64,000 nucleotides of DNA from positions 3,511 to 67,510 of the forward strand of contig JAYFMV010000019.1 of the NCBI GenBank assembly GCA_042408245.1, given 5' to 3'. The stretch comes from Potamolinea sp. (GTDB taxonomy: Bacteria > Cyanobacteriota > Cyanobacteriia > Cyanobacteriales > Coleofasciculaceae). Of this stretch, positions 1 through 64,000 are shown piece by piece. The notes beneath the pieces are model-generated. The model ran no database searches. It was not told the DNA's origin and saw only the letters and a program-made list of their open reading frames with translations. How positions within the stretch are numbered: position 1 is the first letter of the stretch; each line of letters starts with the position of its first letter. The position numbers and the translations under genes are program-made.

Positions 1-53
1 ACGGCTTTTGTAACTAACATTACAACGGTCAGCAAAAAGAGGAGGTAAAGAGG

Positions 54-371
54 TTGGCAAGAAGACGTAAGCGCAAAAGTCGCCGCCGCCAAGAAGGGCG
101 CAAGATTCTGGAGCACGTGCCTCAGTATAATCTCGAAAGCGGTGAAGATAAACCGGTCACAGCAGCACGGAAGTACATTCAATCAACAGGAATACTACCA
201 CCTGCATTGCTGCTAGTGAAACGAAACGAACATACTACAGACCGTTACTTCTGGGCAGAAAAAGGGCTATTTGGGGCCCAATACGTAGAAGAAAATCATT
301 TTCTGTTTCCCAGCCTGCGGACACTCGAATCCTCCGTAGAGAAGGCTGTAGTTGGGGCTAGTAGCCGCTGA
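54..371 (+). CDS. hypothetical basic protein (TTG start, Arg/Lys-rich N-terminus)
   Basis: Open 105-codon frame preceded by an AAAGAGGAGG SD-like motif at 36-45. No recognisable family. A hairpin pair at 428-451 and 470-527 follows it. Confidence 0.35.
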   Translation: MARRRKRKSRRRQEGRKILEHVPQYNLESGEDKPVTAARKYIQSTGILPPALLLVKRNEHTTDRYFWAEKGLFGAQYVEENHFLFPSLRTLESSVEKAVVGASSR

Positions 372-586
372 ACTATAGTCAGTAAAACGTGGTTACAAGC
401 GCTTTTATAAAAGTGGGCTATAAGTACCCCATCTCTTTCTTCGGGTGGGGATTAAAGCCTGGTATTTTTGAAGGGTCACGCGCTCTGCACCAGGCAAGTA
501 GCAAACGAACCCTTCAAGAAAACACCATAGGCTAGAGTTTCTAGTTAAGTTTTTGGCGGCGCGGGCCAAGTCACCGCCGCAGTAGC

Positions 587-1120
587 TTAATCTTGCGTTT
601 TTAGATGTAAAGATTGTTTGAGCTGTGCGAGTTCATCGCGATGGCCAGTAACGGTAAGCAGAGTTTGCTGACCAGTTTTTGCAGTAGGTAAAGCTTCCAC
701 TTTGAGAGAAACCTGCTCGCTTCGTCCAGCTTTTTTCCAATAAAAAACTCCTGCGATCGGAGCTAATATAACAAGTCCCAGAAAAAATTTAGTAAAGGTT
801 GGGTACAAAAACGAGAGAACCAGCGATAAACACAGGATGCCACAAGCTGCGAGCAAGCTTAAAAAGATAGCCAAAAACCAACTAGGCCGAACAAACCCTT
901 GGAATGTGACTTGATTGGTAGCAGCATCAACTGCAGCTACCCGATAGGCTCTTTCCTCAAAATATTGCTGTAACCGAGCTAGAATTGATTCTTCTGGTTC
1001 TTGGGCAATCAGCTTTTCTTGTTCGATACGGTCTTTAACAGAGGCTCGGATAAAGAAAAATAATCCGACTGCCAACAACAGAGTTAGCAGGAATGTCGAA
1101 GAAAGAATGGGTATATCCAC
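587..1120 (-). CDS. membrane protein, CCB1-like (cofactor assembly of complex C subunit B, DUF3529-type)
   Basis: 177 aa. N-terminal TM helix followed by FFFIRASVKDR, a motif I recall from cyanobacterial and plastid CCB1 homologs, plus a second hydrophobic segment. Confidence 0.5.
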   Translation of the reverse strand: MDIPILSSTFLLTLLLAVGLFFFIRASVKDRIEQEKLIAQEPEESILARLQQYFEERAYRVAAVDAATNQVTFQGFVRPSWFLAIFLSLLAACGILCLSLVLSFLYPTFTKFFLGLVILAPIAGVFYWKKAGRSEQVSLKVEALPTAKTGQQTLLTVTGHRDELAQLKQSLHLKTQD

Positions 1121-1543
1121 GGATGTTTGATTAAACCATACAGCATATACTCATACTTTACAATTTGTTATACCAAGTTGCTCCCAAACGTTTAATTTAG
1201 GACAAGCCTCGCACTGTAGAGAAGCAGGCAGGATGCCTACTCTACAAGTTTTATCTGTTTAGTGCAACTTGGTCTGATCCATTAGCTGGAGCTCGATTGC
1301 TGATTGCAATTAGCCAATAGGCATCTTGAGTGCGACCATAAACGCACCCAGCTAACGGACTTGGGATTAAGCCTTTAACCAAGACCAGCAAAAATCCCTA
1401 GCAGCTTGGCGATGAGAAAATTTTCCTCCAAAAATGGCTCTGGCAACGCTGCTGCTAGAATGGTTTTTTCTGAGGCTCTCACCGAAAAGCTAGGTATGAG
1501 GAGCCTATCTGACCTTTTTTCCAACAGATTTATAGAAGCTAAA

Positions 1544-1897
1544 TTAGATAGCCTTGCTGTTCGGGGTCATATAGCTTCGCCAGAAATTAGCAAGTTCGAG
1601 CGCTTTATCCCGGTAGTCTGGGCGAATTTGATACATTCTCCGGGGCCGTCCTCGTCCTTCCACTTTCTTCCAGTAGCCTGTAATTGCCTCAGACTCTTCC
1701 AGAAACTTCAGTGCGCTGTAGAGCACAGTGTCAGAGAGTCTATAGGTTGGGTGTTCCTGTTCCAGTTGCTGGATCAGTTGTGTCCCATAGGATTCTCCCT
1801 GCAACAATACGAACAGAACGTAACATACGGCCAATTCCTTGTTGAGATAGTTGGGAGGGGGGTCGCGAAAAAATTGATAGATATCGTCAAATTTCAT
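1544..1897 (-). CDS. PadR-family transcriptional regulator
   Basis: 117 aa winged-helix regulator: LQGESYGTQLIQQLEQ...YSALKFLEESEAITGYW...GRPRRMYQI. The overlapping + ORF 1406-1936 is an antisense shadow. Confidence 0.8.
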   Translation of the reverse strand: MKFDDIYQFFRDPPPNYLNKELAVCYVLFVLLQGESYGTQLIQQLEQEHPTYRLSDTVLYSALKFLEESEAITGYWKKVEGRGRPRRMYQIRPDYRDKALELANFWRSYMTPNSKAI

Positions 1898-2581
1898 CGG
1901 TATAGCTCACTGAATATCCCAGCCAACCGGCTTTGATGGGAAAGTTTTTCTGAAACTAACAATCGCTTCAGCACCCCTAAAAACTCATACCAAATCCGCC
2001 TTGTACACTCATTTAATTAGTGTGTCTCAAATCAAGCAACACACAGAGCTTTAACAACCTTTGAGATCAAGGGAGAATATGAGCGGATTTGGAATTACAC
2101 CTCGCTCTGTGTGTTTGTCCTTAAGACGGCTAACCTCAATTGGTTGATCGCCTTCACCCTTTGTAGCGTCAAAGCCTTGAGGAGTGTGTCATTCACTCAT
2201 TTATTCCGTAACGTCAGATGCAGTGCAGCCAAATAGCCTTTATTAATTTTAGCTAAGTCGCTGAGAGCCATGTTCAGTAGCAAACATGCTCTACCCTAAG
2301 CTGAGCGGTACTTTAGATATTTTCCTGCCCTAGATATCTTATATTTTGACATCTAGTTGAATGCATTAATACTTTATACTCGCTTGAGAATGTATATTCC
2401 GCACACTTTAGTTTGGCAGTTCTAGATTTTTTTGTCATTAGCTAGGAATATGTCGCAGTTCAGATCTGTCTTTTCTGTCTTTGTCCCCTACAGCAGTCCA
2501 TAGTCTTTTCTCTCAAGCGATCCCTACCCATACTCTCAAAAATTTCAGAAATTTACCGCAAGTGAGTTAAGTTGCTAGATG

Positions 2582-3082
2582 TTAAACGCTCAGTTCTGGG
2601 TCTGTTTCCCAAACTTCCTTGGTAATTTTGCCTGTTCGATCAAATTGTGCTTGGTAAGACATGGATAAAACAACAACCTCACCCTGACTGGACTTGGCGG
2701 TAATTTTGATTTGAGCTTCAACACGGAGATCGCGTTGCTGCTGTTTGACAACTTGGAAGTCTTTAATGTCGTAGTCCCAGAAAAATTCCTGCCAAGCTGA
2801 GTAAATGGAATCACCCCGGTAAATTTCGTCCGCATCCGAAACACCATAGGAGCGCTTTAAAACAGCCTGATCACTGTAACTTGTGACCAAAAGCTCTGGA
2901 TTTGACGAGGCGATCGCCTTCCAGTGTTTTTGAACCTCCACTGAGGGATTGGCGCTATAACTGCTTTTGTACAGCAACAAAGTACCTACCAAAGTAATGG
3001 CTAAAGCTCCAAAGGATAAACGCTGTCTCAAAGTCGAACCTAAAAACTCCATGATTACCTTTCCTCTCCAATTGCGCTGCAA
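2582..3082 (-). CDS. hypothetical protein with N-terminal TM helix and NTF2/SnoaL-like fold (guess)
   Basis: 166-aa ORF with a hydrophobic N-terminus. The start may be the internal MEFLGST. No firm family assignment. Confidence 0.45.
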   Translation of the reverse strand: MQRNWRGKVIMEFLGSTLRQRLSFGALAITLVGTLLLYKSSYSANPSVEVQKHWKAIASSNPELLVTSYSDQAVLKRSYGVSDADEIYRGDSIYSAWQEFFWDYDIKDFQVVKQQQRDLRVEAQIKITAKSSQGEVVVLSMSYQAQFDRTGKITKEVWETDPELSV

Positions 3083-3278
3083 AGGAAATAGCAGGTAGTA
3101 AGAGTGGTTTATGCTACCCTGACCTGCACTCTTTGAGCAGACGACTCACTGACATTAAAAGTTTTCGGTGCTTAACATTTCTTATAATAAATCGCCTTCC
3201 TTGCCTAGTCACCAGAGACATATTCAGTCAGCTTAGAAGAGAAAATGAGATTAGGTTATCAATCAAGTAGCCAGCCCA

Positions 3279-3863
3279 ATGCGAGAAAACCCTGACATTT
3301 CTTCACTATCTCCAGCCCTCCAGCGAGTCGCTCTGACACTACGTACAATCGGCAATATTTCCTTCTGGCTCCAATTAGTACTTGGCGTCATTTCCATTGT
3401 GATTTTGCTCGCAGCGAGCGCAAGCAGTGGTTTTAGTCGCCAACCAAACCAAGCAACTAATCAAGGAAGTGGATTTGGCATCTTTTTGGCGATTTGTGGA
3501 CTGGTTACACTAGGTGTAGGCGCTTATTTTGCCTTCCGTTACACGAATATTGCCAAACAAATACTTTCTGGTGATCCTGATCGGCGACCAAGCAAAGCCG
3601 ATACCCTGCAAATAATCAGGCTCGGACTGATTGTCAATCTGGTAGGTATGTTATTGACCATTTTGGGGGCACAAGCGACTATCGGCACCACCGTACTCAA
3701 GTCTTTTGCTCAGGGACAAGGAGCTTTCACAACGGCGATTGACCCTAGCCAGCTTGTGCGTTCATTGGATTTACTGGTTGTACAAGCCAACACCAACACC
3801 ATTTTGGCCCATTTTGCCGGCATCGCCGCTTCACTTTGGCTGTTCAATCGAGTCAATCGGTAA
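3279..3863 (+). CDS. DUF3611-type integral membrane protein
   Basis: 194 aa with 4 predicted TM segments. SLSPALQRVALTLRTIGNISFWLQLVLG is typical of the cyanobacterial DUF3611 family. Confidence 0.55.
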   Translation: MRENPDISSLSPALQRVALTLRTIGNISFWLQLVLGVISIVILLAASASSGFSRQPNQATNQGSGFGIFLAICGLVTLGVGAYFAFRYTNIAKQILSGDPDRRPSKADTLQIIRLGLIVNLVGMLLTILGAQATIGTTVLKSFAQGQGAFTTAIDPSQLVRSLDLLVVQANTNTILAHFAGIAASLWLFNRVNR

Positions 3864-3864
3864 T

Positions 3865-3968
3865 GGTTGTTGGTTGTTGGTTGTTTGTTGTTTGTTTTTA
3901 GCTACGGACTACTGACCACCAACTACTGACCACTGACCACTGACCACTGACCACTGACCACTGACCAA
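3865..3968. repeat. heptamer tandem repeats: (GGTTGTT)-like followed by (CTGACCA)x7
   Basis: Direct reading: ggttgttggttgttggttgtttgttgtttg, then ctgaccactgaccactgacc... These are STRR-type repeats. Confidence 0.9.
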
Positions 3969-4099
3969 TCAATTGTAATTTGAGAACGAACTGTGGCAGA
4001 TTGAGTAGATTGGCGCACGCTTGAAGAGCAGTTCAATCTGCTGAAATAGGCGATTGGGCTTTGCCCACTGCCGAAGGCGATCGCGCACATAAGTCGTAA

Positions 4100-5398
<1,299 letters not shown>

Positions 5399-5477
5399 CA
5401 CTAGGGACACAGACAGCTATCTTGTGTCAGAGATTACAATGAAGAAATGTGATGAAACTTTACATTAAATAATTCTT

Positions 5478-6572
5478 ATGTCAATTTTGGCGGCGATCGC
5501 AGTTTTGGCGATTTTGATTGTAGTTCATGAGCTGGGTCACTTTATGGCCGCTCGTCTTCAAGGAATCTACGCCAATCGCTTTTCCTTGGGTTTTGGCCCA
5601 GTTCTCTGGAAATACCAGGGGCCGCAAACCGAATATGCGATTCGTGCATTTCCCCTAGGCGGTTTCGTGGGCTTCCCCGATGATGACCCAGATAGCGAAA
5701 TTCCTCTTAATGACCCGAATTTGTTGCGCAATCGACCGATTTTAGACCGGGCGATCGTCATTAGTGCAGGTGTCATTGCTAACCTAATTTTTGCTTACTT
5801 TCTCCTAGTAACTCAGTCAGCAACCGTAGGTATCCCAGACTTCAACAATGTAGGTGTTTTGGTTCCTCAAATTGCTGCACAAAGCAGTTCTGTGGCACAA
5901 AAAGCAGGTATTCAAGCCGGAGATGTGATCTTAGCCATAGATGGTCAAGATTTGGGTAAGGGATTGAAAGCCACGGATACCCTGAAGAAGACGATTCAGA
6001 AATCTCCAAACCAACCCTTAGAACTGACAATTAAGCGCAATGAACAAAGCTTGTCAGTTCAGGTAAAGCCGGAAGCAGGACAAGACGGCAAAGGTAAAAT
6101 TGGTGTACAGTTGAAACCCAACGGCAAAGTGGTACGCAAGCGGTCAAATATTGTAGAAGCTTTCAGTACCGCAGCCGAAGAATATCAGCGAGTTATTATT
6201 CTGACAGTTCAAGGTTTTGGGCAACTATTGAGTAATTTCGGCGAAACTGCAGAACAGGTTTCTGGCCCTGTAGCGATCGTAGCGATTGGGGCGAATATTG
6301 CTCGTTCAAACCTTGCAGATCTTTTACAGTTTGCCGCCCTGATTAGCATCAACTTGGCGATTATTAATATCTTGCCCTTACCAGCGCTTGATGGTGGTCA
6401 GTTGGCATTTTTGGCAATTGAAGGAGTTTTGGGGAAGCCTTTACCTACTGAAATTCAGCAGAACATTATGCAAACCGGCTTGGTGTTGTTACTGGGTTTA
6501 GGTATTTTCTTGATTATTCGGGATACGGCTAACCTGATTCCTACAAGTTGGGTGCAAAACTTATTCCAGTAA
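5478..6572 (+). CDS. rseP: RIP (site-2) zinc metalloprotease RseP-like with PDZ domain
   Basis: HELGHFMAARL (HExxH) at the N-terminus, a central PDZ domain, and C-terminal LPLPALDGGQ (LDG motif). Confidence 0.9.
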   Translation: MSILAAIAVLAILIVVHELGHFMAARLQGIYANRFSLGFGPVLWKYQGPQTEYAIRAFPLGGFVGFPDDDPDSEIPLNDPNLLRNRPILDRAIVISAGVIANLIFAYFLLVTQSATVGIPDFNNVGVLVPQIAAQSSSVAQKAGIQAGDVILAIDGQDLGKGLKATDTLKKTIQKSPNQPLELTIKRNEQSLSVQVKPEAGQDGKGKIGVQLKPNGKVVRKRSNIVEAFSTAAEEYQRVIILTVQGFGQLLSNFGETAEQVSGPVAIVAIGANIARSNLADLLQFAALISINLAIINILPLPALDGGQLAFLAIEGVLGKPLPTEIQQNIMQTGLVLLLGLGIFLIIRDTANLIPTSWVQNLFQ

Positions 6573-6830
6573 CAAATGTTGTGGGTTGTTGGTTATTTGT
6601 CATTGGTTATTTGTTATTGGTCATTGGTTACAAACAACAAACAACTAACAACAAACAACTAAGCAGGTGAGTGAAAATAAACACAACATGGGCAGGGCGG
6701 GTTTTGAATATAAAATACTGGTTCGTGTCAAGCCTTATCCCTAAACCCGCCCCTACAAATTTATTTGGTTTTTTTTACGCTACCTGCTTAACAACCAACA
6801 ACAAAAAACTAACAACCAATGAGTATTACT
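6573..6830. repeat. inverted heptamer-repeat arms flanking a palindromic hairpin element (PATE/MITE-like, core 6690-6760)
   Basis: The left arm (ttggttatttgtcattggttatttg) and right arm (caaacaacaaacaactaacaa) are inverted. The core hairpin is gggcgggtttTG...ctAAacccgcccctaca. The same core recurs at 45674-45745 next to tnpB. Confidence 0.8.
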
Positions 6831-7559
6831 CGTAAATGGTCAGCAACTGTGCAGAGGGCTTTAGAGATTTTAATTCGCCTCAAGCGACTTTATCCCGAAG
6901 CCCCCTGCACCCTTAACTACGAAACACCCTTTCAGTTACTTGTAGCAACAATTCTCTCAGCTCAATGTACCGATGAACGGGTAAATCAGGTAACCCCAGC
7001 ATTATTCCTACGCTTTCCAGATGCGATCGCCTTGGCTTCGGCCAATGTCGAAGAAATAGAGAACTTGGTACGTTCCACCGGCTTCTATCGCAACAAAGCG
7101 AAAAATATTCAAGGTGCTTCTCGCATGATTATGGCTGAGTTTGGCGGTGAAGTACCCCAACGTATGGAAGAACTACTAAAGTTGCCAGGAGTCGCCCGTA
7201 AGACAGCCAACGTGGTGCTGGCCCATGCTTATGACATTCACCAGGGCGTTACAGTAGATACCCACGTGAAGCGCCTCAGCAAGCTCCTAGGCTTAACAGA
7301 ATACGAAGACCCGATTCGCATTGAGCGAGATTTGATGAGACTTTTGCCTCAACCAGAATGGGAAAATTGGTCAATCAGACTGGTATATCACGGTAGGGCG
7401 ATTTGTAAAGCCAGGAAACCAGAATGCTATGCTTGTTTACTTGCCGATTTATGTCCGAGTGCTGATCTGCCTGGGTTAATGCCTGCGGAAGCAGGGATTG
7501 TGGAATCGAGTGTTACTGCAACAGCCTCTAATTCAGTAGTAATGAGTTCCGAGTCCTGA
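6819..7559 (+). CDS. nth: endonuclease III (DNA glycosylase/AP lyase)
   Basis: FQLLVATILSAQCTDERVN motif, helix-hairpin-helix, and a C-terminal 4-Cys cluster (CxxxxxxC..C..C). Confidence 0.9.
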   Translation: MSITRKWSATVQRALEILIRLKRLYPEAPCTLNYETPFQLLVATILSAQCTDERVNQVTPALFLRFPDAIALASANVEEIENLVRSTGFYRNKAKNIQGASRMIMAEFGGEVPQRMEELLKLPGVARKTANVVLAHAYDIHQGVTVDTHVKRLSKLLGLTEYEDPIRIERDLMRLLPQPEWENWSIRLVYHGRAICKARKPECYACLLADLCPSADLPGLMPAEAGIVESSVTATASNSVVMSSES

Positions 7560-7684
7560 CTTTTAAGTATAAGCTCACAAACTCACAAGAACTTTTGACT
7601 GAGAATTGAGGAGTGATCACTAACTTTGTGGCAATCAGATAAGATAAAAAACGGTGTCTTTGTTTAGGAAACCTTGAGGGATTA

Positions 7685-7987
7685 ATGGCTAAGAAAGGAA
7701 TGATCGAGCGCGAGAAAAATCGCCAAAGACTTGTGGATAAGTACGCTGAAAAGCGGGCACTCCTGAAAGAGGAGTTTGAAAATGCCACAACTCAACGCGA
7801 GAAATTAGAAGCGCACCGGAGACTGCAACAGTTACCCCGCAACAGCGCACCAACCCGTTTGCGGAATCGTTGCTGGGTTACAGGCCGTCCTCGCGGTTAC
7901 TACCGGGATTTTGGATTATCTCGCCACGTACTGCGGGAATGGGCACATAAAGGACTACTCCCAGGGGTTGTTAAATCTAGTTGGTAG
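7685..7987 (+). CDS. rpsN: 30S ribosomal protein S14
   Basis: 100 aa: [20 protein letters not shown]...[19 protein letters not shown]. Confidence 0.95.
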
Positions 7988-7997
7988 TTACTTAGTT

Positions 7998-8042
7998 TTT
8001 AGTCATTAGTCACTCGAAAGCTGACCAATGACTAATGACTAA
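7998..8042. terminator. bidirectional hairpin between convergent genes
   Basis: agtcattagtca...tgactaatgact, a stem of about 12 bp lying between the rpsN stop and the 3' end of the minus gene. Confidence 0.55.
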
Positions 8043-8371
8043 TTACCACAGCAGCGGTCAATGCCAAGGCTTTCTAAAAGTAAATCGCTGACAGCATTGG
8101 CGATCGCAAATTCGCTGAAGAAACTCTCTCGAAAGTCAAAAGCCTGCATCTCTGTCACAATAGCAATCACTAGCGAACCAAGGTCATTTTCCCCTTCCAT
8201 GCGCTGGCGAACAAAAATTTGAGCTGCCCTTTGGGCAATCTGTTGATTAACGGCTTCAGGAATAAACTCTTGATCGAGCCACTTGGCAAGAGTATCTCGC
8301 AACCATTCACCCTCCTGCTGGGCATTTTGAGCAGGGGGAAGTGTGAGCGGTCCAATAGGTTCATTCATGGG
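8039..8371 (-). CDS. conserved hypothetical protein (start taken at internal MNEPIGP)
   Basis: The ORF extends to 8509, but the first 46 codons are low-complexity and overlap a long palindrome. No known family. Confidence 0.45.
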   Translation of the reverse strand, partial: PMNEPIGPLTLPPAQNAQQEGEWLRDTLAKWLDQEFIPEAVNQQIAQRAAQIFVRQRMEGENDLGSLVIAIVTEMQAFDFRESFFSEFAIANAVSDLLLESLGIDRCCGN

Positions 8372-8537
8372 GCAAGTTAACTTTATAGCTCTGTTGTAAA
8401 TTATTTTAAGTGCGACTGGACTACCTGTACTCAGATTCAGTTTGTTATTGGTTATTGGTTGAGAGAAGAGTGTTGATTCCCTTGGAAACAACAAACAACA
8501 AACAACCAATAACTAACAATCCCAGAGTTGTAGACGA

Positions 8538-9113
8538 ATGGCATTTGACATTCCTTCCCTGATCCAGGGGTACGCCCAAGGCTACTTCCTGATGGCAGAT
8601 GAAAGCGGCGATTTAGGTTGGTATTCCAGCCGTCAGCGAGCGGTAATTCCCCTAGATGATCGGTTTCGCTATCCCAAGTCTCTGACTCGCTTCTTGAATC
8701 AAGAACGTTTTAGCGTCGCTATAAATCGGGACTTCAAAGCTGTGATTGCTGGTTGTGCTGACAGGGAAACGACCTGGATTTCCCCGAAGCTTTTGGAAAT
8801 TTATTGGGCGCTTTATAAAGCCGGTTGGGCCTATAGCTTTGAAACTTGGCAGGGTGACGAGTTGGCGGGGGGAATTTTAGGAATTGTTATTGGCGGAGCC
8901 TTCATTGGCGAATCTATGTTCTATCGGATTCCTGAAGGCTCAAAAGTGGCGATGGTTAAATTAGTTGAACGATTGCGCGATCGCAATTTTCTCTTGTTTG
9001 ACGCCCAAATGACAAACCCGCACTTAGAGCGCTTTGGTGCTTATATGATTGATCAACAGCAGTATCAAGCATTGCTACAAGAATCATTGCAGCGCGAATG
9101 TTACCTGGATTAA
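8538..9113 (+). CDS. aat: leucyl/phenylalanyl-tRNA--protein transferase
   Basis: 191 aa: [11 protein letters not shown]...[19 protein letters not shown]-like L/F-transferase signature. Confidence 0.85.
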
Positions 9114-9280
9114 AACTCTGAAACTAGGGTTGCTCAACAGCAAAAGTGCCACTCGACCTATAAAGAGAAGACTTCCCCCCAGTTTTCTGTACAAAAGGAT
9201 AGGTTAGTCATTCGGAAATCTTTTAAGATAAACATCTACCGTTATTAATAAGTTTCCAAACTTAATCGTTATGGGAGCGA

Positions 9281-10096
9281 GTGCATTGTATGTTGAAGTC
9301 TTGGCTAATTGATTTACATCGTCTTTGGTCAAATCCAGTTCACCTGAACCAGTCTCTTGCCCAAAAACAACTAGCTAGATTAAGTTTATTGTCGGTTTTA
9401 GGTTTTACAGGCGTTAGCTGGTTCACCACTGCGACTTTCGTCCCCCAACGTGCCGAAGCTTACACAGCAAATGTTCAAATTGCTCTCAACCGTCAGTCTA
9501 GCGAAACTTTTACAACCTTTTTGCGCCGAGCCGATGCAGTTGCTAGAGCCGCAACCCAACGCAGCTTTGATCGCGATATTTTGGTGACAGATGTGGTTGT
9601 GACTGTTGTTGGTCAAAATGAAGGTGCGATCGCGCCTATTTTGGGGATAAAAGTCAACCGTAGAGCTTGGAGTAGTAGACCCGATGTTCAGCGTTGGGCT
9701 ACTTACTACCCAAATACCCAAGCGCTGCTGAGAATTGACGACTCTAAGGTAGAAATTCTAGCGCCACCACCAACCCCAACCCCAACCCCAACCCCAACCC
9801 CAACACCCCAACCAACAGCACCAAGTCAGACTGGTACGGGTCCGATAGACCTCAACATTCCAGGTGCACCGATCCGACTTATACCGACAGCACCTCGACA
9901 AAACGCCCCCGGTGCTACTAACAATCAAGCACCGACCAACGCACCACGATCTAACCAGCCTGCATCTCCCGGCGCTCGCAACAATCAGACACCAACAAAC
10001 ACCCCACGTCCAGCCCAAGCGGCTCCAAGTCCTGGTAACAATCAAGCACCAACAAACGCGCCGCGTCCGAATACTCCTGCACCTACAGGCGAATAA
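9281..10096 (+). CDS. hypothetical protein with (PT)n linker and NNQAPTNAPR-type C-terminal repeats
   Basis: 271 aa. N-terminal hydrophobic segment. (CCAACC)n hexamer DNA repeats at 9768-9810 encode PTPTPTPTPTPTP. Three antisense shadow ORFs on this segment were rejected. Confidence 0.5.
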   Translation: MHCMLKSWLIDLHRLWSNPVHLNQSLAQKQLARLSLLSVLGFTGVSWFTTATFVPQRAEAYTANVQIALNRQSSETFTTFLRRADAVARAATQRSFDRDILVTDVVVTVVGQNEGAIAPILGIKVNRRAWSSRPDVQRWATYYPNTQALLRIDDSKVEILAPPPTPTPTPTPTPTPQPTAPSQTGTGPIDLNIPGAPIRLIPTAPRQNAPGATNNQAPTNAPRSNQPASPGARNNQTPTNTPRPAQAAPSPGNNQAPTNAPRPNTPAPTGE

Positions 10097-10212
10097 ATTT
10101 CCTGCAAAGCTTAGTTTAGCTCTCAGCATTTAATAATACTTTGGGCGTTGAGAAACTAGGTCAAGCCATGACATAGAATGGAAAAGCTGTCAAAAATTTA
10201 GAACTAACTCTC

Positions 10213-10389
10213 ATGGCTGTTCCTAAGAAGAAAACGTCAAAATCTAAAAGAGACAAACGTAAAGCGACCTGGAAGCACAAAGCGGCAATAGCTGCTCAAA
10301 AAGCATTATCTCTAGGCAAGTCAGTTTTGTCCGGCCGTTCTACTTTTGTGTATCCCACACAAGAGGAAGAAGAAGAAGAAGAGTCCTAA
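10213..10389 (+). CDS. rpmF: 50S ribosomal protein L32
   Basis: Missing from the ORF track because it is under 60 aa. Translates to [24 protein letters not shown]..., a canonical L32 N-terminus, with a poly-Glu tail. Confidence 0.85.
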
Positions 10390-10530
10390 GAGGGAAAGCT
10401 GGGCAGTCTTTGGCAGTTTTCAAGCCTGATGTTTTGTTCGAGAAGCGGAAAGTTGAACAGATTTTGCCCTGAGTGCATAATCTGACGCTACGGTGTGATT
10501 AGTACATAAAACTTTATCTCCACTGCAATT

Positions 10531-11121
10531 ATGATCGGGAAATTTTTCCGTAAACCAGAAGCAGAACAGAGCGATCGCGTGCCTCCCGGTCAATACCTGA
10601 CCAAAGGCTTCCCAGTGCTAACCTACGGTCAAACTCCCGAAATCAGCACAGACACCTGGCAATTTCGCGTCTGGGGCTTAGCCAAGGAAAAAACCTTTAG
10701 TTTGCCAGACTTTATGGCAAGTCCTCAGCAGCATTTCACTCATGATTTTCATTGTGTTACTCGCTGGTCTAAGCTAGATGTGCAATGGACTGGTATCAAA
10801 GTCACCGACTTTATGAAGCAGATTGAGGTCGAGCCCAAAGCCACTCATGTCATGCAGCACTGCTACGGCGGCTACACGACAAATCTTGCTCTAGAAGAGT
10901 TTTTGCGGGAAGAAAACTTTTTCGCTCACACCTTGTTTGGAGAACCGCTACCTAGTGAACATGGCGGCCCCCTGCGATTAGTTGTTCCCCATCTTTATGC
11001 TTGGAAAAGTTCTAAGTGGATTAATGGCTTAGAGTTTCTTGACCGCGAAGAGTTGGGTTTCTGGGAGCGCAATGGCTATCATCGGCGAGGAGAGCCTTGG
11101 GCCGAAGAGCGATACAGTTGA
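10531..11121 (+). CDS. sulfite-oxidase-like molybdopterin-binding oxidoreductase (small YedY/MsrP-like family)
   Basis: 196 aa. FHCVTRWSKLDVQWTGIKV and HGGPLRLVVPHLYAWKSSKWI are typical of the Oxidored_molyb domain. Confidence 0.75.
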   Translation: MIGKFFRKPEAEQSDRVPPGQYLTKGFPVLTYGQTPEISTDTWQFRVWGLAKEKTFSLPDFMASPQQHFTHDFHCVTRWSKLDVQWTGIKVTDFMKQIEVEPKATHVMQHCYGGYTTNLALEEFLREENFFAHTLFGEPLPSEHGGPLRLVVPHLYAWKSSKWINGLEFLDREELGFWERNGYHRRGEPWAEERYS

Positions 11122-11198
11122 TCAATTTTACCAAGGGGGAAGAGGAAATCTATTCCCATATCCCCCGTCTTAAGTGTATTATTGGATACAAGCTGCAA

Positions 11199-11396
11199 TC
11201 AGGAATGTACTAATTCACGTGACTGTTGCTTGATCAAACCTAAAGTAGCAGCTTGCTGCAGCCGAGTTAAAGCCTCTATATCTTGGATGTCATACCGAAC
11301 TGCAAACAGTTGTCGCAGTTGATCTTCAGCTTCTACTGTTAGATAGCCAGATTGAAGAACTTTGTGAACAATCTCACTAATATCAGACATGACCAC
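11199..11396 (-). CDS. small hypothetical protein
   Basis: 65-aa ORF, predicted helical. No family recognised. Confidence 0.35.
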   Translation of the reverse strand: MVMSDISEIVHKVLQSGYLTVEAEDQLRQLFAVRYDIQDIEALTRLQQAATLGLIKQQSRELVHS

Positions 11397-11533
11397 GTTT
11401 TGCTCTTGGGACTGTCCTTGTAAGTATGAGGTTTTCGATCACAATCATCTGTGATGGTCGCAATTGAGGTTAGTGAGATTAGTTATACTTTTTTAGTGAT
11501 GAGGCTTAGGTTGTAAAGTGAGACGGATCACAA

Positions 11534-12655
11534 CTAAGCATCGCCTGGTCGATAAACATCGCCAACGCTATGGTCGGAATTGATTTCAATCACCAGGTCT
11601 ACCAAATTGGGGTTTCTGGTCAGAGGTGTAATGAATAACTCTGGGTGCAGCGATCGCCAAAAATAGTTGACAAATTCACCAATTTGTGAAGTAGACATAC
11701 CAGATTTACCAGTAGTAATCATTTGCTGTTCCGCTTGAAGCCGCCACTGTTGACTGAGATGGTAGTCAGTGGGATAAAGCAGCATCAATCGGTCTAAGCG
11801 TTCCCACAAAGGCAAATACTCCCGCAACTGCTGATTCATATCACGAGCAAAAGAACGGTCAGCAGCAGTCTGAATCGGTTCTGGTGTTGCAGAGTCAAAC
11901 ACAGTTGGGTCAATTGGTCTAACACCAACAAACCAGCCTTCAAAAAGCACAATATCAATATTTTTCACCATTTCTGGATCAGTTCTGTCACCGGCACCCC
12001 CCCAAGCCGACTTCTCAAAGCGAGGTACAAGGATAGGTTGTCCTAGATTGGGAGTGCGTAATTGGTCTAAAACCTGCTTCCCTAGCTCAAGATCATGGGT
12101 TCCCGGTGGGCCGCGTCTTCCTAAGCGGGGGTCTAGCTTTTGCAGGTGTTGGCGTTCGCTGTAGGTTTTGTAGAGGTCATCGAGGGAAAGGCTGAGAGTG
12201 CCCAACGCTAAGTGCTTGAGAATCAAACTCAGGACAGCACAAAGGGTCGTTTTGCCAGTTCCCTGTCCCCCTAAGATTCCTTGGACGAAAGGACGGCCTA
12301 GTTTTTGCTGGATTGACGACAGTTGCATTGCTAGGGGAATCCAAAGTTTCCAGAGGGATAAAAGGATTTTGGCTTTTGACTCCCCCCCTTGGTAAGGGGG
12401 GGTTGGGGGGGATGAGATTAAAAATGGGAGAGAGAAGATATCTGGGTAGACAGAGTGGAAGATCAGCGATCGCTCCTGAAGTATCTCTTGCGCATTTGTC
12501 TGGGTGATACCAAAAGCTTTTGCTCGTTGTGACAAAGCTAGTTCCTCAGTTATCAAATATTGCCATTCCCAAGCGCTTAGTGTGTGACCTGTGGCTAAGT
12601 TATTGAGGATTTGACTTAAGGATATATTTGGTTGCGACATAGCATCAAGAGCCAA
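11534..12655 (-). CDS. D-glycerate 3-kinase (plant/cyanobacterial GLYK type)
   Basis: P-loop GILGGQGTGKTTLCAVL. The overall layout matches GLYK. The gene carries an internal G/C-rich hairpin insert (12360-12430) encoding SSPPTPPYQGGESKA. Confidence 0.75.
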   Translation of the reverse strand: MALDAMSQPNISLSQILNNLATGHTLSAWEWQYLITEELALSQRAKAFGITQTNAQEILQERSLIFHSVYPDIFSLPFLISSPPTPPYQGGESKAKILLSLWKLWIPLAMQLSSIQQKLGRPFVQGILGGQGTGKTTLCAVLSLILKHLALGTLSLSLDDLYKTYSERQHLQKLDPRLGRRGPPGTHDLELGKQVLDQLRTPNLGQPILVPRFEKSAWGGAGDRTDPEMVKNIDIVLFEGWFVGVRPIDPTVFDSATPEPIQTAADRSFARDMNQQLREYLPLWERLDRLMLLYPTDYHLSQQWRLQAEQQMITTGKSGMSTSQIGEFVNYFWRSLHPELFITPLTRNPNLVDLVIEINSDHSVGDVYRPGDA

Positions 12656-13037
12656 TTTTGAAAGCTTCGAGAAACAAACTGTAAGTCAGACCAATTTTCA
12701 GATAATTAATGACTTCAACAAACAACGAACGTCTAGAAACACCTTCTGTAGATTGTACGCGCCGCTGATTGCTGCCATAAACAAGCCGGCTAACAGCTTC
12801 TGTGAACAGAAGCAAAATAAGGGCACCAACTATGTCCCACTCAGCAGCTTGTCCCACTGAAGTAGGAATTGCCGAACCCAGGAACACACCAAAGAGAAAA
12901 CTAATCAATATTAAAGAGAAGCGTCGCCAGGGATTAGTAAACCATTGTCCCAACTGCGCCAAGATAACATTAACTAGATTATTGAGCCTAGTATTCTGCA
13001 TAACTCCACAACCAATGATAAAGTTTATTTTTAACAA
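12645..13037 (-). CDS. Ycf20-like DUF565 membrane protein
   Basis: C-terminal LFLEAFKIGS and two TM helices. The likely start is the internal MQNTRL (12998). Its 3' end overlaps the glycerate kinase start by 11 nt. Confidence 0.6.
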   Translation of the reverse strand: MLKINFIIGCGVMQNTRLNNLVNVILAQLGQWFTNPWRRFSLILISFLFGVFLGSAIPTSVGQAAEWDIVGALILLLFTEAVSRLVYGSNQRRVQSTEGVSRRSLFVEVINYLKIGLTYSLFLEAFKIGS

Positions 13038-13196
13038 AATTGCCAGAAAATCAATTAATTTTGCGAAATTTTTGGCTTACTAGAACATTCAAAAATAAAC
13101 TGCTTTTGTGTCCTTGATTTTTGTGCTAATTGTTCTTTCCCACTCTCCCCAATCCAAACATTTACACAGTGGTGTAGCCTCAGACCCTTAAAGCCC

Positions 13197-13751
13197 ATGA
13201 AAAATCTTAAAATTACACTTTATCCTCTAATTATTGGTGTTTTACTCTTAGGAATAGCCACTTTAGGCCTGAGATTGATTCAAGTTACGGTTTGGATCGA
13301 GCCAGAAATACCAGATATTTCCTCTATACCAGAAATTTCGCCACCCGAAGCACCAAAAATAGAAAAGCCAAAAGTATCGCCGAGCTTACCTACCCCAGAC
13401 ACAAAACCTGAGAAAAGTCCAGATCCAGCCGAGGTAGAAGCGCGTCAGGGAGCTTTACGGGTAAGTAATCCAACCGCACATCCGATCCGCGTTGCGTTAC
13501 TATCACGTCAGTCATCAGATAAAGCTTACGTAGAACCAGCGCATTGGGATTTTTCACCGCTGGAAGGTGGAACTCAAGGATTGAGGCTTTCGCTACCTCA
13601 AGGAAATCTGAAGCTGAAAAAAGGAGATATTCTCGTTGCTTTCGCTCAAGATGGCTCCCGTCAGTACTGGGGGCCGTTTGTAGTAGGTGAAACGTCAATT
13701 CCTGTCTGGAATCCAGAGAAAGCTGAATGGCTGCTAAATTTGCAACCTTGA
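13197..13751 (+). CDS. hypothetical exported/membrane-anchored protein with Pro-rich linker
   Basis: 184 aa with an N-terminal TM/signal-anchor. REP-like hairpins follow at 13800-13880. Confidence 0.5.
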   Translation: MKNLKITLYPLIIGVLLLGIATLGLRLIQVTVWIEPEIPDISSIPEISPPEAPKIEKPKVSPSLPTPDTKPEKSPDPAEVEARQGALRVSNPTAHPIRVALLSRQSSDKAYVEPAHWDFSPLEGGTQGLRLSLPQGNLKLKKGDILVAFAQDGSRQYWGPFVVGETSIPVWNPEKAEWLLNLQP

Positions 13752-14035
13752 GGCTTGTTTGCCAATCTATACCAGCAGGCTATAAGGCCCTGGGGCTATA
13801 AAAACAAAGCCTGCCTACGCAGGCTTACAGTATAGTCCGCGTAGGCGGACTTCGTTCTTGTAGCCGCGACTTTAGTCGTTAGGCGTTTTTGCAAAATTGG
13901 GATGCAACCTTGACACTGGGCTCTGAGGGCTTGATATTCAACAAGGGAACTGCGAGCTTGTATCAAAGTCATCAAAGATACGAGCAGTGGTATGGTAGCA
14001 TTTGCCGTTAAATTAAGGTCTGGGAAGATAAATTC

Positions 14036-15877
14036 TTGGAGCGAGGCATATTTTTGGCAGTATTTTCCAGCATGAAACATCTAGTTAGGCAAGGATTAAA
14101 AATCAAAGAGCGACATCCTGCAATTGCTTGGGGATTAGCAATTTTGTGGCTACTGTTAATTAGTTTCCTCGCTTTCTTTTGGAACTTAGGTAACACTGGC
14201 TTAATTGATGAAACTGAACCACTGTTTGCAGAAGCGTCTCGACAGATGACAGTGACGGGAGATTGGATTACTCCCTACTTCAATACTGTCACTCGCTTTG
14301 ATAAACCGGCTCTGATTTACTGGTGTCAGGCGATCGCTTACAAAATCTTTGCAGTCAATGAATTTGCTACCCGACTCCCTTCAGCACTAGCCGGATTGGC
14401 ACTCACAAGTCTAACTTTCTACACCTTAAAATATTTTGGCAATTTGATTGGAGATTGGAGAGCCAAGGAGCAGGATTCTGCATTCACCACCGCATCCCAA
14501 TGGCAATCCTGGTTAGTAGCATGTATGGGTTCAGCAATGGTGGCCTTACATCCCCTAACCTTGTTTTTTGGACGTACTGGCTACTCAGATATGTTGCTGA
14601 GTTTATGTTTTGGTGGAGCGCTACTATCTTTTTTTCTAGGTTATGCTCAACCAGAATTACCAAAAGTTCAGGAACGTTGGTATTTAGCTTTTTACGTTTT
14701 GATGGCTTTAGCTGTTTTAACTAAAGGGCCAGTGGGAGTTGTTCTACCTGGTTTGATTATTATTTCTTTCCTAATTTATGTTGGCAAAATCAGGGAAGTT
14801 CTTGGGGAAATGCGTCTGATTCGGGGCGCCATAATTTTTCTGACTATCAGCGTACCTTGGTTTGTTCTGGTAATTTTGCGTAACGGCGATGCTTATATTA
14901 ACTCCTTTTTTGGTGTACACAATTTTGAAAGATTTACTAGCGTCGTCAATGCTCATCAAGGGCCTTGGTACTTTCACATTTTGATAGTATTACTTGGCTT
15001 TGCCCCTTGGTCGATTGGATTACCGAGCGCGATCGCCAATATTAAAGTTTTCCAGCGACGCCATTGGCAACAATCACCCCGCAAATTCCATCTCGGACTA
15101 TTTGCCTTATTTTGGTTCGTGATTGTCCTAACTTTTTTTACCATTGCCGTTACCAAATATTTTAGCTACAGCTTACCGCTGATACCTGCGGCTGCAATTC
15201 TCCTAGCACTTTGGTGGAGTGAACAGATTGTACAAGGACAAATTTTCCAGCAACAAAGCCGCAGCTTAAAGTTAACCAGTATTGTGAGTATCATCTTTTT
15301 TATAATACTTGCAGGTGCTTGTTTCTGGAGTCCAAACTGGTTGAAAACTGAAGCTACTATGCCTAATCTTGGCTGGCGGATCAGCCAAGCAGGTTTGTCT
15401 AATTTCGGGGCAATTGTTTGGGGAGGAAGTACAATTGCTGGAATTGTTCTACTACTGAGGCGTCAAATTCATTTACTATGGGGAGTAAAATTTTGGGGAT
15501 TTGTTGCCTTCTTGATGTTTGTAATTATGCCAGCTTCATTCATCCTTGATGCTGAACGCCAGTTGCCTTTGCGCCAAATTGCTCAATCTATCGTTCAGGT
15601 AAGAACATCCGGGGAAGAAGTGATGATGATTCCAGAAACATTTGAAAAGCCAAGCTTGGTTTTTTACACAAAACGACCTGTAACTTTTTTACGGTCTGCT
15701 TCAGAAGCTGTTCCCCGTATTCAGAAAAAAAACAAACAATTTAATCCCAAATCTGTACTGTTGATCGGTAGTAGTAAATCTCTCAAAGAAGCAGGGTTGC
15801 AACCAAAGCAGTATAAGTTAATTACTAAGGCGGGCATTTACCAGTTAGTTCGCGTACCAAGGGTAGGAGTTCGCTAA
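14036..15877 (+). CDS. GT39/GT83 ArnT/PMT-family glycosyltransferase (polytopic membrane)
   Basis: 613 aa and more than 10 TM segments. N-terminal DETEPLFAEASRQM...YF...TRFDKPALIYW loop, typical of dolichyl/undecaprenyl-phosphate sugar transferases. Confidence 0.8.
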   Translation: MERGIFLAVFSSMKHLVRQGLKIKERHPAIAWGLAILWLLLISFLAFFWNLGNTGLIDETEPLFAEASRQMTVTGDWITPYFNTVTRFDKPALIYWCQAIAYKIFAVNEFATRLPSALAGLALTSLTFYTLKYFGNLIGDWRAKEQDSAFTTASQWQSWLVACMGSAMVALHPLTLFFGRTGYSDMLLSLCFGGALLSFFLGYAQPELPKVQERWYLAFYVLMALAVLTKGPVGVVLPGLIIISFLIYVGKIREVLGEMRLIRGAIIFLTISVPWFVLVILRNGDAYINSFFGVHNFERFTSVVNAHQGPWYFHILIVLLGFAPWSIGLPSAIANIKVFQRRHWQQSPRKFHLGLFALFWFVIVLTFFTIAVTKYFSYSLPLIPAAAILLALWWSEQIVQGQIFQQQSRSLKLTSIVSIIFFIILAGACFWSPNWLKTEATMPNLGWRISQAGLSNFGAIVWGGSTIAGIVLLLRRQIHLLWGVKFWGFVAFLMFVIMPASFILDAERQLPLRQIAQSIVQVRTSGEEVMMIPETFEKPSLVFYTKRPVTFLRSASEAVPRIQKKNKQFNPKSVLLIGSSKSLKEAGLQPKQYKLITKAGIYQLVRVPRVGVR

Positions 15878-17529
15878 TGCAGACAATTCAGAAATGGTTA
15901 GCTCAAAAATCTAATCATTCAGTAATTTATTTGTTAATTGGGGGATTGCTGTTTCGCAGTTTAATTGCTTTTTGGCTGTTCCCTGGTTTTGATGAAGCCT
16001 ATTACTATGTCTACACCTTAAATTTGGATTGGAGTTATTTTGACCATCCAGCTTTAGTAGGGCTAACTACTGCTTTTGGTCCCTGGTTAACGGGAGAAGT
16101 CTCACAATTTACGATTCGTCTGGGAACGCTAATTTTACATACAGGAAGTTTGTTGTTGCTGTATCTAACCAGTGCTAAACTCTTCTCAACAAAAGCTGCT
16201 AATTTTACTTTAATTATCGCTTCCATCACCCCAATTTTTCTAGTTGGCTTTGGAACCTTCACTTTACCAGACAATCCTTTGATATTTTTCTGGTCAGCTA
16301 GTTTGTATTGTGCCTCCTGTGAATTTTTTGGGCAATCTTCAACTCAAAATTCCGATTCTGATACATCTCTTCCCTATCTCCCCAGCTACCGATTAGTAAT
16401 TCTTAGTATCCTTGTTGGTTTAGCCTGTTTAGGTAAATATCACGGCTTTGTATTAGGCTTCGGATTAGTTGCTTTTTGTTTGACAAGTCCCCGTCATCGT
16501 TCCGCACTACTATCACCTTGGGCCTGGTTGGGATTAAGCTTGTTTATCCTGACAATTTCCCCAATTTTGTTATGGAATATGCAGCATGAGTGGGTATCTT
16601 TGCGTTTTCAATCAGAGCGCGGAGTGCCTAGAGGAGGTTACAATTTCCTGAGTGTATTAGGCATATTTTCAGTTCATGTAGTTTATTTATTCCCCACTAT
16701 CGGATTACCTCTATGGTGGCTAAGTTTGCGGTCATTTTTTAGGAAAACAACTCAACTTTTTTCCCATAAATTGCCAACTTACGATAGAGATTTAGGGGAA
16801 AAGCAGTTATTAATTTTATGGGTATCCCTACCTTTAACTTTAGGATTTACCTTCATGGCAGGATATCAACAAATTTTGCCTACTTGGCCGATGCCAGGAT
16901 TTTGGGGGATAACTTTACTGTTAGGAGAATATACAGTTAGATGGGAGCAACAATCTCGGCTTTGGGTGCGTCGCTGGCTACAAGGTTCGGGAATTGTCAT
17001 CGGTATCAGTTTACTGCTTGCTCTACTCCATGTCACCACAGGAACGCTACAAAAGCCTAGTCAATACTCCCTACTGGGAGGGTTTTGGTCGCCTAAAGAT
17101 GACCCTTCAACAGAGTTGATTGATATTCAGCAAATGCGGCACGGTTTTGTGGAATCTCCGGTGCTAAGTGCAGCTTTGCGGGACTCTGGCTTTATATTTA
17201 CTAATGGCTATTACTTAGGTGGACTGATTGCGATGGCTCTTCATCCTATAAATCAAACACCGATTACTTGCTTTAGTTCTGATCTGCGTGGTTTTGCTTT
17301 TTGGTCGAAGCCAGATCAATGGTTAGGAAAAGATGCTTTGTATATTACTCTGGCTCGCTTTAAGGAAAAAAAAGAGCTACTGGAACGATATCAGAATTAT
17401 TTTAGCAGTATGCAGGAGATTGGAACGGTACCAATTAAACGAGGTGGGGCAATTACAGAAGTTATTTATGTTTATCAAGCCAAGAATTTACTAAAGCCTT
17501 ATCCTCGTCCTTATGGGATTAAAAATTAA
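15877..17529 (+). CDS. second GT39/GT83 ArnT-like glycosyltransferase (paralog)
   Basis: 550 aa, polytopic, FDEAYYYVYTLNLDWSYFDHPAL loop. Its start overlaps the upstream stop (TAATG). Confidence 0.75.
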   Translation: MQTIQKWLAQKSNHSVIYLLIGGLLFRSLIAFWLFPGFDEAYYYVYTLNLDWSYFDHPALVGLTTAFGPWLTGEVSQFTIRLGTLILHTGSLLLLYLTSAKLFSTKAANFTLIIASITPIFLVGFGTFTLPDNPLIFFWSASLYCASCEFFGQSSTQNSDSDTSLPYLPSYRLVILSILVGLACLGKYHGFVLGFGLVAFCLTSPRHRSALLSPWAWLGLSLFILTISPILLWNMQHEWVSLRFQSERGVPRGGYNFLSVLGIFSVHVVYLFPTIGLPLWWLSLRSFFRKTTQLFSHKLPTYDRDLGEKQLLILWVSLPLTLGFTFMAGYQQILPTWPMPGFWGITLLLGEYTVRWEQQSRLWVRRWLQGSGIVIGISLLLALLHVTTGTLQKPSQYSLLGGFWSPKDDPSTELIDIQQMRHGFVESPVLSAALRDSGFIFTNGYYLGGLIAMALHPINQTPITCFSSDLRGFAFWSKPDQWLGKDALYITLARFKEKKELLERYQNYFSSMQEIGTVPIKRGGAITEVIYVYQAKNLLKPYPRPYGIKN

Positions 17530-17748
17530 AATCTTGTGGTGTTTTGATTAAATATCTAACAATTAATAATTAAGCTCGAATTCTTTGGTATTGGAATAAT
17601 ATGTTTTTTTAACGCAGAGAGCGCAGAGAGAGAAGACGCAGAGGGACGCAGAGGTTTTTGAATATTTTCGAGAGAGAAATGAGCTAACAACTAACAACCG
17701 TTTTCATGCCTGTAGGGCTGTACAACTAACAACAAATAACAAATAACT

Positions 17749-18915
17749 ATGACATTTGGTAAATCAAAATCTCTGTTTTTTCTAATTCCTGGTATATCGG
17801 TTATGGATCGATATATTGCTTCTGAGTTAATACCGCCGTTTCTCTTTGGAGTTGGCGCTTTTTCTTCAGTAGGAGTGGCAATCGGCACTTTATTTGATTT
17901 GGTGCGGAAAGTAACTGAAGCAGGATTACCGATGGAGATTGCGGTTAGAGTAATGATGTTGCAGATGCCACAGTTTATTGCTTATGCTTTCCCAATGTCT
18001 ACGCTCTTAGCAGCAATGATGACCTATTCTCGCCTCAGTAGCGATAGTGAATTGATTGCTCTACGTAGCTGTGGTGTTAGTATTTACCGGATGGTTGTTC
18101 CTACTGTAATTTTGAGTTTGATGGTTACGGGTACAACTTTTGTCTTCAATGAAGTTGTTGTTCCTGCTGCTAACCGCGAGGCTGCCGTTACTCTACAAAA
18201 AGCGTTGAAGGAGGAAAAGCCATCTTTTCAGGAAAATAATATTTTCTATCCAGAATATGGGGAAGTTACGCAACCAGATGGTAAGAAAAGTAGGATGATC
18301 AAGCGTTTGTTCTACGCTGATAAGTTTGATGGCGAACGCATGAAGGGTTTGACTATTTTGGATTGGTCACAGCAAGGTTTGAGTCAAATTGTGACTTCTG
18401 AATCAGCTATTTGGAACCCGGAAGAAAGTACGTGGGATTTTTTCAAAGGTACTATATATGTTGTTTCTCCGGATGCTTCTTATCGCAATATCCTGCGCTT
18501 TGAAAATCAACAGATAAAACTTCCCAGAACGCCCCTTGATTTGGTTGGTAAGGAAAAAGATTCCGCTCAGATGAATATTTCTCAAATCAAAGAATATATG
18601 GAAGTCCTGCGAGTTAGTGGTGATACGAAAAAAATTCGTCGGCTGACTTTGCGTATTCAACAAAAAACTGCTTTTCCTTTTGTTTGTCTGGTATTTGGGC
18701 TGATAGGTGCGGTTTTGGGAATCAAACCTCAACGTACTGGTAAAGCTACCAGTTTTGGTATTAGTGTTGTGATTATTTTTACTTACTATTTATTAGGTTT
18801 CATCACTGAAGCATTGGGTTTGTCTGGAGTATTTTCTCCTTTTCTGGCTGGCTGGTTTCCCAATATGTTCGGTTTAAGTGCCGGTGGATTTCTGCTATTC
18901 AAAGCAGCACGATAG
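17749..18915 (+). CDS. LptF/LptG-family (YjgP/YjgQ) permease
   Basis: MDRYIASELIPPFLFGVGAF, probable true start 17803. Periplasmic beta-jellyroll middle region, 6 TM segments. Confidence 0.85.
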   Translation: MTFGKSKSLFFLIPGISVMDRYIASELIPPFLFGVGAFSSVGVAIGTLFDLVRKVTEAGLPMEIAVRVMMLQMPQFIAYAFPMSTLLAAMMTYSRLSSDSELIALRSCGVSIYRMVVPTVILSLMVTGTTFVFNEVVVPAANREAAVTLQKALKEEKPSFQENNIFYPEYGEVTQPDGKKSRMIKRLFYADKFDGERMKGLTILDWSQQGLSQIVTSESAIWNPEESTWDFFKGTIYVVSPDASYRNILRFENQQIKLPRTPLDLVGKEKDSAQMNISQIKEYMEVLRVSGDTKKIRRLTLRIQQKTAFPFVCLVFGLIGAVLGIKPQRTGKATSFGISVVIIFTYYLLGFITEALGLSGVFSPFLAGWFPNMFGLSAGGFLLFKAAR

Positions 18916-19160
18916 TCAGTTGTCAGTTGTCAGTTGTCAGTTGTCAGTTGTACAGCCCTACGGGCATGAAAAACGGTTGTCAGTTGTTATTTGTTGGTTG
19001 TGTAGGGGCGTAGCATTTGCTCCCAAATATTTAGGTATTACCGACCATCTAACAATCGCTTTTGCTACGCCCTTCCTGTCAGTGATCAGTGCTTCTGATT
19101 ATCAATTACCAATTACCAATTACCAATTACCAATTACCAATTACCAATTACCAATTACCT
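18915..19160. repeat. heptamer arrays (CAGTTGT)x5 and (CAATTAC)x8 plus the inverted copy of the 35-bp element seen at 17701-17735
   Basis: Direct reading. ttgtacagccctacgggcatgaaaaacggttgtcagttg (18943-18981) is the reverse complement of aaccgttttcatgcctgtagggctgtacaact (17697-17728). Confidence 0.85.
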
Positions 19161-22100
19161 GTTTTGAGCGAGACTTTGATTAATTTGCTCTAATAATTCG
19201 CTCATGGATTGGGAAGAACCTCGGAGAACTTTGGTAGCGAGGGTTTTTAACAGTGCATCTAGGCCAGAATTTGATTTTCTATTGTTAGTTTTACCTTGCT
19301 TTAAATGCGATGCTTTTGATGTCGCTATCGCTTCTCGAATGCTATCGCTATCTAATCGATGATCTAGCACAAGTATGGGTGGTAGCGTTTGCAGTCCAGT
19401 CAGAGAAAGCAGTTCATTCACCAGTGTTGAAGAGTCGTTAATATCTCTTAAACGAATCACCAGTAAGTCAACGCTTTGTTCTTGAAGTTGACGGTATACT
19501 TCTGTCCAAGAAGACGAAAGTAAGCTTCTAAAGCCAGCAGTTTGGAGGTATTGTATGAAAGCTGGGAGCCAGGAGGCTTGAGAAGTCGGGGTTGTGGAAA
19601 TTTTCGAGCTATCCCCTTCTCCCTGAGCACTCTCCCCAATAACCAAGGAGGGTTGAGGACATTGGGGAATTACCTCAGCTTTCTGGGTGCTGCGTTCTCC
19701 AATGTCCATCACAAGAATGCTGGGCTTGCTGGTCATCCCCACGGCAACTTGAATCACTTGCAATAAGGCAGGCATCTTGGAAGTGCGATCTGATGTTAAA
19801 CAAGGATATACAGTTAGTCCAGTGAGTTGATTTGCCGCCTCTGTTGTCTGGCGATCTAGCGTTACCAGTGGTAAAGAAGTCAAGGCCTTATAGAAGGAGA
19901 ACTCTTCCAAGAAGTTTAGGGGATCGGCAATTTCTACAGTGTCTAGTAAGATGACATCTGGACGCCAAATACGGCTCAATAATTCTGCCTGATCTAAATC
20001 ATCAGCTTCGAGTAATCGGTAATTGAGTTCTGAGTGCTGAACACTTAGGAATTCAGTGAATTCAGAACTGAGTATGGATGAATGAAAGCGCGTATCATCC
20101 CCAACTGGACAGAGGTGGAGAATTGTCAGATTGCTGCTAGTGGGAGGTGAGCTATCGCATAAACAATTCAGATTATGTAATAAGGCTTTTTCTTGCACTG
20201 GTAAGTTTAAGAAGCCATCAGCTTTGTGATGATAAGCCTGTTGTTTTTCTGCCTGTGTTGCTGTTACTAAGACGGGAATATGAAGAGTTTGGGCATCGGA
20301 TTTGAGTACTGTTAAGACATCCCAGCCGGAAAGTTGGGGTAAAAGAGGATTGAGTAAAATTGCACAGGGTTGGAAGCGGCGGGCTTTTTCGATCGCCTCT
20401 GTACCTGATCGAGCAATGATCACTCGATAGCCGAAACTCCTCAGTTGTTCCGTCAAACCTTCCAAATAGCGGGGTACAGTTTCAACAATTAACACCAAAC
20501 GGTTGTGGATGGAGCATTGAGGATTGGGGATTGGGATTTGGGTAATCTCGCCGTCCTCTTCTGAGTTTCCACTTGCTTGAGGAGGACAAGGTGGTAAGAG
20601 AAGGGTAAATTGACTTCCTTCACCTATTTTGGAAATAAAAGAAACATCGCCACCGTGTAAACGAGCAAGGCGTTGAGTTAAGACCAATCCTAAACCTGTT
20701 CCTTCAAAGCGACGGGTGAGGGGTTTTTCCAACTGTTGAAATTTCTGAAAAATCAAGTGCTGTTGCTCCGTTGGGATGCCAATGCCAGTATCCCAGACAG
20801 TGAAAGCAATCCAGCCTTCCCAACGACTGACTCTCAGACCTATTTCACCTCCCTCCTCTGTAAACTTGAGAGCATTAGAAAGTAGGTGCATCAACATTTG
20901 GCGCAGACGCAACTCATCGGCTACAAGAGTTTCTAGTCCCGGTTCGATCTCTAGGGTAAATTTTATTTCCTCTGGGGATTCTTCGTCTTGTGGCTCTTTT
21001 TCTGAGGGTCGTTGTAGCGCTTGAGAATAGGCGCGATCGCATACAGCCTGAACCTGCACCGGCTCCAAAGTCAGTTCCATCTGACCTGTTTCCATGCGAG
21101 TTAAATCCAGGATATCGTTGACCACGGCCATTAGCTGACGCCCACTTTGATAAATCAGTTTGGCATAGCGAGCTTGGCGATCATTTAGTTTCCCTAATGT
21201 CTGATCTTTCAGGAGCGTTGATAAACCCAAAACAGCAGTAAGAGGCGTCTTAAGTTCGTGGCTAATACAAGCTAAAAACTCATCTTTCAGTCGATTTAGT
21301 TGTACTAAATCGGCATTTTTTGCTGTCAATTCTTGGGCAACCTGTTGCTGTTCCGTGGTGTCTTGAGCTAGCACTAACCACAGATTAGTTGTTGGCGATT
21401 GGGAAGATTGATAGGAATTTGTCGAGGAATTTTCCCCAATTTCGTAGGATAGTTGTCCCGCCTGTCCTATCCAGTCTCTCTCTTTTAAAATAGACTTCGG
21501 CAGGGGAATTTTCACAAAAGAGAAGACGCGATCGATGCCATTTTTTCGCATTTCTGAAGCTGGTACGAAAGCCTCCCAAGCAGTTGGAGAATCTTGGAAG
21601 TTGAGCAGCGGTGGTTCTTCTAGGAGCGATCGCAATTGAGAAACCGTTGCAGCCATGCGGGGGGTATCAAGGGCACAGTAGCGTTCTCTAGCAGCTTGAG
21701 CAACAGGTTGATACTGCTGTTTTGTAACATTTCTCAGAGGATTGGGCGATGTCCTTCGGACAGGCTTCGTCAACCGAGAAGCGTAGGCTTCACCCAATCG
21801 CCCCACAGAAGCAGTCGCGGCGTTTTGTTGTTGTACACTGCTAGATTGGGTTGATTGCAGCTCACGCGCTGGAGCATCTAACCCAGGAGCAGGACTAAAT
21901 CTAATACAGCCCAGATTAGGCGATGTCCCAATCAGAGTCCGCCAAGTGAGATTTTCAGCCAGTATTTGCCCCGTAGAGGTTTGTATGCTTAGGGGTAAAG
22001 GCAGTTGTTCTAACAGTGGGACTAAAGAATTGAGCATCGCTGGTTCCGGTTCTTCCAGAGTACTCGCACCCACATCAGTTGCTGTTAGTTTTGGTGCCAA

Positions 22101-22622
22101 GGATTTTAAGAGCAAGCAAATGTTGAGCATTCCCTGAAACTTTCCTTCCCCATCTACCAAGGCCCAGTTCTCAGCAATAAGCCTTGGAGAGTGGGAAGAT
22201 GCGTCCATCCTTTTGCTTTCTTCCTCCCTAGTTGCCAATCCCCATTGCCCTTGATCTACTTCAGTCAGTCTCTCTCCAGACTTTTGTAAATATGCCCAGA
22301 ACTGTTCTAATTTCAGCTTTTCTGGTAGGATTACCAAAGGTTCAAGGAGCGGCGGATCTAGCTCAGAAAGAGGCTGGTGGAAATCAACAGAGGCGATCGC
22401 CACAGGAGTTTTCCCGTCATCAGCCGCTGGGAGCAGATAGGGCATTACCTGTCGCAGGTTGACCAATCCCAAGGGACGCTGCTGTTCGCTTACTACAACA
22501 ATTGCGTCACTCCCTGAAGACCTAAAAATCTCCAGCACGTCAGCGATACCACAAGTTGGTTCACAAACAGGAATGGCTTGAGCAAATTCTTTTAAGCTGG
22601 GAGTTGGCATTAACATGACCAT
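19155..22622 (-). CDS. multidomain hybrid sensor histidine kinase with three degenerate (pseudo-)receiver domains
   Basis: HisKA H-box EFLACISHELKTPLTAV and HATPase_c (G-box GTGLGLVLTQ). Three CheY-like folds follow in which the phospho-Asp position is not conserved, e.g. AILLNPLLPQLSGWD. Divergently transcribed from kaiA. Confidence 0.8.
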   Translation of the reverse strand: MVMLMPTPSLKEFAQAIPVCEPTCGIADVLEIFRSSGSDAIVVVSEQQRPLGLVNLRQVMPYLLPAADDGKTPVAIASVDFHQPLSELDPPLLEPLVILPEKLKLEQFWAYLQKSGERLTEVDQGQWGLATREEESKRMDASSHSPRLIAENWALVDGEGKFQGMLNICLLLKSLAPKLTATDVGASTLEEPEPAMLNSLVPLLEQLPLPLSIQTSTGQILAENLTWRTLIGTSPNLGCIRFSPAPGLDAPARELQSTQSSSVQQQNAATASVGRLGEAYASRLTKPVRRTSPNPLRNVTKQQYQPVAQAARERYCALDTPRMAATVSQLRSLLEEPPLLNFQDSPTAWEAFVPASEMRKNGIDRVFSFVKIPLPKSILKERDWIGQAGQLSYEIGENSSTNSYQSSQSPTTNLWLVLAQDTTEQQQVAQELTAKNADLVQLNRLKDEFLACISHELKTPLTAVLGLSTLLKDQTLGKLNDRQARYAKLIYQSGRQLMAVVNDILDLTRMETGQMELTLEPVQVQAVCDRAYSQALQRPSEKEPQDEESPEEIKFTLEIEPGLETLVADELRLRQMLMHLLSNALKFTEEGGEIGLRVSRWEGWIAFTVWDTGIGIPTEQQHLIFQKFQQLEKPLTRRFEGTGLGLVLTQRLARLHGGDVSFISKIGEGSQFTLLLPPCPPQASGNSEEDGEITQIPIPNPQCSIHNRLVLIVETVPRYLEGLTEQLRSFGYRVIIARSGTEAIEKARRFQPCAILLNPLLPQLSGWDVLTVLKSDAQTLHIPVLVTATQAEKQQAYHHKADGFLNLPVQEKALLHNLNCLCDSSPPTSSNLTILHLCPVGDDTRFHSSILSSEFTEFLSVQHSELNYRLLEADDLDQAELLSRIWRPDVILLDTVEIADPLNFLEEFSFYKALTSLPLVTLDRQTTEAANQLTGLTVYPCLTSDRTSKMPALLQVIQVAVGMTSKPSILVMDIGERSTQKAEVIPQCPQPSLVIGESAQGEGDSSKISTTPTSQASWLPAFIQYLQTAGFRSLLSSSWTEVYRQLQEQSVDLLVIRLRDINDSSTLVNELLSLTGLQTLPPILVLDHRLDSDSIREAIATSKASHLKQGKTNNRKSNSGLDALLKTLATKVLRGSSQSMSELLEQINQSLAQNR

Positions 22623-22935
22623 TCTTGCTGAATTTGAGCATAATCGCTGATTAAAGCTAGGGCCTCCCCGCTTGATTGAACTGAAAATGGGGTTGACTAT
22701 AGCCGCATCGCGTGAAGGAAAAATTTCGTCGGTTCTTTGAAGCAGTACAGCTCAATTATTGCTCTTGATTGGGAGTATATATCCCCTAGCAATTACAATT
22801 TCTTACAATTCTCAAATTCTTTAATTAATGTTAAGTATTTTTCTGAATAAATTGTTAAAATGTACCCCAATAGAGTGATGTTACACCCTAAATCGCGAAT
22901 AGTTCTTTTTAACACTTTTTTCAACATAAATCGTT

Positions 22936-23853
22936 TTGCATCCCCAACTGACTATCTGTACGTTTGTGCCTTCCGAATCCCTGACTCAGTCGTTGAGTCA
23001 GTTTTTGAGCAGCGAACGCTATATCTTGCACATCACTGTTTCAGAATCCGAGTTTTTCGAGTTTGTGGATCGACACAAGCAGCAGCTTGATTGTTTGGTT
23101 GTACAGGATGAACACTCATTATTGCCAGTACTCAACCGACTATACGAGCAAGGAACGCTGCTACCTGTTGTAATTTTTCCCCAGGAATTGGTAGAAGTCA
23201 CGTCTTGCGTTGCTAGCAATCAAGAGATCGAAACCAGTCAGACGCTGAATGAGGCCGAGGTGGCCAAATTAAATCATCTGTTCCATGCCGCTGAAGTCCG
23301 AGTCAATACTACCCAATTGCCTGAGATTAGGAGCTTTATTGAAAAAGCGATCGCTCAGTTTGTCTCTCTTTCTCCGGCCTATACCTTTCCCGATTGGTCT
23401 ACCACTGTCGAGCGCCAAACCGATCTGACCCCTAATAGTTTCCTCATCCAGCAGCAGTACCGATTATCTGAAAAACTCAAGGAAAGACTTGGATACCTGG
23501 GTGTGTATTACAAAAGAAATTCCCAGCTTTTTTTACGTAATCTAGCTCCAAAGCAAAGAGAAAAGCTTTTAGAAAAATTAAAATTCGGGTATCGTCAGAT
23601 CGTTTTAAAGTATTTTTCTCAAGAAGATTCCCTTAATCAACAAATCGATAGCTTTGTCGAGCAAGCATTTTTTGCTGATATTCCAGTCTCTAGGGTTGTG
23701 GAAATCCATATGGAACTAATGGAAGAATTCGCCAAGCAGTTGAAGCTAGAAGGGAGAAGCGAGGAGGTGTTACTAGATTATCGACTGACCCTGATCGATG
23801 TTATTGCTCACCTGGGCGAAATGTATCGACGGTCTATCCCTAGAGAGTTATAA
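22936..23853 (+). CDS. kaiA: circadian clock protein KaiA (full length, with N-terminal pseudo-receiver)
   Basis: The N-terminus is colinear with Synechococcus KaiA: LTICTFVPSESL vs IAICIWVESTAI, and KQQLDCLVV vs RDQIDCLIL. C-terminal HMELMEEFAKQLKLEG..LIDVIAHLGE. Gene order kaiA-kaiB-kaiC. Confidence 0.85.
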   Translation: MHPQLTICTFVPSESLTQSLSQFLSSERYILHITVSESEFFEFVDRHKQQLDCLVVQDEHSLLPVLNRLYEQGTLLPVVIFPQELVEVTSCVASNQEIETSQTLNEAEVAKLNHLFHAAEVRVNTTQLPEIRSFIEKAIAQFVSLSPAYTFPDWSTTVERQTDLTPNSFLIQQQYRLSEKLKERLGYLGVYYKRNSQLFLRNLAPKQREKLLEKLKFGYRQIVLKYFSQEDSLNQQIDSFVEQAFFADIPVSRVVEIHMELMEEFAKQLKLEGRSEEVLLDYRLTLIDVIAHLGEMYRRSIPREL

Positions 23854-23992
23854 TACAAACCTTTAGCTATCAGCTTTTAGCGCTAAGCTTGAAGAAAGCT
23901 CTTAAATTTACCTAGTTTTTGAGTTGATTTTCGGATGACCTTGTATTCTTAACCTGTATACTTGCTGATTGCTTATAGCAACTTACAAAATT

Positions 23993-24307
23993 ATGAGTCC
24001 GTTAAAAAAAACTTATGTTCTCAAGCTTTATGTAGCTGGAAACACTCCCCACTCTATTAACGCTTTGAAAACACTTAAAAACATCCTAGAACAAGAATTT
24101 CAAGGAGTTTACGCCCTAAAAGTGATTGATGTCCTAAAAAGCCCACAGCTAGCTGAGGAAGACAAAATCTTGGCTACACCAACTTTGTCCAAAGTCTTAC
24201 CTCCACCTGTCCGAAAAATCATTGGTGACCTTTCGGACAGGGAAAAAGTTTTGATAGGCTTAGATCTTCTTTATGAAGAACTGCGAGAAGAGGAATTAGA
24301 TTTTTAG
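23993..24307 (+). CDS. kaiB: circadian clock protein KaiB
   Basis: [49 protein letters not shown] is near-identical to KaiB. The upstream in-frame M at 23969 is unlikely to be the start. Confidence 0.95.
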
Positions 24308-24386
24308 TTAAACGTCCAAGACTATAGTAGAGTAGCCTTGAATATTCTAGTCAAACCATTGGGTCTGATTAGAGAAAAAACTTTTT

Positions 24387-25964
24387 TTGACAATAACAGA
24401 AAACATGAATCAATCTAAAAAAACTGAACAAAAGCCTGACACTTTAACATCGGTAGGAGTCCATAAAATAAGGACGATGATCGAAGGTTTCGATGATATT
24501 AGTCATGGAGGTTTACCGATTGGGCGCACCACCATCGTCAGCGGAACATCTGGCACCGGAAAAACGCTGTTAGCGATTCAGTTTCTCTATAACGGAATTG
24601 CCTATTTTGATGAGCCTGGTGTATTTGTAACTTTTGAAGAATCTCCCACAGATATCATTAAAAATGCTTACAGTTTTGGTTGGGATTTACAACAATTAGT
24701 TAATGATGGCAAGCTATTTATTTTAGATGCCTCACCAGATCCAGAAGGACAAGAAGTTGTCGGAAACTTTGACCTTTCTGCCTTAATTGAACGCATTCAA
24801 TACGCCATTCGTAAATATAAAGCCAAGCGAGTTTCTGTTGATTCAATTACTGCAATCTTTCAACAATACGATGCTGCTTCAGTAGTAAGAAGAGAGATTT
24901 TTCGCTTAGTTGCACGTCTCAAACAAATTGGCGTGACAACAGTAATGACAACAGAAAGAGTTGAGGAATATGGTCCAGTAGCCAGATTTGGAGTGGAAGA
25001 ATTTGTCTCCGATAATGTGGCAATTGTTCGTAACGTCCTAGAAGGGGAACGTCGTCGTCGTACCATAGAAATTCTCAAGCTGCGTGGTACAACCCACATG
25101 AAGGGCGAATACCCTTTTACTATGACTAACCAGGGTATTAATATCTTCCCGTTAGGAGCAATGCGCTTGACTCAGCGTTCTTCCAATGTTCGCGTATCTT
25201 CAGGTGTTGAAACTCTTGATAAAATGTGCGGTGGTGGTTTTTTCAAAGATTCAATTATTCTGGCAACTGGTGCTACTGGTACTGGCAAAACTTTGCTGGT
25301 TAGTAAGTTTATCGAAAATGCTTGCTCGCGAGGCGATCGCGCTATTCTTTTTGCCTATGAAGAATCTCGCGCTCAGTTGTCTCGTAATGCTTATTCCTGG
25401 GGTATTGATTTTGAGGAAATGGAACAAAATGGTCTACTAAAAATCCTTTGCACTTACCCAGAATCATCAGGACTAGAAGACCATTTACAAATTATTAAAT
25501 CGGAAATTGCTGAATTTAAGCCTTCTCGAATTGCGATAGATTCCCTTTCTGCTTTAGCGCGAGGAGTTAGTAATAACGCTTTCCGGCAATTTGTGATTGG
25601 CGTTACTGGTTATGCAAAACAAGAAGAAATTACGGGATTTTTCACTAATACTACTGACCAGTTTATGGGGTCTAATTCAATTACAGATTCTCATATTTCC
25701 ACGATTACTGACACAATTTTGATGCTGCAATACGTGGAAATTCGCGGAGAAATGGCTCGTGCTATCAACGTTTTCAAAATGCGTGGTTCTTGGCACGATA
25801 CAGGTATTCGTGAGTACACTATTAGTGAAGATGGGCCAGATATCAAGGATTCATTCCGCAACTACGAAAGAATTATCAGTGGTTCTCCCACTCGTATTCC
25901 TGTGGATGAAAAGAGCGAACTTTCCCGAATTGTTCGAGGTGTACGCGAAAAATTAGAGGAATAA
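24387..25964 (+). CDS. kaiC: circadian clock protein KaiC
   Basis: Duplicated RecA-like domains, Walker A GTSGTGKT and GATGTGKT, C-terminus SFRNYERIISGSPTRIPVDEKSELSRIV. Colinear with S. elongatus KaiC along its length. Confidence 0.97.
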   Translation: MTITENMNQSKKTEQKPDTLTSVGVHKIRTMIEGFDDISHGGLPIGRTTIVSGTSGTGKTLLAIQFLYNGIAYFDEPGVFVTFEESPTDIIKNAYSFGWDLQQLVNDGKLFILDASPDPEGQEVVGNFDLSALIERIQYAIRKYKAKRVSVDSITAIFQQYDAASVVRREIFRLVARLKQIGVTTVMTTERVEEYGPVARFGVEEFVSDNVAIVRNVLEGERRRRTIEILKLRGTTHMKGEYPFTMTNQGINIFPLGAMRLTQRSSNVRVSSGVETLDKMCGGGFFKDSIILATGATGTGKTLLVSKFIENACSRGDRAILFAYEESRAQLSRNAYSWGIDFEEMEQNGLLKILCTYPESSGLEDHLQIIKSEIAEFKPSRIAIDSLSALARGVSNNAFRQFVIGVTGYAKQEEITGFFTNTTDQFMGSNSITDSHISTITDTILMLQYVEIRGEMARAINVFKMRGSWHDTGIREYTISEDGPDIKDSFRNYERIISGSPTRIPVDEKSELSRIVRGVREKLEE

Positions 25965-26089
25965 TTTCCTACTTCCGGGAAGCCAGTACATTGATCTTCC
26001 TGAACTGTTAAAACGTCTACACCTCGCATACGCAACCCAGCAGTAATTGCTCGGTGTATGTGTTCATCCATGTAGAAAGCTAGACTCAC
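25862..26089 (-). pseudogene. DUF5615 (PIN-like/Mut7-C) fragment, probable truncated toxin remnant
   Basis: The first ~35 codons (MDEHIHRAITAGLRMRGVDVLTVQED) match DUF5615. The remainder runs antisense into the kaiC 3' end with no family similarity. It is immediately downstream of its usual partner DUF433. Confidence 0.4.
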
Positions 26090-26430
26090 TTCAATAGTCC
26101 CTGTGTCCGTAGTCTAACAACAAAAGGAGATTCGCCTGCTTCTTTGCATAACTTTTGGGCATATTCTCCTCGTCGCTGGATATCTAGATCAAGTTCCTCT
26201 TTGTTATCCCAGTAATAAGCTAATGCTGAATAAATTTGGCTCATTGTTAAATAGGGATGTTGAAATTGTAACTCTTCAGGACTCCAACCATAGGCGATTT
26301 GAGCCATTACTAATTCAACTACTTTCATCGTAGTTCCAGCAATGATTGGGACATTACCTTCATTCAGTTGTACATATTTATGGGGAGTCGTTATAGATGT
26401 CATTATTATCTGTCTGATTTGATTCCTCAA
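26086..26430 (-). CDS. DUF433 domain protein (antitoxin-like partner of DUF5615)
   Basis: 114-aa ORF with a DUF433-like core. Its stop overlaps the DUF5615 start. Confidence 0.65.
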   Translation of the reverse strand: MRNQIRQIIMTSITTPHKYVQLNEGNVPIIAGTTMKVVELVMAQIAYGWSPEELQFQHPYLTMSQIYSALAYYWDNKEELDLDIQRRGEYAQKLCKEAGESPFVVRLRTQGLLK

Positions 26431-26471
26431 TTGTAATTATCGCCTTTCCTCTCTCGTCATCAGTCACAACC

Positions 26472-26768
26472 TTAGTTTCGCAAAATATACTGACTAATAA
26501 CTTCTTTAAGTTCTTGAGGTGCTTCAATGGCTATAGCTGCTCCCAAATCAGGACGCACAACCCACCACCAAACTAAGGTTTCCATCTGATTGGGTGGCTC
26601 TTCATTGGGACACCATTCGATAGACGATTCATTCACGCCAATAATATTGGCACACAGGTCATTGGCGATGGTGACACGTTCATCAAGTTGCTCAAACTGT
26701 ATGATGTCTTGCCACTCAACTTGATTGGGAATTGAATTTAAAATTGATTGTACGTCTATGGTAAGCAT
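26472..26768 (-). CDS. small acidic protein, candidate immunity protein for the upstream nuclease
   Basis: 98 aa. Its start overlaps the nuclease stop as TAATG, indicating translational coupling. No recognisable family. Confidence 0.45.
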   Translation of the reverse strand: MLTIDVQSILNSIPNQVEWQDIIQFEQLDERVTIANDLCANIIGVNESSIEWCPNEEPPNQMETLVWWWVVRPDLGAAIAIEAPQELKEVISQYILRN

Positions 26769-27178
26769 TAAACTATACCTCCAAAAGCTTTAATAACTCT
26801 CATACCAAAGTCTTGTTGTTCTTCAAAAGATTGAGTACTCAGCCATTCTCTAACCGTGATATTTGTTGATTCAGTTAGATTAGGTTGTACAGAGTTGTAG
26901 AAGTTGGTGATTTCCTGATGAATTGAACCTTTTCCATGTGCAAGTCGGACGAGATTACCTGTATTATGAATGGCTTCAACTCCAAATCTTTGTAGATTTG
27001 AGGTAGTTTGCCCGACAATATGATGCCAAGCTTGTCCTGTACCAGCAGCACCCATTGTTCTTTTAAATTCACCAAATGTTTTAAAGCCTTGACCAGACCT
27101 TTTAGGGGGAATTACTGCTCTTAATTCTAGTTCTCTAGCCAGTTGTCTAGCTATCTCCTGTCTGGTTTCGTCTGTCAC
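26768..27178 (-). CDS. standalone HNH/EndoVII-fold nuclease of the WHH type (polymorphic-toxin-like module)
   Basis: GQAWHHIVGQ...GVEAIHNTGNLVRLAHGKGSIH, i.e. W-H-H, then N and a distal H in HNH spacing. GTG start, with a TAA stop directly upstream in frame. Confidence 0.6.
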   Translation of the reverse strand: MTDETRQEIARQLARELELRAVIPPKRSGQGFKTFGEFKRTMGAAGTGQAWHHIVGQTTSNLQRFGVEAIHNTGNLVRLAHGKGSIHQEITNFYNSVQPNLTESTNITVREWLSTQSFEEQQDFGMRVIKAFGGIV

Positions 27179-27236
27179 TTATGTTGGTTTGATGGCACGG
27201 CTCCATTTTAATCATATCTTTTACGGTGATTGGGTT

Positions 27237-28865
27237 TTAAAAAGGGCGATTATCACGCAGAATTTGCAGATTCTTACGGATGGTAACAGTATTGGGATGA
27301 TTTGTTCCTAATCTTCGTTGGGCAATCTCTAAAGCTTGCAGATACAAAGGTTCAGCTTCAGTGTAGCGTCCTTGAGATTTGTAGAGACCTGCCAAGTTGT
27401 TGAGACTGGTAGCGACAGCGGGATGGTCTTCTCCCAGAAGGCGTTTTGTCAACTCTAAAGCTTGCAGATACAAAGGTTCAGCTTCAGTGTAGCGTCCTTG
27501 AGAATTGTAGAGACCTGCCAAGTTGTTGAGACTGGTAGCGACAGCGGGATGGTCTTCTCCCAGAAGGCGTTTTGTCAACTCTAAAGCTTGCAGATACAAA
27601 GGTTCAGCTTCACTGTAGCGTCCTTGAGATTCGTAGAGTGCTGCCAAATTGTTGAGACTGGTAGCGACATTGGGATGGTCTTCTCCCAGAAGGCGTTTCC
27701 ACAACTCTAAAGCTTGCAGATACAAAGGTTCAGCTTCAGTGTAGCGTCCTTGAGATTTGTAGAGGTATGCCAAGTTGTTGAGACTGGAAGCGACATCGGG
27801 ATGGTCTTCTCCCAGAAGGCGTTTGGTCAACTCTAAAGCTTGCAGATACAAAGGTTCAGCTTCAGTGTAGCGTCCTTGAGATTTGTAGAGGTATGCCAAG
27901 TTGTTGAGACTGGAAGCGACATCGGGATGGTCTTCTCCCAGAAGGCGTTTGGTCAACTCTAAAGCTTGCAGATACAAAGGTTCAGCTTCAGTGTAGCGTC
28001 CTTGAGAATTGTAGAGACCTGCCAAGTTGTTGAGACTGGTAGCTAAATCCTCCTCTAAACCAAACTCTTTTTGTAAATCAATTGCTTTGCCAAGATACTG
28101 GATTGCTAGAATTTGTTCCTGCTGATAATCCTGCGATTCTCCCTGGTCTAATCTTTTTTTATAAATGCTTCCCATTCTGAAATAAAAATCCGCCAAACTA
28201 GGGTCTTTTTTCCCCCTTTGCTGTTCAATTTTTCTAATTAATTCCTGCAAGTCTTTTAGGGGTATCAACGAAGTGCCATCTTCATCTGTACCCAAGAATT
28301 TCTGTTCTTCTGGAGTCAAGCGTAAGTCAGTAAATTCTTTCCTTAAAACTGCACTTCTCTTTTTAGAAGCAAACCGAAAAACACCCTTGCGCCAACTCCA
28401 AAAATCCAGAGCTTTTTTACTCAAACTTGCCTGAATTTGATTCGTCATCCAGATCACAATTGGAAAAGGAAACTCTCGCATTCCTTCCCGCGTCCACTGT
28501 AAATAACCGAAAAAAAGATCTTGCTCTGAGCGTTTTTCACCAAGTTTCAAAAAGTAAAACTGCTCGATACCCGTCACCGTCAAAACCGCTTGTCCACCCT
28601 GACGCAGATACTCATCTTTTGCCACTAACTCAGCAATAGCCGCCCTCAGACTAGGTTCCCTGCGTGCTAATGTTACCCGATAGGGACGCATCTCTGGCTG
28701 CAATTCTGCCTCATATCGTTGAATTATCTGCTCACGGAAATCAAGCTGATCACATACTGCAATCAACAAGCTCAACTTTCCCTGACTTGCTTCAATTGAA
28801 ACCAGCAAATCATCATAACTATCTTCATTTTGATCTGTCGTATCTGGGAAAGATTGAGTGTCCAT
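27237..28865 (-). CDS. TPR (kinesin-light-chain type, TPR_10/12) repeat protein with uncharacterised 280-aa N-terminal domain
   Basis: Six near-identical 42-aa repeats LNNLAxLYxSQGRYTEAEPLYLQALELTKRLLGEDHP. The start ATG abuts the upstream ATPase stop (TAAATG). Confidence 0.8.
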   Translation of the reverse strand: MDTQSFPDTTDQNEDSYDDLLVSIEASQGKLSLLIAVCDQLDFREQIIQRYEAELQPEMRPYRVTLARREPSLRAAIAELVAKDEYLRQGGQAVLTVTGIEQFYFLKLGEKRSEQDLFFGYLQWTREGMREFPFPIVIWMTNQIQASLSKKALDFWSWRKGVFRFASKKRSAVLRKEFTDLRLTPEEQKFLGTDEDGTSLIPLKDLQELIRKIEQQRGKKDPSLADFYFRMGSIYKKRLDQGESQDYQQEQILAIQYLGKAIDLQKEFGLEEDLATSLNNLAGLYNSQGRYTEAEPLYLQALELTKRLLGEDHPDVASSLNNLAYLYKSQGRYTEAEPLYLQALELTKRLLGEDHPDVASSLNNLAYLYKSQGRYTEAEPLYLQALELWKRLLGEDHPNVATSLNNLAALYESQGRYSEAEPLYLQALELTKRLLGEDHPAVATSLNNLAGLYNSQGRYTEAEPLYLQALELTKRLLGEDHPAVATSLNNLAGLYKSQGRYTEAEPLYLQALEIAQRRLGTNHPNTVTIRKNLQILRDNRPF

Positions 28866-30152
28866 TTAAATGTGTCCTCTTTCTTGCAGCAGTTCAGTCA
28901 CAATCGGGTGAACATCGTACCAAAGTTTAGCATTCCTATACTCTAAAATATACAAGCCATGTAGTAAATCCAGAAACTTTTGTTCTTTCGGATCATTGGG
29001 TCGAGATTCCTTGTAAGTTGTTTCTAAAATCTGGTAATCATCTGTACCAATCCGAGTATCGAAATCAAGACTGAGTTTAGTAATAGCTTCCTTGAGAATT
29101 GCCTCATTGATTTTAATATCAGTACGTTCAGGGTAACGCCGAACTAAGCGTAGGCAAATCCGACAACATTCATTGGCAATTCTGATTAACTCCCGCAAGA
29201 CTCCACCGCTATAAATAATAATTTGCTGGGCTGTTTGTTCTTCAATCAATTCATGGGTGAGCCGTTTGTTGAGAATTTCGCAAAGCCTTGCGGTTGGTTC
29301 GGCTTTTGGGACAGCATTCGGTTGACGACGTTCTCCCATAGCAAAGAGTTTTGAGACTGGCATGGGGATAATTTGATTATTCGTCTCTGTCTCAATCAGA
29401 GACATCAGAGAAACTTCTCTTAAGGCAGCAATAGGTATGGTAAAAATAATCCTAAAGTTAGGTTGAAATAATGCCTTAATATGCTCTTGGAATACTTCTC
29501 TTACCAGTTCCAAGTCTAATTTATCTAAGTCGTCAATAATAACCACAATATCTTGATTTGTTGCTGCATAAACAACAGCAGCAATTTCATTGATGCGAGC
29601 AATTAAATCAGAGACTTTGCGGGCAAATTCTTGCTTAATTTCGTTACGAGTAGAGGCATCTGCTTTGAGCTTACCAGAAATTAGTTTGAATAAATTAAAG
29701 CCAACCGAACCTTCAGCTTTGTACTCTTCTGTTTTAATCTGAGTCCGATTAGCAAACCATTGATAAAAAGCATCTTTAGTTGTTTGTTTAATGTTGACTT
29801 GCCGTTTTTCTGCTTGCTCCATGAGGCGAACTGCAATGGCAAAAAGAATATTAATATGATTGACATCTGACATTTCAATCATGTCGGAAATTGAGAAAAT
29901 GACAACAAAATATCTGTCCCCAATTCGCCGACTCAACTCAGAAAGTAAGGTAGATTTACCACAGCCACGATGACCTGTGAAAACAATTTTTCCGTCACCT
30001 GAAGGACTATCTTCAACCAGTTGTTCTAGTTCTTCAATAACTTCAGTACCGTACTCTACTTTAAATTTTTCTAATTCTTTTTGCTCCAAAAGTGGCAGCA
30101 ATTCCAAGTTTCTGTAGGCTTCTCGAAAAGACTCTAATAATTCGTTAGGCAT
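28866..30152 (-). CDS. P-loop NTPase, STAND/AAA_16-like
   Basis: Walker A GHRGCGKSTLL, Walker B IVVIIDDLDKLD, then a helical C-terminal half. Co-transcribed with the TPR gene. Confidence 0.75.
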   Translation of the reverse strand: MPNELLESFREAYRNLELLPLLEQKELEKFKVEYGTEVIEELEQLVEDSPSGDGKIVFTGHRGCGKSTLLSELSRRIGDRYFVVIFSISDMIEMSDVNHINILFAIAVRLMEQAEKRQVNIKQTTKDAFYQWFANRTQIKTEEYKAEGSVGFNLFKLISGKLKADASTRNEIKQEFARKVSDLIARINEIAAVVYAATNQDIVVIIDDLDKLDLELVREVFQEHIKALFQPNFRIIFTIPIAALREVSLMSLIETETNNQIIPMPVSKLFAMGERRQPNAVPKAEPTARLCEILNKRLTHELIEEQTAQQIIIYSGGVLRELIRIANECCRICLRLVRRYPERTDIKINEAILKEAITKLSLDFDTRIGTDDYQILETTYKESRPNDPKEQKFLDLLHGLYILEYRNAKLWYDVHPIVTELLQERGHI

Positions 30153-30222
30153 GATGTTAGGTTAAATGTGAGCTAACTACTCATATCATGCCGCAGCCTG
30201 ACAGTTCTAGATTGTTAAGGAA

Positions 30223-30690
30223 GAAGTCCGACACCCTCAAGGGTGCGGCTACCTGAACAAAGTCCGCCTGCGCGGACTAAATGCCCAAGACTTGTGATAG
30301 CCTGCGTAGGCAGGCTTGGTTCCTGTAGCCCCAGGCTTAAGCCTGCGGGGCTTTTGAGCAACTAAATGCCGAACAATGGTGATCTAAGCCCGACACCCTC
30401 AAGGGTGCGGAACCACACGAACAAAGTCCGCCTGCGCGGACTAAATGCCCAAGACTTGTGATAGCCTGCGTAGGCAGGCTTGGTTCCTGTAGCCCCAGGC
30501 TTAAGCCTGCGGGGCTTTTGAGCAACTAAATGCCGAACAATGGTGATCTAAGCCCGACACCCTCAAGGGTGCGGAACCACACGAACAAAGTCCGCCTGCG
30601 CGGACTAAATGCCCAAGACTTGTGATAGCCTGCGTAGGCAGGCTTGGTTCCTGTAGCCCCAGGCTTCAGCCTGCGGGACTTTGATGAGAA
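30223..30690. repeat. three tandem copies of a ~163-bp unit rich in internal hairpins
   Basis: Units start at 30223, 30386 and 30550. Copies 2 and 3 are near-identical. Internal palindromes include caccctcaagggtg, gtccgcctgcgcggac, agcctgcgtaggcaggct and caggcttaagcctg. The last copy overlaps the final 8 codons of the MVP homolog. Confidence 0.9.
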
Positions 30691-38596: not shown

Positions 38597-40756
38597 ATGA
38601 GAACACTGATCATTGACAACTACGATTCCTACACGTTTAACCTATATCAGGCGATCGCCCAAGTGAATGGAGAACTTCCTCTAGTGGTTCGCAATGACCA
38701 GTTTGAATGGGAAGACCTGAAAGCATTGAACTTCGATAATGTGGTAATTTCACCTGGCCCCGGTCGTCCAGAAAAGCAATCAGATTTTGGCGTTTGTAGA
38801 CAGGTGATTGAGAATGTGGATGTGCCCTTGCTAGGAGTTTGTCTGGGGCACCAAGGACTTGGCTACCTATTTGGTGGAACAATCATTCATGCACCAGAAG
38901 TTCGACACGGTAGACTCAGTAAAATTTATCATAATGGCTCTGAATTATTCCAAGGCATTCCTAGTTCATTTTCTGTGGTACGCTACCACTCCTTGTTAGT
39001 TGCAGATCAATTACCTGATTGTCTAGAAAAGATTGCTTGGACTGAGGAAGGATTGGTGATGGGATTGCGTCATCGGGCTCTACCATTTTGGGGTGTACAG
39101 TTTCACCCAGAGTCTATCTGTACAGAATATGGACAAACATTACTAGAAAACTTTAGAAATATCACGCTGCAATTTACAAAAAAATCCTCAAAAAGTCCAG
39201 AAAAGCAGTGTTGGACAGGATATGGATCTACTTCTCCTCCTATTAATAAACTATATCAAAAACAGTCACCTAAATTTGAATTTCATAAACGCAAACTGGA
39301 TATTTGCCCGAATACAGAACAAATATTTGTCCATCTGTTTCAGCAAGCACCAAATGCCTTTTGGTTAGACAGTAGCCGTGTAGAAAACGGTTTATCTCGC
39401 TTCTCATTTATGGGTGATGGAAATGGGGCAAACAGTGTATTAGTGCGCTACCATACCAAAACACAAGAACTCATCATCACACAGTCAGATAGTGTGACCA
39501 GTCGTACCGAGAGTATTTTTGAGTATCTCAAGCGGGAAATTGACCTCCGACGTTGCCAAGATTTGGAGTTACCGTTTGATTTTAACTGTGGATTTGTTGG
39601 CTATTTTGGCTATGAACTCAAGGCAGAATCTGTCCTGCCATTGATGCATTCTTCACCATTACCTGATGCAATTTTCTTACTTGCCGATCGCCTGATTGCC
39701 ATCGATCACCAAGAACAGTGTCTTTACTTGCTACACCTAGTTAAAAAAGGGCAAACAGAACAGGCAGAAATTTGGTTTGATACTATCACTCAAAAACTCG
39801 AAAACCTGACTCCTCTTCATCCCCTGATACCCCAGGGAAATAGTAAGCAAATAAAGTTTCGTTTAAGTCGAAGTTACCAAACTTACATTAATGATATACA
39901 CCATTGCTTAGACGAAATTTATGAAGGAGAAACCTATCAAGTTTGCCTCACCAATCAGCTTCATACTGATATAACCCCCGATCCATTGACGTTCTACCGC
40001 ACATTACGTCGCCTCAATCCTGCCCCTTATGCTGCATTTTTGCGCTTTGGGGAAATAGCGATCGCCTGTTCGTCTCCAGAGCGATTTTTGCGGATTGATC
40101 AGCAGGGTTGGGTGGAAACTAAGCCTATTAAAGGAACGCTACGACGAGGAGAATTCCCTGAAGAAGATTCCGTCTTTCGGGAACAGTTAAGAAACAGTGA
40201 AAAAGACCGAGCTGAGAATCTGATGATTGTGGATTTGTTACGCAATGATTTGGGACGAGTCTGTGAAGTGGGTAGCGTTCACGTACCCAAGTTAATGGAT
40301 GTAGAAACCTATGCGACGGTGCATCAATTGGTGACAACAGTACGTGGGCATTTGCGACCAGATTTACAAGCATTAGATTGCATTCAGGCGGTATTTCCAG
40401 GAGGCTCGATGACAGGTGCACCTAAGATAAGAACCATGCAAATTATTGATCGACTCGAACAAGAAGCAAGGGGAGTGTATTCAGGGGCGATCGGTTTTTT
40501 GGGATTGAATGGTTCAGCCGATTTGAATATTGTTATTCGTACTGCTGTTCTGACTCCTAATCAAACTTATATTGGTATCGGTGGCGGTATTGTGGCACTT
40601 TCTGACCCTGAGATGGAGTTTCAAGAAACCATGCTTAAAGCGCAAGCCTTAATCCATGCTATGGTTTTCACAGTTCACGGAACATTTGAGCCAGATCATT
40701 ATCAGATTCTGGGAGTAGAATCAACAATTGATGATAGTTGTAAACTACCTATTTAA
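38597..40756 (+). CDS. fused glutamine amidotransferase / chorismate-binding enzyme, aminodeoxychorismate synthase (PabA-PabB fusion)-like
   Basis: N-terminal class-I GATase (LGVCLGHQ, catalytic Cys). C-terminal chorismate-binding domain with PIKGT (Lys as in PabB; TrpE has PIAGT). The G-to-E domain order matches PabAB/PapA, not TrpEG/PhzE. Confidence 0.8.
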   Translation: MRTLIIDNYDSYTFNLYQAIAQVNGELPLVVRNDQFEWEDLKALNFDNVVISPGPGRPEKQSDFGVCRQVIENVDVPLLGVCLGHQGLGYLFGGTIIHAPEVRHGRLSKIYHNGSELFQGIPSSFSVVRYHSLLVADQLPDCLEKIAWTEEGLVMGLRHRALPFWGVQFHPESICTEYGQTLLENFRNITLQFTKKSSKSPEKQCWTGYGSTSPPINKLYQKQSPKFEFHKRKLDICPNTEQIFVHLFQQAPNAFWLDSSRVENGLSRFSFMGDGNGANSVLVRYHTKTQELIITQSDSVTSRTESIFEYLKREIDLRRCQDLELPFDFNCGFVGYFGYELKAESVLPLMHSSPLPDAIFLLADRLIAIDHQEQCLYLLHLVKKGQTEQAEIWFDTITQKLENLTPLHPLIPQGNSKQIKFRLSRSYQTYINDIHHCLDEIYEGETYQVCLTNQLHTDITPDPLTFYRTLRRLNPAPYAAFLRFGEIAIACSSPERFLRIDQQGWVETKPIKGTLRRGEFPEEDSVFREQLRNSEKDRAENLMIVDLLRNDLGRVCEVGSVHVPKLMDVETYATVHQLVTTVRGHLRPDLQALDCIQAVFPGGSMTGAPKIRTMQIIDRLEQEARGVYSGAIGFLGLNGSADLNIVIRTAVLTPNQTYIGIGGGIVALSDPEMEFQETMLKAQALIHAMVFTVHGTFEPDHYQILGVESTIDDSCKLPI

Positions 40757-40796
40757 TGTAATATATAGTGTGGTAAATTAGCAGGAAGACTTAGTT

Positions 40797-41088
40797 ATGA
40801 AGCAGCTAGAACCGTTTAGAAAAAAAATTGACGACTTAGATCTTCAGATTATCGAGCTTTTGGGCCAGCGGTTTGACATTTGTAGACAGGTTGCTCATTT
40901 AAAAAAGGCAGAAAACATTCCTATGATGCAATCAGGACGCAGTTGAAGAAGTAAAAAACAATTGTCAGGAACTAGCTGTAAAAAACTCAATGAGACCCAG
41001 ATTTTATGCTGGAAGTTGTACAGCCTAATTATTGAGGAAAGCTGTCGAACGGAAGATGCAATTATTGAAAAAAAATGATTCAAGGAGA
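40797..41088 (+). pseudogene. AroQ-class chorismate-mutase-like gene disrupted by two compensating frameshifts
   Basis: The frame from 40797 gives MKQLEPFRKKIDDLDLQIIELLGQRFDICRQVAHLKKAENIPMMQ, then a TGA at 40944. The +1 frame gives QDAVEEVKNNCQELAVKNS. The original frame then resumes with LNETQILCWKLYSLIIEESCRTED. All three pieces align to the AroQ helices. The frame shifts flank A6 runs. Confidence 0.5.
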
Positions 41089-41098
41089 ATAAAATTTT

Positions 41099-41896
41099 AT
41101 GGTTCTGGATACTCGCAATCATGACCCGGCTCAAGAGGTTGCTGCCGAGAAAATCTTGCTTGATCGACTTGATAAGTACTACCTAGATATTATCAATTGG
41201 TTTTTTCAAACGATACTGCAAGATTTAACACCAAACAAAATTCTGGATGTTGGTTGCGGAACAGGTCATCTCTTAGAGTTTTGCGAGCGAACTTTGAAAA
41301 CGACTGTTACTCCATCTTTTTATGGAGTTGATCTCAATCAGTATCTGATTACTAATGCGAACCAGCGTTTTCCATCCTATCAATTTGAAGCAGCAGATGC
41401 GACTCACTTGCCTTATCCAAACGAAACTTTTGATCTCGTTTATGTCTCGACTGTACTTGCTCATGTACCAAGTGGTATGGACATTTTAAAGGAAATGGTG
41501 CGAGTCACAAAAATAGGTGGAACGATCGCAGTTTTAGATCAAGATTTTGAAACAGCGGTGCTTTATCCAGGTGACAAACAACTCACTCGTAGTGTTCTCA
41601 ATGCTGCTGCAGATTACTGGAGTGATGGTTGGATTGGTCGAAAATTACCCAGTATGTTTAAACATTTAGGACTGACTGAAATCAAAGTTGATGCTCGTGT
41701 TCGCATCGATCGCCACTTTGACCAACCTTTCTTTGAACGAATTCGCAATTGGATTGTTGAAGCAGGGTTTCCGTCAGACCAAGCAGAACGATGGTTTTCA
41801 GAGCTTTGTCAACAAGCAAGTATCGATGAGTTCTTATTTACTCGCAATTTCTATGCAGTTGCCGGGATTAAACAGATCAAGAGTCTGAGCGAATAA
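41099..41896 (+). CDS. class I SAM-dependent methyltransferase
   Basis: Motif I ILDVGCGTGHL, motif post-I YGVDLN, Rossmann fold. Confidence 0.8.
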   Translation: MVLDTRNHDPAQEVAAEKILLDRLDKYYLDIINWFFQTILQDLTPNKILDVGCGTGHLLEFCERTLKTTVTPSFYGVDLNQYLITNANQRFPSYQFEAADATHLPYPNETFDLVYVSTVLAHVPSGMDILKEMVRVTKIGGTIAVLDQDFETAVLYPGDKQLTRSVLNAAADYWSDGWIGRKLPSMFKHLGLTEIKVDARVRIDRHFDQPFFERIRNWIVEAGFPSDQAERWFSELCQQASIDEFLFTRNFYAVAGIKQIKSLSE

Positions 41897-41920
41897 TTCA
41901 GTTCTACCAAAAACTCTTAA

Positions 41921-42796
41921 ATGAATACTATTTACTTTGATTCTAGTGTTAGAGATGATCTGAGACGGCAGCGCCTTTATAATGGTCAAATCTTCGCCTT
42001 TTCTCCTCGTCCAAGTGTTAGCGCACTCCGACAATTAGTCTGCAATCTGATCGAGGCAACTTTCGGTTCACCGCTACCTCCAATGGTTGAGAAAAATTTG
42101 CCAGTTGAGGAATTTTTGGCTGCTGAATCTTCCCTTAAACAGCAGATTATAAATCACCCTCAAATCAAGCAATTGATTCAGTCGTTGCTGCAAGAGTTTG
42201 ATTGTGACTTGAGCAAAACTTATTTTGATTTACCACAGTTACGAATCGTACCTTTCCGAGGATATTTGCCAAACAATGAAGGACTGTTTCACGATCCGCA
42301 TAGAGATACTTGGTATGCTGCACCTCAGTGCTTAATTAACTGGTGGATACCCCTCTACGAATTTGAATCTGAAAGTGCATTGGCATTCCATCCCTTGTAC
42401 TGGAATCAGCCAGTTAACAATGACTCTCGTAACTTTAATCAAGAACAAGATTATAAGACCAACTTTCGCGAGGCTGAATTTCCGCATCCAGAACAAAAGA
42501 TCGAAATTGAGCCAGAAATTCGGATCGTCTGTCCAACAGGGGGAGTGATTCTCTTTTCAGGAGCACAGATGCACTCTGCAGTTCCCAACACTTCTGGATT
42601 GACAAGGTACAGTCTTGATCTAAGAACAGTGCATTTTGATGAGATCGTGACTAGGGGTGGTGCACCCAATATTGACTCTAATTCAACCAGTGCTTTGCTA
42701 ACAGATTTTATGCGAGGGACAGACCTAGCACATTTTCCTGATGATTTGATGATATCTCACCAGAAGAGTTCCGTAGCTTTGCCAACATTAATCTGA
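41921..42796 (+). CDS. PhyH-family Fe(II)/2-oxoglutarate-dependent dioxygenase (probable)
   Basis: FHDPHRDTW (H-x-D) and C-terminal MHSAVPNTSGLTRYS (H..N.S...R.S), the PhyH hallmark. Confidence 0.55.
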   Translation: MNTIYFDSSVRDDLRRQRLYNGQIFAFSPRPSVSALRQLVCNLIEATFGSPLPPMVEKNLPVEEFLAAESSLKQQIINHPQIKQLIQSLLQEFDCDLSKTYFDLPQLRIVPFRGYLPNNEGLFHDPHRDTWYAAPQCLINWWIPLYEFESESALAFHPLYWNQPVNNDSRNFNQEQDYKTNFREAEFPHPEQKIEIEPEIRIVCPTGGVILFSGAQMHSAVPNTSGLTRYSLDLRTVHFDEIVTRGGAPNIDSNSTSALLTDFMRGTDLAHFPDDLMISHQKSSVALPTLI

Positions 42797-42914
42797 GGCA
42801 CTACAGGTTACAATTTAGGGTTTGGTTTAAGAGCAAGTTGGTTTCAGTGAGATCAACGGGAGCCTGTGTGGCAAAATTAAAGGCGTATTAACGATTAATT
42901 ATCAGGTAATAGAA

Positions 42915-43997
42915 GTGACTGCCCAAGCACCTAGAACTGCCCACCGTCTGGTTTTTCCTTTCACTGCAATTGTGGGTCAGGAAGAAATGAAACTGGCTCT
43001 GTTGCTGAATGTGATTGACCCGAAGATTGGCGGAGTGATGATTATGGGCGATCGCGGCACGGGTAAATCTACTACTATTCGGGCATTAGCTGACTTATTG
43101 CCGGAAATTGATGTTGTTGCTGATGACCTCTTCAACAGCGACCCCACCGAACCCGATTGGCTGAACGAAAATGGCAATTCACAAATAAGGACAACTGTCA
43201 AGAAAAAAGTTCCGATGGTTGACCTACCCTTGGGGGCGACAGAAGACCGAGTTTGCGGCACGATTGACATCGAAAAAGCTTTATCTGAGGGTGTGAAAGC
43301 CTTTGAACCGGGACTGCTGGCCAAAGCTAATCGCGGTATCCTCTATGTAGATGAAGTCAATTTGTTGGATGACCACCTTGTAGACGTATTGCTGGACTCT
43401 GCTGCTAGTGGCTGGAATACCGTCGAACGGGAAGGGATTTCCATTCGTCACCCTGCACGTTTTGTGTTAGTAGGTTCCGGTAACCCTGAAGAAGGTGAAC
43501 TACGTCCGCAATTGCTAGATAGATTTGGGATGCATGCGGAAATTCGCACTGTCAAAGAACCAACTTTGCGCGTGCAGATTGTGGAAGAAAGGGCAGAATT
43601 TGACCAAAATCCCCAAGAATACCTGCAAAGTCACCAATCAGAGCAAGAAGTCTTGCAAAAACAGATTGTAGCGGCTCAAGAGTTACTTCCTCAAGTTGAG
43701 ATGGACTACGATTCGCGGGTGAAAATTTCCCAAATCTGTTCAGAACTAGATGTGGATGGTTTGCGGGGTGATATTGTGACCAACCGTGCTGCAAAGGCAA
43801 TTGCTGCTTTTGAAGGACGTAACGAAGTCACCATTGACGATATCCGTCGTGTCATTACCCTCTGTCTGCGTCACCGCTTGCGGAAAGACCCCCTAGAGTC
43901 GATTGATTCTGGCTACAAGGTACAAAAGGTCTTCAGCCGCATTTTTGGGTTAGAGGCGTCTGAGAATGCAGCAGTTACAGCTAACGGTGCTCGCTGA
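42915..43997 (+). CDS. chlI: magnesium chelatase ATPase subunit I
   Basis: [41 protein letters not shown], canonical ChlI/BchI. Confidence 0.95.
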
Positions 43998-44189
43998 ACA
44001 AATTCCCGCAGCGTCGAGTCCCTGGGGCTACGGAAACAAAGCCTGCGCAGGCAGGCTTAAAATTTTGTTGGTATTTAGTTCGCTGACAACCAGGAAAGTC
44101 ATAGGTTGCAGCTTACTAGATGCGTTTGCTTGCCACTATACGAGTAACTCAATAACTCAATAAATAACCAGTCGTAGTTACTAATTGAA

Positions 44190-45437
44190 CTATTTAGCAG
44201 TAAGGGTCAAAGGAGCACCCAATCTGAGATTCAAGTCTGTATTAGGTTCGATAGAAATCAGATCGACACTGCTTTTACCGAGGAAGTTTTGAATCAAGCT
44301 CAAGACTACACCAGCACCACCACCGATTAAGAGTTCTTCAGTAGCGATCGCCCGGTCACCAGTGACTGCAGAGATAGCAGCAGCAGCAGCAGTACCCAAA
44401 GCTGCATTCTTCACAAAAGTCCCAACATTAACGCCCTTCTTAATTGTTTCAGTTTTGGTAATCACATCAGAAGTTGCGTTGATGGCCATCGATTGACCAC
44501 CCATATTCAGGGTCTTGGCGACAAACTGAGAACCACCTGTAGCAGGACGTAAGTCACCAACAATTTCGCTACCAGCAGCAATTAATACTCTGCCGTCAGA
44601 GGTTGTGATGTTGCGGTCTACTGTTAGTGTTAGAGGAACAGTTTCATCTTTGGTGACGAGAATTTTTGACTTTTCGTACTTAACAGGGAGCACAGTTCCA
44701 GCAGGAATTGTGACAGTACTTGATACTGGTGCTTGATTGACGATGTATTGCGAGCTGATGGCTTGCGCTGTACCTTGGCTGACGAGTGCTTGGTAGAGGA
44801 AAGCTGCGACTTCGGCGCGAGTTGCATTACGAGTCGGGTTCAGGGTTGTCAGGTTAGGATAGTTAACAACCATGCGCTTTTCTGTCGCTGCAGCGATCGG
44901 AGCGCGAGCAAAGCCAGAAATGTTGGATGAGTCGTTGTAGTAACTCAGAACAGTTTCTGTTGATTGGCTTGCAGTGTAACTCAGTCCGTTGGAGAGAGAA
45001 GTTAAGACTTGCTCGCGAGGAATATTTTGCTCTGGTCTGAAGACGCTACCGGGATAACCAGCTAAAAATCCGGTGGTGTAAGATTCTTGAATCGCCGTAT
45101 ATGCCCAGTATGTAGAGCGTACATCAACGAAATTGATGGGAGTGCGAACGTTAGCCTTTTTGAACTCTTTATTGGCTTTACGCAGCATAGCCGCAAACTG
45201 TGCTCTGGTTACGGGAGCATCTGGCTTGAAGGTACCATCAGGGAAACCAGCGATGATATCCCGCTGTGCTAGTTGTGCAATAAAATCTCTGGCCCAATAG
45301 CTTGAGGAAACATCAGAAAAACCGGTTGATTGAGCGAAAGAAGGAGCTGCATTGAATATGGGTGCTATTGCACCAGCGCTGATTCCAAGAGCTAAAAGTG
45401 CAGCGGTTCCAGATTGCAAGCGGGGGAAGATAGACAT
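44190..45437 (-). CDS. S-layer homology (SLH) domain protein
   Basis: Signal peptide, then three SLH repeats (F.DV...W....I..L...GI..G...G.F.P), then a beta-rich C-terminal domain. Confidence 0.75.
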   Translation of the reverse strand: MSIFPRLQSGTAALLALGISAGAIAPIFNAAPSFAQSTGFSDVSSSYWARDFIAQLAQRDIIAGFPDGTFKPDAPVTRAQFAAMLRKANKEFKKANVRTPINFVDVRSTYWAYTAIQESYTTGFLAGYPGSVFRPEQNIPREQVLTSLSNGLSYTASQSTETVLSYYNDSSNISGFARAPIAAATEKRMVVNYPNLTTLNPTRNATRAEVAAFLYQALVSQGTAQAISSQYIVNQAPVSSTVTIPAGTVLPVKYEKSKILVTKDETVPLTLTVDRNITTSDGRVLIAAGSEIVGDLRPATGGSQFVAKTLNMGGQSMAINATSDVITKTETIKKGVNVGTFVKNAALGTAAAAAISAVTGDRAIATEELLIGGGAGVVLSLIQNFLGKSSVDLISIEPNTDLNLRLGAPLTLTAK

Positions 45438-45640
45438 TGTAGGCGTTCTCCAAAATTGTTCGTGCTGTTAAGTAACTAGACATGAGGCGGCGATAAATGT
45501 TCCTGGAACTTCCCAGCTAGACTTTTTTGGTGAATCAAACAGCAAAATACTCAATTATGACGGTTTTGAGCTGGGTGGTCTCTGCATAACCTATTCTTGA
45601 AGACGCCTCTTACGCTCAATAGTTTCCCTGTGGAAAAATT

Positions 45641-45790
45641 AATGGGGGATTGGTAATGGGGGATTGGGTCATGTCGAAATTTTCTCCTCAAGAGGGCGGG
45701 TTTTGTTGAGAGGTTGTCTGTTTTACCATCAGGTTATCTTCTAAACCCGCCCCTACATTACTCCCCAATCCCCAATCCCTAACTCATCAC
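45641..45790. repeat. nested palindromic element, probable left-end hairpin of the adjacent IS200/IS605-family element
   Basis: Outer inverted repeat ggggattggtaatgggggattggg / cccaatccccaatcccta. Inner hairpin gggcgggtttTG...ctAAacccgcccctaca, identical in core to 6690-6760. Confidence 0.7.
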
Positions 45791-45927
45791 AAACTACCAA
45801 AACATCTTGGAAGTTGAGAGCCACCGTCTTTTAAGCGGTGGATGAAAACGACTTCAGGGCTTTAGCCCTCTGTATCCTTATTTGCCTCCTATGAAACAGG
45901 CTATAATTTTATAGGAGGTAAAAGCAA

Positions 45928-47197
45928 GTGTTAAACCTGACCTACGAATTCAAGGTAATCCCAACGCCAGAACAGGTTCAGCTTATCGAACGCACGTTAA
46001 CGGTGTGCCGGAAAGTTTGGAACTTTGCCTTGCGTGAACGAAAAGATTGGTCGAACTCTCGTAAGTGTCAGATTAATGCTTGCTCTATTTCTGGAGAGTT
46101 CATTATTCCTGCCGACACCCCCTATCCCAACTATGCCCAACAATGCAAATCGTTAACTAAAGCCAAGACCGAATTTCCAGAACTGGCAACGGTTAACGCC
46201 CAAGCCTTACAACAAGTCCTCAAGAGACTGGAAGCAGCTTTTGTTGATATGAAGCGCAAGGGTATGGGTTTTCCTCGATTCAAGAACCGATACCGGATGC
46301 GGTCATTCGTGTATCCTCAACTGGGCAGGGGGCAGCTTCTCTTAGGAAACCAAGTTAAGTTGCCTCAGTTAGGGTGGTTGGAATATGTCAAGTCAAGAGA
46401 AATACCAGATGGGTTTGTAGTTAAACAAGCTCGAATCATTGGTAAAGCATCTGGCTATTTCATCCAATTGGCGTTGGAATGTGATGTATCTGTTCCTGAT
46501 GTCATGGCCTCATGGTCATCCTGTTGGAATTGACCTGGGGTTAGGCAAATTTGTCGCAACTTCTGACGGACTCGTGATTGATAGACCCAGATTTTTAGGC
46601 TTGCTGCATCGGAAGCTGAAATTGCTCCAACGCAGACTTAAGCACAAGAAAAAGGGGTCAAATAATCGTCACAAACTCAACAGGAAGATTGCCCGGTTGC
46701 ATCAGCACATCAGTGATACCCGCAAGGACTGGCACTTCAAATTAGCCCACAAGCTGTGTGACGGTGCTGGGATGATATTCGTTGAGGATATCGACTTCCG
46801 AGTATGGGCAAAAGGGCTGTTTGGGAAACACACCCTTGACGCTGGTTTTGGGCAGTTTTTGTCCATCTTGAAGTTTGTGTGCTTCAAGCGCGGCGTGTAC
46901 TTCGACAAAGTAGATAAGAATTACACCTCACAAGTCTGTCCTCAATGTGATGCACACACAGGCAAAAAAGAACTGTCTGACAGGGTTCACGCTTGTCCTG
47001 AATGTGGGTACACAACACATAGAGATGTAGCAGCAGCACAAATTGTCCGTAATCGTGGACTGTCTGGGGTGGGACGCATCCTGGACGAGCAAGAAAATGC
47101 CTGTGGAGACGGTCTGGGGGGAACGGGAAACCGTTTACTTAAGAGTCCGAGAAGCAGGAAGAAGAGTGGAGAGGCGTGTCTTAAGACCGCCTCGTAA
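45928..47197 (+). mobile_element. tnpB: IS200/IS605-family (IS1341-like) tnpB, frameshifted
   Basis: Two overlapping frames, 45928-46533 and 46439-47197. VGIDLGLGKFVATSDG (RuvC-I), C-terminal Zn-ribbon CPQCDAHTG...CPECGYTTHRD. No tnpA. Downstream hairpin tccccttgatttaatcaaggggag at 47211-47236. Confidence 0.8.
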
Positions 47198-47238
47198 CAT
47201 CCTTCAAGAATCCCCTTGATTTAATCAAGGGGAGTACG

Positions 47239-47664
47239 TCAATATCCTTGTTTGTCAATCCAGCCACGGTAGAGTTTTTGAATAGCTTTCAGGACGCTGC
47301 TAGTCCCTGGCTTTGACGCTGTAGTGCTTGGATCGAGTAGCTGTAAGCGAGTCAGGAGTCTTGCTTCCTCAATCGCGACATCGCCATCGCTGTAAAATAA
47401 GGCACTGATCGCGTCAATCAAACGCTGATAATCTTCCGCACTAGGGCGATCGCCTAAATATTCTTTCATCCAGCTATAACACTCATCAGGTAACACAGTC
47501 CTGAGTTCGTACAACAACGGCTGAATCTCCGGATCATCAGCAAGGCCTGCTTCCTTAGCCACTTTCAGCAGATATTCCCGTTCCTCTGGCTGAATTTTGC
47601 CATCTATCCAAGCAGCACCAATCAGAATCTTGACTAGCTGTTTAACACTAGAGTTTGCCACCAT
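47239..47664 (-). CDS. TerB-like (tellurite-resistance/DjlA N-domain family) protein
   Basis: ILIGAAWIDGKIQPEEREYLLKVAKEAGL...DGDVAIEEARLL, a two-repeat TerB-like motif. Confidence 0.5.
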   Translation of the reverse strand: MVANSSVKQLVKILIGAAWIDGKIQPEEREYLLKVAKEAGLADDPEIQPLLYELRTVLPDECYSWMKEYLGDRPSAEDYQRLIDAISALFYSDGDVAIEEARLLTRLQLLDPSTTASKPGTSSVLKAIQKLYRGWIDKQGY

Positions 47665-47719
47665 GACTTTTTTTCTCTAACTAACTGCCCCTATATCTTA
47701 ATTGTGGAGCTTTAAGGCA

Positions 47720-49066
47720 CTAGAGAACCGCCTGTTTCAGCCTTACCATGAAGAAACCATCCATATAATGTCGGTGAGGCCAGACTTTTATCCAACCTTG
47801 GGGGGATGCAAAAGTAGCGAGGGATGAATTAAAGCTCGGTGGCTCAATCAACCAGTGAGGATGACGCTCAAGAAACCCTTGAATCACACCTTCATTTTCT
47901 TGGGGATGTACCGTGCAAGTAGCATAAACTAAGATACCTCCTGGCTTCACCCAAGTAGCTGCTTGTGCCAAAAGTTCCCCCTGCAGTACCGAAAGTTCCT
48001 GTACCGTCTCCGGAGTGCTGCGCCAACGTATATCCGGGCGTTTGTGGAGAGTTCCTAAACCAGAACAGGGAGCATCCAGCAAGACCCGATCTGCACTAGC
48101 GGTGAATTGCGGTAAATTGCGACTATCACCAGCGCAGATTTGAATTGATTTTAGTTGCAGCCGTTGGGCATTTTCTTGCACTTTTTTGAGGCGAGAGGCT
48201 GCTCTGTCACACGCCCAAATTATACCTTCATCTTCCATCAATTCCGCAATATGCGTAGTTTTTCCCCCAGGTGCCGCACAAGTATCAATCACAACTTCAC
48301 CTGCTTGCGGATCTAGCAGATGACTGACTAACCCCGCGCTGCTATCTTGAATACTCCACCAACCCTGATCAAATCCAGGTAGTTGTTGAATTGTACCAAT
48401 ACCCCCAGTGACTCGTAGGGCTTGAGGTATTTGAGGTACCCGCTGAACTTCAACACCTACCTCGTTCATTGCTGCTTCAACTTCTTCCATCGAAACTCTT
48501 AGCAGATTCACCCGTAAATCAATCGTTGGAGATTGGTTAAACCATTCACAAAGTTGCTGTGTTTCTTCTCTTCCCAACTGTTCTATCCACATTTTAATCA
48601 TCCAGTCGGGAAAGCTATACAACACACCCAAACGTTCTACTATTTCCTCTGGTAAATTCAATGGTTCAGTTGAATTTTCAGCCAAACGTACATACTGTCG
48701 CAGTAAACCATTAACAAAACCTGTGAGTCCTTGAAATCCATTTTCTTTGGCTAACTCAACTGTCGTATTAACGGCTGCTGAGTCGGGAATTCTATCTTGA
48801 TAGCGAAGCTGGTATAAGCCGACATGCAGGATTGTACGCAGGTCTGGGGGCTGCTGAGAGGCTTTTTTCTTACCAAGTTGATCGATGATGGCATCAAGCG
48901 ATCGCGCTCTTCTTACACTTCCGTAAACTAGCTCTGTTACTAAGCCTCGATCAGCACTCTTTAAGGTAGCGTCTCGCAGCACTCTATCAAGAGCAATATC
49001 AGTAAAAGCACCCCGTTTATGGATTTCTCGAAGTGCTATAAATGCTAACTGGCGAGGATTTTGCAT
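47720..49066 (-). CDS. rsmB: 16S rRNA (cytosine967-C5)-methyltransferase
   Basis: NusB-like N-terminal domain plus RsmB/Sun MTase: DTCAAPGGKT, PCSGLGTL, catalytic Cys motif TCT. Confidence 0.9.
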   Translation of the reverse strand: MQNPRQLAFIALREIHKRGAFTDIALDRVLRDATLKSADRGLVTELVYGSVRRARSLDAIIDQLGKKKASQQPPDLRTILHVGLYQLRYQDRIPDSAAVNTTVELAKENGFQGLTGFVNGLLRQYVRLAENSTEPLNLPEEIVERLGVLYSFPDWMIKMWIEQLGREETQQLCEWFNQSPTIDLRVNLLRVSMEEVEAAMNEVGVEVQRVPQIPQALRVTGGIGTIQQLPGFDQGWWSIQDSSAGLVSHLLDPQAGEVVIDTCAAPGGKTTHIAELMEDEGIIWACDRAASRLKKVQENAQRLQLKSIQICAGDSRNLPQFTASADRVLLDAPCSGLGTLHKRPDIRWRSTPETVQELSVLQGELLAQAATWVKPGGILVYATCTVHPQENEGVIQGFLERHPHWLIEPPSFNSSLATFASPQGWIKVWPHRHYMDGFFMVRLKQAVL

Positions 49067-49401
49067 GGTTACTAATTGTGGAATAATTTCAAACTCCCAA
49101 GTCTATAATTGCTGGGATGTGAGTTATGTCAAGATTTGTAAAAAGCACTTGACACCTTTGCAGATATCAAGGAACCTGCTAAAGTAATGGTACTAACTAA
49201 AAAAACCTAAATATTTTAGCGCCACTCAAAAGCTGTATCGAGCAGCTCAGAGAGGCTAACCCCCCAAGCTGTCAAGAGCAGTCAGGAGGCTAGAAGCAAT
49301 GTTATCACGCATCTGGCCACCCCGATTTCTTATTGCAAAATTCGGGGTGGCTAAGTTTTTGGGTTGCTGTCTATCCACCCAAAATCAGGGAGTTCTCTAT
49401 C

Positions 49402-50016
49402 ATGTCTTTGAACTTAATCACAGCCGGAATCGTAGACCCGACGCAATTTCCAATCGAACAGGTAAAACAGGAAGTCGCGGCCGTGCTGAATATTCCCATC
49501 AAACAAATCGAACGCATTGAGTGTTGGCGTCACCAGATTTGGGTGAAAATTGTAGAATCGAAAGCCAAGTTAGTCAGTTATCGCAGCTTACCTTTGTGGC
49601 TTGAACAGGGTTTGACTGTGATTGAGAGTTGTAAAGATCGCCCCAGTCTTGATCAGTTAGGAGAAATTTTGCGTACCGAGAGAGAATGGTACGATGAGCA
49701 TGATCTGTCAGAAGTTGTGCAACTTTGGCGGGATGCTTGGGGAGCAAAAGCCGCACAACTTCGGGAAGAAGCAGCAATTTTAGCAGCCGAAGAGGAACGT
49801 CTCAAACCGATTCGTGATCGTGAACAAACAGGATGGGAATGGCAGTCGGCTTGGAAACAAATCTTAAAACATTGTCAGGATTTAAAAGCGTTACTGCGTT
49901 TAGCACCGGAAATGAGACAACAAACTGAGCAATTTGAGGATTTGCCAGAAGTGGTGCAGGGGATGCAAGATGTATGGAAGCAGCGTTGGCAGGAACTGAG
50001 TCAGCGTAGTGCTTAA
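49402..50016 (+). CDS. hypothetical protein
   Basis: The ORF opens at 49333 but the likelier start is MSLNLITAG at 49402. No family recognised. An upstream hairpin ccaccccgatttcttattgcaaaattcggggtgg sits at 49318-49351. Confidence 0.45.
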   Translation: MSLNLITAGIVDPTQFPIEQVKQEVAAVLNIPIKQIERIECWRHQIWVKIVESKAKLVSYRSLPLWLEQGLTVIESCKDRPSLDQLGEILRTEREWYDEHDLSEVVQLWRDAWGAKAAQLREEAAILAAEEERLKPIRDREQTGWEWQSAWKQILKHCQDLKALLRLAPEMRQQTEQFEDLPEVVQGMQDVWKQRWQELSQRSA

Positions 50017-50134
50017 ATTAGGTAATTGTTCCTGACTGATTGTTAATCAAAACCGAATATTCTTTAGCCGAATAGCAAACCTTTTGAGTCCCCCTACTAC
50101 TGGTCAGCATTCTGTGCCATTTGTCCAATAACCC

Positions 50135-50986
50135 GTGAAAACTGACACTATTTTCTATAGCCTATTTCAAGCCTTCCCCAGTATCTTTTTTGAACTCATC
50201 AACCGTTCCCCAGAAGAAGCAGTTAGCTATGAATTCACCTCCCGTGAAGTCAAGCAACTTGCTTTTCGCCTAGACGGTTTATTCTTACCCAAAACCAACG
50301 AATCCGACAAACCTTTCTACTTAGTTGAAGTTCAGTTCCAGCCAGATGCTTCCTTATACTACCGGATATTTGCTGAACTTTTCCTCTTTTTAAGGCAATA
50401 CCAACCATCCCATCCTTGGCAAATTGTTGTCATTTATCCCAACCGTAGTATCGAACAAGAAACCAGTTTACAGTTTGCTGAACTCTTAGCTATGAACTGG
50501 GTGAGACGAATTTATCTGGATGAACTCCCAGAAGTCCCAGAAACCTCATTAGGGGTAGGAGTTGTTAAACTGGTTGTTGAGTCGGAAGACAGAGCAGGAG
50601 AACTTGCAAGATGCTTGATAGAAACAGCGCAGCAACAGCTAACTGATGAAGCTGTCCAACGTGACCTCATTAATCTCATTGAAACTATTATTGTCTACAA
50701 ATTACCGCAAAAAAGCCGCGAGGAGATTGCAGCTATGTTAGGGTTAAGCGAACTAAAAAAGACTCGATTTTATCAAGAAGTTATCGAAGAAGGTAAACAG
50801 GAAGGTAAACAAGAAGGTAAGTTAGAGACAGTGTCAGAATTGCTCCGGTTAGGATTAACTTTAGAGCAGATTGCTGGAGCGCTCAAATTACCCTTGGAAT
50901 TAGTCCAGCAAGCCGCACAACAAATCCCCAATCAATCTATGTCATTACCTGAGCAAAATACTGATTCTCAATCATCAGAAAAATAG
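50135..50986 (+). CDS. Rpn-family PD-(D/E)XK nuclease / putative transposase (DUF2887 + DUF4351)
   Basis: MKTDTIFYSLFQAFPSIFFELI N-terminus typical of the cyanobacterial DUF2887 family. C-terminal (KQEG)x3 and a DUF4351-like tail. Confidence 0.65.
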   Translation: MKTDTIFYSLFQAFPSIFFELINRSPEEAVSYEFTSREVKQLAFRLDGLFLPKTNESDKPFYLVEVQFQPDASLYYRIFAELFLFLRQYQPSHPWQIVVIYPNRSIEQETSLQFAELLAMNWVRRIYLDELPEVPETSLGVGVVKLVVESEDRAGELARCLIETAQQQLTDEAVQRDLINLIETIIVYKLPQKSREEIAAMLGLSELKKTRFYQEVIEEGKQEGKQEGKLETVSELLRLGLTLEQIAGALKLPLELVQQAAQQIPNQSMSLPEQNTDSQSSEK

Positions 50987-51026
50987 AATTTCTGAGGAGC
51001 AATTACCAATTACCAATTACCCAATT

Positions 51027-52949
51027 TCACATCGATTCCCGATATTTTTCCAAGAGTTGCGGGATGTAATCATAGCCATCAACACCAATGATGGGAATGA
51101 TTTTCGCTCGCTGTTGTCCCAACAATTTTTGAAAAGTTTCGACTCCCATTTGTCCCTGCAAAATTGTTAGTAATCCCGCTGGTTTACGCCAATCATTAGA
51201 ACCAATTTGCTCTAAAAGATACGCACCTAAACTACCTGTATAAATCGTTTGTTCCAGATACGCCAAACTATAGCAAGCTTGAGCTAAGTATGATAAATTA
51301 ATGCCTTGAAGGTACAAATCTCCTGAAAATTGGGCAGATTCCCAACCTTTTTCTAAGTAAGTAATTGCTTGCTGTGGCTGTTCAATTACAACATGAGCAA
51401 TTCCCAGACTGCTGAAACACATTGCTTTGCTTTGGCTATCCCCCAAACGCTCAGACAATTGCAAACCTTGTTCCAGGTAGTGAATCGCACTCTCATACAC
51501 CTCTGGTTCTACATTTACCTGTTGCTTGGCTTGAAACACTTCACTGTAGCCGAAATTTGCCAGAGCATTTGCTTCTCCTAACCTGTCTCCATTTTGACGT
51601 GAAAAAATTAACGCCCTTTGACTGTAATTAATTGCCTCAGTATAATTTTTTTGAGCAACACAAATTCGGCTCAAATGATTAAGATTGGCAATCTCACAAG
51701 CTCTATCTTCCGCATCGCGAGCAATTTCCAAAGCTTGCTGATGGAAGGAAAGTCCTCTGTCATATTGACCTTGAGCGCCTAAAGAATAACCCAATAAAGT
51801 GAGAATTCGTGCTTTTTCCTGAGTTCCTTCAACTCGTCGCAAAGGTTCATCCAGGTAGTTCAGCGCATCTCGCAGATAATTCCTACCCAGAAATGCAAAA
51901 ACACCGCCGTAGAGAGGGAAGTATTCCCGTTGGGAGAAAGTGCGGAGAATTTGTAGAGTTATCTGAAAGCAGCCATTGACAATTGGATCACGTTGTGATC
52001 CGTTTAGGTTTTGGTTGAAGGCGCTTGCTAACTGCGACCAAATTACTGCAAAAACAATGAAAGTAGAAATTGAAAGCTTTGCCCCTACTTTGGAGTCATA
52101 AACCATTTTGTCAAACCAAGCTACCAGTCCCCGTTGTAAGTATTGGAGAATGACTGTAAGCTCAACCCAAGCACTCAGTTCCAGACTTGGCTGCTTGTTG
52201 GCCCATTCGTTGAGGGATTGATTCCGCGCTAGAGTTTGAAATAGTGACTGCGGTAGGGGACTATTCACCTGTTTTGCCCACAAAGCCCAAGGGCCGCGCT
52301 GTTCCGGGACTCCTTCAAATCCTAATGAGCCTTGGCTTTGGTCGTAAATCCAGCTTACTAGATAATTTTCCAATCGCTGCCAAGATGCTAAACCGGCGCT
52401 GAGTCCTTGGGACAGTTGTAGAATTTCTTTGGCACTTTCGGGGTTAGATGTTTCTAATGCTTTTTGCTGGAGTGTTTTTGCTAGTTGAGCTAGTTGCTGT
52501 AAGTTCAGCGTCTGCTGCTGATTGGGGTCGATCGCTCGCAGTAAGTAGCTGAGGCGATCAGGCGATTCGGCGGCAATAATTGCTTGAGTGGCGGCTGTAA
52601 TAGCTGTAGAGACGCGGTTTTGCTCCTGTACCCTGGAGTATTCGCTACTGATGGTTTTGAGGGCTCTGAGAGTTCTGGTAGCTTTTGCTTGCTTGATTTC
52701 GCTAATAGGATTATCTACTTCCTGCTGGGTTGTGCTAAGACGTTCCTCCAAGCAACGCTCAAAGATTTCACCTGTTCCTGTGCTGACTCCTTGAACCAGC
52801 ATTTGATATACCTGCTCTTTGGAGCGGATCTTGCCTTTCAGGGTTGCTTCCACGATTTCGTCGATTAGCTGGAAGTAGCGATCGCCTAATGGCATACTTT
52901 CCGACATAACTGCAAAGCCCCAAAAGAAACTGCCTTTGTCATTGGTCAT
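51027..52949 (-). CDS. TPR-repeat protein with uncharacterised N-terminal domain
   Basis: 640 aa. The C-terminal half has TPR-like helices. Heptamer arrays flank it at both ends. Confidence 0.55.
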   Translation of the reverse strand: MTNDKGSFFWGFAVMSESMPLGDRYFQLIDEIVEATLKGKIRSKEQVYQMLVQGVSTGTGEIFERCLEERLSTTQQEVDNPISEIKQAKATRTLRALKTISSEYSRVQEQNRVSTAITAATQAIIAAESPDRLSYLLRAIDPNQQQTLNLQQLAQLAKTLQQKALETSNPESAKEILQLSQGLSAGLASWQRLENYLVSWIYDQSQGSLGFEGVPEQRGPWALWAKQVNSPLPQSLFQTLARNQSLNEWANKQPSLELSAWVELTVILQYLQRGLVAWFDKMVYDSKVGAKLSISTFIVFAVIWSQLASAFNQNLNGSQRDPIVNGCFQITLQILRTFSQREYFPLYGGVFAFLGRNYLRDALNYLDEPLRRVEGTQEKARILTLLGYSLGAQGQYDRGLSFHQQALEIARDAEDRACEIANLNHLSRICVAQKNYTEAINYSQRALIFSRQNGDRLGEANALANFGYSEVFQAKQQVNVEPEVYESAIHYLEQGLQLSERLGDSQSKAMCFSSLGIAHVVIEQPQQAITYLEKGWESAQFSGDLYLQGINLSYLAQACYSLAYLEQTIYTGSLGAYLLEQIGSNDWRKPAGLLTILQGQMGVETFQKLLGQQRAKIIPIIGVDGYDYIPQLLEKYRESM

Positions 52950-53100
52950 TGGTCATTGGTCATTGGTCATTGGTCATTGGTCATTTGTCCTTTGTCCTTT
53001 GTCCTTTGTCCTTTGTCATTGGTCATTTGTCCTTTGTTGTTTTTTTAACTACTGACCACTGACTACTGACCACTGACTACTGAGTAGGTAAACGAATAGT
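52930..53100. repeat. heptamer arrays (CATTGGT)x7, (CCTTTGT)x4 and inverted (CTGACCA/CTGACTA)x5
   Basis: Direct reading. The arrays overlap the start and stop codons of the two flanking genes. Confidence 0.9.
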
Positions 53101-54201
53101 GAACAAACTGCCTTTACCCAACTCAGACTTAAGTTCAATTGTACCTTGATGAGTCTCTACAATTCTTTTCGACAAATGTAGTCCTAAACCGCTACCAGAG
53201 CGTTTGTGACTACCTTGACGAAATCGTTCAAAAAGTATCTTTTGGTCTTCTTCGGAGATACCTGAGCCTGTGTCGCGCACTTCAACAACTACCCACGAGG
53301 CGTTAGGCGCTTTTGGGTTAGGGCTATTACTCAGATGCACCTCGACTACACCAGAGTCGGTAAACTTGATAGAATTTCCAATTAAGTTGGTAAAAACTCG
53401 GTGAATTTCTAGGCGATCGCCCACCACTTTACTATTAACTTTTTCGGCAATTGTGTATTTCAAGGCAAGCTTTTTCTCATCGGCTAGAGGAGTCAGTTCT
53501 TGAACTACTTCCTGTAGTATTTCTTGGACATTTGTAGGGGAGAAGCAAAGGTTTTTGCGGCCTGCTTCATAGCGATAGACTTCTAGCAAAGTATTAACCA
53601 TCGCCAACAAATTGCGGTTACTACGAGCCATCGTAACAATCGCTTCCTGCATTCCCGCTGACAGTTCTCCCAGCGCTCCCTGTTGAAATAGCATCAGCAT
53701 TCGCTCTGCTGCTACTATGGGTGTGCGCAAGTCATGAGTCATCCAGGAGACGAATTCTTCTCGTTGGCGGGCAATTTTGTCGCGTTCGTCGATCGCGTGC
53801 TTGAGGCGCAAAAGCGATCGCACCCGCGCCAACAATTCATCTACTTCTACCGGCTTGCGAATAAAATCATCAGCACCTGAGTCTAGGCCTTTTACCACAC
53901 TTGCTTGAGCCGGATCGAAAGCAGTGATCAGCAAAATTGGCATAAAAGGCAATTTTGTATTTTCCCGAATGCGCTTTGTGACTTCAAAGCCATCAATTCC
54001 GGGCATCATCACATCCAGGAGTATCAAGTCAGGTGGAGATAAATCAATTTGCTCTAAAGCAACGCGACCATCTTCAGCCAAAGTTATTTTATAGCCCTCT
54101 TCTTCCAAAATTGTTTGGACGAGGAACAAGTTATCTGGAGAATCATCTACAACAAGAATGTGGTCAGTTTGAGAGGAGCGAGTTAGAACCGAAGGATTCA
54201 T
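53077..54201 (-). CDS. response-regulator receiver fused to histidine kinase (hybrid RR-HK)
   Basis: N-terminal REC (VVDDSPDN..., phospho-Asp LLDVMMPGIDG), then HisKA WMTHDLRTP and HATPase_c. Confidence 0.85.
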   Translation of the reverse strand: MNPSVLTRSSQTDHILVVDDSPDNLFLVQTILEEEGYKITLAEDGRVALEQIDLSPPDLILLDVMMPGIDGFEVTKRIRENTKLPFMPILLITAFDPAQASVVKGLDSGADDFIRKPVEVDELLARVRSLLRLKHAIDERDKIARQREEFVSWMTHDLRTPIVAAERMLMLFQQGALGELSAGMQEAIVTMARSNRNLLAMVNTLLEVYRYEAGRKNLCFSPTNVQEILQEVVQELTPLADEKKLALKYTIAEKVNSKVVGDRLEIHRVFTNLIGNSIKFTDSGVVEVHLSNSPNPKAPNASWVVVEVRDTGSGISEEDQKILFERFRQGSHKRSGSGLGLHLSKRIVETHQGTIELKSELGKGSLFTIRLPTQ

Positions 54202-54476
54202 TATCTGGAATTCTTACAATAAATTTGGCTAAGCTAAAATTTTTTATTTTTTATTGCTTTTTATATTTTTCACTCTTATGACGGAGTTTGCCTCATCCTC
54301 TCGAAAGATTCTTAATAAATTGCTACTAGCAGTAGTTGATTAATTTATTTTCTTGGTTTCTTAAAGAAACGATCTAAGATTGAAAGTTTCCCTTCGCCAA
54401 AAAATTTCCTTGAGGACAGGGATTCGGTAAATGGTAGGTTTGCAAGCTAAGCGTGCAAACCGCAACCTACAAACCG

Positions 54477-55202
54477 TTAACCTTCAACCTCAACAATCAC
54501 CACAGTGATATTGTCTTTACCACCCTTCTCCTTAGCGCCTTCGATCAGGTGAACAGCAGCCTCTTCCTTTTGCAAATGCTTCTGAAGAGCCGAAGTAATC
54601 AAGGTGTCGGAGAGTTCTTCTGTGAGACCATCAGTACACAGTAACAGGCGATCTCCAGATTGGACATCTAGGGGTAGGACATCCACCTCCTGCAAATCCT
54701 TACGGCCAAGACATTGAGACAATACATGACGCCAGGGATGTGTCCGCGCTTCCTCTGGAGTCAAGTCACCTGCGCTCATCGCTCGTGCTACCCAAGTGTG
54801 GTCTTCAGTAATCTGCTCTAACTTTGAATTGCGCAAGCGATAGAGTCTAGAATCTCCCACATGAGCGAACCAAGGCTGTTCGTTGCGGAAGATAACCACA
54901 ACGGCGGTTGTACCCATATCCGAGCGCTCTGGATGAGTTTGTTGATCTTGTAAGATCGCCTTATTTGCCTCATACAAGGCTTGCTCTAGCATCTTTTCCG
55001 AGGCCTCTGGCGAATCCCAGTGTTGCTCTAAATAAGCCTGAATCGCGTCTGTAGCGAGTTGGCTGGCCTCCTGTCCCCCAGCGTGACCTCCCATTCCGTC
55101 GGCCACAATAAAGAATCGGCCCTCTGGGTCACTATAGAAGTCATCCTGGTTGACAGTACGCAGTAATCCCGGATCTGTAAGACCCGTGAAGCGACGTTTC
55201 AT
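54477..55202 (-). CDS. PP2C-family Ser/Thr protein phosphatase
   Basis: GLTDPGLLRTVNQDDF...FIVADGMGGHAGGQEAS, metal-binding Asp motifs. Confidence 0.9.
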   Translation of the reverse strand: MKRRFTGLTDPGLLRTVNQDDFYSDPEGRFFIVADGMGGHAGGQEASQLATDAIQAYLEQHWDSPEASEKMLEQALYEANKAILQDQQTHPERSDMGTTAVVVIFRNEQPWFAHVGDSRLYRLRNSKLEQITEDHTWVARAMSAGDLTPEEARTHPWRHVLSQCLGRKDLQEVDVLPLDVQSGDRLLLCTDGLTEELSDTLITSALQKHLQKEEAAVHLIEGAKEKGGKDNITVVIVEVEG

Positions 55203-55236
55203 AAATTATTTGCTGACGTCAAAAACTGTAAAGCAG

Positions 55237-56997
55237 TTATAACATGCGATCGAAGCGGTCGAGCCGCCTGAGTAAGCGAATCAGGGCAAATGCCGAGATA
55301 GCCGCTACAAAGGTAACGACCAACGCCAACCCGACTTTACCATTGACAAACAGAATGGTAGCCGACAGTGTGAAAGCACTAATTAGTAAAGTATAGTTCG
55401 TTCCCAACTGAATACTGCTAATTCTTCGTAGGATGCGGTCAGATTCGATAGACCGCACTCGAACACGCAGGTCTCCTCGTTCTAACTTTTCAATAGTATC
55501 TTCAATACGCCGAGGCAAATTCAAGGCCGTACTACTAACCTGTGCTGCTTGTCTTCCCAGCTCATTCAGGAAGCTATTACCTTCGGGGGAGTCGCCGTTT
55601 GTCATAATTTGCATGGCAAAGGGTTTTGCCACCTCCATAAAATTGAACTCTGGGTCTAAACCTTTCCCGACACCTTCTAAGGTTGAGAACGCTCGCATGA
55701 CAAAGGTAAAAGTTGCCGGAAAGCGAAAAGGCTGGTCATAAGCAATTTCGTAGAGATCGTCGCTGATGGCGCTCACCGACTGGTTCTCAAACGGCTTATC
55801 CATAAAATTATCCAGCATAAACTGGACTGATCGCCGTACTGGTCCCATATCATCAACTGGCGATAATGCACCCAATTCCACCAGAGAAGCAACAACTCGG
55901 TCAGCATCTTTTTGGGCAATACCAAAAAGCGTCACCATCAGTTGTTCGCGTACATTTGTCTTAATGCGGCCCATCATGCCGAAATCATAGAAGATCAGGG
56001 CGCCGCCTTCAGGACTAACGGCAATATTTCCGGGATGGGGATCAGCATGGAAAAAACCGTCATTGAGCAACTGCTGAAGGTACGCTCTTGCTCCCAGATT
56101 AGCAATTAATTTGCGATCCAGACCAGCAGCTTCTAGGGCTTCGTAATGGCTAATTTTAATCCCCGGTAGATATTCAAGAGCTAGAACCCGTGGTGAAGAA
56201 TAGCGCCAGTATACACGAGGAACTTTCACCCAATCATAAGGGCGGAAATTGCGACGAAATGTATCGGCGTTGCGACCTTCATTGATATAGTCAATTTCTT
56301 CCCAGAGAATGCGACAGCACTCTTCATATATTCCCATCCAATCTCGACCGCGCCCCCAATCGGGATGGTTTTGAAAGTAACGAGCAATGCCTTTAAGAAT
56401 TTGTAAATCAATGGTAAAAAGTTTCCGTAAACCTGGTCTTTGTACCTTGATTACTACTTCTTCTTCGCTGTGCAATTGTGCTTTGTGAACTTGTCCAAGA
56501 CTAGCAGCAGCAAGAGGAATCGGGTCTAAACTTTTAAAAAGTTCCGTAACTGGTTTACCTAAATCTTGCTTAATGATGGCTTCAACTTGTTCGTAGCTAA
56601 AGGCTGGAACTCTGTCTTGTAGCTTCGTCAGTTCTTCTACATACTCGCTGGGAAATAAATCTGCACGAGTGGAAAATAGTTGCCCAACTTTGATAAATGT
56701 TGGACCTAAGTCTAAAAATGTGTCTCGAATCCAAATAGCCTGCTTTTTGCGTCTAGCAGTACGTTTTTCTTCTGTGAAACCTCCTGCATAACTCCAGGGT
56801 TTGCTATCGAGCCACAACCCATTTAGTAGGGTCAGAACAAAAGACCAAATGTCTACGAAACGACGGTGGCGAGAATAATTTTCTCGATTCCATCGATAAG
56901 CTTTGTCGTTGTATCCCTTGCCGATTCCACGCTGGATAGGCACCGTGGTTTCCTTGTATTCCTTGAGGTTGGCGGATTCTTGAGAAAGAGCAGACAC
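55237..56997 (-). CDS. ABC1/UbiB-family atypical kinase
   Basis: FIKVGQLFSTRADLFP, AAASLGQVHKA, HADPHPGNI, plus two C-terminal TM helices. Confidence 0.9.
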   Translation of the reverse strand: MSALSQESANLKEYKETTVPIQRGIGKGYNDKAYRWNRENYSRHRRFVDIWSFVLTLLNGLWLDSKPWSYAGGFTEEKRTARRKKQAIWIRDTFLDLGPTFIKVGQLFSTRADLFPSEYVEELTKLQDRVPAFSYEQVEAIIKQDLGKPVTELFKSLDPIPLAAASLGQVHKAQLHSEEEVVIKVQRPGLRKLFTIDLQILKGIARYFQNHPDWGRGRDWMGIYEECCRILWEEIDYINEGRNADTFRRNFRPYDWVKVPRVYWRYSSPRVLALEYLPGIKISHYEALEAAGLDRKLIANLGARAYLQQLLNDGFFHADPHPGNIAVSPEGGALIFYDFGMMGRIKTNVREQLMVTLFGIAQKDADRVVASLVELGALSPVDDMGPVRRSVQFMLDNFMDKPFENQSVSAISDDLYEIAYDQPFRFPATFTFVMRAFSTLEGVGKGLDPEFNFMEVAKPFAMQIMTNGDSPEGNSFLNELGRQAAQVSSTALNLPRRIEDTIEKLERGDLRVRVRSIESDRILRRISSIQLGTNYTLLISAFTLSATILFVNGKVGLALVVTFVAAISAFALIRLLRRLDRFDRML

Positions 56998-57146
56998 TCG
57001 GATTCCTAATTTAATTTTTCAAAAAATCAGCTTTATTAAAAATGCTTGAAATTCATTAATAGCGATTTAAATTGTTAGTTGTCGATCTCAAACAAGGCTT
57101 GATCACAACTAAAAATTCAAGTAAATAATGTCGAGGTTACCTATCC

Positions 57147-57476
57147 TCAAACAGATTGATTGCGGTGCTTTTGTAACTCAGCACGCAAAAGGGCAATTTC
57201 GGCTCTGAGATCGTCGATCATTGCTTGCAAGTCACCTGATTCTTGACCGACTGGTGCAGTTGTACTATATGTTCGCCCTTGCGTTGCGGCTTCGGCTTCG
57301 CGCTCAGCATTAGCCATGACTTGCTCGGTAAATTGCCGCAGTCGCTCCCGTTGTTCAGCATCAAATTTGCCAAGTTCGCTCAGGGCGTTGGTTAGGGCGT
57401 CTTCTACCTGCTCGTTCACAGCTTGAGCTAGTGCTCTGCCCATAAAAAAGGCATGAATTACAGAATTACTCATCAC
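57147..57476 (-). CDS. conserved hypothetical coiled-coil protein
   Basis: 109 aa, helical, no family recognised. Confidence 0.45.
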   Translation of the reverse strand: MMSNSVIHAFFMGRALAQAVNEQVEDALTNALSELGKFDAEQRERLRQFTEQVMANAEREAEAATQGRTYSTTAPVGQESGDLQAMIDDLRAEIALLRAELQKHRNQSV

Positions 57477-58824
57477 AAAATTTCTTTAGCATCTGTAACA
57501 AATTATAACGTGATTATCCAGGAGAGTGGCGATTGGACTTAAGCACTATTTGAGAGCTATGTCTAAGTCCTGTCTCAGAAAAATCTATGCTGGTTAGGTC
57601 CTCAAGGAATTTTCTTCAGCATCAATCTCTCTCAAGGAGATGAGTCTAGGAACTGACCAAAAGAATGGGTACAAGCCCCGTCCTTCTAGGACGGCTTTAA
57701 TTTTCCTGAAATCTCCCTTAAATAGTTTAATATGTTATTAGGGCTTAGCTCTTCTCCCTCTGGACTCAAGACACGTTGAAACAGCTACGTTGCGGGTAGG
57801 CGCTCCTAACGCTATAAAGGCAATGGTTAAAGTCCAACCTGGAAGCACAAAATATTTAGCCTGTAGATAAAAAAAGTCGCCATAGGGCATTGGGAGACTT
57901 TAAACGGACGTAGAGACAGGGTAAGACTACCTCGGTAGCACTGGTCGATGAAACGTCAAGAATCACCGCACTTTTAGGGCGGTGAGTATGTCAAAATAGT
58001 CTACCTCAAAGAATATGCCCAAGCTTGGATATTGAAAAATTGATCAAGGAAAGGATAAGATATACACCCTTCAGGCTACTACGGTAGCTCAGCGCTTCGT
58101 GGGTTATATCGAACTTAGGCTGGGTTTGGGTCATTCAACCAAGTCAACTGCTACTTCAGGTAGAGCTTTTGATTGCTTAGATCGCGCTGAGTATTACAAC
58201 TCTCTTTTTTCACAAGCTGGTAGTCAAAACCCCAAAACTTAATATGTAGTGAAACTTCGTTGCAACTAGGCATTAAAAGTAACACCAGGCTAGGAATTAT
58301 AGCCAAAGATACAAGAACGAGCGGCTTAGTCAAGCGTCCTAGAGCAAGGAATTTCTTGGGATATTTGTCTGGACTGGTTGCTAGACTATGCTTTGACATA
58401 TGATTAAGATGTGGCTGGCTAAACACAACTAAAGATTGACATTTTTCAGCAGAATTGACGTGATTCTTAGTGTTCATGCTCATGAATTTGTAGAGTTGAC
58501 TTTGACTTAAAGCCTGTCTTGCTTAAAACTAGGGTTGCACCATCTCTCGGTAATACAAGTAATACAAAAAAGCCTTCATTAGTTAGTAAGGCAATCAAGA
58601 AATTGTGCTAAAAAAGTCTCTAGCTCTAGATATTTCTTCCCTAACCGAAGCAGCCGGAGGATAACATTAAATGCGAATTACCGTATCCTTTGGCTCCTCG
58701 ATTACTTTTTAAATTTAGACTAGCTATGCTTACACACGCAATCTAAGTGTAAGAAGATACACAAAGGTTCAAAAGTGCAAAAGAGTACACAACTGTGCAT
58801 AATTATTGCAATATTTTGTAGAGA

Positions 58825-60204
58825 ATGAATCAACAGGAATTTACAAAAGCCTTCGAGGAAATGCCACTCCAAAGGAGGAAGGTACTGCAGAAACTATTAG
58901 CTGGTGAGACAGATGAGGCGATCGCCAAATCCCTACAGATAGAACAAACCACTGTTAGATCACATATCAAGAAGATTTGCAATGACTTTGGCATTGAACA
59001 ACCGTTTGCCAATGAACGCCAAAAACGACGCCCTGAGTTAATAGCTCTATTTAAAAAGTACAGACCTGATCTAGTAAGCAATCAGGTGAATAGCGCTACA
59101 GTTGAAGCACCGGATGAGCCAGAAAAAGCACACATCCCCACAGAACTAATCTCTTTACCTGCGGGTATTGTCCCGCTGGATTCACCGTTTTATGTGGAAA
59201 GAGAAGCAGATAAAATTTGCAGACAAGTTTTGCAGTTTCGTAGAAATTCCAGGGAGTCTCTACCTTTTATTCGGATTAAAGGCTCTAGCGGTATGGGCAA
59301 ATCTAGCTTGTTAGTGCGACTTCAGAAGTTGTTAGAAACAGAGCTAAATCAAGTCGTAGGTTTTGTGGATTTAGCTAGTGCTGATTTTGATAAAGATGCC
59401 TTTAGCAATCTGAACAAACTTTTATATCAATTCACATATGCTATCGCCCAAACTTTTAGTGAATCTGTTCCTAATTTGAATCCCTCTCCTCTCAAAAATA
59501 ATTGGATTGAAGATGTCGCATCTGGAGTTAATTGCACAACTTATCTACATGACCACATATTTTCCAAGATTAGGCAACCTAAAACCCTATTAATTGATGG
59601 TATAGATGCCGTATTAGGACAAGAACAGACTCAGACACCATTTTTGCAATTGCTACGTTCTTGGAATGAAAGAAAGATGAAACAGGTTAGCAAAGCACCT
59701 ATAGTCTGGTCTAGCATTGTAATTGCCTACTCCACAGAGCCATACCCAGATCATGGTCAGAAAGGCTCAACTATGCAAAATGTAGGGACAGCAATAGATT
59801 TACAGGAATTTACTCAAGACCAGGTACTAGCTTTAGCTAAAAGTTACGGATTGGACTGGGATTTAACTGAAGTTAGCTCTTTAATGCAGCTAATTGGTGG
59901 TCATCCCACCTTAATCAATCAGGCGCTATATCAAGTTAAGTCTGAGAAAAAAACGCTACTAGATTTGCAATCACAAGCTAGTTTTTTGAATAATCCATTT
60001 GGCGATTACTTACTCAAAAAATTAAGCCTTCTCAAAAATAATGAAAACTTATTAACCTGCTTTATCAACCTTCTGAAAGGTGATAAATGTCACGATGCTT
60101 TTGCAAAATTTGAACTGGAGCGTTCCGGGCTAATTAAAGTAGAAAATTCTGGGGTAAGCGTTAGATGTGAATTATATCAGCGATATTTTCAGGAACATTT
60201 GTAG
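58825..60204 (+). CDS. LuxR/GerE-type HTH fused to AAA-like (AAA_35-type) P-loop domain
   Basis: RRKVLQKLLAGETDEAIAKSLQIEQTTVRSHIKKI (LuxR HTH), then IKGSSGMGKSSLL (P-loop). Confidence 0.65.
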   Translation: MNQQEFTKAFEEMPLQRRKVLQKLLAGETDEAIAKSLQIEQTTVRSHIKKICNDFGIEQPFANERQKRRPELIALFKKYRPDLVSNQVNSATVEAPDEPEKAHIPTELISLPAGIVPLDSPFYVEREADKICRQVLQFRRNSRESLPFIRIKGSSGMGKSSLLVRLQKLLETELNQVVGFVDLASADFDKDAFSNLNKLLYQFTYAIAQTFSESVPNLNPSPLKNNWIEDVASGVNCTTYLHDHIFSKIRQPKTLLIDGIDAVLGQEQTQTPFLQLLRSWNERKMKQVSKAPIVWSSIVIAYSTEPYPDHGQKGSTMQNVGTAIDLQEFTQDQVLALAKSYGLDWDLTEVSSLMQLIGGHPTLINQALYQVKSEKKTLLDLQSQASFLNNPFGDYLLKKLSLLKNNENLLTCFINLLKGDKCHDAFAKFELERSGLIKVENSGVSVRCELYQRYFQEHL

Positions 60205-60342
60205 GTGGTTGATGGATAATAGTAGACAAAGAAAGTTTTACCAAATAAATGGCGGTACTTTACCTCTAGATGCCTGTACCTATGTGGAGCGACAAGCTGA
60301 TGAAGACTTACAGCGGTTACGGCTGTTATGAGGTACAGTCAG

Positions 60343-60432
60343 ACCTAACCCCCAACCCCCTTCCCTTCGAGGGAATGGGGCTAATGTCAAAGCCTCTCTC
60401 CTTTAAGGAGAGAGGTTTGGAGAGAGGTCAAT
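60343..60432. repeat. dispersed double-hairpin element (copy 3), supplying the ATG of the downstream gene
   Basis: About 90% identical to 33421-33512. It ends ...ggagagaggtcaATG. Confidence 0.85.
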
Positions 60433-62281
60433 GTACCGCATTACAGAGGAAACCGCTGTATATCAGTTTGCTCAATTAGATCAAGGTGAAACTCGTGTTT
60501 GTTGCGTTCTAGCTCCTCGACAAACCGGAAAGTCTAGCTTGATGGCAAGAACAGCCAAACGACTGGAAGACGATGGGTTGATCTGCATCCAAATTAACTT
60601 ACAAGAGTTAGGAAATGTGGAATCAGATAGGGCATTATGGCGTACACTGCTGCAGCTTATTTGCCAGCAAGTTGTTCTCCCAGAAGGAAACTTAGTTGAT
60701 AGATTGAATAGCGTTTGGAAACATACACTTGAGTTACAAGCATCGGTACAATTTAAGAATTTTTTAATTGAAGAAATTCTAACAAAGCTCAAAGGCAATA
60801 AATTAATTATTTTTTTAGACGAAATTCAAACATTAATCAACTGGAAACTTCAAAACACTTTTATTGGTTTAATTAGGGATCTGTCACAAAATCACAATCA
60901 AAAGTTACTTCGCCAGCTAAATTTTATTCTACTTGGAGTTGCTAAACCCTCAGACCTTTTGACAGACTCAGGGTTTGCTTTCAACTTGGGAGAGCAGATT
61001 GAACTTGGAAATTTAGAGCAAAAAGACTGTCAGCCACTTCAGCAAGGATTAGAAAAGGTAACCAATAGCCCAGAGACATTACTAAAATCAATCCTTAACT
61101 GGACAGGAGGTCAACCCTTCTTAACACAGATGGTTTGCCACCTGGTAGCTAGTTCTTCTAAAATTCTAGATAATTCTGATGTCGAGAGTTATGTTAAAAA
61201 AATAGTAACGAATCAGGTAATCAAAAATTGGAGGAAGCAGGATAAACAGTCGCATTTACAAGAAATTGAAAACTGGTTCATTAGGGGGGATTATAGTCAA
61301 AAAACAGACAAGTTGAAAGCACTGTCACTTTATAAAAAAATATTGAACAAAGTAACGGTGAAATTTCAAAATAGTATAGAGCAATGGAACTTAATAATCT
61401 CAGGAATAGTCGTAAAAGAACAGGGACGATTAAAAGTTACTAATCAGATTTACCATCAAGTTTTTAATAGGACTTGGCTTCAAGAAACAGAAGAGTGTTT
61501 ACAGGAGAATAAAACTTTAATGGCAGAGCAACTCGACTTAATCTACAACCGTGATGTATTTATGCTAATTGACCAAAGCGCCTCAATGCGCAAAAAAGAT
61601 GATGGTGTTGAAAAGAAACGTTGGCAGCTCCTAGAAGAGTTGGTAGCAGGTCATGTAGATAGTATTCTCGAAATAGATGGTGAAGAGTCAGACAAACAAG
61701 TATGTACTGAAATTTTTATTACTACTTTTAACGTTAATAAGTTTCGAGGTAGCTTGCGACGTGTTACAGATCAATCTCAGGTTAAAGATATTTTTTACGA
61801 AAACCGCCCTGATGGAAATACCTATGTTGTTCCTACTCTCCGTAAATGTCGGGAGCAGTGGTTGGCTGGACGCAATCAAGTTACGGTGACAGAGATCGAA
61901 GCGGGGAAGGCAAAAGGTGCTTTCTTTATTATCTACACCGACGGTCAGTTTGATGACCCTAAATCTTTTGAGGATTTCATCAAAGAAACTTGTCTAAAAA
62001 TTGATGATGAGCGCATTGTTAAAGTACTTATTATCGGTCTTGGCAAAGACATTAATGAAAAGGCTTTCGATGCTCTCAATAAAAACCTTCGTGGTAATAA
62101 AGACTTTAATGGAAAAAACTGTAGGCTCGTTATATCTGACCTAGCTGATAACTTGGATGATGGTATAATTCCGATGATGCAGCGTCTTTATGATTCAACA
62201 TATGAGGGAGATGAATGGAGTCCGATAAATTCGCCTAAACCAACATTTCCCCCTGCGCCAGAGTTTGATGTATTTACGTAA
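60431..62281 (+). CDS. AAA-like (AAA_35-type) P-loop domain fused to C-terminal vWA-like domain
   Basis: P-loop APRQTGKSSLM. C-terminal MIDAS-like LIDQSASMRK, then a vWA-like beta/alpha pattern. Confidence 0.65.
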   Translation: MYRITEETAVYQFAQLDQGETRVCCVLAPRQTGKSSLMARTAKRLEDDGLICIQINLQELGNVESDRALWRTLLQLICQQVVLPEGNLVDRLNSVWKHTLELQASVQFKNFLIEEILTKLKGNKLIIFLDEIQTLINWKLQNTFIGLIRDLSQNHNQKLLRQLNFILLGVAKPSDLLTDSGFAFNLGEQIELGNLEQKDCQPLQQGLEKVTNSPETLLKSILNWTGGQPFLTQMVCHLVASSSKILDNSDVESYVKKIVTNQVIKNWRKQDKQSHLQEIENWFIRGDYSQKTDKLKALSLYKKILNKVTVKFQNSIEQWNLIISGIVVKEQGRLKVTNQIYHQVFNRTWLQETEECLQENKTLMAEQLDLIYNRDVFMLIDQSASMRKKDDGVEKKRWQLLEELVAGHVDSILEIDGEESDKQVCTEIFITTFNVNKFRGSLRRVTDQSQVKDIFYENRPDGNTYVVPTLRKCREQWLAGRNQVTVTEIEAGKAKGAFFIIYTDGQFDDPKSFEDFIKETCLKIDDERIVKVLIIGLGKDINEKAFDALNKNLRGNKDFNGKNCRLVISDLADNLDDGIIPMMQRLYDSTYEGDEWSPINSPKPTFPPAPEFDVFT

Positions 62282-62300
62282 AATAAATGTCAGCGTATCA

Positions 62301-62332
62301 GATCCCCGACTTCTCCCAGAAGTCGGGGATCT
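62301..62332. terminator. bidirectional Rho-independent terminator hairpin
   Basis: atccccgacttctcccagaagtcggggat between convergent genes, with flanking A/T runs. Confidence 0.7.
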
Positions 62333-62397
62333 CCCCTTCACGAATCATTTCTAAAGAGATGGAGTTTCCCGCAACGGAAGGATTTTGATGATGAGGT

Positions 62398-64000
62398 TTA
62401 TTCTTCCCCTTCTTCTTGTTGCCGTAGCTTCTCCAACACACTACGATCTTCTAAGGTCGAAGTATCACCAGTGATTTCCTGTCCTGCTGCTAGTGAACGT
62501 AAAAGCCGTCTCATAATTTTCCCGGAACGAGTCTTGGGTAAAGCATCAGAAAAGCGAATTTCACCAGGACGAGCGATCGCCCCAATTTCCTTGATCATGT
62601 GATCCTGAAGTTGTTTTTTTAGTTGTTCACTGGGACGATAGCTACTCTCCAAAGTCACAAAAGCCACAATATCTTCACCTTTGAGAGCGTCTGGTTTCCC
62701 AACCACAGCCGCTTCTACTACAGCGGGGTGAGATACCAAAGCTGACTCAATTTCCATAGTTCCCAAGCGGTGTCCAGATACATTAATCACATCATCTACT
62801 CGACCCATCACCCAAAGGTAATCATCTTCATCCTTGTGGGCACCATCACCGGTGAAATAGAGATACCTGCCATCTTTGGGGGGGATATGCTCCCAATAAG
62901 TACTACGGAAGCGTTCAGTATCACCATAGACTGTTCGCATCATGCTGGGCCAGGGATGTTGCACTACTAGATAACCACCAGCATGACCCTTGACTGGCTC
63001 ACCTTTCTCATCTACAACATCAACTAGAATACCAGGGAAAGGTAAAGTGGCAGAACCTGGTTTTGTCGGTGTACAACCTGGCAAAGGAGTAATCATAATT
63101 CCGCCTGTTTCTGTTTGCCACCAAGTATCGACAATCGGACAGCGTTCTCCACCAATTACTGTATGATACCACATCCAAGCCTCTGGATTAATTGGTTCAC
63201 CAACAGTACCTAGTAATCTTAGCGAAGAGAGATTTCTTGCCTTGGGTAAGTGTTCTCCCATCTTCATGAAAGCCCGAATTGCTGTTGGAGCCGTGTAAAA
63301 GATATTGACGCCATGTTTCTGAATTACGTCCCACATACAGCCAGGATTAGAAGGACGAGGTGCGCCTTCATACATCATGGTTGTTGCCCCATTAGACAAG
63401 GGTCCATAGACAATGTAACTATGTCCTGTAATCCAGCCCACATCAGCAGTACACCAATATACATCTGTATCTTTGATGTCAAATATCCACTTAGTTGTGA
63501 TGTGAGTATAGAGGTTATAACCAGCGGTAGTGTGCACAACTCCTTTGGGTTTTCCAGTACTACCAGAAGTGTAGAGGATGAACAACATATCCTCGCTGTC
63601 CATTGGTTCGGCTGGACAGTCTAAGGAAACTCCCTGGCGTAAATCATCCCACCAATGATCCCGCCCTATTTTCATCTGTATTTTTTGTTTAGTGCGTTTC
63701 ACCACTAAAACATTTTGTACAGAGGGAACTTTATCGCTAGATAGGGCTTTATCAACTTGCTCTTTAAGAGGGACAATCGCATCTTTTCGGAACCCTCCAT
63801 CGGCGGTGATTACGAGTTTTGCTTGTCCATCAATCAGGCGATCGCGCAATGCTTCAGCACTGAAACCACCAAAAACCACTGTATGAGGTGCGCCAATTCT
63901 GGCACAAGCTAACATAGCGATCGCAGCTTCAGGAATCATGGGCATATATATACCCACTATGTCGCCCTTTTGCACCCCTAATTGTTTGAGAACATTCGCC
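62398..64000 (-). CDS. acs: acetyl-CoA synthetase (partial, N-terminus beyond window)
   Basis: [15 protein letters not shown]-binding motif, hinge WWQTETGG and a C-terminal Lys (SGKIMRR). The ORF runs to the window edge. Confidence 0.9.

Follow-up and report, generated by a model that had tools for sequence, protein, structure and literature searches.

A kaiABC-linked cyanobacterial histidine kinase with three tandem pseudo-receivers as a candidate clock-associated signalling protein

The kai locus and its divergent kinase gene

Our analysis covered 64,000 nucleotides of contig JAYFMV010000019.1 from Potamolinea sp. (hereafter the window, meaning this whole stretch of DNA), in which a large histidine kinase gene on the minus strand lies head-to-head with kaiA-kaiB-kaiC on the plus strand:

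19155..22622, minus strand: kinase gene, an open reading frame of 1155 aa for a soluble sensor histidine kinase with three C-terminal pseudo-receivers
22623..22935, no strand: divergent spacer of 313 bp between the kinase gene and kaiA
22936..23853, plus strand: kaiA, 305 aa, TTG start, with Pfam domains KaiA_N and KaiA
23969..24307, plus strand: kaiB (Pfam KaiB, E 3.3e-29)
24387..25964, plus strand: kaiC (Pfam KaiC ATPase, E 9e-122, two domains)

These open reading frame coordinates agree with the original prediction of a 1155-aa kinase that diverges from kaiA across a 313-bp spacer. Since homologues begin at the equivalent of Met5 (MPTPSLKEF), the kinase probably starts at Met5 (22608-22610), and the spacer would then measure about 325 bp. 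KaiA is of the full-length type, with KaiA_N (PF21714) at residues 5-147 (E 2e-41) and KaiA (PF07688) at residues 183-304 (E 1.2e-61), and the N-termini of homologues align from its residue 1, which indicates a full-length protein with pseudo-receiver and C-terminal KaiC-activating domain. In Nostocales loci, by contrast, the KaiA match is confined to residues ~175 to 303, in agreement with the original contrast between a KaiA that keeps its N-terminal domain and the truncated KaiA of many Nostocaceae.

Synteny between the kinase and the kai genes had been set beforehand as one of two points on which the prediction could fail, and it was upheld. Of 77 assessable species-level loci, 76 show the kinase gene head-to-head with kaiA-kaiB-kaiC, and the same order recurs in three distant metagenomic loci with 35-38% identity over a query spanning the second and third pseudo-receivers. 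The linkage spans several orders and persists in Nostocales despite the truncation of KaiA there; the exception is Tychonema LEGE 06208 (locus L073), where no kai gene lies in the 8 kb upstream of the kinase. Neither outer flank is conserved: LptFG is found at one of 80 loci, and the genes that follow kaiC at none of them. Full-length homologues of the kinase show 42-97% identity, and the family is distributed mainly among filamentous taxa. No cognate response regulator was found among the neighbouring or regulator-sized open reading frames of the window, nor consistently in the other loci. A hetZ gene lies nearby in one locus.

Domain architecture of the kinase

The kinase consists of a CBS pair, a sensor region, HisKA, HATPase and three pseudo-receivers (PsR1 to PsR3):

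22083..22610, minus strand: CBS pair (Bateman module), residues ~5-180, by Pfam and profile search
21333..22040, minus strand: conserved sensor region, residues ~195-430, by column conservation, no domain assigned
21084..21287, minus strand: HisKA (DHp), residues 446-513, motif H-E-L-K-T-P, phospho-His455 codon at 21258-21260 (Pfam E 1.9e-18)
20592..20918, minus strand: HATPase_c, residues 569-677 (Pfam E 5.4e-27)
20157..20495, minus strand: PsR1, residues 710-818, Asn758 codon at 20349-20351 (Pfam Response_reg E 1.6e-12)
19740..20132, minus strand: PsR2, residues ~831-961, Asp894 codon at 19941-19943, a CheY fold invisible to sequence search, by AlphaFold and Foldseek
19161..19721, minus strand: PsR3, Arg1057 codon at 19452-19454, a modelled CheY fold with two low-confidence loops

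No transmembrane segment was detected in the kinase, the maximum Kyte-Doolittle average over 19 residues being 1.35. Pfam finds CBS only weakly in the window protein (E 7e-4, below the cut-off) and detects it in 20 of 26 homologues (best E 1.3e-7), and the N-terminal profile of the kinase matches CBS-pair structures with E values of 3e-13 and 1e-7, spanning both CBS motifs. The sensor region is conserved in two blocks, residues 195-235 and 361-430 (the latter ending in LAQDTTEQQQ), with 54% and 45% conservation as against 19% in the insert of residues 236-360, whose length varies between homologues. The region appears PAS-like by eye only; residues 195-430 gave no Pfam match in the window protein or its homologues, no PDB sequence profile match, and nothing in an hhalign comparison with the PAS protein PYP (photoactive yellow protein).

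The kinase core is canonical, as had been anticipated: HisKA and HATPase_c are both found by Pfam, and their catalytic residues are invariant in 81 of 81 sequences, namely His455 and Glu456 of HisKA and, in HATPase_c, Asn583 of the N box, Asp611, Gly613 and Gly615 of the G1 box and Gly641/643/645 of the G2 box. Judged from these residues, the kinase is apparently catalytically competent. Residues 431-515, which span the DHp, have a mean identity to the window protein of 86% with 46 of 85 columns invariant over 80 species, compared to a mean identity of 42% for PsR3.

Receiver columns of PsR1 and PsR2 were counted over the same number of sequences (81). Alignment of PsR1 with PleD pairs Glu714 with Asp9, Thr715 with Asp10, Asn758 with Asp53, Thr787 with Thr83 and Leu807 with Lys105; Glu714-Thr/Ala715 takes the place of the Asp-Asp pair and Leu807 that of Lys, and Thr787 is kept. 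Both the Asn at the acceptor position and Glu714 are invariant (81/81), and the segment LNPLLPxLSGWDV is the best-conserved part of the domain. The AlphaFold model of PsR2 has a (beta-alpha)5 fold (pLDDT 86.3, pTM 0.83), and its top PDB matches in Foldseek are almost all receivers (WspR, KdpE, RssB, Spo0F, RpaA). PsR2 keeps Asp894 at the acceptor position (Asp in 72, Asn in 5 and Glu in 4 of the 81 sequences) together with an invariant Thr921; after beta1 it has Leu837-Cys838, without an acidic residue (His/Arg-Leu-Ser/Val across species), and the Lys position is occupied by Tyr/Phe939, which precedes an invariant Pro. At the acceptor position PsR3 has Arg1057 in the window protein; over the species compared, the residue is Cys in 46, Arg in 23, His in 4 and Asp in 3. 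Asp1087 occupies the Thr position, Leu1133 the Lys position, and a single Asp973 follows beta1. The fold assignment of PsR2 and PsR3 rests on structure models, because sequence-profile matches are weak: profiles of the two domains against PDB sequences gave non-significant hits (E 0.3), though these were receivers and in register, and hhalign against PsR1 returned probabilities of 41% for PsR2 and 3% for PsR3.

All three receiver-like domains have the (beta-alpha)5 CheY fold; the Lys is absent in all three and the complete acidic pair is present in none. The prediction of three CheY-like folds without phospho-acceptor context, which retention of all phospho-acceptor residues would have overturned, thus holds in so far as none has the full catalytic set, and has to be amended for PsR2, which keeps Asp894. 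A pseudo-receiver has been defined as a recognisable member of the receiver fold or family without key phosphotransfer residues (PMC12632262). PsR1, PsR2 and PsR3 are pseudo-receivers in this sense, PsR2 and PsR3 being recognisable by structure and not by Pfam. No Hpt domain was found in the protein by Pfam. With an intact core, no catalytically complete receiver and no Hpt, the protein is not a hybrid histidine kinase of the phosphorelay type, and an internal relay from His455 is most likely absent, because no receiver-like domain has a complete catalytic set. An origin of the pseudo-receivers as duplicated KaiA N-domains was considered and dropped, since comparison of the KaiA_N profile with PsR1-3 gave no specific relation (best for PsR3, E 0.009, probability 4.5%).

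The spacer between the kinase gene and kaiA

The spacer measures ~290-320 bp in the window's clade, ~390 bp in Microcoleus and 600-1300 bp in Nostocales, where its sequence blocks are changed. Conserved blocks, including an HLR1-like repeat, are visible in an alignment of 19 spacers and are consistent with a common regulatory region, in line with the divergent promoter region that had been proposed for both genes. The candidate elements are:

22792..22809, plus strand: HLR1-like direct repeat ATTACAAT-TT-CTTACAAT, 14/16 consensus positions, candidate site
22754..22761, minus strand: -10-like block CAATAATT on the kinase strand, from the block GAGCAATAATTGAGCTGTA conserved among the 19 aligned spacers
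22856..22861, plus strand: extended -10-like block TGTTAAAAT facing kaiA, read as ATTTTAAC on the kinase strand

The HLR1 consensus has been described as two (G/T)TTACA(T/A)(T/A) octamers 2 nt apart (PMC6525291), from which the repeat departs at the first base of each octamer. In the 64-kb window TTACAWWNNNTTACAWW is matched exactly once, where 0.01 matches are expected. A TTACA-N5-TTACA repeat stands at the equivalent place in 22 other loci, and elsewhere in the 1.3 Mb of locus sequence there are just 3 more. Only in the window's clade is the site strong and its position conserved; in Microcoleus it is degenerate, and Nostocales lack it. We regard it as a candidate target of an OmpR-family regulator, for example RpaB. 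The CAATAATT block would put the HLR1 centre near -53 of the predicted kinase promoter, and HLR1 sites centred ~50 nt upstream of the start site are known to activate (PMC6525291). On the other side, TGTTAAAAT is a putative extended -10-like element facing kaiA. The proposed promoter elements derive from cross-species conservation only; when the spacer was scanned for generic sigma-70 promoters and terminators, no enrichment relative to shuffled sequence was seen.

Proposed role and relation to known systems

The mechanism of the cyanobacterial clock is known almost entirely from the unicellular Synechococcus elongatus, which has two clock kinases, CikA and SasA. Filamentous cyanobacteria differ, with KaiA truncated in Nostocales and canonical cikA reported as weakly expressed in Nostoc punctiforme. 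We found no published description of the kaiA-linked kinase family in the literature on kai synteny, pseudo-receivers or HrmK. Because of its near-universal head-to-head position with kaiABC and its extremely conserved core and docking helices, the kinase is the most obvious candidate for a third clock kinase and a strong candidate for an undescribed clock-associated signalling protein. It is also a clear example from nature of a kinase with three pseudo-receivers in tandem, of which two escape sequence-based domain annotation.

The kinase is not CikA, SasA or HrmK. The best NCBIfam match is HrmK (NF038297), with 295 bits over the kinase core and PsR1 against a cut-off of 725, and as identities HrmK, TorS, BarA, ArcB and NF006800 were all rejected with scores far below their cut-offs. 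NF006800, named 'histidine kinase' in the library and presumably the SasA family model, gave 131 bits against a cut-off of 342. The GAF domain, which CikA carries on the N-terminal side of its kinase core, was not found at E values up to 1 in the window protein or at E <=0.01 in 26 homologues, and the CikA pseudo-receiver does not occur among the best 60 C-terminal sequence matches, the listed PsR2 and PsR3 profile matches or the top 50 fold matches.

On balance we lean towards a cytoplasmic, competent kinase of a large cyanobacterial family that carries three regulatory pseudo-receivers and serves as an input and/or output kinase of the Kai system, a clock role that we infer from linkage and analogy only. 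Since its gene has remained next to kaiABC in several orders, the kinase would work with the Kai oscillator. The phosphoryl group of His455 would be passed to, or taken from, a separate, highly conserved response regulator, and the three pseudo-receivers would be regulatory or docking modules, modelled on those of CikA and ShkA. Adenylate or energy status may be what the CBS pair senses, and through the HLR1-like site an RpaB-type light/redox regulator may control the kinase gene and possibly also kaiA. More speculative, and on the unlikely side, is a scheme in which the pseudo-receiver array docks KaiB/KaiC complexes or KaiA and switches the kinase between kinase and phosphatase activity toward RpaA or RpaB, in which the CBS pair feeds in energy status, and in which the array in Nostocales would replace the lost KaiA input in trans.

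When two divergent genes have a promoter region in common, their linkage can persist because of regulation and not because of function. It is possible, though not probable, that the linkage to kaiABC is of this regulatory or historical kind and that the kinase belongs to an unrelated pathway (e.g. developmental or motility, as HrmK), held in place by an indivisible divergent promoter region. HrmK is its best NCBIfam match, though at a score far under the cut-off; the family is mainly filamentous, with hetZ nearby in one locus; the linkage is broken in one genome; and the kinase has no clock-specific domain (KaiB-like, GAF). Against this, the linkage holds down to ~42% identity and over several orders with both outer flanks completely turned over, and it survives in Nostocales with the enlarged spacer and changed blocks, which disfavours a fixed common promoter as the only constraint.

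Two other readings concern the protein itself. PsR2 might be a working atypical receiver of a true hybrid kinase, with phosphotransfer from His455 to Asp894 and on to an unlinked Hpt protein. The prevalence of Asp894 (72/81), the invariant Thr921 and the confident receiver fold of the model speak for it, but with both metal-binding positions after beta1 non-acidic, an aromatic residue at the Lys position before the invariant Pro, Asn or Glu instead of Asp894 in nine species and a protein without Hpt domain, we consider it improbable. Very improbable, finally, is that the kinase stands for CikA in filamentous cyanobacteria, as its orthologue or its replacement. In both proteins a receiver-like domain without acceptor Asp comes after the kinase core, and a 2025 study found canonical cikA weakly expressed in Nostoc punctiforme and sought substitutes (PMC12691664). 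However, the kinase lacks GAF and has three pseudo-receivers instead of one, a separate canonical cikA has been reported for Nostoc and Anabaena, and CikA is absent among the listed sequence or fold matches.

Among named families, HrmK, a Nostoc punctiforme hormogonium kinase of ~607 aa and not a clock protein, matches the kinase best, over coiled-coil, HisKA, HATPase and first receiver; the match leaves out the CBS pair, PsR2 and PsR3. SasA is a HisKA-type clock output kinase that acts on the orphan regulator RpaA and is functionally tied to KaiC. It has an N-terminal KaiB-like (thioredoxin-fold) docking domain and no receiver-like domain, whereas Pfam finds no KaiB-like domain in the kinase described here, whose N-terminus is a CBS pair. 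Like the pseudo-receivers, the KaiA N-domain is a CheY-like fold without acceptor Asp. It acts as a module for regulatory input to the clock, and shows no specific profile relation to the pseudo-receivers. Its quinone site has been placed near the beta3-alpha3 loop (PMC12632262), a region that corresponds in PsR1 to the conserved LNPLLPxLSGWDV segment.

CikA of Synechococcus elongatus and the kinase are both soluble, Kai-associated histidine kinases with a C-terminal receiver-like domain that lacks the phospho-acceptor Asp and is therefore unable to receive phosphate from the kinase. In CikA this single pseudo-receiver inhibits autophosphorylation, and its binding partners are quinone and KaiB (PMC12632262), the latter in the night complex. 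The kinase differs from CikA in having a CBS pair instead of GAF, three pseudo-receivers instead of one, and linkage to kaiABC; the suggested resemblance to CikA-type pseudo-receivers applies to the logic and not to the GAF domain, the number of pseudo-receivers or a specific sequence relation to the KaiA N-domain. ShkA of Caulobacter likewise has tandem receiver-fold domains after the kinase, one of them a pseudo-receiver that keeps the kinase inactive until c-di-GMP binds (PMC12632262). ShkA ends in a functional receiver, which the kinase here does not have, and it offers a plausible model, by analogy, for gating by tandem pseudo-receivers.

Genomic context of the kinase gene

The kinase gene and kaiA are arranged head-to-head, with kaiB and kaiC following kaiA on the same strand:

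19155..22622, minus strand: kinase gene, ORF of 1155 codons
22936..23853, plus strand: kaiA, TTG start, head-to-head with the kinase gene
23969..24307, plus strand: kaiB
24387..25964, plus strand: kaiC

The spacer measured 313 bp between start codons, as predicted. In kinase homologues the first residue corresponds to Met5 (MPTPSLKEF), which makes a true spacer of 325 bp probable. The alignment of homologous KaiA proteins begins at residue 1, the TTG codon. Since both Pfam domains are present (KaiA_N, E 2e-41; C-terminal domain, E 1.2e-61), KaiA is of the full-length type and retains its N-terminal domain, in agreement with the original prediction. Truncated KaiA is, in contrast to the full-length type, almost confined to Nostocales (Schmelling et al. 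2017, PMC5520375).

Synteny with kai genes in other genomes, on which the original prediction depended, was found in 76 of 80 kinase loci searched by tblastn with KaiA, KaiB and KaiC of the window, and in three distant family members. The loci covered Coleofasciculaceae, Moorena, Symploca, Microcoleus, Oscillatoria, Lyngbya, Spirulina and many Nostocales, down to 42% identity. In these 76 loci kaiA lies immediately upstream of the kinase gene on the opposite strand and is followed by kaiB and kaiC, except on a few contigs that are truncated or broken (L007, L033, L040, L044). Three loci had no upstream DNA, and the sole locus with 8 kb of upstream sequence but without kai genes was that of Tychonema sp. 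LEGE 06208 (L073). Its upstream genes (L073, 1-8000) are an unassigned 522-aa ORF and one for a polysaccharide-biosynthesis protein. With the PsR2-PsR3 segment, the last two of three receiver-like domains, as query, 1.84 billion representative proteins yielded 416 clusters at E 1e-3 or better; in nearly all of them the segment is C-terminal, in proteins of 1000-1270 residues. Among the distant members listed (35-38% identity), all three with upstream sequence are head-to-head with kaiA-kaiB-kaiC; a fourth lies at a contig end. No such conservation holds for the outer flanks: the LptF/LptG gene that lies downstream of the kinase gene was found again in one of the 80 loci, and the genes on the far side of kaiC in none.

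In Nostocales the linkage is kept despite loss of the KaiA N-domain, with a spacer of 600-1300 bp. This gap (L034, 6762-8000, and others among L035-L080) holds no convincing ORF, and the kaiA frame can be extended upstream, yet without similarity to KaiA_N. A different conserved element, TTTAGATAGATATACAT, has a fixed position in several Nostocales spacers. At the locus of one distant member (L083, 9261-9926) a gene for a NarL-type response regulator (REC and GerE domains) is convergent with and directly downstream of the kinase gene, with hetZ nearby; this arrangement was not seen in the window.

Several further genes of the window were recorded:

14036-17529, plus strand: two tandem PMT_2-type (dolichyl-phosphate-mannose-like) membrane glycosyltransferase genes
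27237-28865, minus strand: TPR_12/TPR_10 protein
28866-30152, minus strand: AAA_16/KAP NTPase
30666-33335, minus strand: 889-aa homologue of eukaryotic Major Vault Protein
33801-35801, minus strand: NB-ARC-TPR protein
46439-47197, plus strand: IS605 OrfB / TnpB-like protein with a Cas12f1-like TNB domain
54477-55202, minus strand: PP2C-family protein phosphatase

The PMT_2-type pair precedes the LptF/LptG permease gene, which itself converges on the kinase gene. The vault protein homologue, evidently encoded in a filamentous cyanobacterium, matches the Pfam Vault repeats (E 1e-60), MVP_shoulder (E 6e-52) and Vault_2/3/4, and its gene is flanked by STAND-type NTPases with TPR arrays (27237-30152 and 33801-35801, both minus strand). 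The TnpB-like gene marks a mobile element within the window.

Kinase core and three pseudo-receivers

Pfam assigned to the kinase HisKA (residues 446-513), HATPase_c (569-677) and one Response_reg domain (710-818); numbering follows the full ORF, with Met1 at 22620-22622, and is one lower in alignment A1. One orthologue was taken from each of 80 species-representative genomes and aligned with the window's protein. Phospho-His455, Glu456, Asn583 of the N box, Asp611, Gly613 and Gly615 of G1 and Gly641, Gly643 and Gly645 of G2 are invariant in all 81 proteins. Mean identity to the window protein is 86% in the DHp region, where 46 of 85 columns are invariant, and 84% in the CA domain. Hydrophobicity of the whole protein revealed no membrane-spanning segment. 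The kinase is soluble and, judged by these residues, very likely catalytically active.

The profile of residues 1-440 aligned with solved CBS-pair proteins (E 3e-13 and 1e-7, both CBS motifs covered). A Pfam CBS match is present in 20 of 26 kinase homologues and sub-threshold in the window kinase (residues 17-63). Residues 195-430 form two conserved blocks around an insert that is poorly conserved and differs in length. By eye this region resembles a PAS domain, but Pfam, PDB profile search and profile-profile comparison with photoactive yellow protein gave no support, and it is left unassigned.

Three CheY-like folds had been predicted at the C-terminus, and all three were recovered, PsR1 by sequence and PsR2 and PsR3 by structure models. 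By sequence PsR1 belongs to the receiver family proper: its profile, built from 81 sequences, matches PleD and DivK at E 1e-13 to 1e-15. PsR2 and PsR3 had no Pfam match, and their profile matches were non-significant, though to receivers and in register; each was therefore modelled separately, from an alignment of 87 family members. The PsR2 model (residues 826-966; pLDDT 86.3, pTM 0.83) has beta-alpha-beta-alpha topology, and its best PDB matches in Foldseek were almost all receivers, including WspR, KdpE, RssB, Spo0F, RpaA and PhoB.

When PsR1 is paired with PleD, Glu714 and Thr715 stand at the Asp-Asp pair, Asn758 at the phosphorylated Asp53, Thr787 at the conserved Thr and Leu807 at the conserved Lys; Asn758 and Glu714 are invariant (81/81 species). 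For PsR2 and PsR3, the secondary structure of the models and the in-register profile matches served to place the catalytic positions. After beta1, PsR2 has His/Arg-Leu-Ser/Val, without an acidic residue; its Thr921 is invariant, and Tyr/Phe939 stands at the Lys position, before invariant Pro940. Its acceptor position, Asp894, is Asp in 72, Asn in 5 and Glu in 4 of 81 proteins. In PsR3, beta1 is followed by one Asp alone, Asp973, and the Thr and Lys positions are taken by Asp1087 and Leu1133; its acceptor position is Arg1057 in the window and Cys (46), Arg (23), His (4) or Asp (3) across species. By the published definition (PMC12632262), pseudo-receivers are recognisable as receivers in fold or family but lack key phosphotransfer residues. 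All three domains fit this definition, each being without residues needed for phosphotransfer. The predicted loss of phospho-acceptor context thus holds in that all three sets are incomplete, but PsR2 keeps an Asp at the acceptor position.

The PsR3 acceptor column (19452-19454, residue 1057) is Cys in 28 of 30 truncated-KaiA (Nostocales) loci and in 18 others, whereas the window's clade has Arg. Three further cysteines, Cys452 (H box), Cys528 and Cys941, are likewise conserved or invariant, a pattern that hints at redox sensitivity.

A conserved repeat in the spacer

Alignment of the spacers of 19 species of the window's clade revealed three strongly conserved blocks. The central one is a direct repeat, ATTACAAT-TT-CTTACAAT (22792-22809, kaiA strand), that matches 14 of 16 positions of HLR1, (G/T)TTACA(T/A)(T/A)-N2-(G/T)TTACA(T/A)(T/A), to which the OmpR-type regulator RpaB binds (PMC6525291), and is a candidate RpaB site. 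TTACAWWNNNTTACAWW has one exact match in the 64-kb window, the spacer repeat itself (0.01 expected). In 22 other loci TTACA-N5-TTACA stands at the equivalent position; the rest of the locus sequence, 1.28 Mb, has only three further matches. The repeat is flanked by two conserved -10-like blocks, one facing the kinase gene and one facing kaiA. If these blocks are promoters, the repeat centre would lie near -53 of the kinase promoter and at ~-45 to -67 of kaiA, a position range within which HLR1 sites activate (PMC6525291). The repeat is degenerate in Microcoleus (GTTAAGATTGGTTAC) and replaced by other conserved sequence in Nostocales.

Possible function and relation to known clock kinases

The kinase has a CBS pair, an intact core and three receiver folds, none with a complete catalytic set; its gene is linked to kaiABC almost universally, and in the window's clade the spacer holds a conserved, putatively regulatory repeat. 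Phosphate on His455 would probably not be relayed within the kinase but exchanged with a separate response regulator. An H-E-x-x-T motif, associated with phosphatase activity in HisKA kinases, adjoins His455. The DHp helices are extremely conserved, which suggests that their partner is so to the same extent. A sensor of adenylate status is one possible role of the CBS pair, an attractive though speculative idea given that the Synechococcus clock is known to be entrained by the ATP/ADP ratio. The pseudo-receivers may serve as regulatory or docking modules. Among known examples, that of CikA acts in autoinhibition and in quinone and KaiB binding, that of KaiA binds quinone near beta3-alpha3, and that of ShkA releases the kinase on ligand binding (PMC12632262).

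Its conserved place next to kaiABC suggests that the kinase acts in clock input or output, and we cautiously lean towards a clock-linked kinase that acts with an external regulator and uses its pseudo-receivers in regulation or docking. The main rival explanation is that the linkage is regulatory or historical, with the kinase serving another pathway; the Tychonema locus would suit this explanation, persistence of the linkage in distant members and in Nostocales less so, and we regard it as possible but rather unlikely. That PsR2 is a working atypical receiver, as its frequent acceptor Asp might suggest, appears improbable given the missing acidic residues after beta1. Least probable of all is that the kinase is a CikA orthologue: CikA was absent among the sequence and fold matches listed, and a separate cikA is reported from Nostoc and Anabaena (PMC12691664).

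Other assignments were also rejected. The kinase is not SasA, since it has no KaiB-like domain, nor HrmK (295 bits against a cut-off of 725), nor a phosphorelay hybrid, because no receiver is complete and an Hpt domain is absent. Profile comparison gave no specific relation of PsR1-PsR3 to the KaiA N-domain. Public annotations of the family read 'hybrid sensor histidine kinase/response regulator', 'ATP-binding protein' or 'response regulator', and our literature search found no published description of the family or its kaiABC linkage. Clock components were surveyed broadly by Schmelling et al., without synteny analysis (PMC5520375). A 2025 study seeking CikA substitutes in Nostoc punctiforme considered GAF-containing kinases only (PMC12691664) and would therefore have missed this family.

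The bioinformatic case for this family as a candidate clock-associated kinase with pseudo-receiver logic is strong. The resemblance to CikA originally proposed stands at the level of this logic, but does not extend to family membership: unlike CikA, the kinase has no GAF domain and carries three pseudo-receivers.

Follow-up and report, generated by a model that had tools for sequence, protein, structure and literature searches.

Two overlapping genes on the minus strand of the window, as the whole stretch of 64,000 nucleotides from Potamolinea sp. analysed here is called, are best explained as a self-contained toxin-immunity cassette of about 0.75 kb with a short leader and a probable promoter. 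The first gene product, a protein of 136 amino acids, is a free-standing form of a widespread uncatalogued domain which otherwise forms the C-terminal tip of Rhs, TcdB/SpvB, PT-HINT, and further polymorphic toxins, and would most likely be a His-Me finger (HNH/EndoVII-like) nuclease which depends on a metal ion. The second, an acidic protein of 98 amino acids, would be made in roughly equal amounts by translational coupling and would bind the basic toxin, keeping it inactive in the producing cell. Most likely the cassette serves inside the cell as a horizontally spreading selfish addiction module or as a toxin-antitoxin (TA) module for stress or abortive infection, and not as a secreted weapon. 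Taken as a whole, the explanation of an autonomous toxin-immunity cassette with a likely His-Me nuclease and a binding antidote working intracellularly is held with moderate confidence. The coordinates of the features are collected in Table 1.

Table 1. Positions in the window of the genes, the leader elements, and the codons of the candidate catalytic residues.
Feature	Position	Strand	Basis or remark
Toxin gene, 136 aa, GTG start	26768..27178	minus	ORF list and homologues
Partner (immunity/antidote) gene, 98 aa, ATG start	26472..26768	minus	directly 3' of the toxin gene
TPR gene	27237..28865	minus	directly upstream of the toxin gene
P-loop ATPase gene	28866..30152	minus	abuts the TPR gene
Cassette leader and putative promoter	27179..27240	minus	promoter scan and 16-locus alignment
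-35-like element TTAAAA	27240-27235	minus	promoter scan, predicted
-10-like element TATGAT	27216-27211	minus	promoter scan, predicted
W51-H52-H53 codons	27020-27028	minus	candidate catalytic dyad on predicted strand 49-53; alignments A1/A2, AF2
N75 codon	26954-26956	minus	just before predicted strand 76-80; candidate Asn of ββα-metal site
H81 codon	26936-26938	minus	candidate metal-ligand His
H87 codon	26918-26920	minus	start of predicted helix 86-94; candidate metal-ligand His

An earlier note on this DNA had proposed a free-standing nuclease gene with a GTG start which is coupled to an acidic partner. Both open reading frames were found where that note had placed them, with the minus strand as an added detail. 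The junction reads GGT ATA GTT TAA TG, with an overlap of a single base at 26768 which serves both as the last A of the toxin TAA stop and as the A of the partner ATG, in agreement with the TAATG overlap proposed. The GTG start is backed by an in-frame TAA directly upstream of it and by the homologues, the N-terminus of which also reads M/V-TDETR, with ATG as start codon in Microcoleus and GTG elsewhere. The partner is indeed acidic, with a pI of 4.05 and sixteen aspartates and glutamates versus four lysines and arginines, and the toxin is basic with a pI of 9.29. The toxin is identical to MFB8788232.1, entered as 'hypothetical protein U7123_05135 [Potamolinea sp.]'. The homologues of the toxin form about 100 clusters, as do those of the partner, and both genes are under purifying selection with dN/dS values of 0.08-0.20 (0.08-0.18 for the toxin), for which reasons they are regarded as real genes and not as chance reading frames. 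No further copies of the cassette were found within the window.

A further 40 loci of filamentous cyanobacteria turned out to contain this 0.75-kb cassette. In 39 of 39 loci the small same-strand gene immediately downstream of the toxin belongs to the 98-amino acid family, its start overlapping the toxin stop in a TAATG or ATGA. DNA homology is limited to positions 26472 to approximately 27225 of the window with unrelated flanks, so that only a leader of approximately 45 nt containing a -10-like element moves with the cassette. Among 16 aligned loci, drawn from different genera, these last nucleotides before the toxin start are conserved, sequences farther upstream are unrelated, and a TAnnAT element is kept approximately 32-38 nt before the start codon. 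The number of sites reported by the promoter scan in the leader region is not above that in shuffled sequence. Judging from sequence, the leader probably works as the cassette's own promoter. All 40 cyanobacterial loci retrieved contain the short form only, its start being preceded by an in-frame stop at a distance of 0-11 codons, and a full-length cyanobacterial toxin with this tip was not found.

Toxin and partner are kept at 70-90% identity among the homologues. Decay is frequent and affects the toxin side only. At least 11 of the 40 toxin copies are inactivated (eight by premature stops and three by deletions or truncations; some of these sequences stem from draft genomes or MAGs, but one and the same Q30-stop is present in two independent assemblies), and three further copies have altered start codons. 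Damaged partner copies, on the other hand, amounted to 0 of 39 (Fisher p = 4e-4 for toxin versus partner). Decay of the toxin alone with the partner left intact is what a toxin/antidote pair predicts, and the behaviour as toxin/immunity pair suggested in the earlier note is supported by this pattern and by the conserved overlap. The cassette occurs in three copies in one Microcoleus genome (loci L010, L025, and L027) and in two copies 4 kb apart at another locus (L026), and its neighbours elsewhere are a DUF11/RTX protein, PfkB, Uma2, and DUF433. No inverted or direct repeats flank the window cassette, no DNA match to it was detected on plasmids, and phage genomes yielded no matching protein. 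Viral contigs gave only five distant relatives with 36-44% identity, and the cyanobacterial cassette is absent there.

The pair had also been suggested to be the effector module of the adjacent ATPase and TPR genes, which would then act as sensor and switch, setting the nuclease free or activating it in the manner of NTPase-based defence systems. These two genes do adjoin the pair directly upstream, abut each other, and are followed by the toxin after 58 nt on the same strand. The ATPase weakly matches defence-associated P-loop families such as KAP, AAA_16, VakA, and PifA, and at one Coleofasciculus locus (L001) an NB-ARC/TPR gene is also located upstream on the same strand. However, homologues of the ATPase or of the N-terminal 255 amino acids of the TPR protein were detected by tblastn in 0 of the 40 other cyanobacterial loci, where the neighbours listed above are unrelated. 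The cassette has a conserved leader of its own, and DNA homology ends approximately 45 nt upstream of the toxin, before the TPR gene. The Coleofasciculus gene has a different fused architecture and is approximately 640 nt distant, and STAND/TPR genes are common in these genomes. As a general rule the effector module is thus largely refuted, and the idea is given hardly any weight. Another gene of the very common STAND/TPR type is found in the window at positions 33801..35801.

The toxin domain family comprises 2231 representative clusters at 50% identity. Almost always the domain forms the very C-terminal end of its protein, with protein lengths of 140-2800 amino acids, and genomic reading frames bearing it reach approximately 2530 amino acids. 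RHS repeats, TcdB_toxin_midN/SpvB, DUF6443, DUF6531, and PT-HINT are found in the long relatives, and the domain is used in Rhs and other polymorphic toxins by Myxococcota, Bacteroidota, Bacillota, Pseudomonadota, Planctomycetota, and others. This domain content bears out the earlier statement that relatives of the toxin are C-terminal tips of polymorphic toxins. The window protein is free-standing at 136 amino acids, as had also been stated, so that the position at a C-terminal tip holds for the family and not for this member. In 33 of 39 non-cyanobacterial loci the gene just downstream belongs to a single DUF2019/HEAT-like family, the overlap being 4 nt in most cases, and in one locus it encodes a homologue of DMP19, which is a DNA-mimic protein. 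Nothing relevant was found in the literature on DUF2019 as immunity protein.

The immunity family has thus been swapped between clades, being HEAT-like elsewhere and the 98-amino acid family in cyanobacteria. Membership of the 98-amino acid partner in the DUF2019-like immunity family was considered and rejected, as comparison showed no relation. The conserved core of the partner is WWWVVRPDLGAAIA. It is predicted to have an α/β structure, and a fold search gave weak KH-like matches only. Neither family scans nor the fold search detected a DNA-binding domain in it, and classical type II autoregulation is therefore not evident.

As the toxin domain family is overwhelmingly used in secreted polymorphic toxins, the cassette might still be an extracellular weapon, the toxin leaving the cell by unrecognised export, by lysis, or by docking of its N-terminal helix on a carrier and killing competitors without the partner, or it might be an orphan reserve module for recombination into the gene of a full-length polymorphic toxin. 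The helix in question, residues 1-24 of the toxin, is specific to the cyanobacterial clade and has no assigned role. Small free-standing versions occur beyond cyanobacteria, for example in Ralstonia GMI1000 (149 amino acids, beside an integrase) and at two further loci (L055 and L056), and PMC3482391 describes standalone toxin-coding cassettes recombining with full-length toxins in polymorphic toxin systems. The cyanobacterial loci speak against such a role, with the short form in 40 of 40 and no full-length toxin with this tip among them. Homology breaks off approximately 45 nt before the start codon, which leaves no common stretch in front of the gene where recombination could take place. 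The toxin has no signal peptide and recurrent secretion genes were not found among the neighbours. The high identity of toxin and partner is also unlike that of the usual diversifying pairs of weapon and immunity protein. A weapon or reserve module is therefore considered unlikely, even if export of the toxin by some unrecognised route is conceivable. The absence of a delivery domain and of a signal peptide, the unrelated contexts, the multiple copies, and the toxin-side decay together make an intracellular TA-like module the most likely function of the cassette.

The domain known from polymorphic toxin tips takes up approximately residues 25 to 135 of the cyanobacterial protein. Two family alignments of 26 (A1) and 77 (A2) sequences were used to define its conserved residues. 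Tryptophan 51, histidines 52 and 53, and asparagine 75 are invariant in both alignments, and histidine 87 is invariant in A1 and found in at least 90% of A2. Tyrosine 94 and arginine 110 are nearly invariant. Histidine 81, in the loop preceding the helix, is present in most sequences and deleted in one sub-clade. Conserved polar residues in addition to the histidines and asparagine 75 are Q57, N61, Y94, S96, R110, and Q121. In a distant Ralstonia relative the tryptophan is replaced by leucine (ELHHIVEQ). The AF2 model of the toxin, with a pLDDT of 94.9, has no more than two strands with a length of at least three residues, 49-53 and 76-80, and after them a helix, 86-94, in the ββα order. Between the two histidines and the second strand approximately 22 residues with helical inserts are predicted. 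The helix has a single (nearly) invariant histidine, residue 87, after which the sequence continues with QEI or AKI instead of xG. The motif together with this predicted topology makes an HNH fold plausible. In such a fold, histidine 53 on the first strand would be the general base, the metal would be held by histidines 52 and 87 with or without histidine 81, and asparagine 75 would brace the hairpin. The W-H-H, N, and H residues pointed out in the earlier note are thus present and conserved, but the spacing typical of the WHH clade, also claimed there, could not be confirmed.

Scans against Pfam, NCBIfam, PADLOC, and PHROGs gave no match for either protein. The comparison with Pfam PF14414 (Tox-WHH), which had been named in the earlier note as a check, gave no match for the 136-amino acid protein (E<=1) nor for the 77 relatives or the family consensus and core (E<=10). 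Likewise PF14412 (Tox-AHH) matched neither the protein nor the relatives or the consensus, and none of the WHH, AHH, LHH, and SHH Pfam models matched the 77 relatives or the consensus. According to PMC3482391 (Table 2) the Tox-WHH signature is WHH, L, H, HxG, and PMC3113570 describes a nearly invariant WHH on the first treble-clef strand and two conserved helix-associated histidines. The first-strand tripeptide is present in the window protein, invariant in the alignments, and on a predicted β-strand, and the domain is located at polymorphic toxin tips as in Tox-WHH. The remainder of the signature, L, H, HxG, is however absent from the toxin family, which has the insert of approximately 22 residues and one invariant helix histidine, and in which even the tryptophan is exchanged in the Ralstonia relative. 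As the immunity genes of the family are also not of the SUKH, Imm28, or Imm37 type, a true member of Tox-WHH is very improbable, and the assignment to this clade in the earlier note is not supported beyond the tripeptide. The published Tox-AHH signature is [AG]HH, N, H, H, Y (PMC3482391, Table 2). The two histidines, asparagine 75, histidine 81 (in most sequences), histidine 87, and tyrosine 94 follow in this order with tryptophan or leucine in place of [AG], so that by signature the toxin resembles Tox-AHH more than Tox-WHH.

The toxin might also have a fold or chemistry different from that of a His-Me DNase, for instance that of a metal-independent His/Arg RNase or of a novel enzymatic toxin. 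No Pfam HNH-type family was significant for the toxin, the 77 relatives, or the consensus, the closest being a weak HNH_2 match (E = 0.063) in 2 of the 77 relatives. Searches of the PDB with the single sequence and with the profile yielded nothing relevant. With hhalign the colicin DNase profile was aligned only at the upstream FKSFxxFRKA helix (probability 11-33%), the co-linear alignment of HH, N, and H with colicin DNase had P = 0.36, and the comparison with the Cas9 HNH domain was not significant (E = 0.12). Residues Q57, N61, Y94, S96, R110, and Q121 are conserved but unexplained under the HNH model, and TseN is a precedent for a DNase toxin of 'distinct fold' which is mostly helical and has a small sheet (PMC12574953). 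On the other side, the invariant residues are placed on the predicted strand-strand-helix exactly in the order and position of ββα-metal nucleases, and apart from its first residue the signature is that of Tox-AHH. All weak alignments select one register, the best local hhalign matches placing the WHH on D839-H840 of the Cas9 HNH domain or on the HH of colicin DNase, neither of them significant. ββα-metal cores are generally too small for good scores in global fold searches, and the one relative paired with a homologue of the DNA mimic DMP19 fits a DNase. A toxin which is not a His-Me DNase is therefore thought doubtful, and a His-Me finger nuclease is preferred.

Beyond this explanation it is tentatively suggested, as a possibility of less than even chance, that the cassette belongs to an unrecognised addiction or abortive-infection family, in which a captured polymorphic toxin tip and a newly recruited immunity fold spread horizontally among filamentous cyanobacteria. 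The toxin domain family, which spans many phyla and has neither a Pfam model nor a significant PDB neighbour, would then have a structurally new nuclease fold or be a very derived His-Me finger. The kind of system is ordinary, but it is built from two uncatalogued protein families. If confirmed, two families now listed as 'hypothetical proteins' would receive names, as a polymorphic toxin domain and a cyanobacteria-specific antidote, and a clear case would be at hand of a domain from secreted weapons turned into a free-standing intracellular cassette. The complete immunity swap from a HEAT-like to a small α/β protein would inform on the evolution of immunity specificity, and the cassette would mark variable, TA-rich genome regions. 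No long-standing question is opened by it. The practical value is modest and consists in better annotation of toxin/immunity loci, with a possible use as compact cyanobacterial nuclease/inhibitor pair, for example in counter-selection tools.

Among known systems, type II TA modules resemble the cassette in having two small overlapping genes with their own promoter, which is putative here, in their scattered contexts beside TA-like genes (DUF433, Uma2), sometimes in multiple copies, and in the frequent inactivation of the toxin with the antidote kept. They differ in that the toxin gene comes first in the cassette, no DNA-binding domain is recognisable in the antidote, and the toxin domain stems from the polymorphic toxin repertoire and not from the classical TA toxin families. 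The DNases of colicins E9 and E7 and of pyocins (PF21431) combine a basic HNH-type toxin, as the window toxin would probably also be, with a very acidic small immunity protein encoded immediately downstream. They have in common with the toxin family a helix F-K-S-F-x-x-F-(K/R)-x-A before HH...N...H in the same order. The spacing is different, the second helix histidine is missing in the toxin family, the relationship by profile does not reach significance in the catalytic core, and the window toxin has no receptor-binding or translocation domains. The Im proteins of the colicins have a four-helix fold, which differs from the predicted α/β structure and the weak KH-like matches of the 98-amino acid partner.

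Tox-WHH has the WHH on the first strand and the position at polymorphic toxin tips in common with the toxin family, which has a long helical insert between the two strands. Its reported distribution does not include cyanobacteria, and its immunity proteins are Imm-SUKH, Imm28, and Imm37, as compared to DUF2019/HEAT-like, DMP19-like, or 98-amino acid proteins in the toxin family. The WHH, AHH, and ColE7 families all have two helix histidines, of which only one is invariant in the toxin family. Tox-AHH, which was compared by its published signature, resembles the toxin family in the xHH, N, H, H, Y order and in its place at the C-terminal end of toxins of the Rhs and HINT types, with a small immunity gene after it. 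It differs in the residue before the two histidines and in the lack of a match to its Pfam model, in immunity proteins such as Imm-PA2201, Imm-ank, Imm11, and others, where the toxin family has the DUF2019/HEAT-like or the 98-amino acid family, and in that the cyanobacterial form of the toxin domain is free-standing.

The reading frames that the earlier note had paired are those of a basic protein (the putative toxin, pI 9.3) and an acidic one (the partner, pI 4.05, with 16 aspartates and glutamates vs. 4 lysines and arginines) from a filamentous cyanobacterium; a Potamolinea sp. MAG encodes identical proteins, both named "hypothetical" (U7123_05135 and U7123_05130). The GTG start, the acidic partner and the TAATG junction, where the last A of the toxin TAA is the A of the partner ATG, were all found as described. 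The GTG is the correct start: toxin homologues have their own start codon, ATG or GTG, at this position, and an in-frame TAA immediately precedes it. The toxin frame has therefore not been severed from a delivery domain, a loss that had been raised as possible. For each protein about 100 clusters of homologues were collected, 70–95% identical, nearly all of equal length and all annotated as hypothetical, from Coleofasciculus, Microcoleus, Nostoc, Anabaena, Scytonema, Brasilonema, Okeania, Tychonema, Trichormus and others. Pairwise dN/dS between the window and ten loci of different genera was 0.08–0.18 for the toxin gene and 0.10–0.20 for the partner gene, and by these comparisons both frames are real genes.

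Coordinates of the toxin and partner genes and of neighbouring features in the window
Feature	Position	Strand	Remarks
kaiA-kaiB-kaiC circadian clock cluster, complete	22936..25964	+	Pfam KaiA_N/KaiA, KaiB, KaiC
Partner ORF, 98 aa	26472..26768	-	
Toxin ORF, 136 aa	26768..27178	-	GTG start
TPR protein, 542 aa	27237..28865	-	~250-aa N-terminal domain without assigned family, then TPR_10/12 repeats
P-loop ATPase, 428 aa	28866..30152	-	AAA_16/KAP; weak Sll1717-family, VakA and PifA matches
Major vault protein (eukaryotic MVP) homologue, 889 aa	30666..33335	-	Vault repeats E = 1e-60; MVP shoulder E = 6e-52; Vault_2/3/4

The partner follows the toxin directly, with the TAATG overlap or an ATGA variant, in 39/39 cyanobacterial loci with enough sequence. 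Decay was surveyed in 40 cyanobacterial loci for the toxin gene and in 39 for the partner. Premature in-frame stops were found in eight toxin genes (L008, L010, L013, L014, L020, L033, L036 and L037), each adjoining an intact partner gene, and internal deletions or truncations in three further ones (L038, L039 and L040). One allele, a stop at Q30, is identical in two independent assemblies, Microcoleus anatoxicus PTRS2 and an Oscillatoriales MAG. Three loci have a non-start codon at the toxin start position (L012, with GTC, L016 and L030). All 39 partner frames were intact, with an ATG start and 97–107 amino acids, so that damage stands at 11/40 for the toxin vs. 0/39 for the partner (Fisher p = 4e-4). 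Toxin loss is tolerated and partner loss is not, which is the asymmetry expected of a toxin/antidote pair and supports the suggested toxin/immunity pairing.

The two genes and a short leader form a compact cassette. In blastn comparisons of the window with the cyanobacterial loci the homologous stretch reaches at most ~45 nt beyond the start codon on the 5' side and ends at the partner stop; the DNA outside it is unrelated. Within the conserved leader a TAnnAT box (window 27216-27211, TATGAT) lies ~32–38 nt ahead of the start codon; we infer it to be the cassette's own -10 element. No terminal repeats flanking the cassette were found. The neighbours vary by genus and include a DUF11/RTX/lipase protein, PfkB, a zeta-like kinase, Uma2, DUF433 and STAND NTPases; the cassette is present three times in one Microcoleus genome and twice, 4 kb apart, on one contig. 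Synonymous divergence (dS) between members from different orders is 0.5–2, which points to horizontal transfer rather than to vertical inheritance from an ancient ancestor. Directly downstream in the window lies a second small overlapping pair (25862..26430, minus strand), a DUF433 protein (114 aa, E = 1e-8) and a weak DUF5615-like protein which is short and possibly truncated (75 aa, E = 0.027); the two are a TA-like pair, and DUF433 genes recur near the cassette in ~10 other loci. The kai cluster is located just upstream of the cassette on the other strand, and a 1155-aa frame on the strand opposite to it (19155..22622) reads as a putative hybrid histidine kinase.

The ATPase and TPR genes form a tight pair directly upstream of the cassette, with abutting stop and start codons and 126-nt tandem repeats in the TPR part (27281-27784). 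It had been proposed that the cassette is their effector module. As a general explanation this was rejected, since homologues of the ATPase or of the TPR protein's N-terminal domain are absent from 40/40 other cyanobacterial loci; among these only a Coleofasciculus locus (L001) has an upstream TPR protein, a different, fused NB-ARC-TPR gene ~640 nt away. These genomes contain many NB-ARC/TPR-type genes, and the C-terminal TPR units of two such STAND proteins (L001 6381..9362; window 33801..35801, minus strand) are ~76% DNA-identical to those of the window TPR protein. As the repeat family is common to many genes, adjacency to a TPR gene is a weak signal. The ATPase and TPR genes may themselves constitute a split STAND-like system. 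Just upstream of them the window encodes the MVP homologue, a protein rare in bacteria.

The suggestion that the toxin is a free-standing polymorphic toxin tip was right in kind. When 1.84 billion representative proteins were searched with a profile of the toxin family, 2231 clusters matched at E<=1e-3, and 1505 at the stricter E<=1e-10. Among the best 150 of the 2231, nearly every match (query residues ~25-135) forms the very C-terminal end of its protein, at total lengths of 140–2800 amino acids; the long proteins carry RHS repeats, TcdB_toxin_midN, SpvB, DUF6443 or DUF6531, and two shorter ones a PT-HINT pre-toxin domain. Matches in non-cyanobacterial genomes (Myxococcota, Bacteroidota, Clostridia, Planctomycetota, Chloroflexota, Gammaproteobacteria and others) are likewise the ends of frames, up to ~2530 aa. 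A 558-aa relative is encoded on a Priestia plasmid, and a free-standing 149-aa one, with LHH (ELHHIVEQ) instead of WHH, lies on the Ralstonia pseudosolanacearum GMI1000 megaplasmid (L080 4860..5677; 100.2-101.0 kb); it overlaps a 123-aa frame, HEAT-like by eye, and adjoins an integrase gene that reads as a tyrosine recombinase. One homologue from a Logan assembly (P0235, 328 aa) has the cyanobacterial-type N-terminal helix and toxin domain at 1-130 and then a further ~200 aa at the C-terminus, without a Pfam match; its toxin part may be fused to some other partner or domain.

In 33/39 non-cyanobacterial loci the gene immediately 3' of the toxin tip, which in many cases overlaps it by 4 nt, encodes a helical protein of ~115 aa; these proteins form a single family with weak DUF2019/HEAT_2 matches, one of them at gathering score. 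In one Clostridia MAG (L073 10356..10754) a DMP19-like protein (PF14300, E = 2.5e-12) takes this place. DMP19 proteins are DNA mimics, and such a partner, if itself a mimic, would fit a DNA-binding toxin.

The earlier note had called the toxin a WHH-type HNH nuclease, and the residues it singled out are indeed conserved. Alignments of 26 and of 77 family sequences show no variation at W51, H52, H53 and N75; H87 is invariant in the former and present in at least 90% of the latter, and Y94, S96, R110 and W112 are nearly invariant. Membership in PF14414 (Tox-WHH) fails, as neither the toxin nor 77 relatives nor the consensus matched at E<=10; beyond WHH the family differs from the published signature "WHH, L, H, HxG" and from its SUKH/Imm28/Imm37 immunity. 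The order xHH, N, H, H, Y is closer to that of Tox-AHH, "[AG]HH, N, H, H, Y", and PF14412 was not matched by toxin, relatives or consensus either. In the AF2 model (pLDDT 94.9) the only strands of at least three residues are 49-53 (AWHHI) and 76-80 (LVRLA), followed by a helix at 86-94 beginning at H87; this predicted topology has the element order of a ββα-metal site, the two strands being separated by a helical insert. Nothing was found by Foldseek at E<1 or by a profile search of PDB sequences. The toxin-family motif GFK(S/T)FxxFKRxxG (residues 31-41, window ~27056-27088) resembles the colicin/pyocin DNase helix FKSFDDFRKAV (colicin E9 DNase 46-57). This FKSFxxF(K/R)xA helix is the sole segment aligned by hhalign with the colicin DNases (probability 11–33%; P ~5e-4 to 3e-3) and precedes HH...N...H in both; a co-linear HH/N/H alignment gave P = 0.36. 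Against the Cas9 HNH domain AWHHIVEQT fell on YDVDHIVPQS (E = 0.12). All these weak HNH signals agree on one register and none is significant; a derived His-Me finger nuclease is therefore, by a modest preference, the most likely chemistry, with a different fold or activity as a live rival.

The cassette would most probably be transcribed from its own promoter, toxin and antidote would be translated by coupling, and the acidic antidote would bind and thereby block the basic toxin. A secreted weapon, or a reserve cassette for recombination, is an improbable role; for the weapon, no signal peptide, delivery domain, conserved secretion neighbour or long cyanobacterial homologue was found. As the cassette in addition is scattered, sometimes multi-copy and often found beside other genes of TA-like type, and as it is the toxin that decays, we favour an intracellular selfish TA-like module with a role in addiction, stress or abortive infection. 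Cassettes of toxin and immunity genes are already well known, as are stand-alone toxin modules and HNH-like toxins (PMC3482391, PMC3113570). What is new is that both protein families are uncatalogued, that the toxin family is large and without a solved structural neighbour, and that the immunity family has been swapped in the cyanobacterial clade.

Follow-up and report, generated by a model that had tools for sequence, protein, structure and literature searches.

Positions 27237..30152 of the DNA analyzed here (the window, a 64,000-nucleotide stretch of a Potamolinea sp. contig) hold two adjoining genes, which current databases annotate only as "ATP-binding protein" and "tetratricopeptide repeat protein". 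They raise the question of whether a STAND NTPase has been separated from its sensor repeats, as an earlier note on this DNA had proposed, or whether the two products form a machine of another kind. A search of the literature returned no experimental study of any family member. With a probability of roughly 60%, we favor the reading that the two genes are an AAA+ module that is old and has been passed on vertically, as opposed to a recently split immune STAND, and that their products form an ATP-driven heteromeric switch in which TPRs provide the scaffold.

Organization of the gene pair

The interval holds the gene pair described in the earlier note; it is fully occupied by two open reading frames, both on the minus strand.

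28866..30152, minus strand: gene 1, predicted active AAA+ ATPase of 428 residues (core at residues ~36 to 265, lid at ~284 to 339, winged helix at ~350 to 428)
27237..28865, minus strand: gene 2, partner of 542 residues with a predicted pseudo-AAA+ N-domain, a helical linker, and a kinesin-light-chain-type TPR array (from the reading frame, Pfam, and profile matches)
28863..28880, minus strand: gene junction, with AGAGGA at 28875..28880, a 9-nt spacer, and TAA/ATG with zero gap (direct reading)

The minus strand reads ..CAC ATT TAA ATG GAC.. at the junction, confirming the TAAATG arrangement noted previously, with 0 nt separating the ATPase stop codon from the partner start codon and the Shine-Dalgarno-like AGAGGA placed 9 nt 5' of the partner ATG. 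Across 83 related loci, the genes overlap in 49 and are 0 to 60 nt apart in 7; since gaps of 61 to 1373 nt separate them in 27 (Microcoleus, Okeania, Trichodesmium), translational coupling is not universal, and gene 2 would usually, to judge from this spacing, be translationally coupled to gene 1. An apparent in-frame fusion of ATPase and partner in a Pseudanabaena locus (L028) was rejected, as the two genes there are separated by a stop codon and 9 nt of spacer.

Gene 1 encodes a predicted ATPase of the ORC/Cdc6-STAND assemblage

The motifs of the ATPase were assigned as follows.

29949..29975, minus strand: Walker A motif GHRGCGKST (residues 60 to 68)
29523..29546, minus strand: Walker B motif VVIIDDLD (residues 203 to 210)
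29433..29456, minus strand: FRIIFTIP, strand β4 with the sensor-1 position (residues 233 to 240; a strand at 233 to 240 in the model)
29181..29210, minus strand: lid motif SGGVLRELIR with the sensor-2 position (residues 315 to 324; from conservation)
28905..28967, minus strand: winged-helix motif LLHGLYILEYRNAKLWYDVHP (residues 396 to 416; modeled as a helix at 391 to 398 followed by a β-hairpin at 402 to 414)

Both Walker motifs are thus present as the earlier note had given them, and their conservation is directly observed. Gly65 and Lys66 do not vary among 60 homologues, the most distant at 24% identity, nor do Pro240, Arg297, and Gly317 over the same range, within which Asp210, Lys211, Thr238, Gly316, and the winged-helix residues Leu396, Leu397, Glu404, Tyr405, Trp411, and Pro416 are at least 90% conserved. 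Asp207, Asp208, and Asp210 are invariant in 30 cyanobacterial orthologues, and in the lid the cyanobacterial orthologues share Ser315, Gly316, Gly317, Val318, Arg320, Glu321, and Arg324 without exception. Arg245, a candidate box VII arginine finger located after sensor 1, is invariant in the 30 cyanobacterial orthologues but unconserved in the wider family. Approximately 30 residues before Walker A, at the position of the hhGRE motif, the wide-family consensus is FYVxR; the ATPase of the window reads FKVEYG there and lacks the arginine.

Among Pfam families, AAA_16 (PF13191) was matched at residues 38 to 214 with 41.5 bits (cut-off, 32.6) and KAP_NTPase (PF07693) with 34.3 bits (cut-off, 20). 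In KAP NTPases, the P-loop domain is interrupted by transmembrane helices; reading of the sequence by eye revealed no hydrophobic segment of transmembrane length at residues ~99 to 198, an insert that is predicted to be helical or disordered and is strongly charged. Of the resemblance to NACHT/AAA_16 suggested earlier, the AAA_16 part stands, whereas NACHT stayed below threshold (19.3 bits versus 26.7). NB-ARC was absent among the Pfam families reported at E ≤ 0.01, and iSTAND (PF19995; 17.4 versus 24) and DAP3 (17.8 versus 23.1) were sub-threshold. The NCBIfam model of the Sll1717 family of P-loop ATPases (NF047389) aligned with residues 51 to 361 and scored 34.3 bits versus a cut-off of 75; by sequence, the ATPase would be at most a distant relative of that family.

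A fold search with the ATPase model gave archaeal Cdc6/Orc1, PABY2304, and TnsC as best matches, followed by CED-4 and NLRs; a sequence search of the PDB returned marginal matches only, the RFC lid and TnsC at ~1e-4. The model displays the build of STAND proteins, in which a helical lid and then a winged helix come after the P-loop core, and equally the AAA+ core with C-terminal winged helix that marks the ORC/Cdc6 initiator clade, from which the best fold match comes. The superstructure-forming repeats that STAND proteins carry on the same chain are missing: the ATPase stops after the winged helix, at residue 428, so that the earlier description of an NTPase without sensor repeats of its own was correct, and in 83 of 86 loci the repeats likewise reside on a separate downstream gene. 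On its motifs and its confidently predicted fold, the ATPase is predicted to be a catalytically competent AAA+ protein of the ORC/Cdc6-STAND assemblage; its core, with its long helical insert, leads into the lid and then the winged helix.

These features bear on the idea of a nucleic acid-associated AAA+ machine resembling ORC/Cdc6, TnsC, or MuB, in which the winged helix and the helical insert would bind DNA and the TPR partner would recruit factors. No C-terminal feature of the family is better conserved than the winged-helix motif, and a conserved arginine, Arg169, is found in the stretch inserted between the two Walker motifs; genes for replication, transposition, or repair, however, are not conserved near the pair, and we regard this idea as quite improbable.

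A predicted AAA+ fold without P-loop in the partner N-domain

The features of the partner are the following.

28266..28865, minus strand: N-domain (residues 1 to 200), predicted AAA+-fold core without P-loop
28746..28769, minus strand: LLIAVCDQ (residues 33 to 40), end of strand β1, where the Walker A loop is expected
28485..28514, minus strand: invariant helix FFGYLQWTRE (residues 118 to 127)
28371..28406, minus strand: DFWSWRKGVFRF (residues 154 to 165), with Arg159 directly before strand β5 (from predicted secondary structure and conservation)
27240..28055, minus strand: TPR array (residues 271 to 542), six TPR_12/TPR_10 units from about residue 270 (Pfam)

The earlier note had assigned the 280-residue N-terminal domain to no recognized family, and residues 1 to 240 indeed match no Pfam family even at E ≤ 10; structurally, however, the N-domain is predicted with high confidence to adopt an AAA+ fold that lacks Walker A. 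Each gene would therefore carry one AAA+ module, one active and the other degenerate. In the partner model, the strand at residues 32 to 38 runs straight into the helix at 41 to 55; Cys38 and Asp39 are invariant in orthologues, and GxxGxGK[ST] is absent. Within the invariant helix, Phe118 and all residues from Gly120 to Glu127 are unchanged in 40 orthologues, and its arginine (Arg126) is retained in distant partners, where the motif reads WTRE, IQRE, or LKRD. The sequence PDFWxWR/PDFWHIR, and with it Arg159, is kept in partners of ATPases that are just 29 to 34% identical. In classical AAA proteins, the arginine finger lies directly before strand β5; from its position in the predicted secondary structure, we infer the same role for Arg159.

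Descent of the N-domain from a recent duplication of the ATPase was considered and rejected, as hhalign gave a probability of 0.1 and the likeness is one of fold only. A search of the PDB with the partner profile placed all of the matches listed at profile positions ≥229 (TPR and linker) and none in the N-domain core, and Pfam iSTAND had no match on the N-domain. The N-domain defines a domain family outside Pfam coverage, and once it is recognized as a P-loop-less AAA+ module, two hitherto anonymous genes can be studied as a candidate heteromeric machine.

The TPR array resembles that of a neighboring NB-ARC-TPR gene

The C-terminal part of the partner matches Pfam TPR_12 with E = 7e-107 and TPR structures of kinesin light chain with profile E values of 1e-57 to 1e-72. 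At the DNA level, a 126-bp tandem repeat of 5.8 copies with 94% matches (TRF) extends over 27318..28043. The comparison includes one further gene.

33801..35801: true NB-ARC-TPR gene, ~6 kb from the pair

This gene holds its own 126-bp tandem repeat (4.9 copies at 90%), and the 3' 786 bp of the partner gene are 87% identical in DNA sequence to its positions 33806..34590, a likeness that exceeds the identity of repeat type reported in the earlier note. Repeat turnover and exchange with the NB-ARC-TPR gene mark the array, as in NLR-like proteins.

The pair is conserved and co-inherited

Of 86 fetched loci, 83 have the partner gene immediately downstream of the ATPase gene and in the same orientation, the remaining three being contig ends. 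A relative of the ATPase is encoded by at least 546 species genomes, and the pair is present in at least several hundred cyanobacterial species, including members of Nostoc, Microcystis, Trichodesmium, Microcoleus, and Pseudanabaena; across cyanobacterial orders, the ATPase is 62 to 96% identical. A TPR gene next door is retained even for ATPase homologues at 40%, 34%, and 29% identity, and the N-domain is recognizable in these partners (hmmsearch E values of 4e-53, 2e-16, and 6e-19, respectively). Co-inheritance is directly observed: the pairwise distances of ATPase and N-domain correlate with r = 0.93, a value reached by 0 of 999 permutations. The window contains no paralogue, and no relatives were found in the viral contigs searched. 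The tight pairing asserted in the earlier note has held up, and the objection that it might not be conserved fails because the pair is tightly and very widely conserved.

A natural fusion of N-domain and ATPase is also directly observed, as a variant rarer than the separate gene pair. One protein (P0293), whose gene immediately follows that of a stand-alone ATPase, combines the N-domain (E = 7e-25) with an additional, intact copy of the ATPase; another (P0377) shows the same architecture and is truncated by its contig. Two further candidates (P0257 and P0348), in which the ATPase core is joined straight to the middle of the N-domain with internal deletion, were set aside and are treated as deletion products or assembly chimeras. 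A single chain of ATPase, N-domain, and TPRs was not seen, every protein among the matches listed matching TPR families only. With the two-gene form kept down to 29% identity and no single-chain form among the matches listed, a recent splitting of a STAND protein is not borne out.

This conservation also bears on the reading of the pair as a two-piece NLR-like immune sensor, in which the TPRs would sense an invader protein and the pair would oligomerize and activate an effector that is encoded elsewhere, or the oligomer would itself be toxic. The near-identical internal TPR repeats and their kinship with a bona fide NB-ARC-TPR gene speak for it, as does a distant homologue (P0345; 31% identity) with an N-terminal TIR_2 domain (5.5e-24), even though this homologue is followed by a zinc-ribbon protein instead of an N-domain-TPR partner. 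TIR domains are a hallmark of conflict systems, and this homologue keeps a conflict role possible. Diversifying immune STANDs, on the other hand, are usually not 62 to 96% identical across orders, and such high conservation speaks against a typical, rapidly evolving immune sensor, as does occurrence in so many species.

Neighboring genes vary between lineages

Two further features of the window were considered.

30666..33335, minus strand (that of the pair): major vault protein (MVP) homologue, between the NB-ARC-TPR gene and the pair
36481..36900, plus strand: GIY-YIG/UvrC-N-like ORF (weak match)

The flanks of the pair vary even among relatives of 86 to 89% identity, and the nearby MVP, NB-ARC-TPR, and GIY-YIG genes are not among its conserved neighbors. 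Clustering of flanking ORFs yielded lineage-specific synteny only, with housekeeping genes, and a third conserved gene of the module was rejected on this basis. The separate nuclease of the earlier note found no backing: the only candidate is the weak GIY-YIG ORF, which lies 6.3 kb from the pair on the opposite strand with two unrelated genes between, and which is absent from all three closely related loci that reach that far upstream. Members of a large Ser/Thr-kinase family, encoded on one side of the pair or the other in 32 loci, were considered to be background.

Eukaryotic vaults contain TEP1, a NACHT-type NTPase, and the MVP homologue on the strand of the pair suggests a bacterial vault to which the pair would be tied as a TEP1-like STAND partner. 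MVP is, however, missing from all 86 other loci holding the pair, three other cyanobacterial MVP loci share no neighbors with the window (neither ATPase nor TPR nor NB-ARC genes), and between MVP and the ATPase gene lies a 513-bp spacer built of three 164-bp repeats rich in hairpins; a vault operon was rejected, and any functional tie to MVP appears most improbable.

Directly before the pair, 12 Nostocales loci carry ndhC-ndhK-ndhJ, with psbE/F, ycf48-like, and rubredoxin genes close by, and in 12 Microcoleus loci rbcL-rbcX-rbcS adjoin it. Such neighbors, along with the housekeeping-like conservation of the family, are what might be expected if the pair used ATP to assemble or maintain a large cyanobacterial complex, e.g., a photosynthetic or respiratory one, much as TPR assembly factors do together with AAA+ remodelers; the TPR proteins Ycf3, Ycf37, and Pitt are photosystem assembly factors. 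These neighborhoods are lineage-specific, however, being absent here and in most other lineages, and homologous pairs at 34% and 29% identity lie on contigs without nearby photosynthesis genes, which leaves this specific role unlikely.

The same housekeeping surroundings, which are not defense islands, weigh against the NLR-like sensor. Neither protein contains an effector domain, and the comparison of flanking ORFs showed none conserved nearby. PADLOC-DB v2 gave no significant match for the pair: the best ATPase matches were weak and mostly confined to part of the P-loop domain (VakA, 35 bits, residues 55 to 127 only; PifA, 24; mad8, 22), and the partner matched generic TPR models only. Two-gene operons of active and eroded STAND proteins are known from conflict systems (PMC8195603), and an immune sensor of this kind is possible, at somewhat long odds.

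Proposed mechanism and cellular role

We propose that the two proteins assemble via their AAA+ modules into a hetero-oligomer, in which the ATPase would provide nucleotide-dependent switching. The pseudo-ATPase would dock on the ATPase and may donate Arg159 (DFWSWR) and/or Arg126 to its nucleotide site, while the expandable TPR array may recruit at least one client protein; assembly or release on the TPR scaffold would then be governed by the binding or hydrolysis of ATP. Of the earlier proposal of a STAND architecture split across genes, the ORC/Cdc6-STAND build and the placement of TPRs on the next gene are retained; an active AAA+ protein with a pseudo-AAA+-TPR partner takes the place of an NTPase severed from its repeats.

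As to function, we lean toward a conserved cellular (regulatory or assembly) role, at slightly better than even odds, because of the 62 to 96% identity, the lack of a paralogue in the window, the ndhCKJ and rbcLXS neighbors, and the lack of a significant PADLOC model or viral relative; phage defense is given about a quarter of the weight and other roles, e.g., a DNA-associated one, about a fifth. More specifically, and only tentatively given the long odds, the pair might constitute a cyanobacteria-wide heteromeric STAND-like switch of an active AAA+ and a pseudo-AAA+-TPR subunit that gives a trans-acting arginine, serving a core cellular process rather than immunity. If so, TPR-STAND proteins would have arisen from an unfused ancestral state that the pair preserves, or the pair would be an immune module co-opted for housekeeping, and the N-domain would be a new, unannotated pseudo-ATPase family. 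A cellular role would make the pair a missing piece of cyanobacterial cell biology; a defensive one would make it an unusually conserved, effector-less NLR-like system.

Comparison with known systems

The closest operon design is that of Kaur, Burroughs, Iyer, and Aravind (2021; PMC8195603), in which active and eroded STAND NTPases with conserved arginines are predicted to form hetero-multimers. There, too, a STAND/AAA+-type module is found in both of two neighboring genes, and in one of them the NTP-binding motifs are eroded; that family, however, is nearer to Dap3, RNA12, and CR-ATPases, is mobile, and has the inactive module fused to GT4 or HEPN effectors, whereas the inactive module here is fused to TPRs, inheritance is conserved and tracks taxonomy, and DAP3 is sub-threshold. 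The iSTAND and iSTAND2 proteins, third components of MoxR-vWA ternary conflict systems (PMC7159879, PMC8195603) and common in cyanobacteria, similarly employ an inactive STAND-like module as a non-catalytic component. They differ in that the partner here is an AAA_16-type ATPase and that the N-domain has no Pfam iSTAND match, and neither MoxR nor vWA genes were found among the annotated neighbors or recurrent neighbor clusters of the pair.

The "archaeal ATPase" family (PF01637; PABY2304, 2qen; SSO1545, 2fna) is set apart by an ATPase_2 score below the cut-off (22.8 versus 33.2), and, unlike this family and Cdc6/Orc1, the present ATPase has an obligate pseudo-AAA+-TPR partner. NSF/α-SNAP and other AAA+ proteins with TPR-like adaptors belong to a different AAA+ clade, and the adaptor here is itself AAA+-built; homology is not claimed. 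In Anabaena PCC 7120, the All4982/All4981 operon comprises a studied TPR filament-former and its upstream partner, with 4-bp ATGA overlaps and a third upstream gene (PMC7002697), a geometry unlike that of the pair. It was rejected as a characterized orthologue: the published all4981, all4982, and all4983 primers were absent from the fetched loci (≤3 mismatches), and the peptides they encode from all family proteins. Resting on primers and operon geometry, this indirect comparison suggests that the two systems are not orthologous.

With STAND proteins bearing TPR sensors (NB-ARC-TPR, MalT/AfsR), the pair shares the P-loop core, helical lid, and winged helix, and kinesin-light-chain-type TPRs, the neighboring NB-ARC-TPR gene even having a near-identical array. 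It differs from them in that its repeats lie on a separate polypeptide with a degenerate AAA+ core of its own, that it has no effector domain, and that NACHT is sub-threshold and NB-ARC unreported at E ≤ 0.01. Compared with the usual TPR-STAND sensors, the pair is far more conserved and far more uniform in phyletic spread, and, whichever its role, it is relevant to the way in which separate parts come together as STAND architectures.

Gene layout of the pair and its surroundings

The interval 27237..30152 is wholly taken up by two minus-strand open reading frames (ORFs), encoding an ATPase and, downstream, a partner protein with a TPR array. At their junction the coding strand reads CAC ATT TAA ATG GAC, so that stop and start codons abut, and AGAGGA is located 9 nt 5′ of the partner ATG, within the 3′ end of the ATPase gene. 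The earlier note had described a split pair joined at TAAATG, with Walker motifs in the first member; this description, in which the strand was unstated, was borne out.

Features of the pair and of its surroundings in the window
19155..22622, minus: hybrid histidine kinase, 1155 aa (CBS, HisKA, HATPase_c, receiver), adjoining the kai cluster
22936..25964, plus: kaiA-kaiB-kaiC circadian clock cluster (KaiA and KaiC by Pfam)
26086..27178, minus: three small ORFs downstream of the pair (136, 98, and 114 aa)
27237..28865, minus: partner gene, downstream member of the pair (542 aa)
28866..30152, minus: ATPase gene, upstream member of the pair (428 aa)
30224..30682: 164-bp tandem repeat, 2.8 copies, 97% matches, in the MVP-ATPase spacer
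30666..33335, minus: full-length major vault protein (MVP) homologue, 889 aa (Vault x4, Vault_2/3/4, MVP_shoulder)
33801..35801, minus: NB-ARC-TPR gene, a genuine STAND by Pfam (666 aa from a TTG start)
35916..36299, minus: 127-aa ORF just upstream of the NB-ARC-TPR gene, no NCBIfam match
36481..36900, opposite strand to the pair: GIY-YIG-like ORF, weak match

Predicted folds of the ATPase and its partner

The ATPase contains a Walker A motif, GHRGCGKST (residues 60 to 68), and a Walker B motif, VVIIDDLD (residues 203 to 210). In Pfam it scored above threshold for AAA_16 (41.5 bits) and KAP_NTPase (34.3 bits), and below threshold for NACHT (19.3), ATPase_2, DAP3, and iSTAND. Among NCBIfam profiles, only the Sll1717 P-loop family was matched, near full length and below threshold, and PADLOC gave only weak matches, mostly partial and to P-loop domains. 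The AlphaFold2 model, for which 30 orthologues served as input, was predicted with confidence (pLDDT 80.7, pTM 0.80) and features an AAA+ core with five strands, a long, helical, and partly disordered insert between Walker A and Walker B, a helical lid bearing SGGVLRELIR, and a C-terminal winged helix. On account of this predicted core, lid, and winged-helix build, the ATPase is placed in the ORC/Cdc6-STAND assemblage of AAA+ proteins, outside NACHT and NB-ARC.

In the partner, Pfam recognizes six TPR_12/TPR_10 units starting at about residue 270, and its profile matched TPR structures of kinesin light chain at 1e-57 to 1e-72. Residues 1 to 240 gave no Pfam match even at E ≤ 10, nor is there a sequence-level relative of them in the PDB. 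The model of residues 1 to 270, likewise confident (pLDDT 89.5, pTM 0.86), displays five units of alternating strand and helix, after which come TPR-like helices. At the expected P-loop site, strand 1 (LSLLIAV) leads through an invariant Cys-Asp directly into helix 1, and GxxGxGK[ST] is absent. Because this strand-helix core lacks a P-loop, the N-terminal domain (N-domain), which the earlier note had assigned to no recognized family, is most likely a pseudo-ATPase. Most conserved within this domain are the invariant helix FFGYLQWTRE (residues 118 to 127) and the segment DFWSWRKGVFRF (residues 154 to 165), in which Arg159 immediately precedes strand 5 and would occupy the position that the arginine finger takes in classical AAA proteins. 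A recent duplication as the origin of N-domain and ATPase was ruled out, since hhalign found no sequence similarity between them.

Conservation and coupling of the pair

More than 1400 ATPase relatives were found in 90% clusters, the best 120 of which are cyanobacterial or unnamed, approximately 428 aa long, and 62 to 96% identical. When one genome was scanned for each species, at least 546 genomes proved to encode a relative; the 80 loci kept are nearly all labelled cyanobacterial, with a few from "uncultured bacterium" and one from Sericytochromatia. Named N-domain matches derive from Nostocales, Oscillatoriales, Microcystis, Xenococcaceae, Phormidesmis, and others, possess TPRs in every case, and range from 330 to 640 aa in total length. 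Of 86 fetched loci, 83 have the N-domain gene as the next gene downstream, in the same orientation; the remaining three reach a contig end after no more than a few hundred bases. The two genes overlap in 49 of the 83 (by 1, 4, 11, or 23 nt), are spaced by 0 to 60 nt in 7, and by 61 to 1373 nt in 27 (Microcoleus, Okeania, Trichodesmium). The proteins are co-inherited: their pairwise distances correlate with r = 0.93, a value reached by 0 of 999 permutations, with the N-domain evolving slightly faster (mean distance of 0.38 versus 0.32 for the ATPase). Beyond the pair, no synteny with the window was detected, not even where the relatives are 89% and 86% identical. Recurrent adjacency to ndhCKJ (Nostocales) and rbcLXS (Microcoleus) hints at a role in photosynthetic complexes, although these adjacencies are lineage-specific.

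A search of 1.84 billion representatives returned 2287 ATPase relatives, many of them full-length (400 to 440 aa) with 24 to 35% identity. In an alignment of 60 wide-family relatives, G65, K66, P240, R297, and G317 are invariant, and T238 and the winged-helix residues L396, L397, E404, Y405, W411, and P416 are at least 90% conserved, a pattern that fits a functional ATPase in which the winged helix has an important role. A TPR gene immediately follows ATPase homologues of 40%, 34%, and 29% identity; these partners contain the N-domain (hmmsearch, 4e-53, 2e-16, and 6e-19, respectively) and keep PDFWxWR/PDFWHIR and the R(E/D) helix. The N-domain is linked directly to the ATPase family by protein P0293, a single chain combining it with a second, intact ATPase copy, whose gene overlaps a stand-alone ATPase gene upstream; P0377 has the same architecture and is contig-truncated. 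On the short metagenomic contigs carrying such fusions (L093, 1369..3150; L097, 1..1449), no TPR was seen.

A distant homologue of 31% identity (P0345; locus L089, 55..1719) bears an N-terminal TIR_2 domain, and the next gene encodes a 168-aa Cys-rich, zinc-ribbon-like protein in place of the TPR partner. This TIR fusion, the NLR-like repeat dynamics, and a precedent in print for two-gene operons that pair an active STAND with an eroded one speak for a possible origin or role in conflict. A typical immune sensor, however, is argued against by the very high conservation, the wide species presence with ATPase identity dropping from same-family to other-order matches, the housekeeping neighbours, the absence of an effector, and the lack of viral matches or of PADLOC matches beyond weak, mostly partial ones.

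Neighbours in the window

The MVP gene lies upstream of the pair on the same strand. A Potamolinea sp. MAG encodes a protein 100% identical to its product, labelled there as a "colicin uptake protein", and relatives of 75 to 95% identity are found in many filamentous cyanobacteria; bacterial MVPs were reported previously (PMC3762200; bioRxiv 10.1101/872010). None of the other loci with the pair (86 fetched) contains MVP, and the MVP loci of Allocoleopsis, Planktothricoides, and Oxynema (three genomes) have unrelated neighbours; the adjacency is thus coincidental, and MVP was rejected as a functional neighbour. The 513-bp spacer between MVP and the ATPase gene is composed of the 164-bp hairpin-rich repeat (2.8 copies), each unit of which contains several short hairpins rich in GC, among them AGTCCGCGCAGGCGGACT followed by TTGTTCG (minus strand). 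Diverged copies occur at 13772..13867 and 44021..44057. The repeat is probably a dispersed element and may act as a terminator.

The NB-ARC-TPR protein starts almost at its P-loop, without an N-terminal effector domain, and a Pro/Thr/Ser-rich low-complexity linker precedes its TPRs. A 126-bp tandem repeat is present within both this gene and the partner gene, and the two share 87% DNA identity over 786 bp covering TPR arrays and C-termini (27242..28026 versus 33806..34590). This identity points to a recent exchange or gene conversion between the arrays, or to KLC-type TPR arrays of unrelated genes evolving in concert within one genome. The earlier note's "separate nuclease", presumably the GIY-YIG-like ORF, did not hold up: the ORF is a weak match, lies far from the pair on the other strand, and is absent in close relatives whose loci extend far enough upstream.

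The kai cluster, in which a 112-aa ORF between kaiA and kaiC is presumably kaiB, is located 1.3 kb from the pair's end on the opposite strand; its adjacency to the pair is not conserved elsewhere. Of the small ORFs, which may form a toxin-antitoxin-like cassette, the 136-aa and 98-aa ones share an overlap of 1 nt and match no family, and the 114-aa one bears DUF433. Nostoc sp. HK-01 has a PIN/PhdYeFM pair at the equivalent position.

Proposed mechanism and comparison with known systems

The best-supported reading is that the pair forms a heteromeric AAA+ switch, in which active ATPase and pseudo-ATPase-TPR partner would join via their AAA+ modules, possibly with an arginine acting in trans. 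ATP binding or hydrolysis would determine which state the complex adopts, and the TPR array, variable in length through repeat gain and loss, would recruit clients as a putative scaffold.

A literature search found no published description of this pair, and the All4981/All4982 operon, which has been studied experimentally, seems to be another locus. Combinations of an active AAA+ protein with an inactive one, and of STAND proteins with TPRs, are already known in general; the apparent novelty lies in this family, in its pseudo-ATPase domain, which lacks annotation, and in a two-gene form that is nearly invariant across cyanobacteria.

Follow-up and report, generated by a model that had tools for sequence, protein, structure and literature searches.

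The 3' end of a gene for an MVP homolog in Potamolinea sp. runs into a tandem array of hairpins, and the question raised by this locus is whether the array is a dedicated structure of the surrounding genes or a mobile repeat that has multiplied beside them. A sequence-only reading had described three tandem, hairpin-rich units of about 163 bp between the MVP homolog and an ATPase operon, and had suggested that they would be transcribed with the flanking genes and act as a structured RNA, an attenuator or a processing site. We analyzed the array together with its window, by which we mean the whole stretch of 64,000 nucleotides in which it lies and which is recognizably cyanobacterial, with 38 HIP1 octamers and many heptamer repeats. 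The MVP homolog (30666..33335, minus strand) is a protein of 889 aa with Vault repeats and a shoulder domain, and the 3' end of its gene is supplied by the first element of the array, E1. Downstream of the array follow a P-loop NTPase of 428 aa (AAA_16/KAP; 28866..30152, minus strand), referred to below as the ATPase, and, abutting it, a TPR protein of 542 aa (27237-28865, minus strand). An NB-ARC/TPR protein is encoded at 33801-35801 on the minus strand, and the kaiABC cluster is found at 22936-25964. All genes flanking the array are on the minus strand, and PADLOC returned only weak P-loop and TPR matches for them.

Tandem Repeats Finder placed the array at 30224-30682, with a period of 164 nt, 2.8 copies, 97% matches and a score of 862. 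When the array is divided by its hairpins, it is composed of three complete elements of about 127 nt, each with four hairpins in the order d-c-b-a, arranged head to tail with two 37-nt spacers between them; the three tandem units reported earlier were thus recovered, with a period of 164 nt. A repeat search of the window found that 30255-30418 and 30419-30582 are 100% identical over 164 nt. In the register of the sequence-only reading, BLAST aligned the middle unit 2 to the left unit 1 with 96.3% identity over 164 nt and to the right unit 3 with 98.5% identity over 133 nt, the homology stopping at 30682. The recent duplication that had been proposed for the units is borne out by the two 164-mers that are still identical, and the whole 164-nt unit appears, from this identity, to have been duplicated very recently. 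The unit has a G+C content of 56%, compared with 43.5% for the window.

In the direction of MVP transcription, the gene-proximal element E1 (30554..30682), delimited from the window sequence and an alignment of relatives, contains hairpins d1 (30653-30680), c1 (30627-30644), b1 (30589-30606) and a1 (30554-30574). It is followed by a 37-nt spacer (30517..30553), by element E2 (30390..30516; d2 30489-30516, c2 30463-30480, b2 30425-30442, a2 30390-30410), by a second 37-nt spacer identical to the first (30353..30389), and by the gene-distal element E3 (30228..30352; d3 30325-30352, c3 30299-30316, b3 30261-30278, a3 30228-30248), with the ATPase start codon 75 nt downstream of it; elements and spacers are all read on the minus strand. 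Hairpin b (AGTCCGC-CTGC-GCGGACT) and hairpin c (AGCCTGC-GTAG-GCAGGCT) each have a perfect 7-bp stem and a 4-nt loop, while the stems of hairpin a (CCGACACCCTCAAGGGTGCGG) and hairpin d (GTAGCCCCAGGCTTAAGCCTGCGGGGCT) are interrupted by bulges and by a wobble or mismatch. Each unit had been credited with four or more perfect palindromes; the four hairpins are present, but b and c are interrupted palindromes and a and d are imperfect ones. At 18-28 nt, hairpins a, b, c and d correspond to the stem-loops of short imperfect palindromes (20-40 bp) by which REPs are defined. The pattern AGYCYGCNNNNGCRGRCT has 9 matches in the window, with 0.06 expected.

Read in the MVP sense, the element begins with d, which ends in CTAC, and continues with AACAAAG and c (the array copies have AACCAAG before c), a short spacer, b with CTTTGTT, and finally GTAG and a. 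On the plus strand GTAG stands before d in all three units (at 30653-30656 for d1). On the minus strand the tag before a is GTGG in E1 and E2 and the canonical GTAG in E3, where it appears as plus-strand CTAC at 30249-30252. With CTAC closing d and GTAG or GTGG ahead of a, the outer hairpins d and a are GT[AG]G-tagged stem-loops that face inward. The inner hairpins b and c have no terminal tag and constitute a REPIN-like inverted doublet that can adopt two folds, a pair of small hairpins or a single long one; in the array, c and b have diverged and their mutual pairing is only partial. The 37-nt spacer itself derives from the c-b spacer and the first bases of b, from which it has diverged: positions 140-162 of the unit match positions 55-77 with 82.6% identity, and 21 of 23 positions, counted by eye, match the c-b spacer of a relative (locus L175). 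The 164-nt unit is therefore an element joined to a fragment of another element.

The number of copies deserves some caution. The source is a MAG (an annotated protein of a Potamolinea sp. MAG has the same sequence as the MVP homolog), and identical 164-nt units are hard to resolve in such an assembly. Moreover, in the short-read Logan assembly of SRR27558508, whose proteins are identical to those of the window, the contigs break inside the array, one (L061) ending within c1 and another (L062) beginning before b3. Were the tandem copy number an artefact of assembly, the true locus might hold only one or two elements. We consider this quite improbable, as the two contigs hold two distinct unit variants that are both present in the window, L061 carrying the gene-proximal d1 with CTGAAGCC and L062 the E3-type b-a junction TTGTTCAGGTAGCC, and as a break from unique into repeated sequence is the pattern expected of a real array. 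The break between the two contigs implies further repeated sequence between them. The exact copy number is that of the MAG assembly, with the Logan contigs supporting a real repeat and not an exact count, and the identity of the element is independent of the copy number even if assembly inflated the count.

The array folds far better than shuffled sequence, with z-scores of -7.6 for the minus strand and -7.1 for the plus strand and of -3.5 to -3.9 for single elements; its folding energy is -241 kcal/mol on the minus strand and -222 kcal/mol on the plus strand. Such values count in favor of a selected cis-acting RNA in the MVP 3' UTR or the ATPase leader, where the array could be a terminator or attenuator, protect against exonucleases or give rise to a processed small RNA. 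Twelve stable hairpins would be co-transcribed with MVP, the transcribed strand is the better folder by virtue of G.U pairs, and hairpin b followed by UUUGUUCGUGU was twice flagged as terminator-like (as b with TTGTTCGTGT on the minus strand). These two sites compare, however, with 1.6 expected in shuffles, and their U-tract is weak (UUUGUU). The scan for promoters predicted none in the stretch between array and ATPase, and Rfam 15 gave no match at gathering score anywhere in the window.

A permissive Rfam scan of the array returned only sub-threshold matches to CRISPR-DR28, DR57 and miRNAs, and the first of these raises the prospect of a CRISPR-like array, in degenerate or miniature form, with the 24-nt module of AACAAAG, hairpin and CTA as its direct repeat. 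The 24-nt consensus of RF01356 CRISPR-DR28 (GGCAAaGCCCGCCUGCGCGGGCuA) agrees with this module at 21 of 24 positions and has the same 7-bp stem and CUGC loop; it matches hairpin b with 32.9 bits (E-values of 5e-4 in a 701-nt scan and 8e-5 in a 111-nt scan) and hairpin c on the other strand with 25.9 bits. Both scores are nevertheless below the gathering score of 35, which DR28 never reached in 16 further loci that hold the family described below. The modules occur on both strands, the sequences between them are identical from unit to unit instead of being unique spacers, the module is dispersed singly across genomes, and there is no cas gene among the 17 ORFs scanned (the window has 63 ORFs of at least 100 aa). 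The absence of unique spacers and the presence of modules on both strands refute membership of a CRISPR array, and we regard a CRISPR-like origin of the array as extremely unlikely.

Variants of the palindromes had also been noticed as single copies near 13810 and 44040, and both proved to belong to the same family, which brings the family to three loci in the 64-kb window. The first is a full d-c-b-a copy (13772..13909, plus strand) that begins about 20 nt past the stop of an ORF at 13197-13751 and keeps only a remnant of a right terminal inverted repeat (TTTTGCAAAATTGGGATGCAACC). Its c and b are mutually complementary, and it folds as one long REPIN-type hairpin. The second (44005..44085, plus strand) is truncated: its d is degenerate, its c (44040-44057) is intact, and the c-b spacer that follows leads into a b that is cut short. 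This copy is located just 3' of a chlI-like gene (42915-43997) and faces a convergent gene for an SLH-domain protein. Outside the window, we searched contigs of public metagenomes for the stringent d-c pattern CCTGGGGCTAN{5,14}AGCCTGCNNNNGCAGGCT, which was found in 107 stretches, with 115 instances across the 107 loci that were fetched. Two single WGS projects, JAESGY01 and JAESFM01, have about 20 copies each. A distant BLAST search of the unit against plasmids gave a single match, a copy of 77% identity on a plasmid of Gloeothece verrucosa PCC 7822. The REP-like family that the earlier reading had suspected is thus represented by dispersed copies in the window, in metagenomes and on the Gloeothece plasmid. 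Since genomes of filamentous cyanobacteria carry the repeat at scattered sites, the array is better read as an ordinary cluster of a mobile repeat than as a dedicated RNA gene. We think it likely that a non-coding, selfish palindromic repeat of the REP/REPIN/MITE type has clustered locally here, and such repeats are common in filamentous cyanobacteria.

The canonical element of the family reads GCCCTCAGGCTAnAAGCCTGGGGCTAyAC-GAACAAAG-CCTGCCTTCGCAGGCT-spacer, followed by AGCCTGCGAAGGCAGGCTTTGTTyGTrTAG-(CGATACCCTTCTAGGGTATTGC or CCGCACCCTTCAGGGTGTCGG), so that hairpin a is preceded by GTGTAG or GTATAG across the family. In the consensus, reversing and complementing c (loop CTTC or CTAC) gives b (loop GAAG or GTAG) exactly, in the flanks as well as the loops, which allows the inner pair to fold into a single long hairpin. 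Many metagenome copies are framed by terminal inverted repeats, GGGAGCATCCCAATTT...AAATTGGGATGCTCCC, and 13 of the 16 nearest pairs of GGAGCATCCCAATTT-type terminal repeats lie 157-165 nt apart. Some copies have a different frame, beginning with GGGCGTGTTTTCAAA, and the Gloeothece copy has inverted termini of its own (CAGGGCTATTTCATTC...) with the 9-bp direct repeat CTTTGAACC on both sides. The inverted termini and the 9-bp flanking duplication of the Gloeothece copy are the signature of a MITE. At least three terminal-repeat frames that are unrelated to one another (GGGAGCATCCCAATTT, GGGCGTGTTTTCAAA and CAGGGCTATTTCATTC) accordingly enclose the same four-hairpin core. MITE traits are unevenly spread over the family, with termini in the Gloeothece copy and many metagenome copies, the right terminus only in the copy at 13772-13909, and neither terminal inverted repeats nor the target duplication of some family members in the array. 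We did not find an autonomous IS bounded by GGAGCATCCCAATTT termini, the nearest pairs being 130-204 nt apart and one pair lying at 6.5 kb.

The placement of the family was analyzed with 79 placeable copies and with ORFs of at least 120 aa, which covered 68% of the DNA. Only 3 of the 79 copies lie inside ORFs (p = 5e-34). The flanking genes are convergent at 29 copies and divergent at 13 (p = 0.02), and co-directional at 34. Among the co-directional contexts the element runs along the genes in 19 and against them in 15, and there is no orientation bias with respect to the upstream gene. The family is therefore extragenic and biased to the 3' ends of genes, and it is not oriented with transcription. 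Enrichment at gene 3' ends would suit an RNA element acting on transcripts, but an orientation that is independent of the direction of neighboring genes would not. All three copies in the window share the orientation of the gene upstream of them; as a trait of the family this co-orientation was rejected by the same 19 versus 15.

A covariance analysis across family members indicates that the stems are maintained by compensatory changes. Hairpin b occurs with five stem variants (AGCCTGC, AGTCCGC, AGCCCAC, AGACCGC and AGGCCGC), each of them fully paired. RNAalifold, applied to 50 elements, gave 29 pairs, of which 9 have compensatory changes; three pairs of b have 11, 13 and 3 double changes and 0 broken pairs, and one pair of hairpin a is found as UA 31 times and as CG 19 times. 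These compensatory changes could reflect templated copying of palindromes instead of selection. Hairpin a contains G.U wobbles in 12 of the 50 elements, with the result that the d-to-a strand folds better than its complement. The bias fits recognition of a specific strand of single-stranded DNA, and it also fits selection at the RNA level. Because the orientation of the element relative to host genes is random, we do not ascribe the bias to selection on host mRNAs and infer instead that it reflects selection on single-stranded DNA or on the propagation of the element itself.

The locus was compared in four close lineages whose MVP homolog is 95% identical to that of the window. In two JGI metagenomes (L063 and L064), one element lies 3' of MVP, with d, a c that has a 27-nt insertion in its loop and a degenerate b, and it is followed by an antitoxin/ParE pair. 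Locus L175 has a single d-c-b with a truncated a and then unrelated sequence. The contigs of L065 and L066 differ again, with one element seen before the contig ends. Since the close relatives carry one variable copy at this position, the triplication is specific to the strain of the window. Conservation of the array at the locus does not hold, as it differs in all four close relatives; absence or variability in related strains was what the earlier reading itself had named as speaking against its proposal. Synteny with L063 is interrupted in the same region: the body of the ATPase gene and the extra elements are missing there and about 70 nt of the ATPase 3' end are kept, window positions 28938-28778 match L063 positions 3523-3683 at 94%, and the homology picks up again at a DUF433 gene and kaiCBA. 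In 60 MVP loci from other genomes, neither the ATPase nor the NB-ARC gene is a neighbor of MVP in any (0/60), and similarity to the unit is weak and partial in five of them only and never located at the MVP 3' end. A conserved operon of MVP, array and ATPase was rejected on these grounds. The place of the array is a hot spot of structural variation and not part of a conserved operon.

One feature of the locus has persisted through this variation. The stop codon of MVP, a TGA at 30666-30668 on the minus strand, sits inside the loop of hairpin d of element E1, and the 5' arm and loop of d1 encode the C-terminal QSPAG and the stop. The overlap of the array with the MVP stop, as it had been noted, is confirmed. 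The accompanying claim that the last unit had rewritten the final 8 codons of MVP holds in part: the element does encode codons of the protein, but about five (QSPAG) and the stop, not 8. Moreover, transcription meets the overlapping unit first, and the overlap is ancestral to the clade and not a product of the tandem expansion. In all the close relatives the MVP stop lies within hairpin d. The protein ends in QSPAG* in the window and in L065/L066, in QSPTG* in L175 and in QSRTD* in L063, and more distant MVP homologs (at most 84% identity) have unrelated tails after GLI(S/N)P. As relatives that hold one copy have the same overlap, the overlap with the stop predates the tandem duplication. The element-derived C-terminus of MVP is thus real and older than the triplication, and a stop and last residues supplied by an element have persisted in a conserved protein across strains with a 95%-identical MVP. 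The ancestor of the clade had one element at the MVP 3' end that donated the last five codons and the stop, and this element, with a 37-nt flank, has been reiterated to three copies in the strain of the window only.

The stop codon within a hairpin loop is one of the points in favor of a selected RNA. REPs as near to a stop codon as this reduce translation in E. coli. Against such a role are the copy number and content of the locus, which vary in every close relative, and the adjacency of MVP and ATPase, which is seen in none of the 60 other MVP loci and is lacking in L063, where the ATPase gene body is missing. The same element is found in unrelated intergenic regions in either orientation, which is contrary to the proposal of a structured RNA, attenuator or processing site dedicated to an MVP-ATPase operon. 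With a strain-variable locus, a random orientation of the family and an unconserved neighborhood, a dedicated regulatory RNA is disfavored and finds support in none of the tests, and we consider a selected cis-acting RNA unlikely. Recognizing the array as a repeat cluster keeps it from being misread as regulatory RNA or as part of the operon structure at the vault-protein locus of cyanobacteria.

As a cluster of mobile repeats, the array has several known counterparts. REPs tagged with GTAG, their dimers, and clusters of them reiterated in tandem with flanking DNA have been described, in cyanobacteria among others (PMC3733652), and the families GTAG-12, -15 and -16 occur in Anabaena, Nostoc and Cyanothece/Gloeothece (Di Nocera et al. 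2013, PMC3733652). The family studied here has the properties of the GTAG super-family of REPs, namely stem-loops, many dispersed copies, an extragenic location biased to 3' ends and the GT[AG]G tag. Further points of likeness are the small size and GC-richness of the stem-loops, the GT[AG]G left unpaired at one of their ends, G.T pairs in stems, inverted pairing, dimers that in some cases lie within longer palindromes, and the composite of 77% identity in Gloeothece (formerly Cyanothece) PCC 7822, a strain surveyed in PMC3733652; the comparison with GTAG-12/15/16 is with their descriptions and not with consensus sequences. The family differs in that its tagged pair d/a encloses a second inverted pair, c/b, in a fixed module of four hairpins. 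A literature full-text search with strings of the element found nothing relevant, only chance matches to a 10-mer.

REPINs have been described in Nostoc, and REP doublets are the mobile unit (Bertels and Rainey 2011, PMC3116915). Like REPINs, the element contains two inverted REPs on either side of a short spacer, and these can pair into a single long hairpin, as in the consensus and in the copy at 13772-13909, and it has the GT[AG]G tag and tens of copies per assembly. REPs with a GT[AG]G tag are substrates of RAYT/TnpA-REP HUH transposases (PMC6006769), and the cyanobacterial TnpA-REP subclasses 2.4, 2.7 and 2.8 are flanked by long REPs with a 5' GT[AG]G (Quentin et al. 2018, PMC6006769). 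In contrast to REPIN/RAYT systems, no RAYT-like ORF with the motif [ND]HxH ... Y[IV]x(1-2)[NQ][PQ] was found in the window and 1.67 Mb of loci, a scan that is uninformative for a single-copy gene, and the terminal inverted repeats and 9-bp flanking duplication of some family members point to transposition of the MITE type and not the RAYT type. MITEs, of which Nezha is a cyanobacterial example (named in PMC3733652), resemble the element in their length of about 160 nt, their lack of coding capacity, terminal inverted repeats, flanking direct repeat, stable structure and intergenic location, although the likeness to Nezha is one of MITE kind and not of Nezha sequence. The array units differ from MITEs in having no terminal inverted repeats, and the family in having its core in several unrelated frames, with no autonomous partner found. 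Finally, Nostoc punctiforme has small dispersed repeats (SDR1-8; Elhai et al. 2008, as cited in PMC4390886 and PMC3116915) that resemble the element in being very small hairpin modules of filamentous cyanobacteria with nested insertions, a resemblance drawn from the citing papers and not from the SDR sequences. In the family studied here, the nested inserts are one of 27 nt within the c loop in L063-L065 and one of about 23 nt within d in six elements.

These comparisons suggest how a selfish repeat could have produced the array. The element may spread as single-stranded DNA hairpins that are cut by a RAYT-type HUH tyrosine transposase recognizing the GT[AG]G tag, with RAYT as a proposed candidate for the mobilizing enzyme by analogy with other tagged REPs. 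Copies framed by terminal repeats may alternatively be spread, as MITEs are, by a transposase that recognizes those repeats. Unequal recombination between repeat modules, or slippage of replication from one to another, would most likely have produced the reiteration at the MVP locus. Parts of the family are also reiterated in tandem elsewhere, with 68 nt repeated 2.9 times in L162, 79 nt repeated 2 times in L163 and 93 nt repeated 1.9 times in L172. Any effects on the MVP and ATPase transcripts would be a by-product, as for enterobacterial REPs, and not the reason for the array; by analogy, they may include a barrier to 3' exonucleases, weak termination at b with UUUGUU, or ribosome stalling at the hairpin-buried stop. 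The anatomy established here, with d-c-b-a, inward GTAG tags and optional terminal inverted repeats, is a clean one for a family that breaks short-read assemblies of filamentous cyanobacteria.

A bolder proposal, which we hold to be a long shot, is that the d-c-b-a core is an autonomous mobile module that inserts into or is captured by several unrelated terminal-repeat frames, nests other mini-elements of 23-27 nt in its loops, amplifies itself in tandem and reshapes gene ends through donated stop codons, and whose inner 24-nt module is related to CRISPR-DR28. If this were true, either the Rfam 'CRISPR' family would really be a REP family or a REPIN-like element would have seeded a CRISPR repeat.

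Tandem amplification is recurrent within the element family, since reiterations of element parts, beyond those of the array itself, were found in metagenome contigs (L162, L163, L172, L084 and L171). The d-c half is reiterated in L162 (161-356), L163 (5260-5419) and L172 (1357-1535), with periods of 68, 79 and 93 nt, while in L084 and L171 the reiterated unit is a piece of about 33 nt that includes part of hairpin b. The ORF listing for the window also includes a 62-aa ORF with a TTG start that lies entirely within the array on the minus strand (30337-30525); the repeat most likely creates it as a by-product.

Some copies of the element carry insertions in their hairpins. Three close relatives of the window carry a 27-nt insertion (ATCGCGCTTGTGCTGTGCGTAGCGCAC) placed exactly within the loop of hairpin c (L063 3455-3481, L064 2766-2792 and L065 2825-2851), and this insertion is absent from the window and from the relatives L066 and L175. 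By description, it resembles the SDRs of Nostoc, which are nested, very small mobile repeats. Hairpin d is split between GCCCT and CAGGCT by a module of about 23 nt (GCGCCGAGCGCACGCTTCGCGAA) in six independent elements from metagenome contigs (L070, L097, L145, L156, L157 and L165), and a relative of this module adjoins a HIP1 site in L163 (3790-3811). Additionally, the inner hairpin module matches the Rfam family CRISPR-DR28 (RF01356) at up to 32.9 bits, just under the gathering score of 35, on the plus strand at window positions 30256-30279, 30420-30443 and 30584-30607, and on the minus strand at 30298-30321 and its repeats. The Rfam family may be derived from, or share ancestry with, REP-like repeats.

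The MVP homolog next to the array (30666-33335, minus strand) is full-length, with Vault repeats and a shoulder domain, and frequently appears in databases under the name 'colicin uptake protein'. Among the MVP loci from other genomes (L001-L060), identity is 65-83% in many filamentous cyanobacteria, and homologs also occur in Thiomargarita, Parabeggiatoa, Chloroflexi, Anaerolineae and one MAG labelled Actinomycetota. Across these loci the distribution is patchy and the neighboring genes are not conserved.

On the other side of the array, the 542-aa TPR gene looks chimeric and the ATPase/TPR gene region has been rearranged, because the start of the gene matches a putative antitoxin gene in the relative L063, where the body of the ATPase gene is missing. 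The match (94%) joins window positions 28778-28938, which take in the last ~24 codons of the ATPase gene as well as the first ~29 of the TPR gene, to L063 3523-3683, which holds the start of the 76-aa putative antitoxin gene together with the sequence upstream of it; a ParE toxin gene comes after the antitoxin gene. Two tandem arrays with a 126-bp period, at 27318-28043 (5.8 copies) and 33891-34504 (4.9 copies), code for TPR_10/TPR_12 repeats of 42 residues; the arrays belong to separate genes, one on each side of the MVP locus. These repeats are ~85-90% identical between the two genes, and both sets are also ~85-90% identical to those of the TPR gene that precedes MVP in L063, which suggests an exchange of repeats between the genes.

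Intergenic heptamer tandem repeats of STRR-like character (e.g. GACCACT, ATTACCA and TTTGTCA) are numerous in the window (3864-3967, 6584-6659, 8486-8519, 18915-19159, 52935-53083 and others), as are HIP1 sites (GCGATCGC; n=38), both being typical of filamentous cyanobacteria. A few kb separate the array from a kaiA-kaiB-kaiC circadian clock cluster (22936-25964), which is syntenic with L063 at 95%. Adjoining the NB-ARC/TPR gene is a small ORF (36481-36900), whose 139-aa product carries a GIY-YIG nuclease domain.

Follow-up and report, generated by a model that had tools for sequence, protein, structure and literature searches.

We propose that a 64,000-nucleotide stretch of the Potamolinea sp. 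genome (the window) carries a mobile four-gene cassette for a specialised branch from chorismate, an orphan pathway that would be initiated by PapA- and PapB-type enzymes and that has lost its second step in this genome. We place the probability of this reading at roughly 60%. The cassette comprises genes for a fused glutamine amidotransferase (GATase)/4-amino-4-deoxychorismate (ADC) synthase (PabAB), an AroQ-type mutase, a SAM-dependent methyltransferase, and a PhyH-type Fe(II)/2-oxoglutarate (2OG) oxygenase. All four lie on the plus strand within positions 38,597–42,796 and are separated by spacers of 18–40 bp. The original prediction, made from the sequence alone, had named these genes in this order, and the domain matches described below bore out each assignment.

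The same adjacency of PabAB, mutase, methyltransferase, and PhyH genes was found in nine loci with otherwise unrelated flanks, and the hosts included Microcoleus, Elainella saxicola, Plectonema radiosum NIES-515 (L014), Brasilonema angustatum, and two cyanobacterial metagenome-assembled genomes (MAGs). PhyH homologues with at least 62% identity were always adjoined by the other three genes (nine loci), whereas none of these three accompanied the homologues with 42–52% identity (76 of 76 loci). Apart from a spurious antisense open reading frame inside PabAB, the four cassette genes were the only ones common between lineages. The association is well past chance, and the cassette is a real unit. 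The specialised-metabolite pathway suggested by the original prediction gained support from this joint travel through distant cyanobacteria, the methyltransferase and oxygenase roles being inferred; rather than a plain folate PabAB among unconserved neighbours, we found four genes that move together and form an insertion absent from a relative.

The inserted segment of approximately 4.4 kb (38,434–42,841) consists of a leader, the four genes, and a short tail. By blastn, the empty site of a relative (L097) matched the window at 37,727–38,433 and approximately 42,842–43,997 with 88% identity and nowhere between, and in this locus and L098 the DUF429 gene is followed directly by chlI. The GC content of the insert was 0.41, compared with 0.44–0.45 for the flanks. 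The target of the insertion was the DUF429 gene on the left flank (37,727–38,464, plus strand; Pfam DUF429), the final codons of which, after about position 38,433, are supplied by the insert. Local alignment of L097 positions 2781–2860 with window positions 42,842–42,922, including the stop-codon region of L097, showed that what is left of the former DUF429 3′ terminus and its stop region is stranded on the 3′ side of the cassette (42,838–42,858, plus strand). The DUF429 gene matched the PADLOC candidate PDC-S44 (E = 1e-106), adjoins the cassette elsewhere only in the close relatives L001 and L002, and is outside the pathway. Moreover, the leaders upstream of the cassette could not be aligned from lineage to lineage, and in the PabAB tree sequences from Oscillatoriales-type hosts were nested within Nostocales. 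Based on the empty DUF429–chlI site, the lower GC content, the unalignable leaders, and the nested PabAB phylogeny, the cassette is a horizontally mobile, operon-like element, inserted here at the 3′ end of the DUF429 gene.

The first gene (38,597–40,756, plus strand) encodes an intact PabAB of 719 aa, in which Pfam domains are arranged as GATase (residues 4–186), Anth_synt_I_N, and Chorismate_bind (residues 427–681). The protein contains the GATase Cys motif GVCLGHQ at residue 80, FHPES at residue 169, and PIKGT at residue 510, and scored 382 bits against the NCBIfam pabB model TIGR00553 (curated cut-off, 328). Its best PDB match was 8hx6, a 702-aa chain named 4-amino-4-deoxychorismate synthase by its depositors (E = 9e-210), and E. 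coli PabB was a clear homologue (243 bits). The domain order, the PIKGT motif, the TIGR00553 score, and the PDB match together suggest that PabAB, as a PapA-type enzyme, would aminate chorismate to ADC.

An ordinary folate ADC synthase followed by three unrelated or decaying passengers would equally pass the pabB equivalog model. Such a role would also suit the closest cassette-free relatives of PabAB, which are 83–84% identical, stand alone in Nostoc and metagenomes, occur widely in Nostocales, and carry an ADC synthase annotation; because of them, the synthase could serve folate synthesis too. PabAB is also intact and under purifying selection (dN/dS = 0.19 versus L001) despite the dead mutase. 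However, the strict co-occurrence of the four genes in nine loci with differing flanks, the absence of the entire block from the relative, the PapB type of the mutase, and the low dN/dS ratios of the methyltransferase and oxygenase as well (0.12–0.32, with 0.12 for the methyltransferase) make this explanation quite improbable. The proposed check by phylogeny of the chorismate enzyme was informative for the nesting of hosts; it did not separate specialised from folate enzymes, which the PabAB tree alone cannot part given the 83–84% identical cassette-free relatives.

The second gene (40,797 to approximately 41,080, plus strand) is a pseudogene of a PapB-type AroQ 4-amino-4-deoxychorismate mutase. 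After frame correction, and only then, it matched Pfam CM_2 (66 bits). Its motifs IPMMQPGR[V/I] and IIxExCxxE are those of validated PapB enzymes, and, compared with E. coli chorismate mutase (CM), 120 of 120 mutase relatives carried the substitutions R47M, D48Q, E52V/I, V85C, and Q88E. The core motifs PMMQPGR(V/I) and II.E.C..E also occur in SvPapB of Streptomyces venezuelae, SpPapB of S. pristinaespiralis, and Pflu1772 of Pseudomonas fluorescens (PMC4863162 supplement), and production of 4-aminophenylalanine in E. coli required papA, papB, and papC together (PMC4863162). Relatives with 50–58% identity were located in a papABC-like operon of PabAB, mutase, and prephenate dehydrogenase (PDH) genes (58%; a Pseudomonadaceae MAG) and in NRPS clusters from Anabaena cylindrica and from Nostoc (53–57%). 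The resemblance to PapB, first proposed by position, thus agrees with the motifs and homologues, and the assignment as PapB type is supported by the motifs in common with validated enzymes.

The AroQ fold can also give lyases, and PchB was among the weak PDB matches. A PchB-like pericyclic lyase could convert ADC to p-aminobenzoate (PABA) in place of PabC, with the other enzymes methylating or hydroxylating PABA. PabC was absent alongside the cassette, and in place of E52, the C4-OH-binding residue of E. coli CM, the mutase has Val, as does PchB at the equivalent position. Nevertheless, this Val together with M47, Q48, C85, and E88 is the exact signature of validated ADC mutases from three organisms, and homologues reside in papABC-like and NRPS clusters, where the papABC and radiosumin products retain the C3 side chain. 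Aromatic-ring hydroxylation is moreover rare for Fe/2OG oxygenases, and we consider a lyase the least probable of the explanations weighed here.

We compared the mutase with the intact 97-aa orthologue of L001 and L002. It contains 1-bp insertions at 40,940, 40,994, and 41,016, a 1-bp deletion near 41,075, and an in-frame TGA at 40,944–40,946, consistent with the frameshift noted originally. The window derives from a MAG, the three insertions total one codon so that the frame is restored downstream, and the substitutions still appear constrained (dN/dS = 0.13), features that would fit assembly errors in a fully functional cassette. Against this, the four indels fall within 290 bp of mutase, and the 5.6 kb of coding sequence on either side has none; a uniform error rate would yield this with a probability of about (290/5900)^4 (<1e-5). 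Homopolymer runs contain one or two of these indels at most, and the adjacent spacers also carry indels, as expected for neutral sequence. We therefore hold assembly errors to be very unlikely. As judged from the lesions beside intact neighbours, the mutase is probably a pseudogene, and the pathway in this genome probably goes no further than ADC. PabAB, the methyltransferase, and the oxygenase are under purifying selection, and amino-acid changes are not over-represented on the branch of the window; such selection would be unexpected had the pathway long been dead.

The third gene (41,099–41,896, plus strand) encodes an intact class I SAM-dependent methyltransferase of 265 aa, which matched Methyltransf_11 (E = 3e-20), with Methyltransf_25 and Methyltransf_31 also assigned, and has the motif LDVGCGTG at residue 49. 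It was kept in all cassette loci (43–96% identity). Matches to the UbiE/MenG, BioC, and Tam equivalogs were weak and far under cut-offs, and no curated family was matched above its cut-off. The fourth gene (41,921–42,796, plus strand) encodes an intact oxygenase of 291 aa that exceeded the gathering score of Pfam PhyH (E = 8e-7). The 2OG triad and arginine (H127-x-D129, H218, and R229) were invariant across 120 homologues. The best Foldseek matches of its AlphaFold model (pLDDT 88.9) were the Fe/2OG tailoring oxygenases SptF, AndA, PtlH, and EvdO2, all remote (TM 0.4–0.5). Its nearest relatives (~50% identity) are not cassette members; the two whose surroundings were inspected, in Tolypothrix and Alkalinema, lie in sugar/polysaccharide-type clusters. 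Tailoring roles for the two enzymes are our guess.

In the pathway that we envisage, the mutase would rearrange ADC to 4-amino-4-deoxyprephenate (ADP), as suggested by the motifs common to validated PapB, and the oxygenase and methyltransferase would then tailor ADP. Searches by tblastn with two PDH proteins returned no PapC-like match in the window, as originally claimed, or in any cassette locus. Our preferred guess is that the oxygenase stands in for the missing NAD-dependent PapC, abstracting the weak C4-H and driving oxidative decarboxylation to 4-aminophenylpyruvate; alternatively, it may hydroxylate the intermediate. The methyltransferase could then methylate the 4-amino group, like PapM of the pristinamycin pathway, to give a small N-methylated p-aminophenyl (or aminocyclohexadienyl) C6–C3 acid. 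A MatE gene lies 3′ of the cassette in Plectonema and Brasilonema and an MFS gene in locus L008; in these lineages they would be probable product exporters. In Potamolinea, the cassette entered the DUF429 3′ end and has since lost step 2 through decay of the mutase, so that the pathway probably stalls after ADC.

The product might instead be a precursor for radiosumin-like peptides, the cassette producing 4-amino-4-deoxyprephenate and N-methylating or oxidising it, e.g., towards the N-methyl residue Amyp, for an NRPS cluster at another genomic location. Plectonema radiosum, a cassette host, is the original source of radiosumin. Radiosumin is reported to consist of 4-amino-cyclohexenylidene amino acids joined as a dipeptide, with one of them N-methylated in radiosumin D, and to be produced by a 16.8-kb NRPS-type cluster with a MATE transporter, radI (PMC13500791; PMC10531186). 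The Anabaena/Nostoc NRPS clusters fit these descriptions as far as they go, and L091 and L092 appear, from second-hand descriptions, to represent the published rad cluster. That cluster was reportedly described in Dolichospermum planctonicum UHCC 0167 by Ouyang et al. in 2023. Like the cassette, the radiosumin-type clusters of Nostocales belong to cyanobacteria and begin with a fused PabAB (71–72% identical to that of the cassette) and a PapB-type mutase (53–57%), and the MatE of the Anabaena cluster is 41–43% identical to the post-cassette MatE of Plectonema and Brasilonema. However, these clusters have their own PabAB and mutase without homologues of the cassette methyltransferase or oxygenase, and contain a 198-aa protein, a cupin, an aminotransferase–GNAT fusion, an HDAC-like protein, and two NRPS genes that are absent from the cassette. 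No NRPS, cupin, aminotransferase–GNAT, or HDAC-like gene was found within 10 kb of any cassette or in the 64-kb window, and Potamolinea, Microcoleus, and Elainella are not known as radiosumin producers. We thus consider precursor supply unlikely.

The orphan branch that we favour can be placed among three further systems. The folate enzymes PabA, PabB, and PabC share its first reaction, from chorismate to ADC; unlike them, the cassette continues with a mutase rather than the PLP-dependent lyase PabC, its PabAB is fused rather than separate as in E. coli, and the gene belongs to an accessory insert that a relative lacks. The closest family to the cassette oxygenase comprises the "Sporadic carbohydrate cluster" 2OG-Fe(II) oxygenases (TIGR04324) and their cyanobacterial, acidobacterial, and Nitrospira relatives (42–52% identity). 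The residues that bind the metal and 2OG do not vary in either group, although these relatives never adjoin PabAB, mutase, or methyltransferase genes, 15 positions are fixed differently, and the cassette oxygenase scored only 19 bits against TIGR04324 (cut-off, 150). We also compared the papABC (and papM) systems for pristinamycin in S. pristinaespiralis, for chloramphenicol in S. venezuelae (cmlB/D/C-type), and of P. fluorescens SBW25 (PFLU_1770–1772). Unlike these, the cassette loci have a PhyH-type oxygenase instead of PapC, and their surroundings lack NRPS and other genes for later assembly. In common with them, the cassette has a fused PapA-type GATase/ADC synthase and an AroQ mutase bearing PapB motifs, and the papABC-like operon of the Pseudomonadaceae MAG contains a PabAB 50% identical to that of the cassette besides its 58% identical mutase. 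The pristinamycin pathway likewise includes a methyltransferase, which acts on the 4-amino group.

The four genes of the cassette are closely spaced on the + strand, and the first (38597-40756) encodes PabAB, a 719-aa fused glutamine amidotransferase (GATase)/4-amino-4-deoxychorismate (ADC) synthase. The class I GATase domain was N-terminal (residues 4-186), with the motifs GVCLGHQ (Cys, at 80) and FHPES (His, at 169), and the chorismate-binding domain was C-terminal, with the lysine motif PIKGT at residue 510. The Pfam domains, this motif, and the TIGR00553 pabB model (382 bits, above the cut-off of 328) agreed with the PabB-type lysine and ADC synthase-type domain order named in the original prediction, and the score against the fungal fused model TIGR01823 (428) fell just under its cut-off (442.6). 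The top solved relative was 8hx6, a 702-aa chain that its depositors named 4-amino-4-deoxychorismate synthase and that matched over the full length (E = 9e-210); E. coli PabB and TrpE ranked far behind it in the PDB search.

A neighbour-joining tree of the best 120 hits and the cassette copies, constructed without support values, contained two clades. One, at ~72% identity, included the Anabaena cylindrica enzyme encoded in a non-ribosomal peptide synthetase (NRPS) cluster. The window PabAB belonged to the second clade, in which cassette copies were scattered among many Nostocales sequences, and Oscillatoriales-type hosts (Potamolinea, Microcoleus, Elainella) nested among the Nostocales. The second clade also contained stand-alone PabABs from Nostoc (84% identical) and a metagenome (83%) with no mutase, methyltransferase or oxygenase nearby. 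The cassette-type oxygenase occurred in only six species representatives, and the cassette is therefore missing from most of this clade. A metagenome scan with PabAB yielded two short loci, with the cassette in neither. In the Nostoc sp. locus (L003/L004), an NmrA-like SDR gene and a cupin_2 gene (10241-11798) followed the 84% identical stand-alone PabAB on the opposite strand. Homologues of these two were not found beside other PabABs, and the pair might serve a further pathway from ADC.

As judged from these sequence relationships, function is not assignable from the PabAB tree alone. In the phylogeny and neighbour check proposed earlier, the neighbours were conserved with PabAB in the cassette loci, and the tree by itself left specialised and folate roles unseparated. 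Strict co-occurrence of the four genes, insertion polymorphism, and nesting among Nostocales argue for an accessory role. A contribution of the cassette PabAB to folate supply as well could account for its conservation after the death of the mutase; no Aminotran_4 gene (PabC, ADC lyase) was located beside the cassette.

Directly after PabAB lies an AroQ chorismate-mutase-type pseudogene (40797-~41080, + strand), which matched CM_2 with 66 bits after frame correction. R8, R25, K36, and R48, equivalent to catalytic Arg11, Arg28, Lys39, and Arg51, were kept in all cassette mutases. A profile search built from six cassette mutases recovered 229 relatives; the 120 listed all had the Arg and Lys residues that are catalytic in E. 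coli chorismate mutase and differed from that enzyme at five positions (R47M, D48Q, E52V/I, V85C, and Q88E). At the position matching E52, the cassette mutase has Val, as does PchB. A PchB-like ADC lyase was dropped as a candidate because the E52V-type substitutions are a signature of validated PapB mutases. Moreover, 4-aminophenylalanine and radiosumins, the products of the two homologue contexts described below, keep both their C3 side chain and their 4-amino group (PMC4863162; PMC10531186), so that a mutase rather than a lyase would be required, and the PchB-like idea was therefore abandoned.

The aligned PapB proteins of S. venezuelae and S. pristinaespiralis and Pflu1772 of P. fluorescens contain the motifs (I/V)PMMQPGR(V/I) and II.E.C..E (supplement, PMC4863162). 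The same motifs were present in all 120 listed relatives and in the cassette copies, and the window mutase read across its frameshifts as IPMMQSGR-VEEV and IIEESCRTED. A 58% identical homologue was encoded in a PabAB-mutase-prephenate dehydrogenase-like (PDH) operon adjoining NRPS genes in a Pseudomonadaceae metagenome-assembled genome (MAG), and 53-57% identical homologues were encoded in NRPS clusters of Anabaena cylindrica PCC 7122 and Nostoc. With PapB motifs of validated enzymes and papABC-like and NRPS contexts of homologues, the suggested analogy to PapB, at first drawn from gene position, gained support at the sequence level: the cassette mutase, where intact, is shown by homology to be of the PapB type, with predicted conversion of ADC to 4-amino-4-deoxyprephenate.

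The reported frameshift was also evident. Two near relatives, L001 and L002, whose neighbouring genes had 94-97% protein identity to those of the window, encoded an intact 97-aa mutase at the same locus. The window mutase differed from these by three 1-base insertions (40940, 40994, and 41016), by a deletion near 41075, and by an in-frame TGA at 40944-40946. An uninterrupted mutase ORF was absent from the window and intact in L001, L002, L008, L011-L013, L015, and L016. The 5.6 kb of adjacent coding sequence (DUF429, PabAB, methyltransferase, PhyH, and chlI; dN/dS 0.12-0.32) contained no indels, making random assembly error an unlikely source of those in the mutase. An outgroup-polarised comparison, with small counts, revealed no excess of amino-acid changes on the window branch in PabAB, the methyltransferase or PhyH, and therefore either the mutase was lost recently or these genes still matter. 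The pathway in this Potamolinea genome would probably be blocked after ADC. With its mutase reduced to a pseudogene, the cassette probably does not function here, and the practical conclusion for this genome is modest.

Irregular reading frames also occurred in other cassettes. The mutase of Plectonema radiosum NIES-515 (L014, 8787-9062) had no ATG, GTG or TTG ahead of the triplet that encodes the catalytic N-terminal Arg (in this frame, a stop is followed by KSAINQLEQFR), and the NCBI annotation gives an 82-aa product that starts at an internal Met and omits this Arg. This would be explained by an unusual start codon or else by another instance of mutase impairment. In the Brasilonema angustatum MAG (L007, 4480-6641, the same as L015, 6480-8641), PabAB was split into two overlapping ORFs (450 and 283 aa), by either a frameshift or an assembly error. 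Together with the broken mutase of the window, the split PabAB suggests that damage is frequent among cassettes.

The methyltransferase and Fe/2OG dioxygenase expected next in the cassette were both recognizable, and the gene content originally described was borne out on every point, at the coordinates given. The class I SAM methyltransferase (41099-41896, + strand) matched Methyltransf_11 (E = 3e-20) and contained the glycine-rich motif I, LDVGCGTG, at residue 49; no curated equivalog model matched it convincingly. The PhyH-family Fe(II)/2OG oxygenase (41921-42796, + strand) scored 30 bits against Pfam PhyH (cut-off 22), and its HxD...H triad (H127, D129, and H218) and 2OG-binding R229, 11 residues past the distal His, were invariant among 120 homologues. 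An AlphaFold model using 120 sequences reached a pLDDT of 88.9, an earlier one from 17 close sequences (pLDDT 52) being unusable. The top Foldseek matches in the PDB were all Fe/2OG oxygenases of the natural-product tailoring type, in keeping with a double-stranded beta-helix fold; these matches were remote (TM 0.4-0.5) and generic and gave no clue to the substrate. A sequence search of the PDB returned only KanJ (E = 0.3), and the plasmid collection contained no cyanobacterial match to the oxygenase.

To define the distribution of the cassette, we scanned one genome for each of 185,579 species with an oxygenase profile, followed by tblastn with all window proteins. The result was bimodal. Oxygenase homologues with at least 62% identity all adjoined PabAB, mutase, and methyltransferase genes, in Microcoleus sp., Elainella saxicola, Plectonema radiosum NIES-515, Brasilonema angustatum, two further cyanobacterial MAGs, L001/L002, and the metagenomic locus L008. 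None of the 76 loci whose homologues had 42-52% identity contained the other three genes; the two of these loci inspected in detail (Tolypothrix and Alkalinema) were sugar/polysaccharide-type gene clusters. In an all-against-all comparison of flanks, the four genes and one spurious ORF antisense to PabAB were all that the lineages shared. Gene order deviated once, in L008, where PhyH preceded the methyltransferase. Plectonema and Brasilonema had a MatE gene 3' of the cassette; in L008, this position was taken by an MFS gene. Leaders upstream of PabAB in seven cassettes did not align between lineages, an Rfam search of window positions 36000-44200 with E up to 1 found no relevant RNA element or riboswitch, and counts in a promoter/terminator scan were under the shuffled expectation and gave no information.

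In a relative with an empty site (L097/L098), the DUF429 gene was directly followed by chlI. Homology between this relative and the window ended at 38433 and restarted at ~42842, part of the former DUF429 stop region remained to the right of the cassette, and the intervening ~4.4 kb had a GC content of 0.41, versus 0.44-0.45 in the flanks. The homology break and the empty site thus indicate that the cassette is an insertion in the 3' end of the DUF429 gene. The cassette illustrates cleanly how a small biosynthetic unit can move across cyanobacterial orders and then decay gene by gene.

Several other features of the surrounding sequence were recorded. The DUF429 gene (37727-38464, + strand) matched the PADLOC candidate anti-phage defence family PDC-S44 (E = 1e-106), and its relatives are labelled 'predicted RNase H-like nuclease' by JGI. 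Approximately 3 kb 3' of the cassette, an IS605 OrfB/TnpB gene (Cas12f-like TNB domain; 45928-47197, + strand) was split into two overlapping ORFs (201 and 252 aa) and is probably a decayed copy; an intact 382-aa relative preceded the cassette in Brasilonema (L007, 2611-3759). The kaiA-kaiB-kaiC circadian clock operon (22936-25964, + strand) was preceded on the opposite strand by a gene for a 1155-aa hybrid histidine kinase/response regulator (19155-22622). An 889-aa ORF (30666-33335, - strand) was homologous over its full length to the major vault protein of eukaryotes (E = 1e-60 for the Vault repeat domains and 6e-52 for the MVP shoulder). A KAP/AAA_16 P-loop NTPase gene at 28866-30152 and a TPR protein gene at 27237-28865 lay beside it, and the whole block seemed to be absent from the otherwise syntenic L001, which had only 0.9 kb between kaiC and a DUF433 gene. 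Two STAND-like TPR proteins were encoded on the - strand (33801-35801 and 27237-28865), one with an NB-ARC domain and TPR_10/12 repeats; L001 had only short fragments at these sites, so the kaiC-DUF429 interval is variable.

Pathways initiated by PapA and PapB, the ADC synthase and ADC mutase, supply the p-aminophenyl or aminocyclohexenyl units of chloramphenicol, pristinamycin, and obafluorin-type compounds and presumably of radiosumins; the same pathways are also used in the fermentative production of aromatic amines. By homology, PabAB of the cassette would form ADC from chorismate and glutamine, and the PapB-type mutase, where intact, would turn ADC into 4-amino-4-deoxyprephenate. The oxygenase and the methyltransferase are predicted to act on this compound or its immediate derivatives. 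Because no PapC, BacA-like/cupin pair, aminotransferase or NRPS accompanies the cassette, the oxygenase is the sole candidate for the next committed step. It might abstract the doubly allylic, alpha-amino C4-H, with subsequent decarboxylation to 4-aminophenylpyruvate; alternatively, it might catalyze a hydroxylation. For the methyltransferase, N-methylation is a possible reaction, with PapM and radiosumin D, which has an N-methyl residue, as analogies. The neighbouring MatE or MFS proteins suggest putative export in three lineages.

We therefore offer, tentatively and with a probability of roughly 0.3, the reading that the PhyH oxygenase is a new 4-amino-4-deoxyprephenate-processing enzyme, either an oxidative decarboxylase/aromatase replacing the NAD-dependent PapC or a hydroxylase that leaves the ring non-aromatic, and that the cassette directs formation of an undescribed, exported, N-methylated, aminated shikimate-derived metabolite and has spread horizontally among filamentous cyanobacteria. 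The searchable literature contained no account of this gene set, of a cyanobacterial ADC/mutase cluster or of an oxygenase acting on 4-amino-4-deoxyprephenate. The combination of PapA/PapB-type enzymes with a 2OG oxygenase and a methyltransferase, without PapC, NRPS or PabC, suggests an unexplored fate of 4-amino-4-deoxyprephenate and possibly a new oxygenase reaction. The cassette is a good lead for new chemistry on this intermediate.

Finally, we compared the cassette with known systems. In papABC operons, PapC (PDH_N/PDH_C) is clustered with papA and papB, and all three genes were needed for 4-aminophenylalanine formation in E. coli (PMC4863162). In contrast, the cassette is without PapC: as originally predicted for the window, tblastn with the PDH proteins of L094 and L093 found no PapC-like gene there or in any cassette locus, and the survey of window ORFs gave no candidate. 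The NRPS clusters of Anabaena cylindrica PCC 7122 (L091, 8668-20291; L005, 1-10166) and Nostoc sp. (L092, 1-12856) encode a 198-aa protein, a cupin, a PapB-type mutase, an aminotransferase-GNAT fusion, an HDAC-like protein, two NRPS proteins, and a PabAB 71-72% identical to that of the window; a MatE gene is also present in the Anabaena cluster. The 198-aa protein showed faint similarity to the periplasmic-binding/cyclohexadienyl-dehydratase fold. The radiosumin cluster is described second-hand as a 16.8-kb NRPS-type cluster with a MATE gene, radI (PMC13500791; PMC10531186), and, by these secondary descriptions, the Anabaena and Nostoc clusters are probably of the radiosumin type. Proteins of the Anabaena cluster (L091) had no tblastn match in the window or the cassette loci except MatE in L007, L014, and L015. 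Whereas NRPS, cupin, aminotransferase-GNAT, and HDAC-like genes adjoin PabAB and the mutase in radiosumin-type clusters, the cassette is without them, and its oxygenase belongs to a family with ~50% identical proteins outside any context of PabAB, mutase, and methyltransferase. Because PapC, NRPS, cupin, and aminotransferase genes are absent, the cassette is a member of neither the papABC(+papM) nor the radiosumin type, and it resembles the first half of both pathways.
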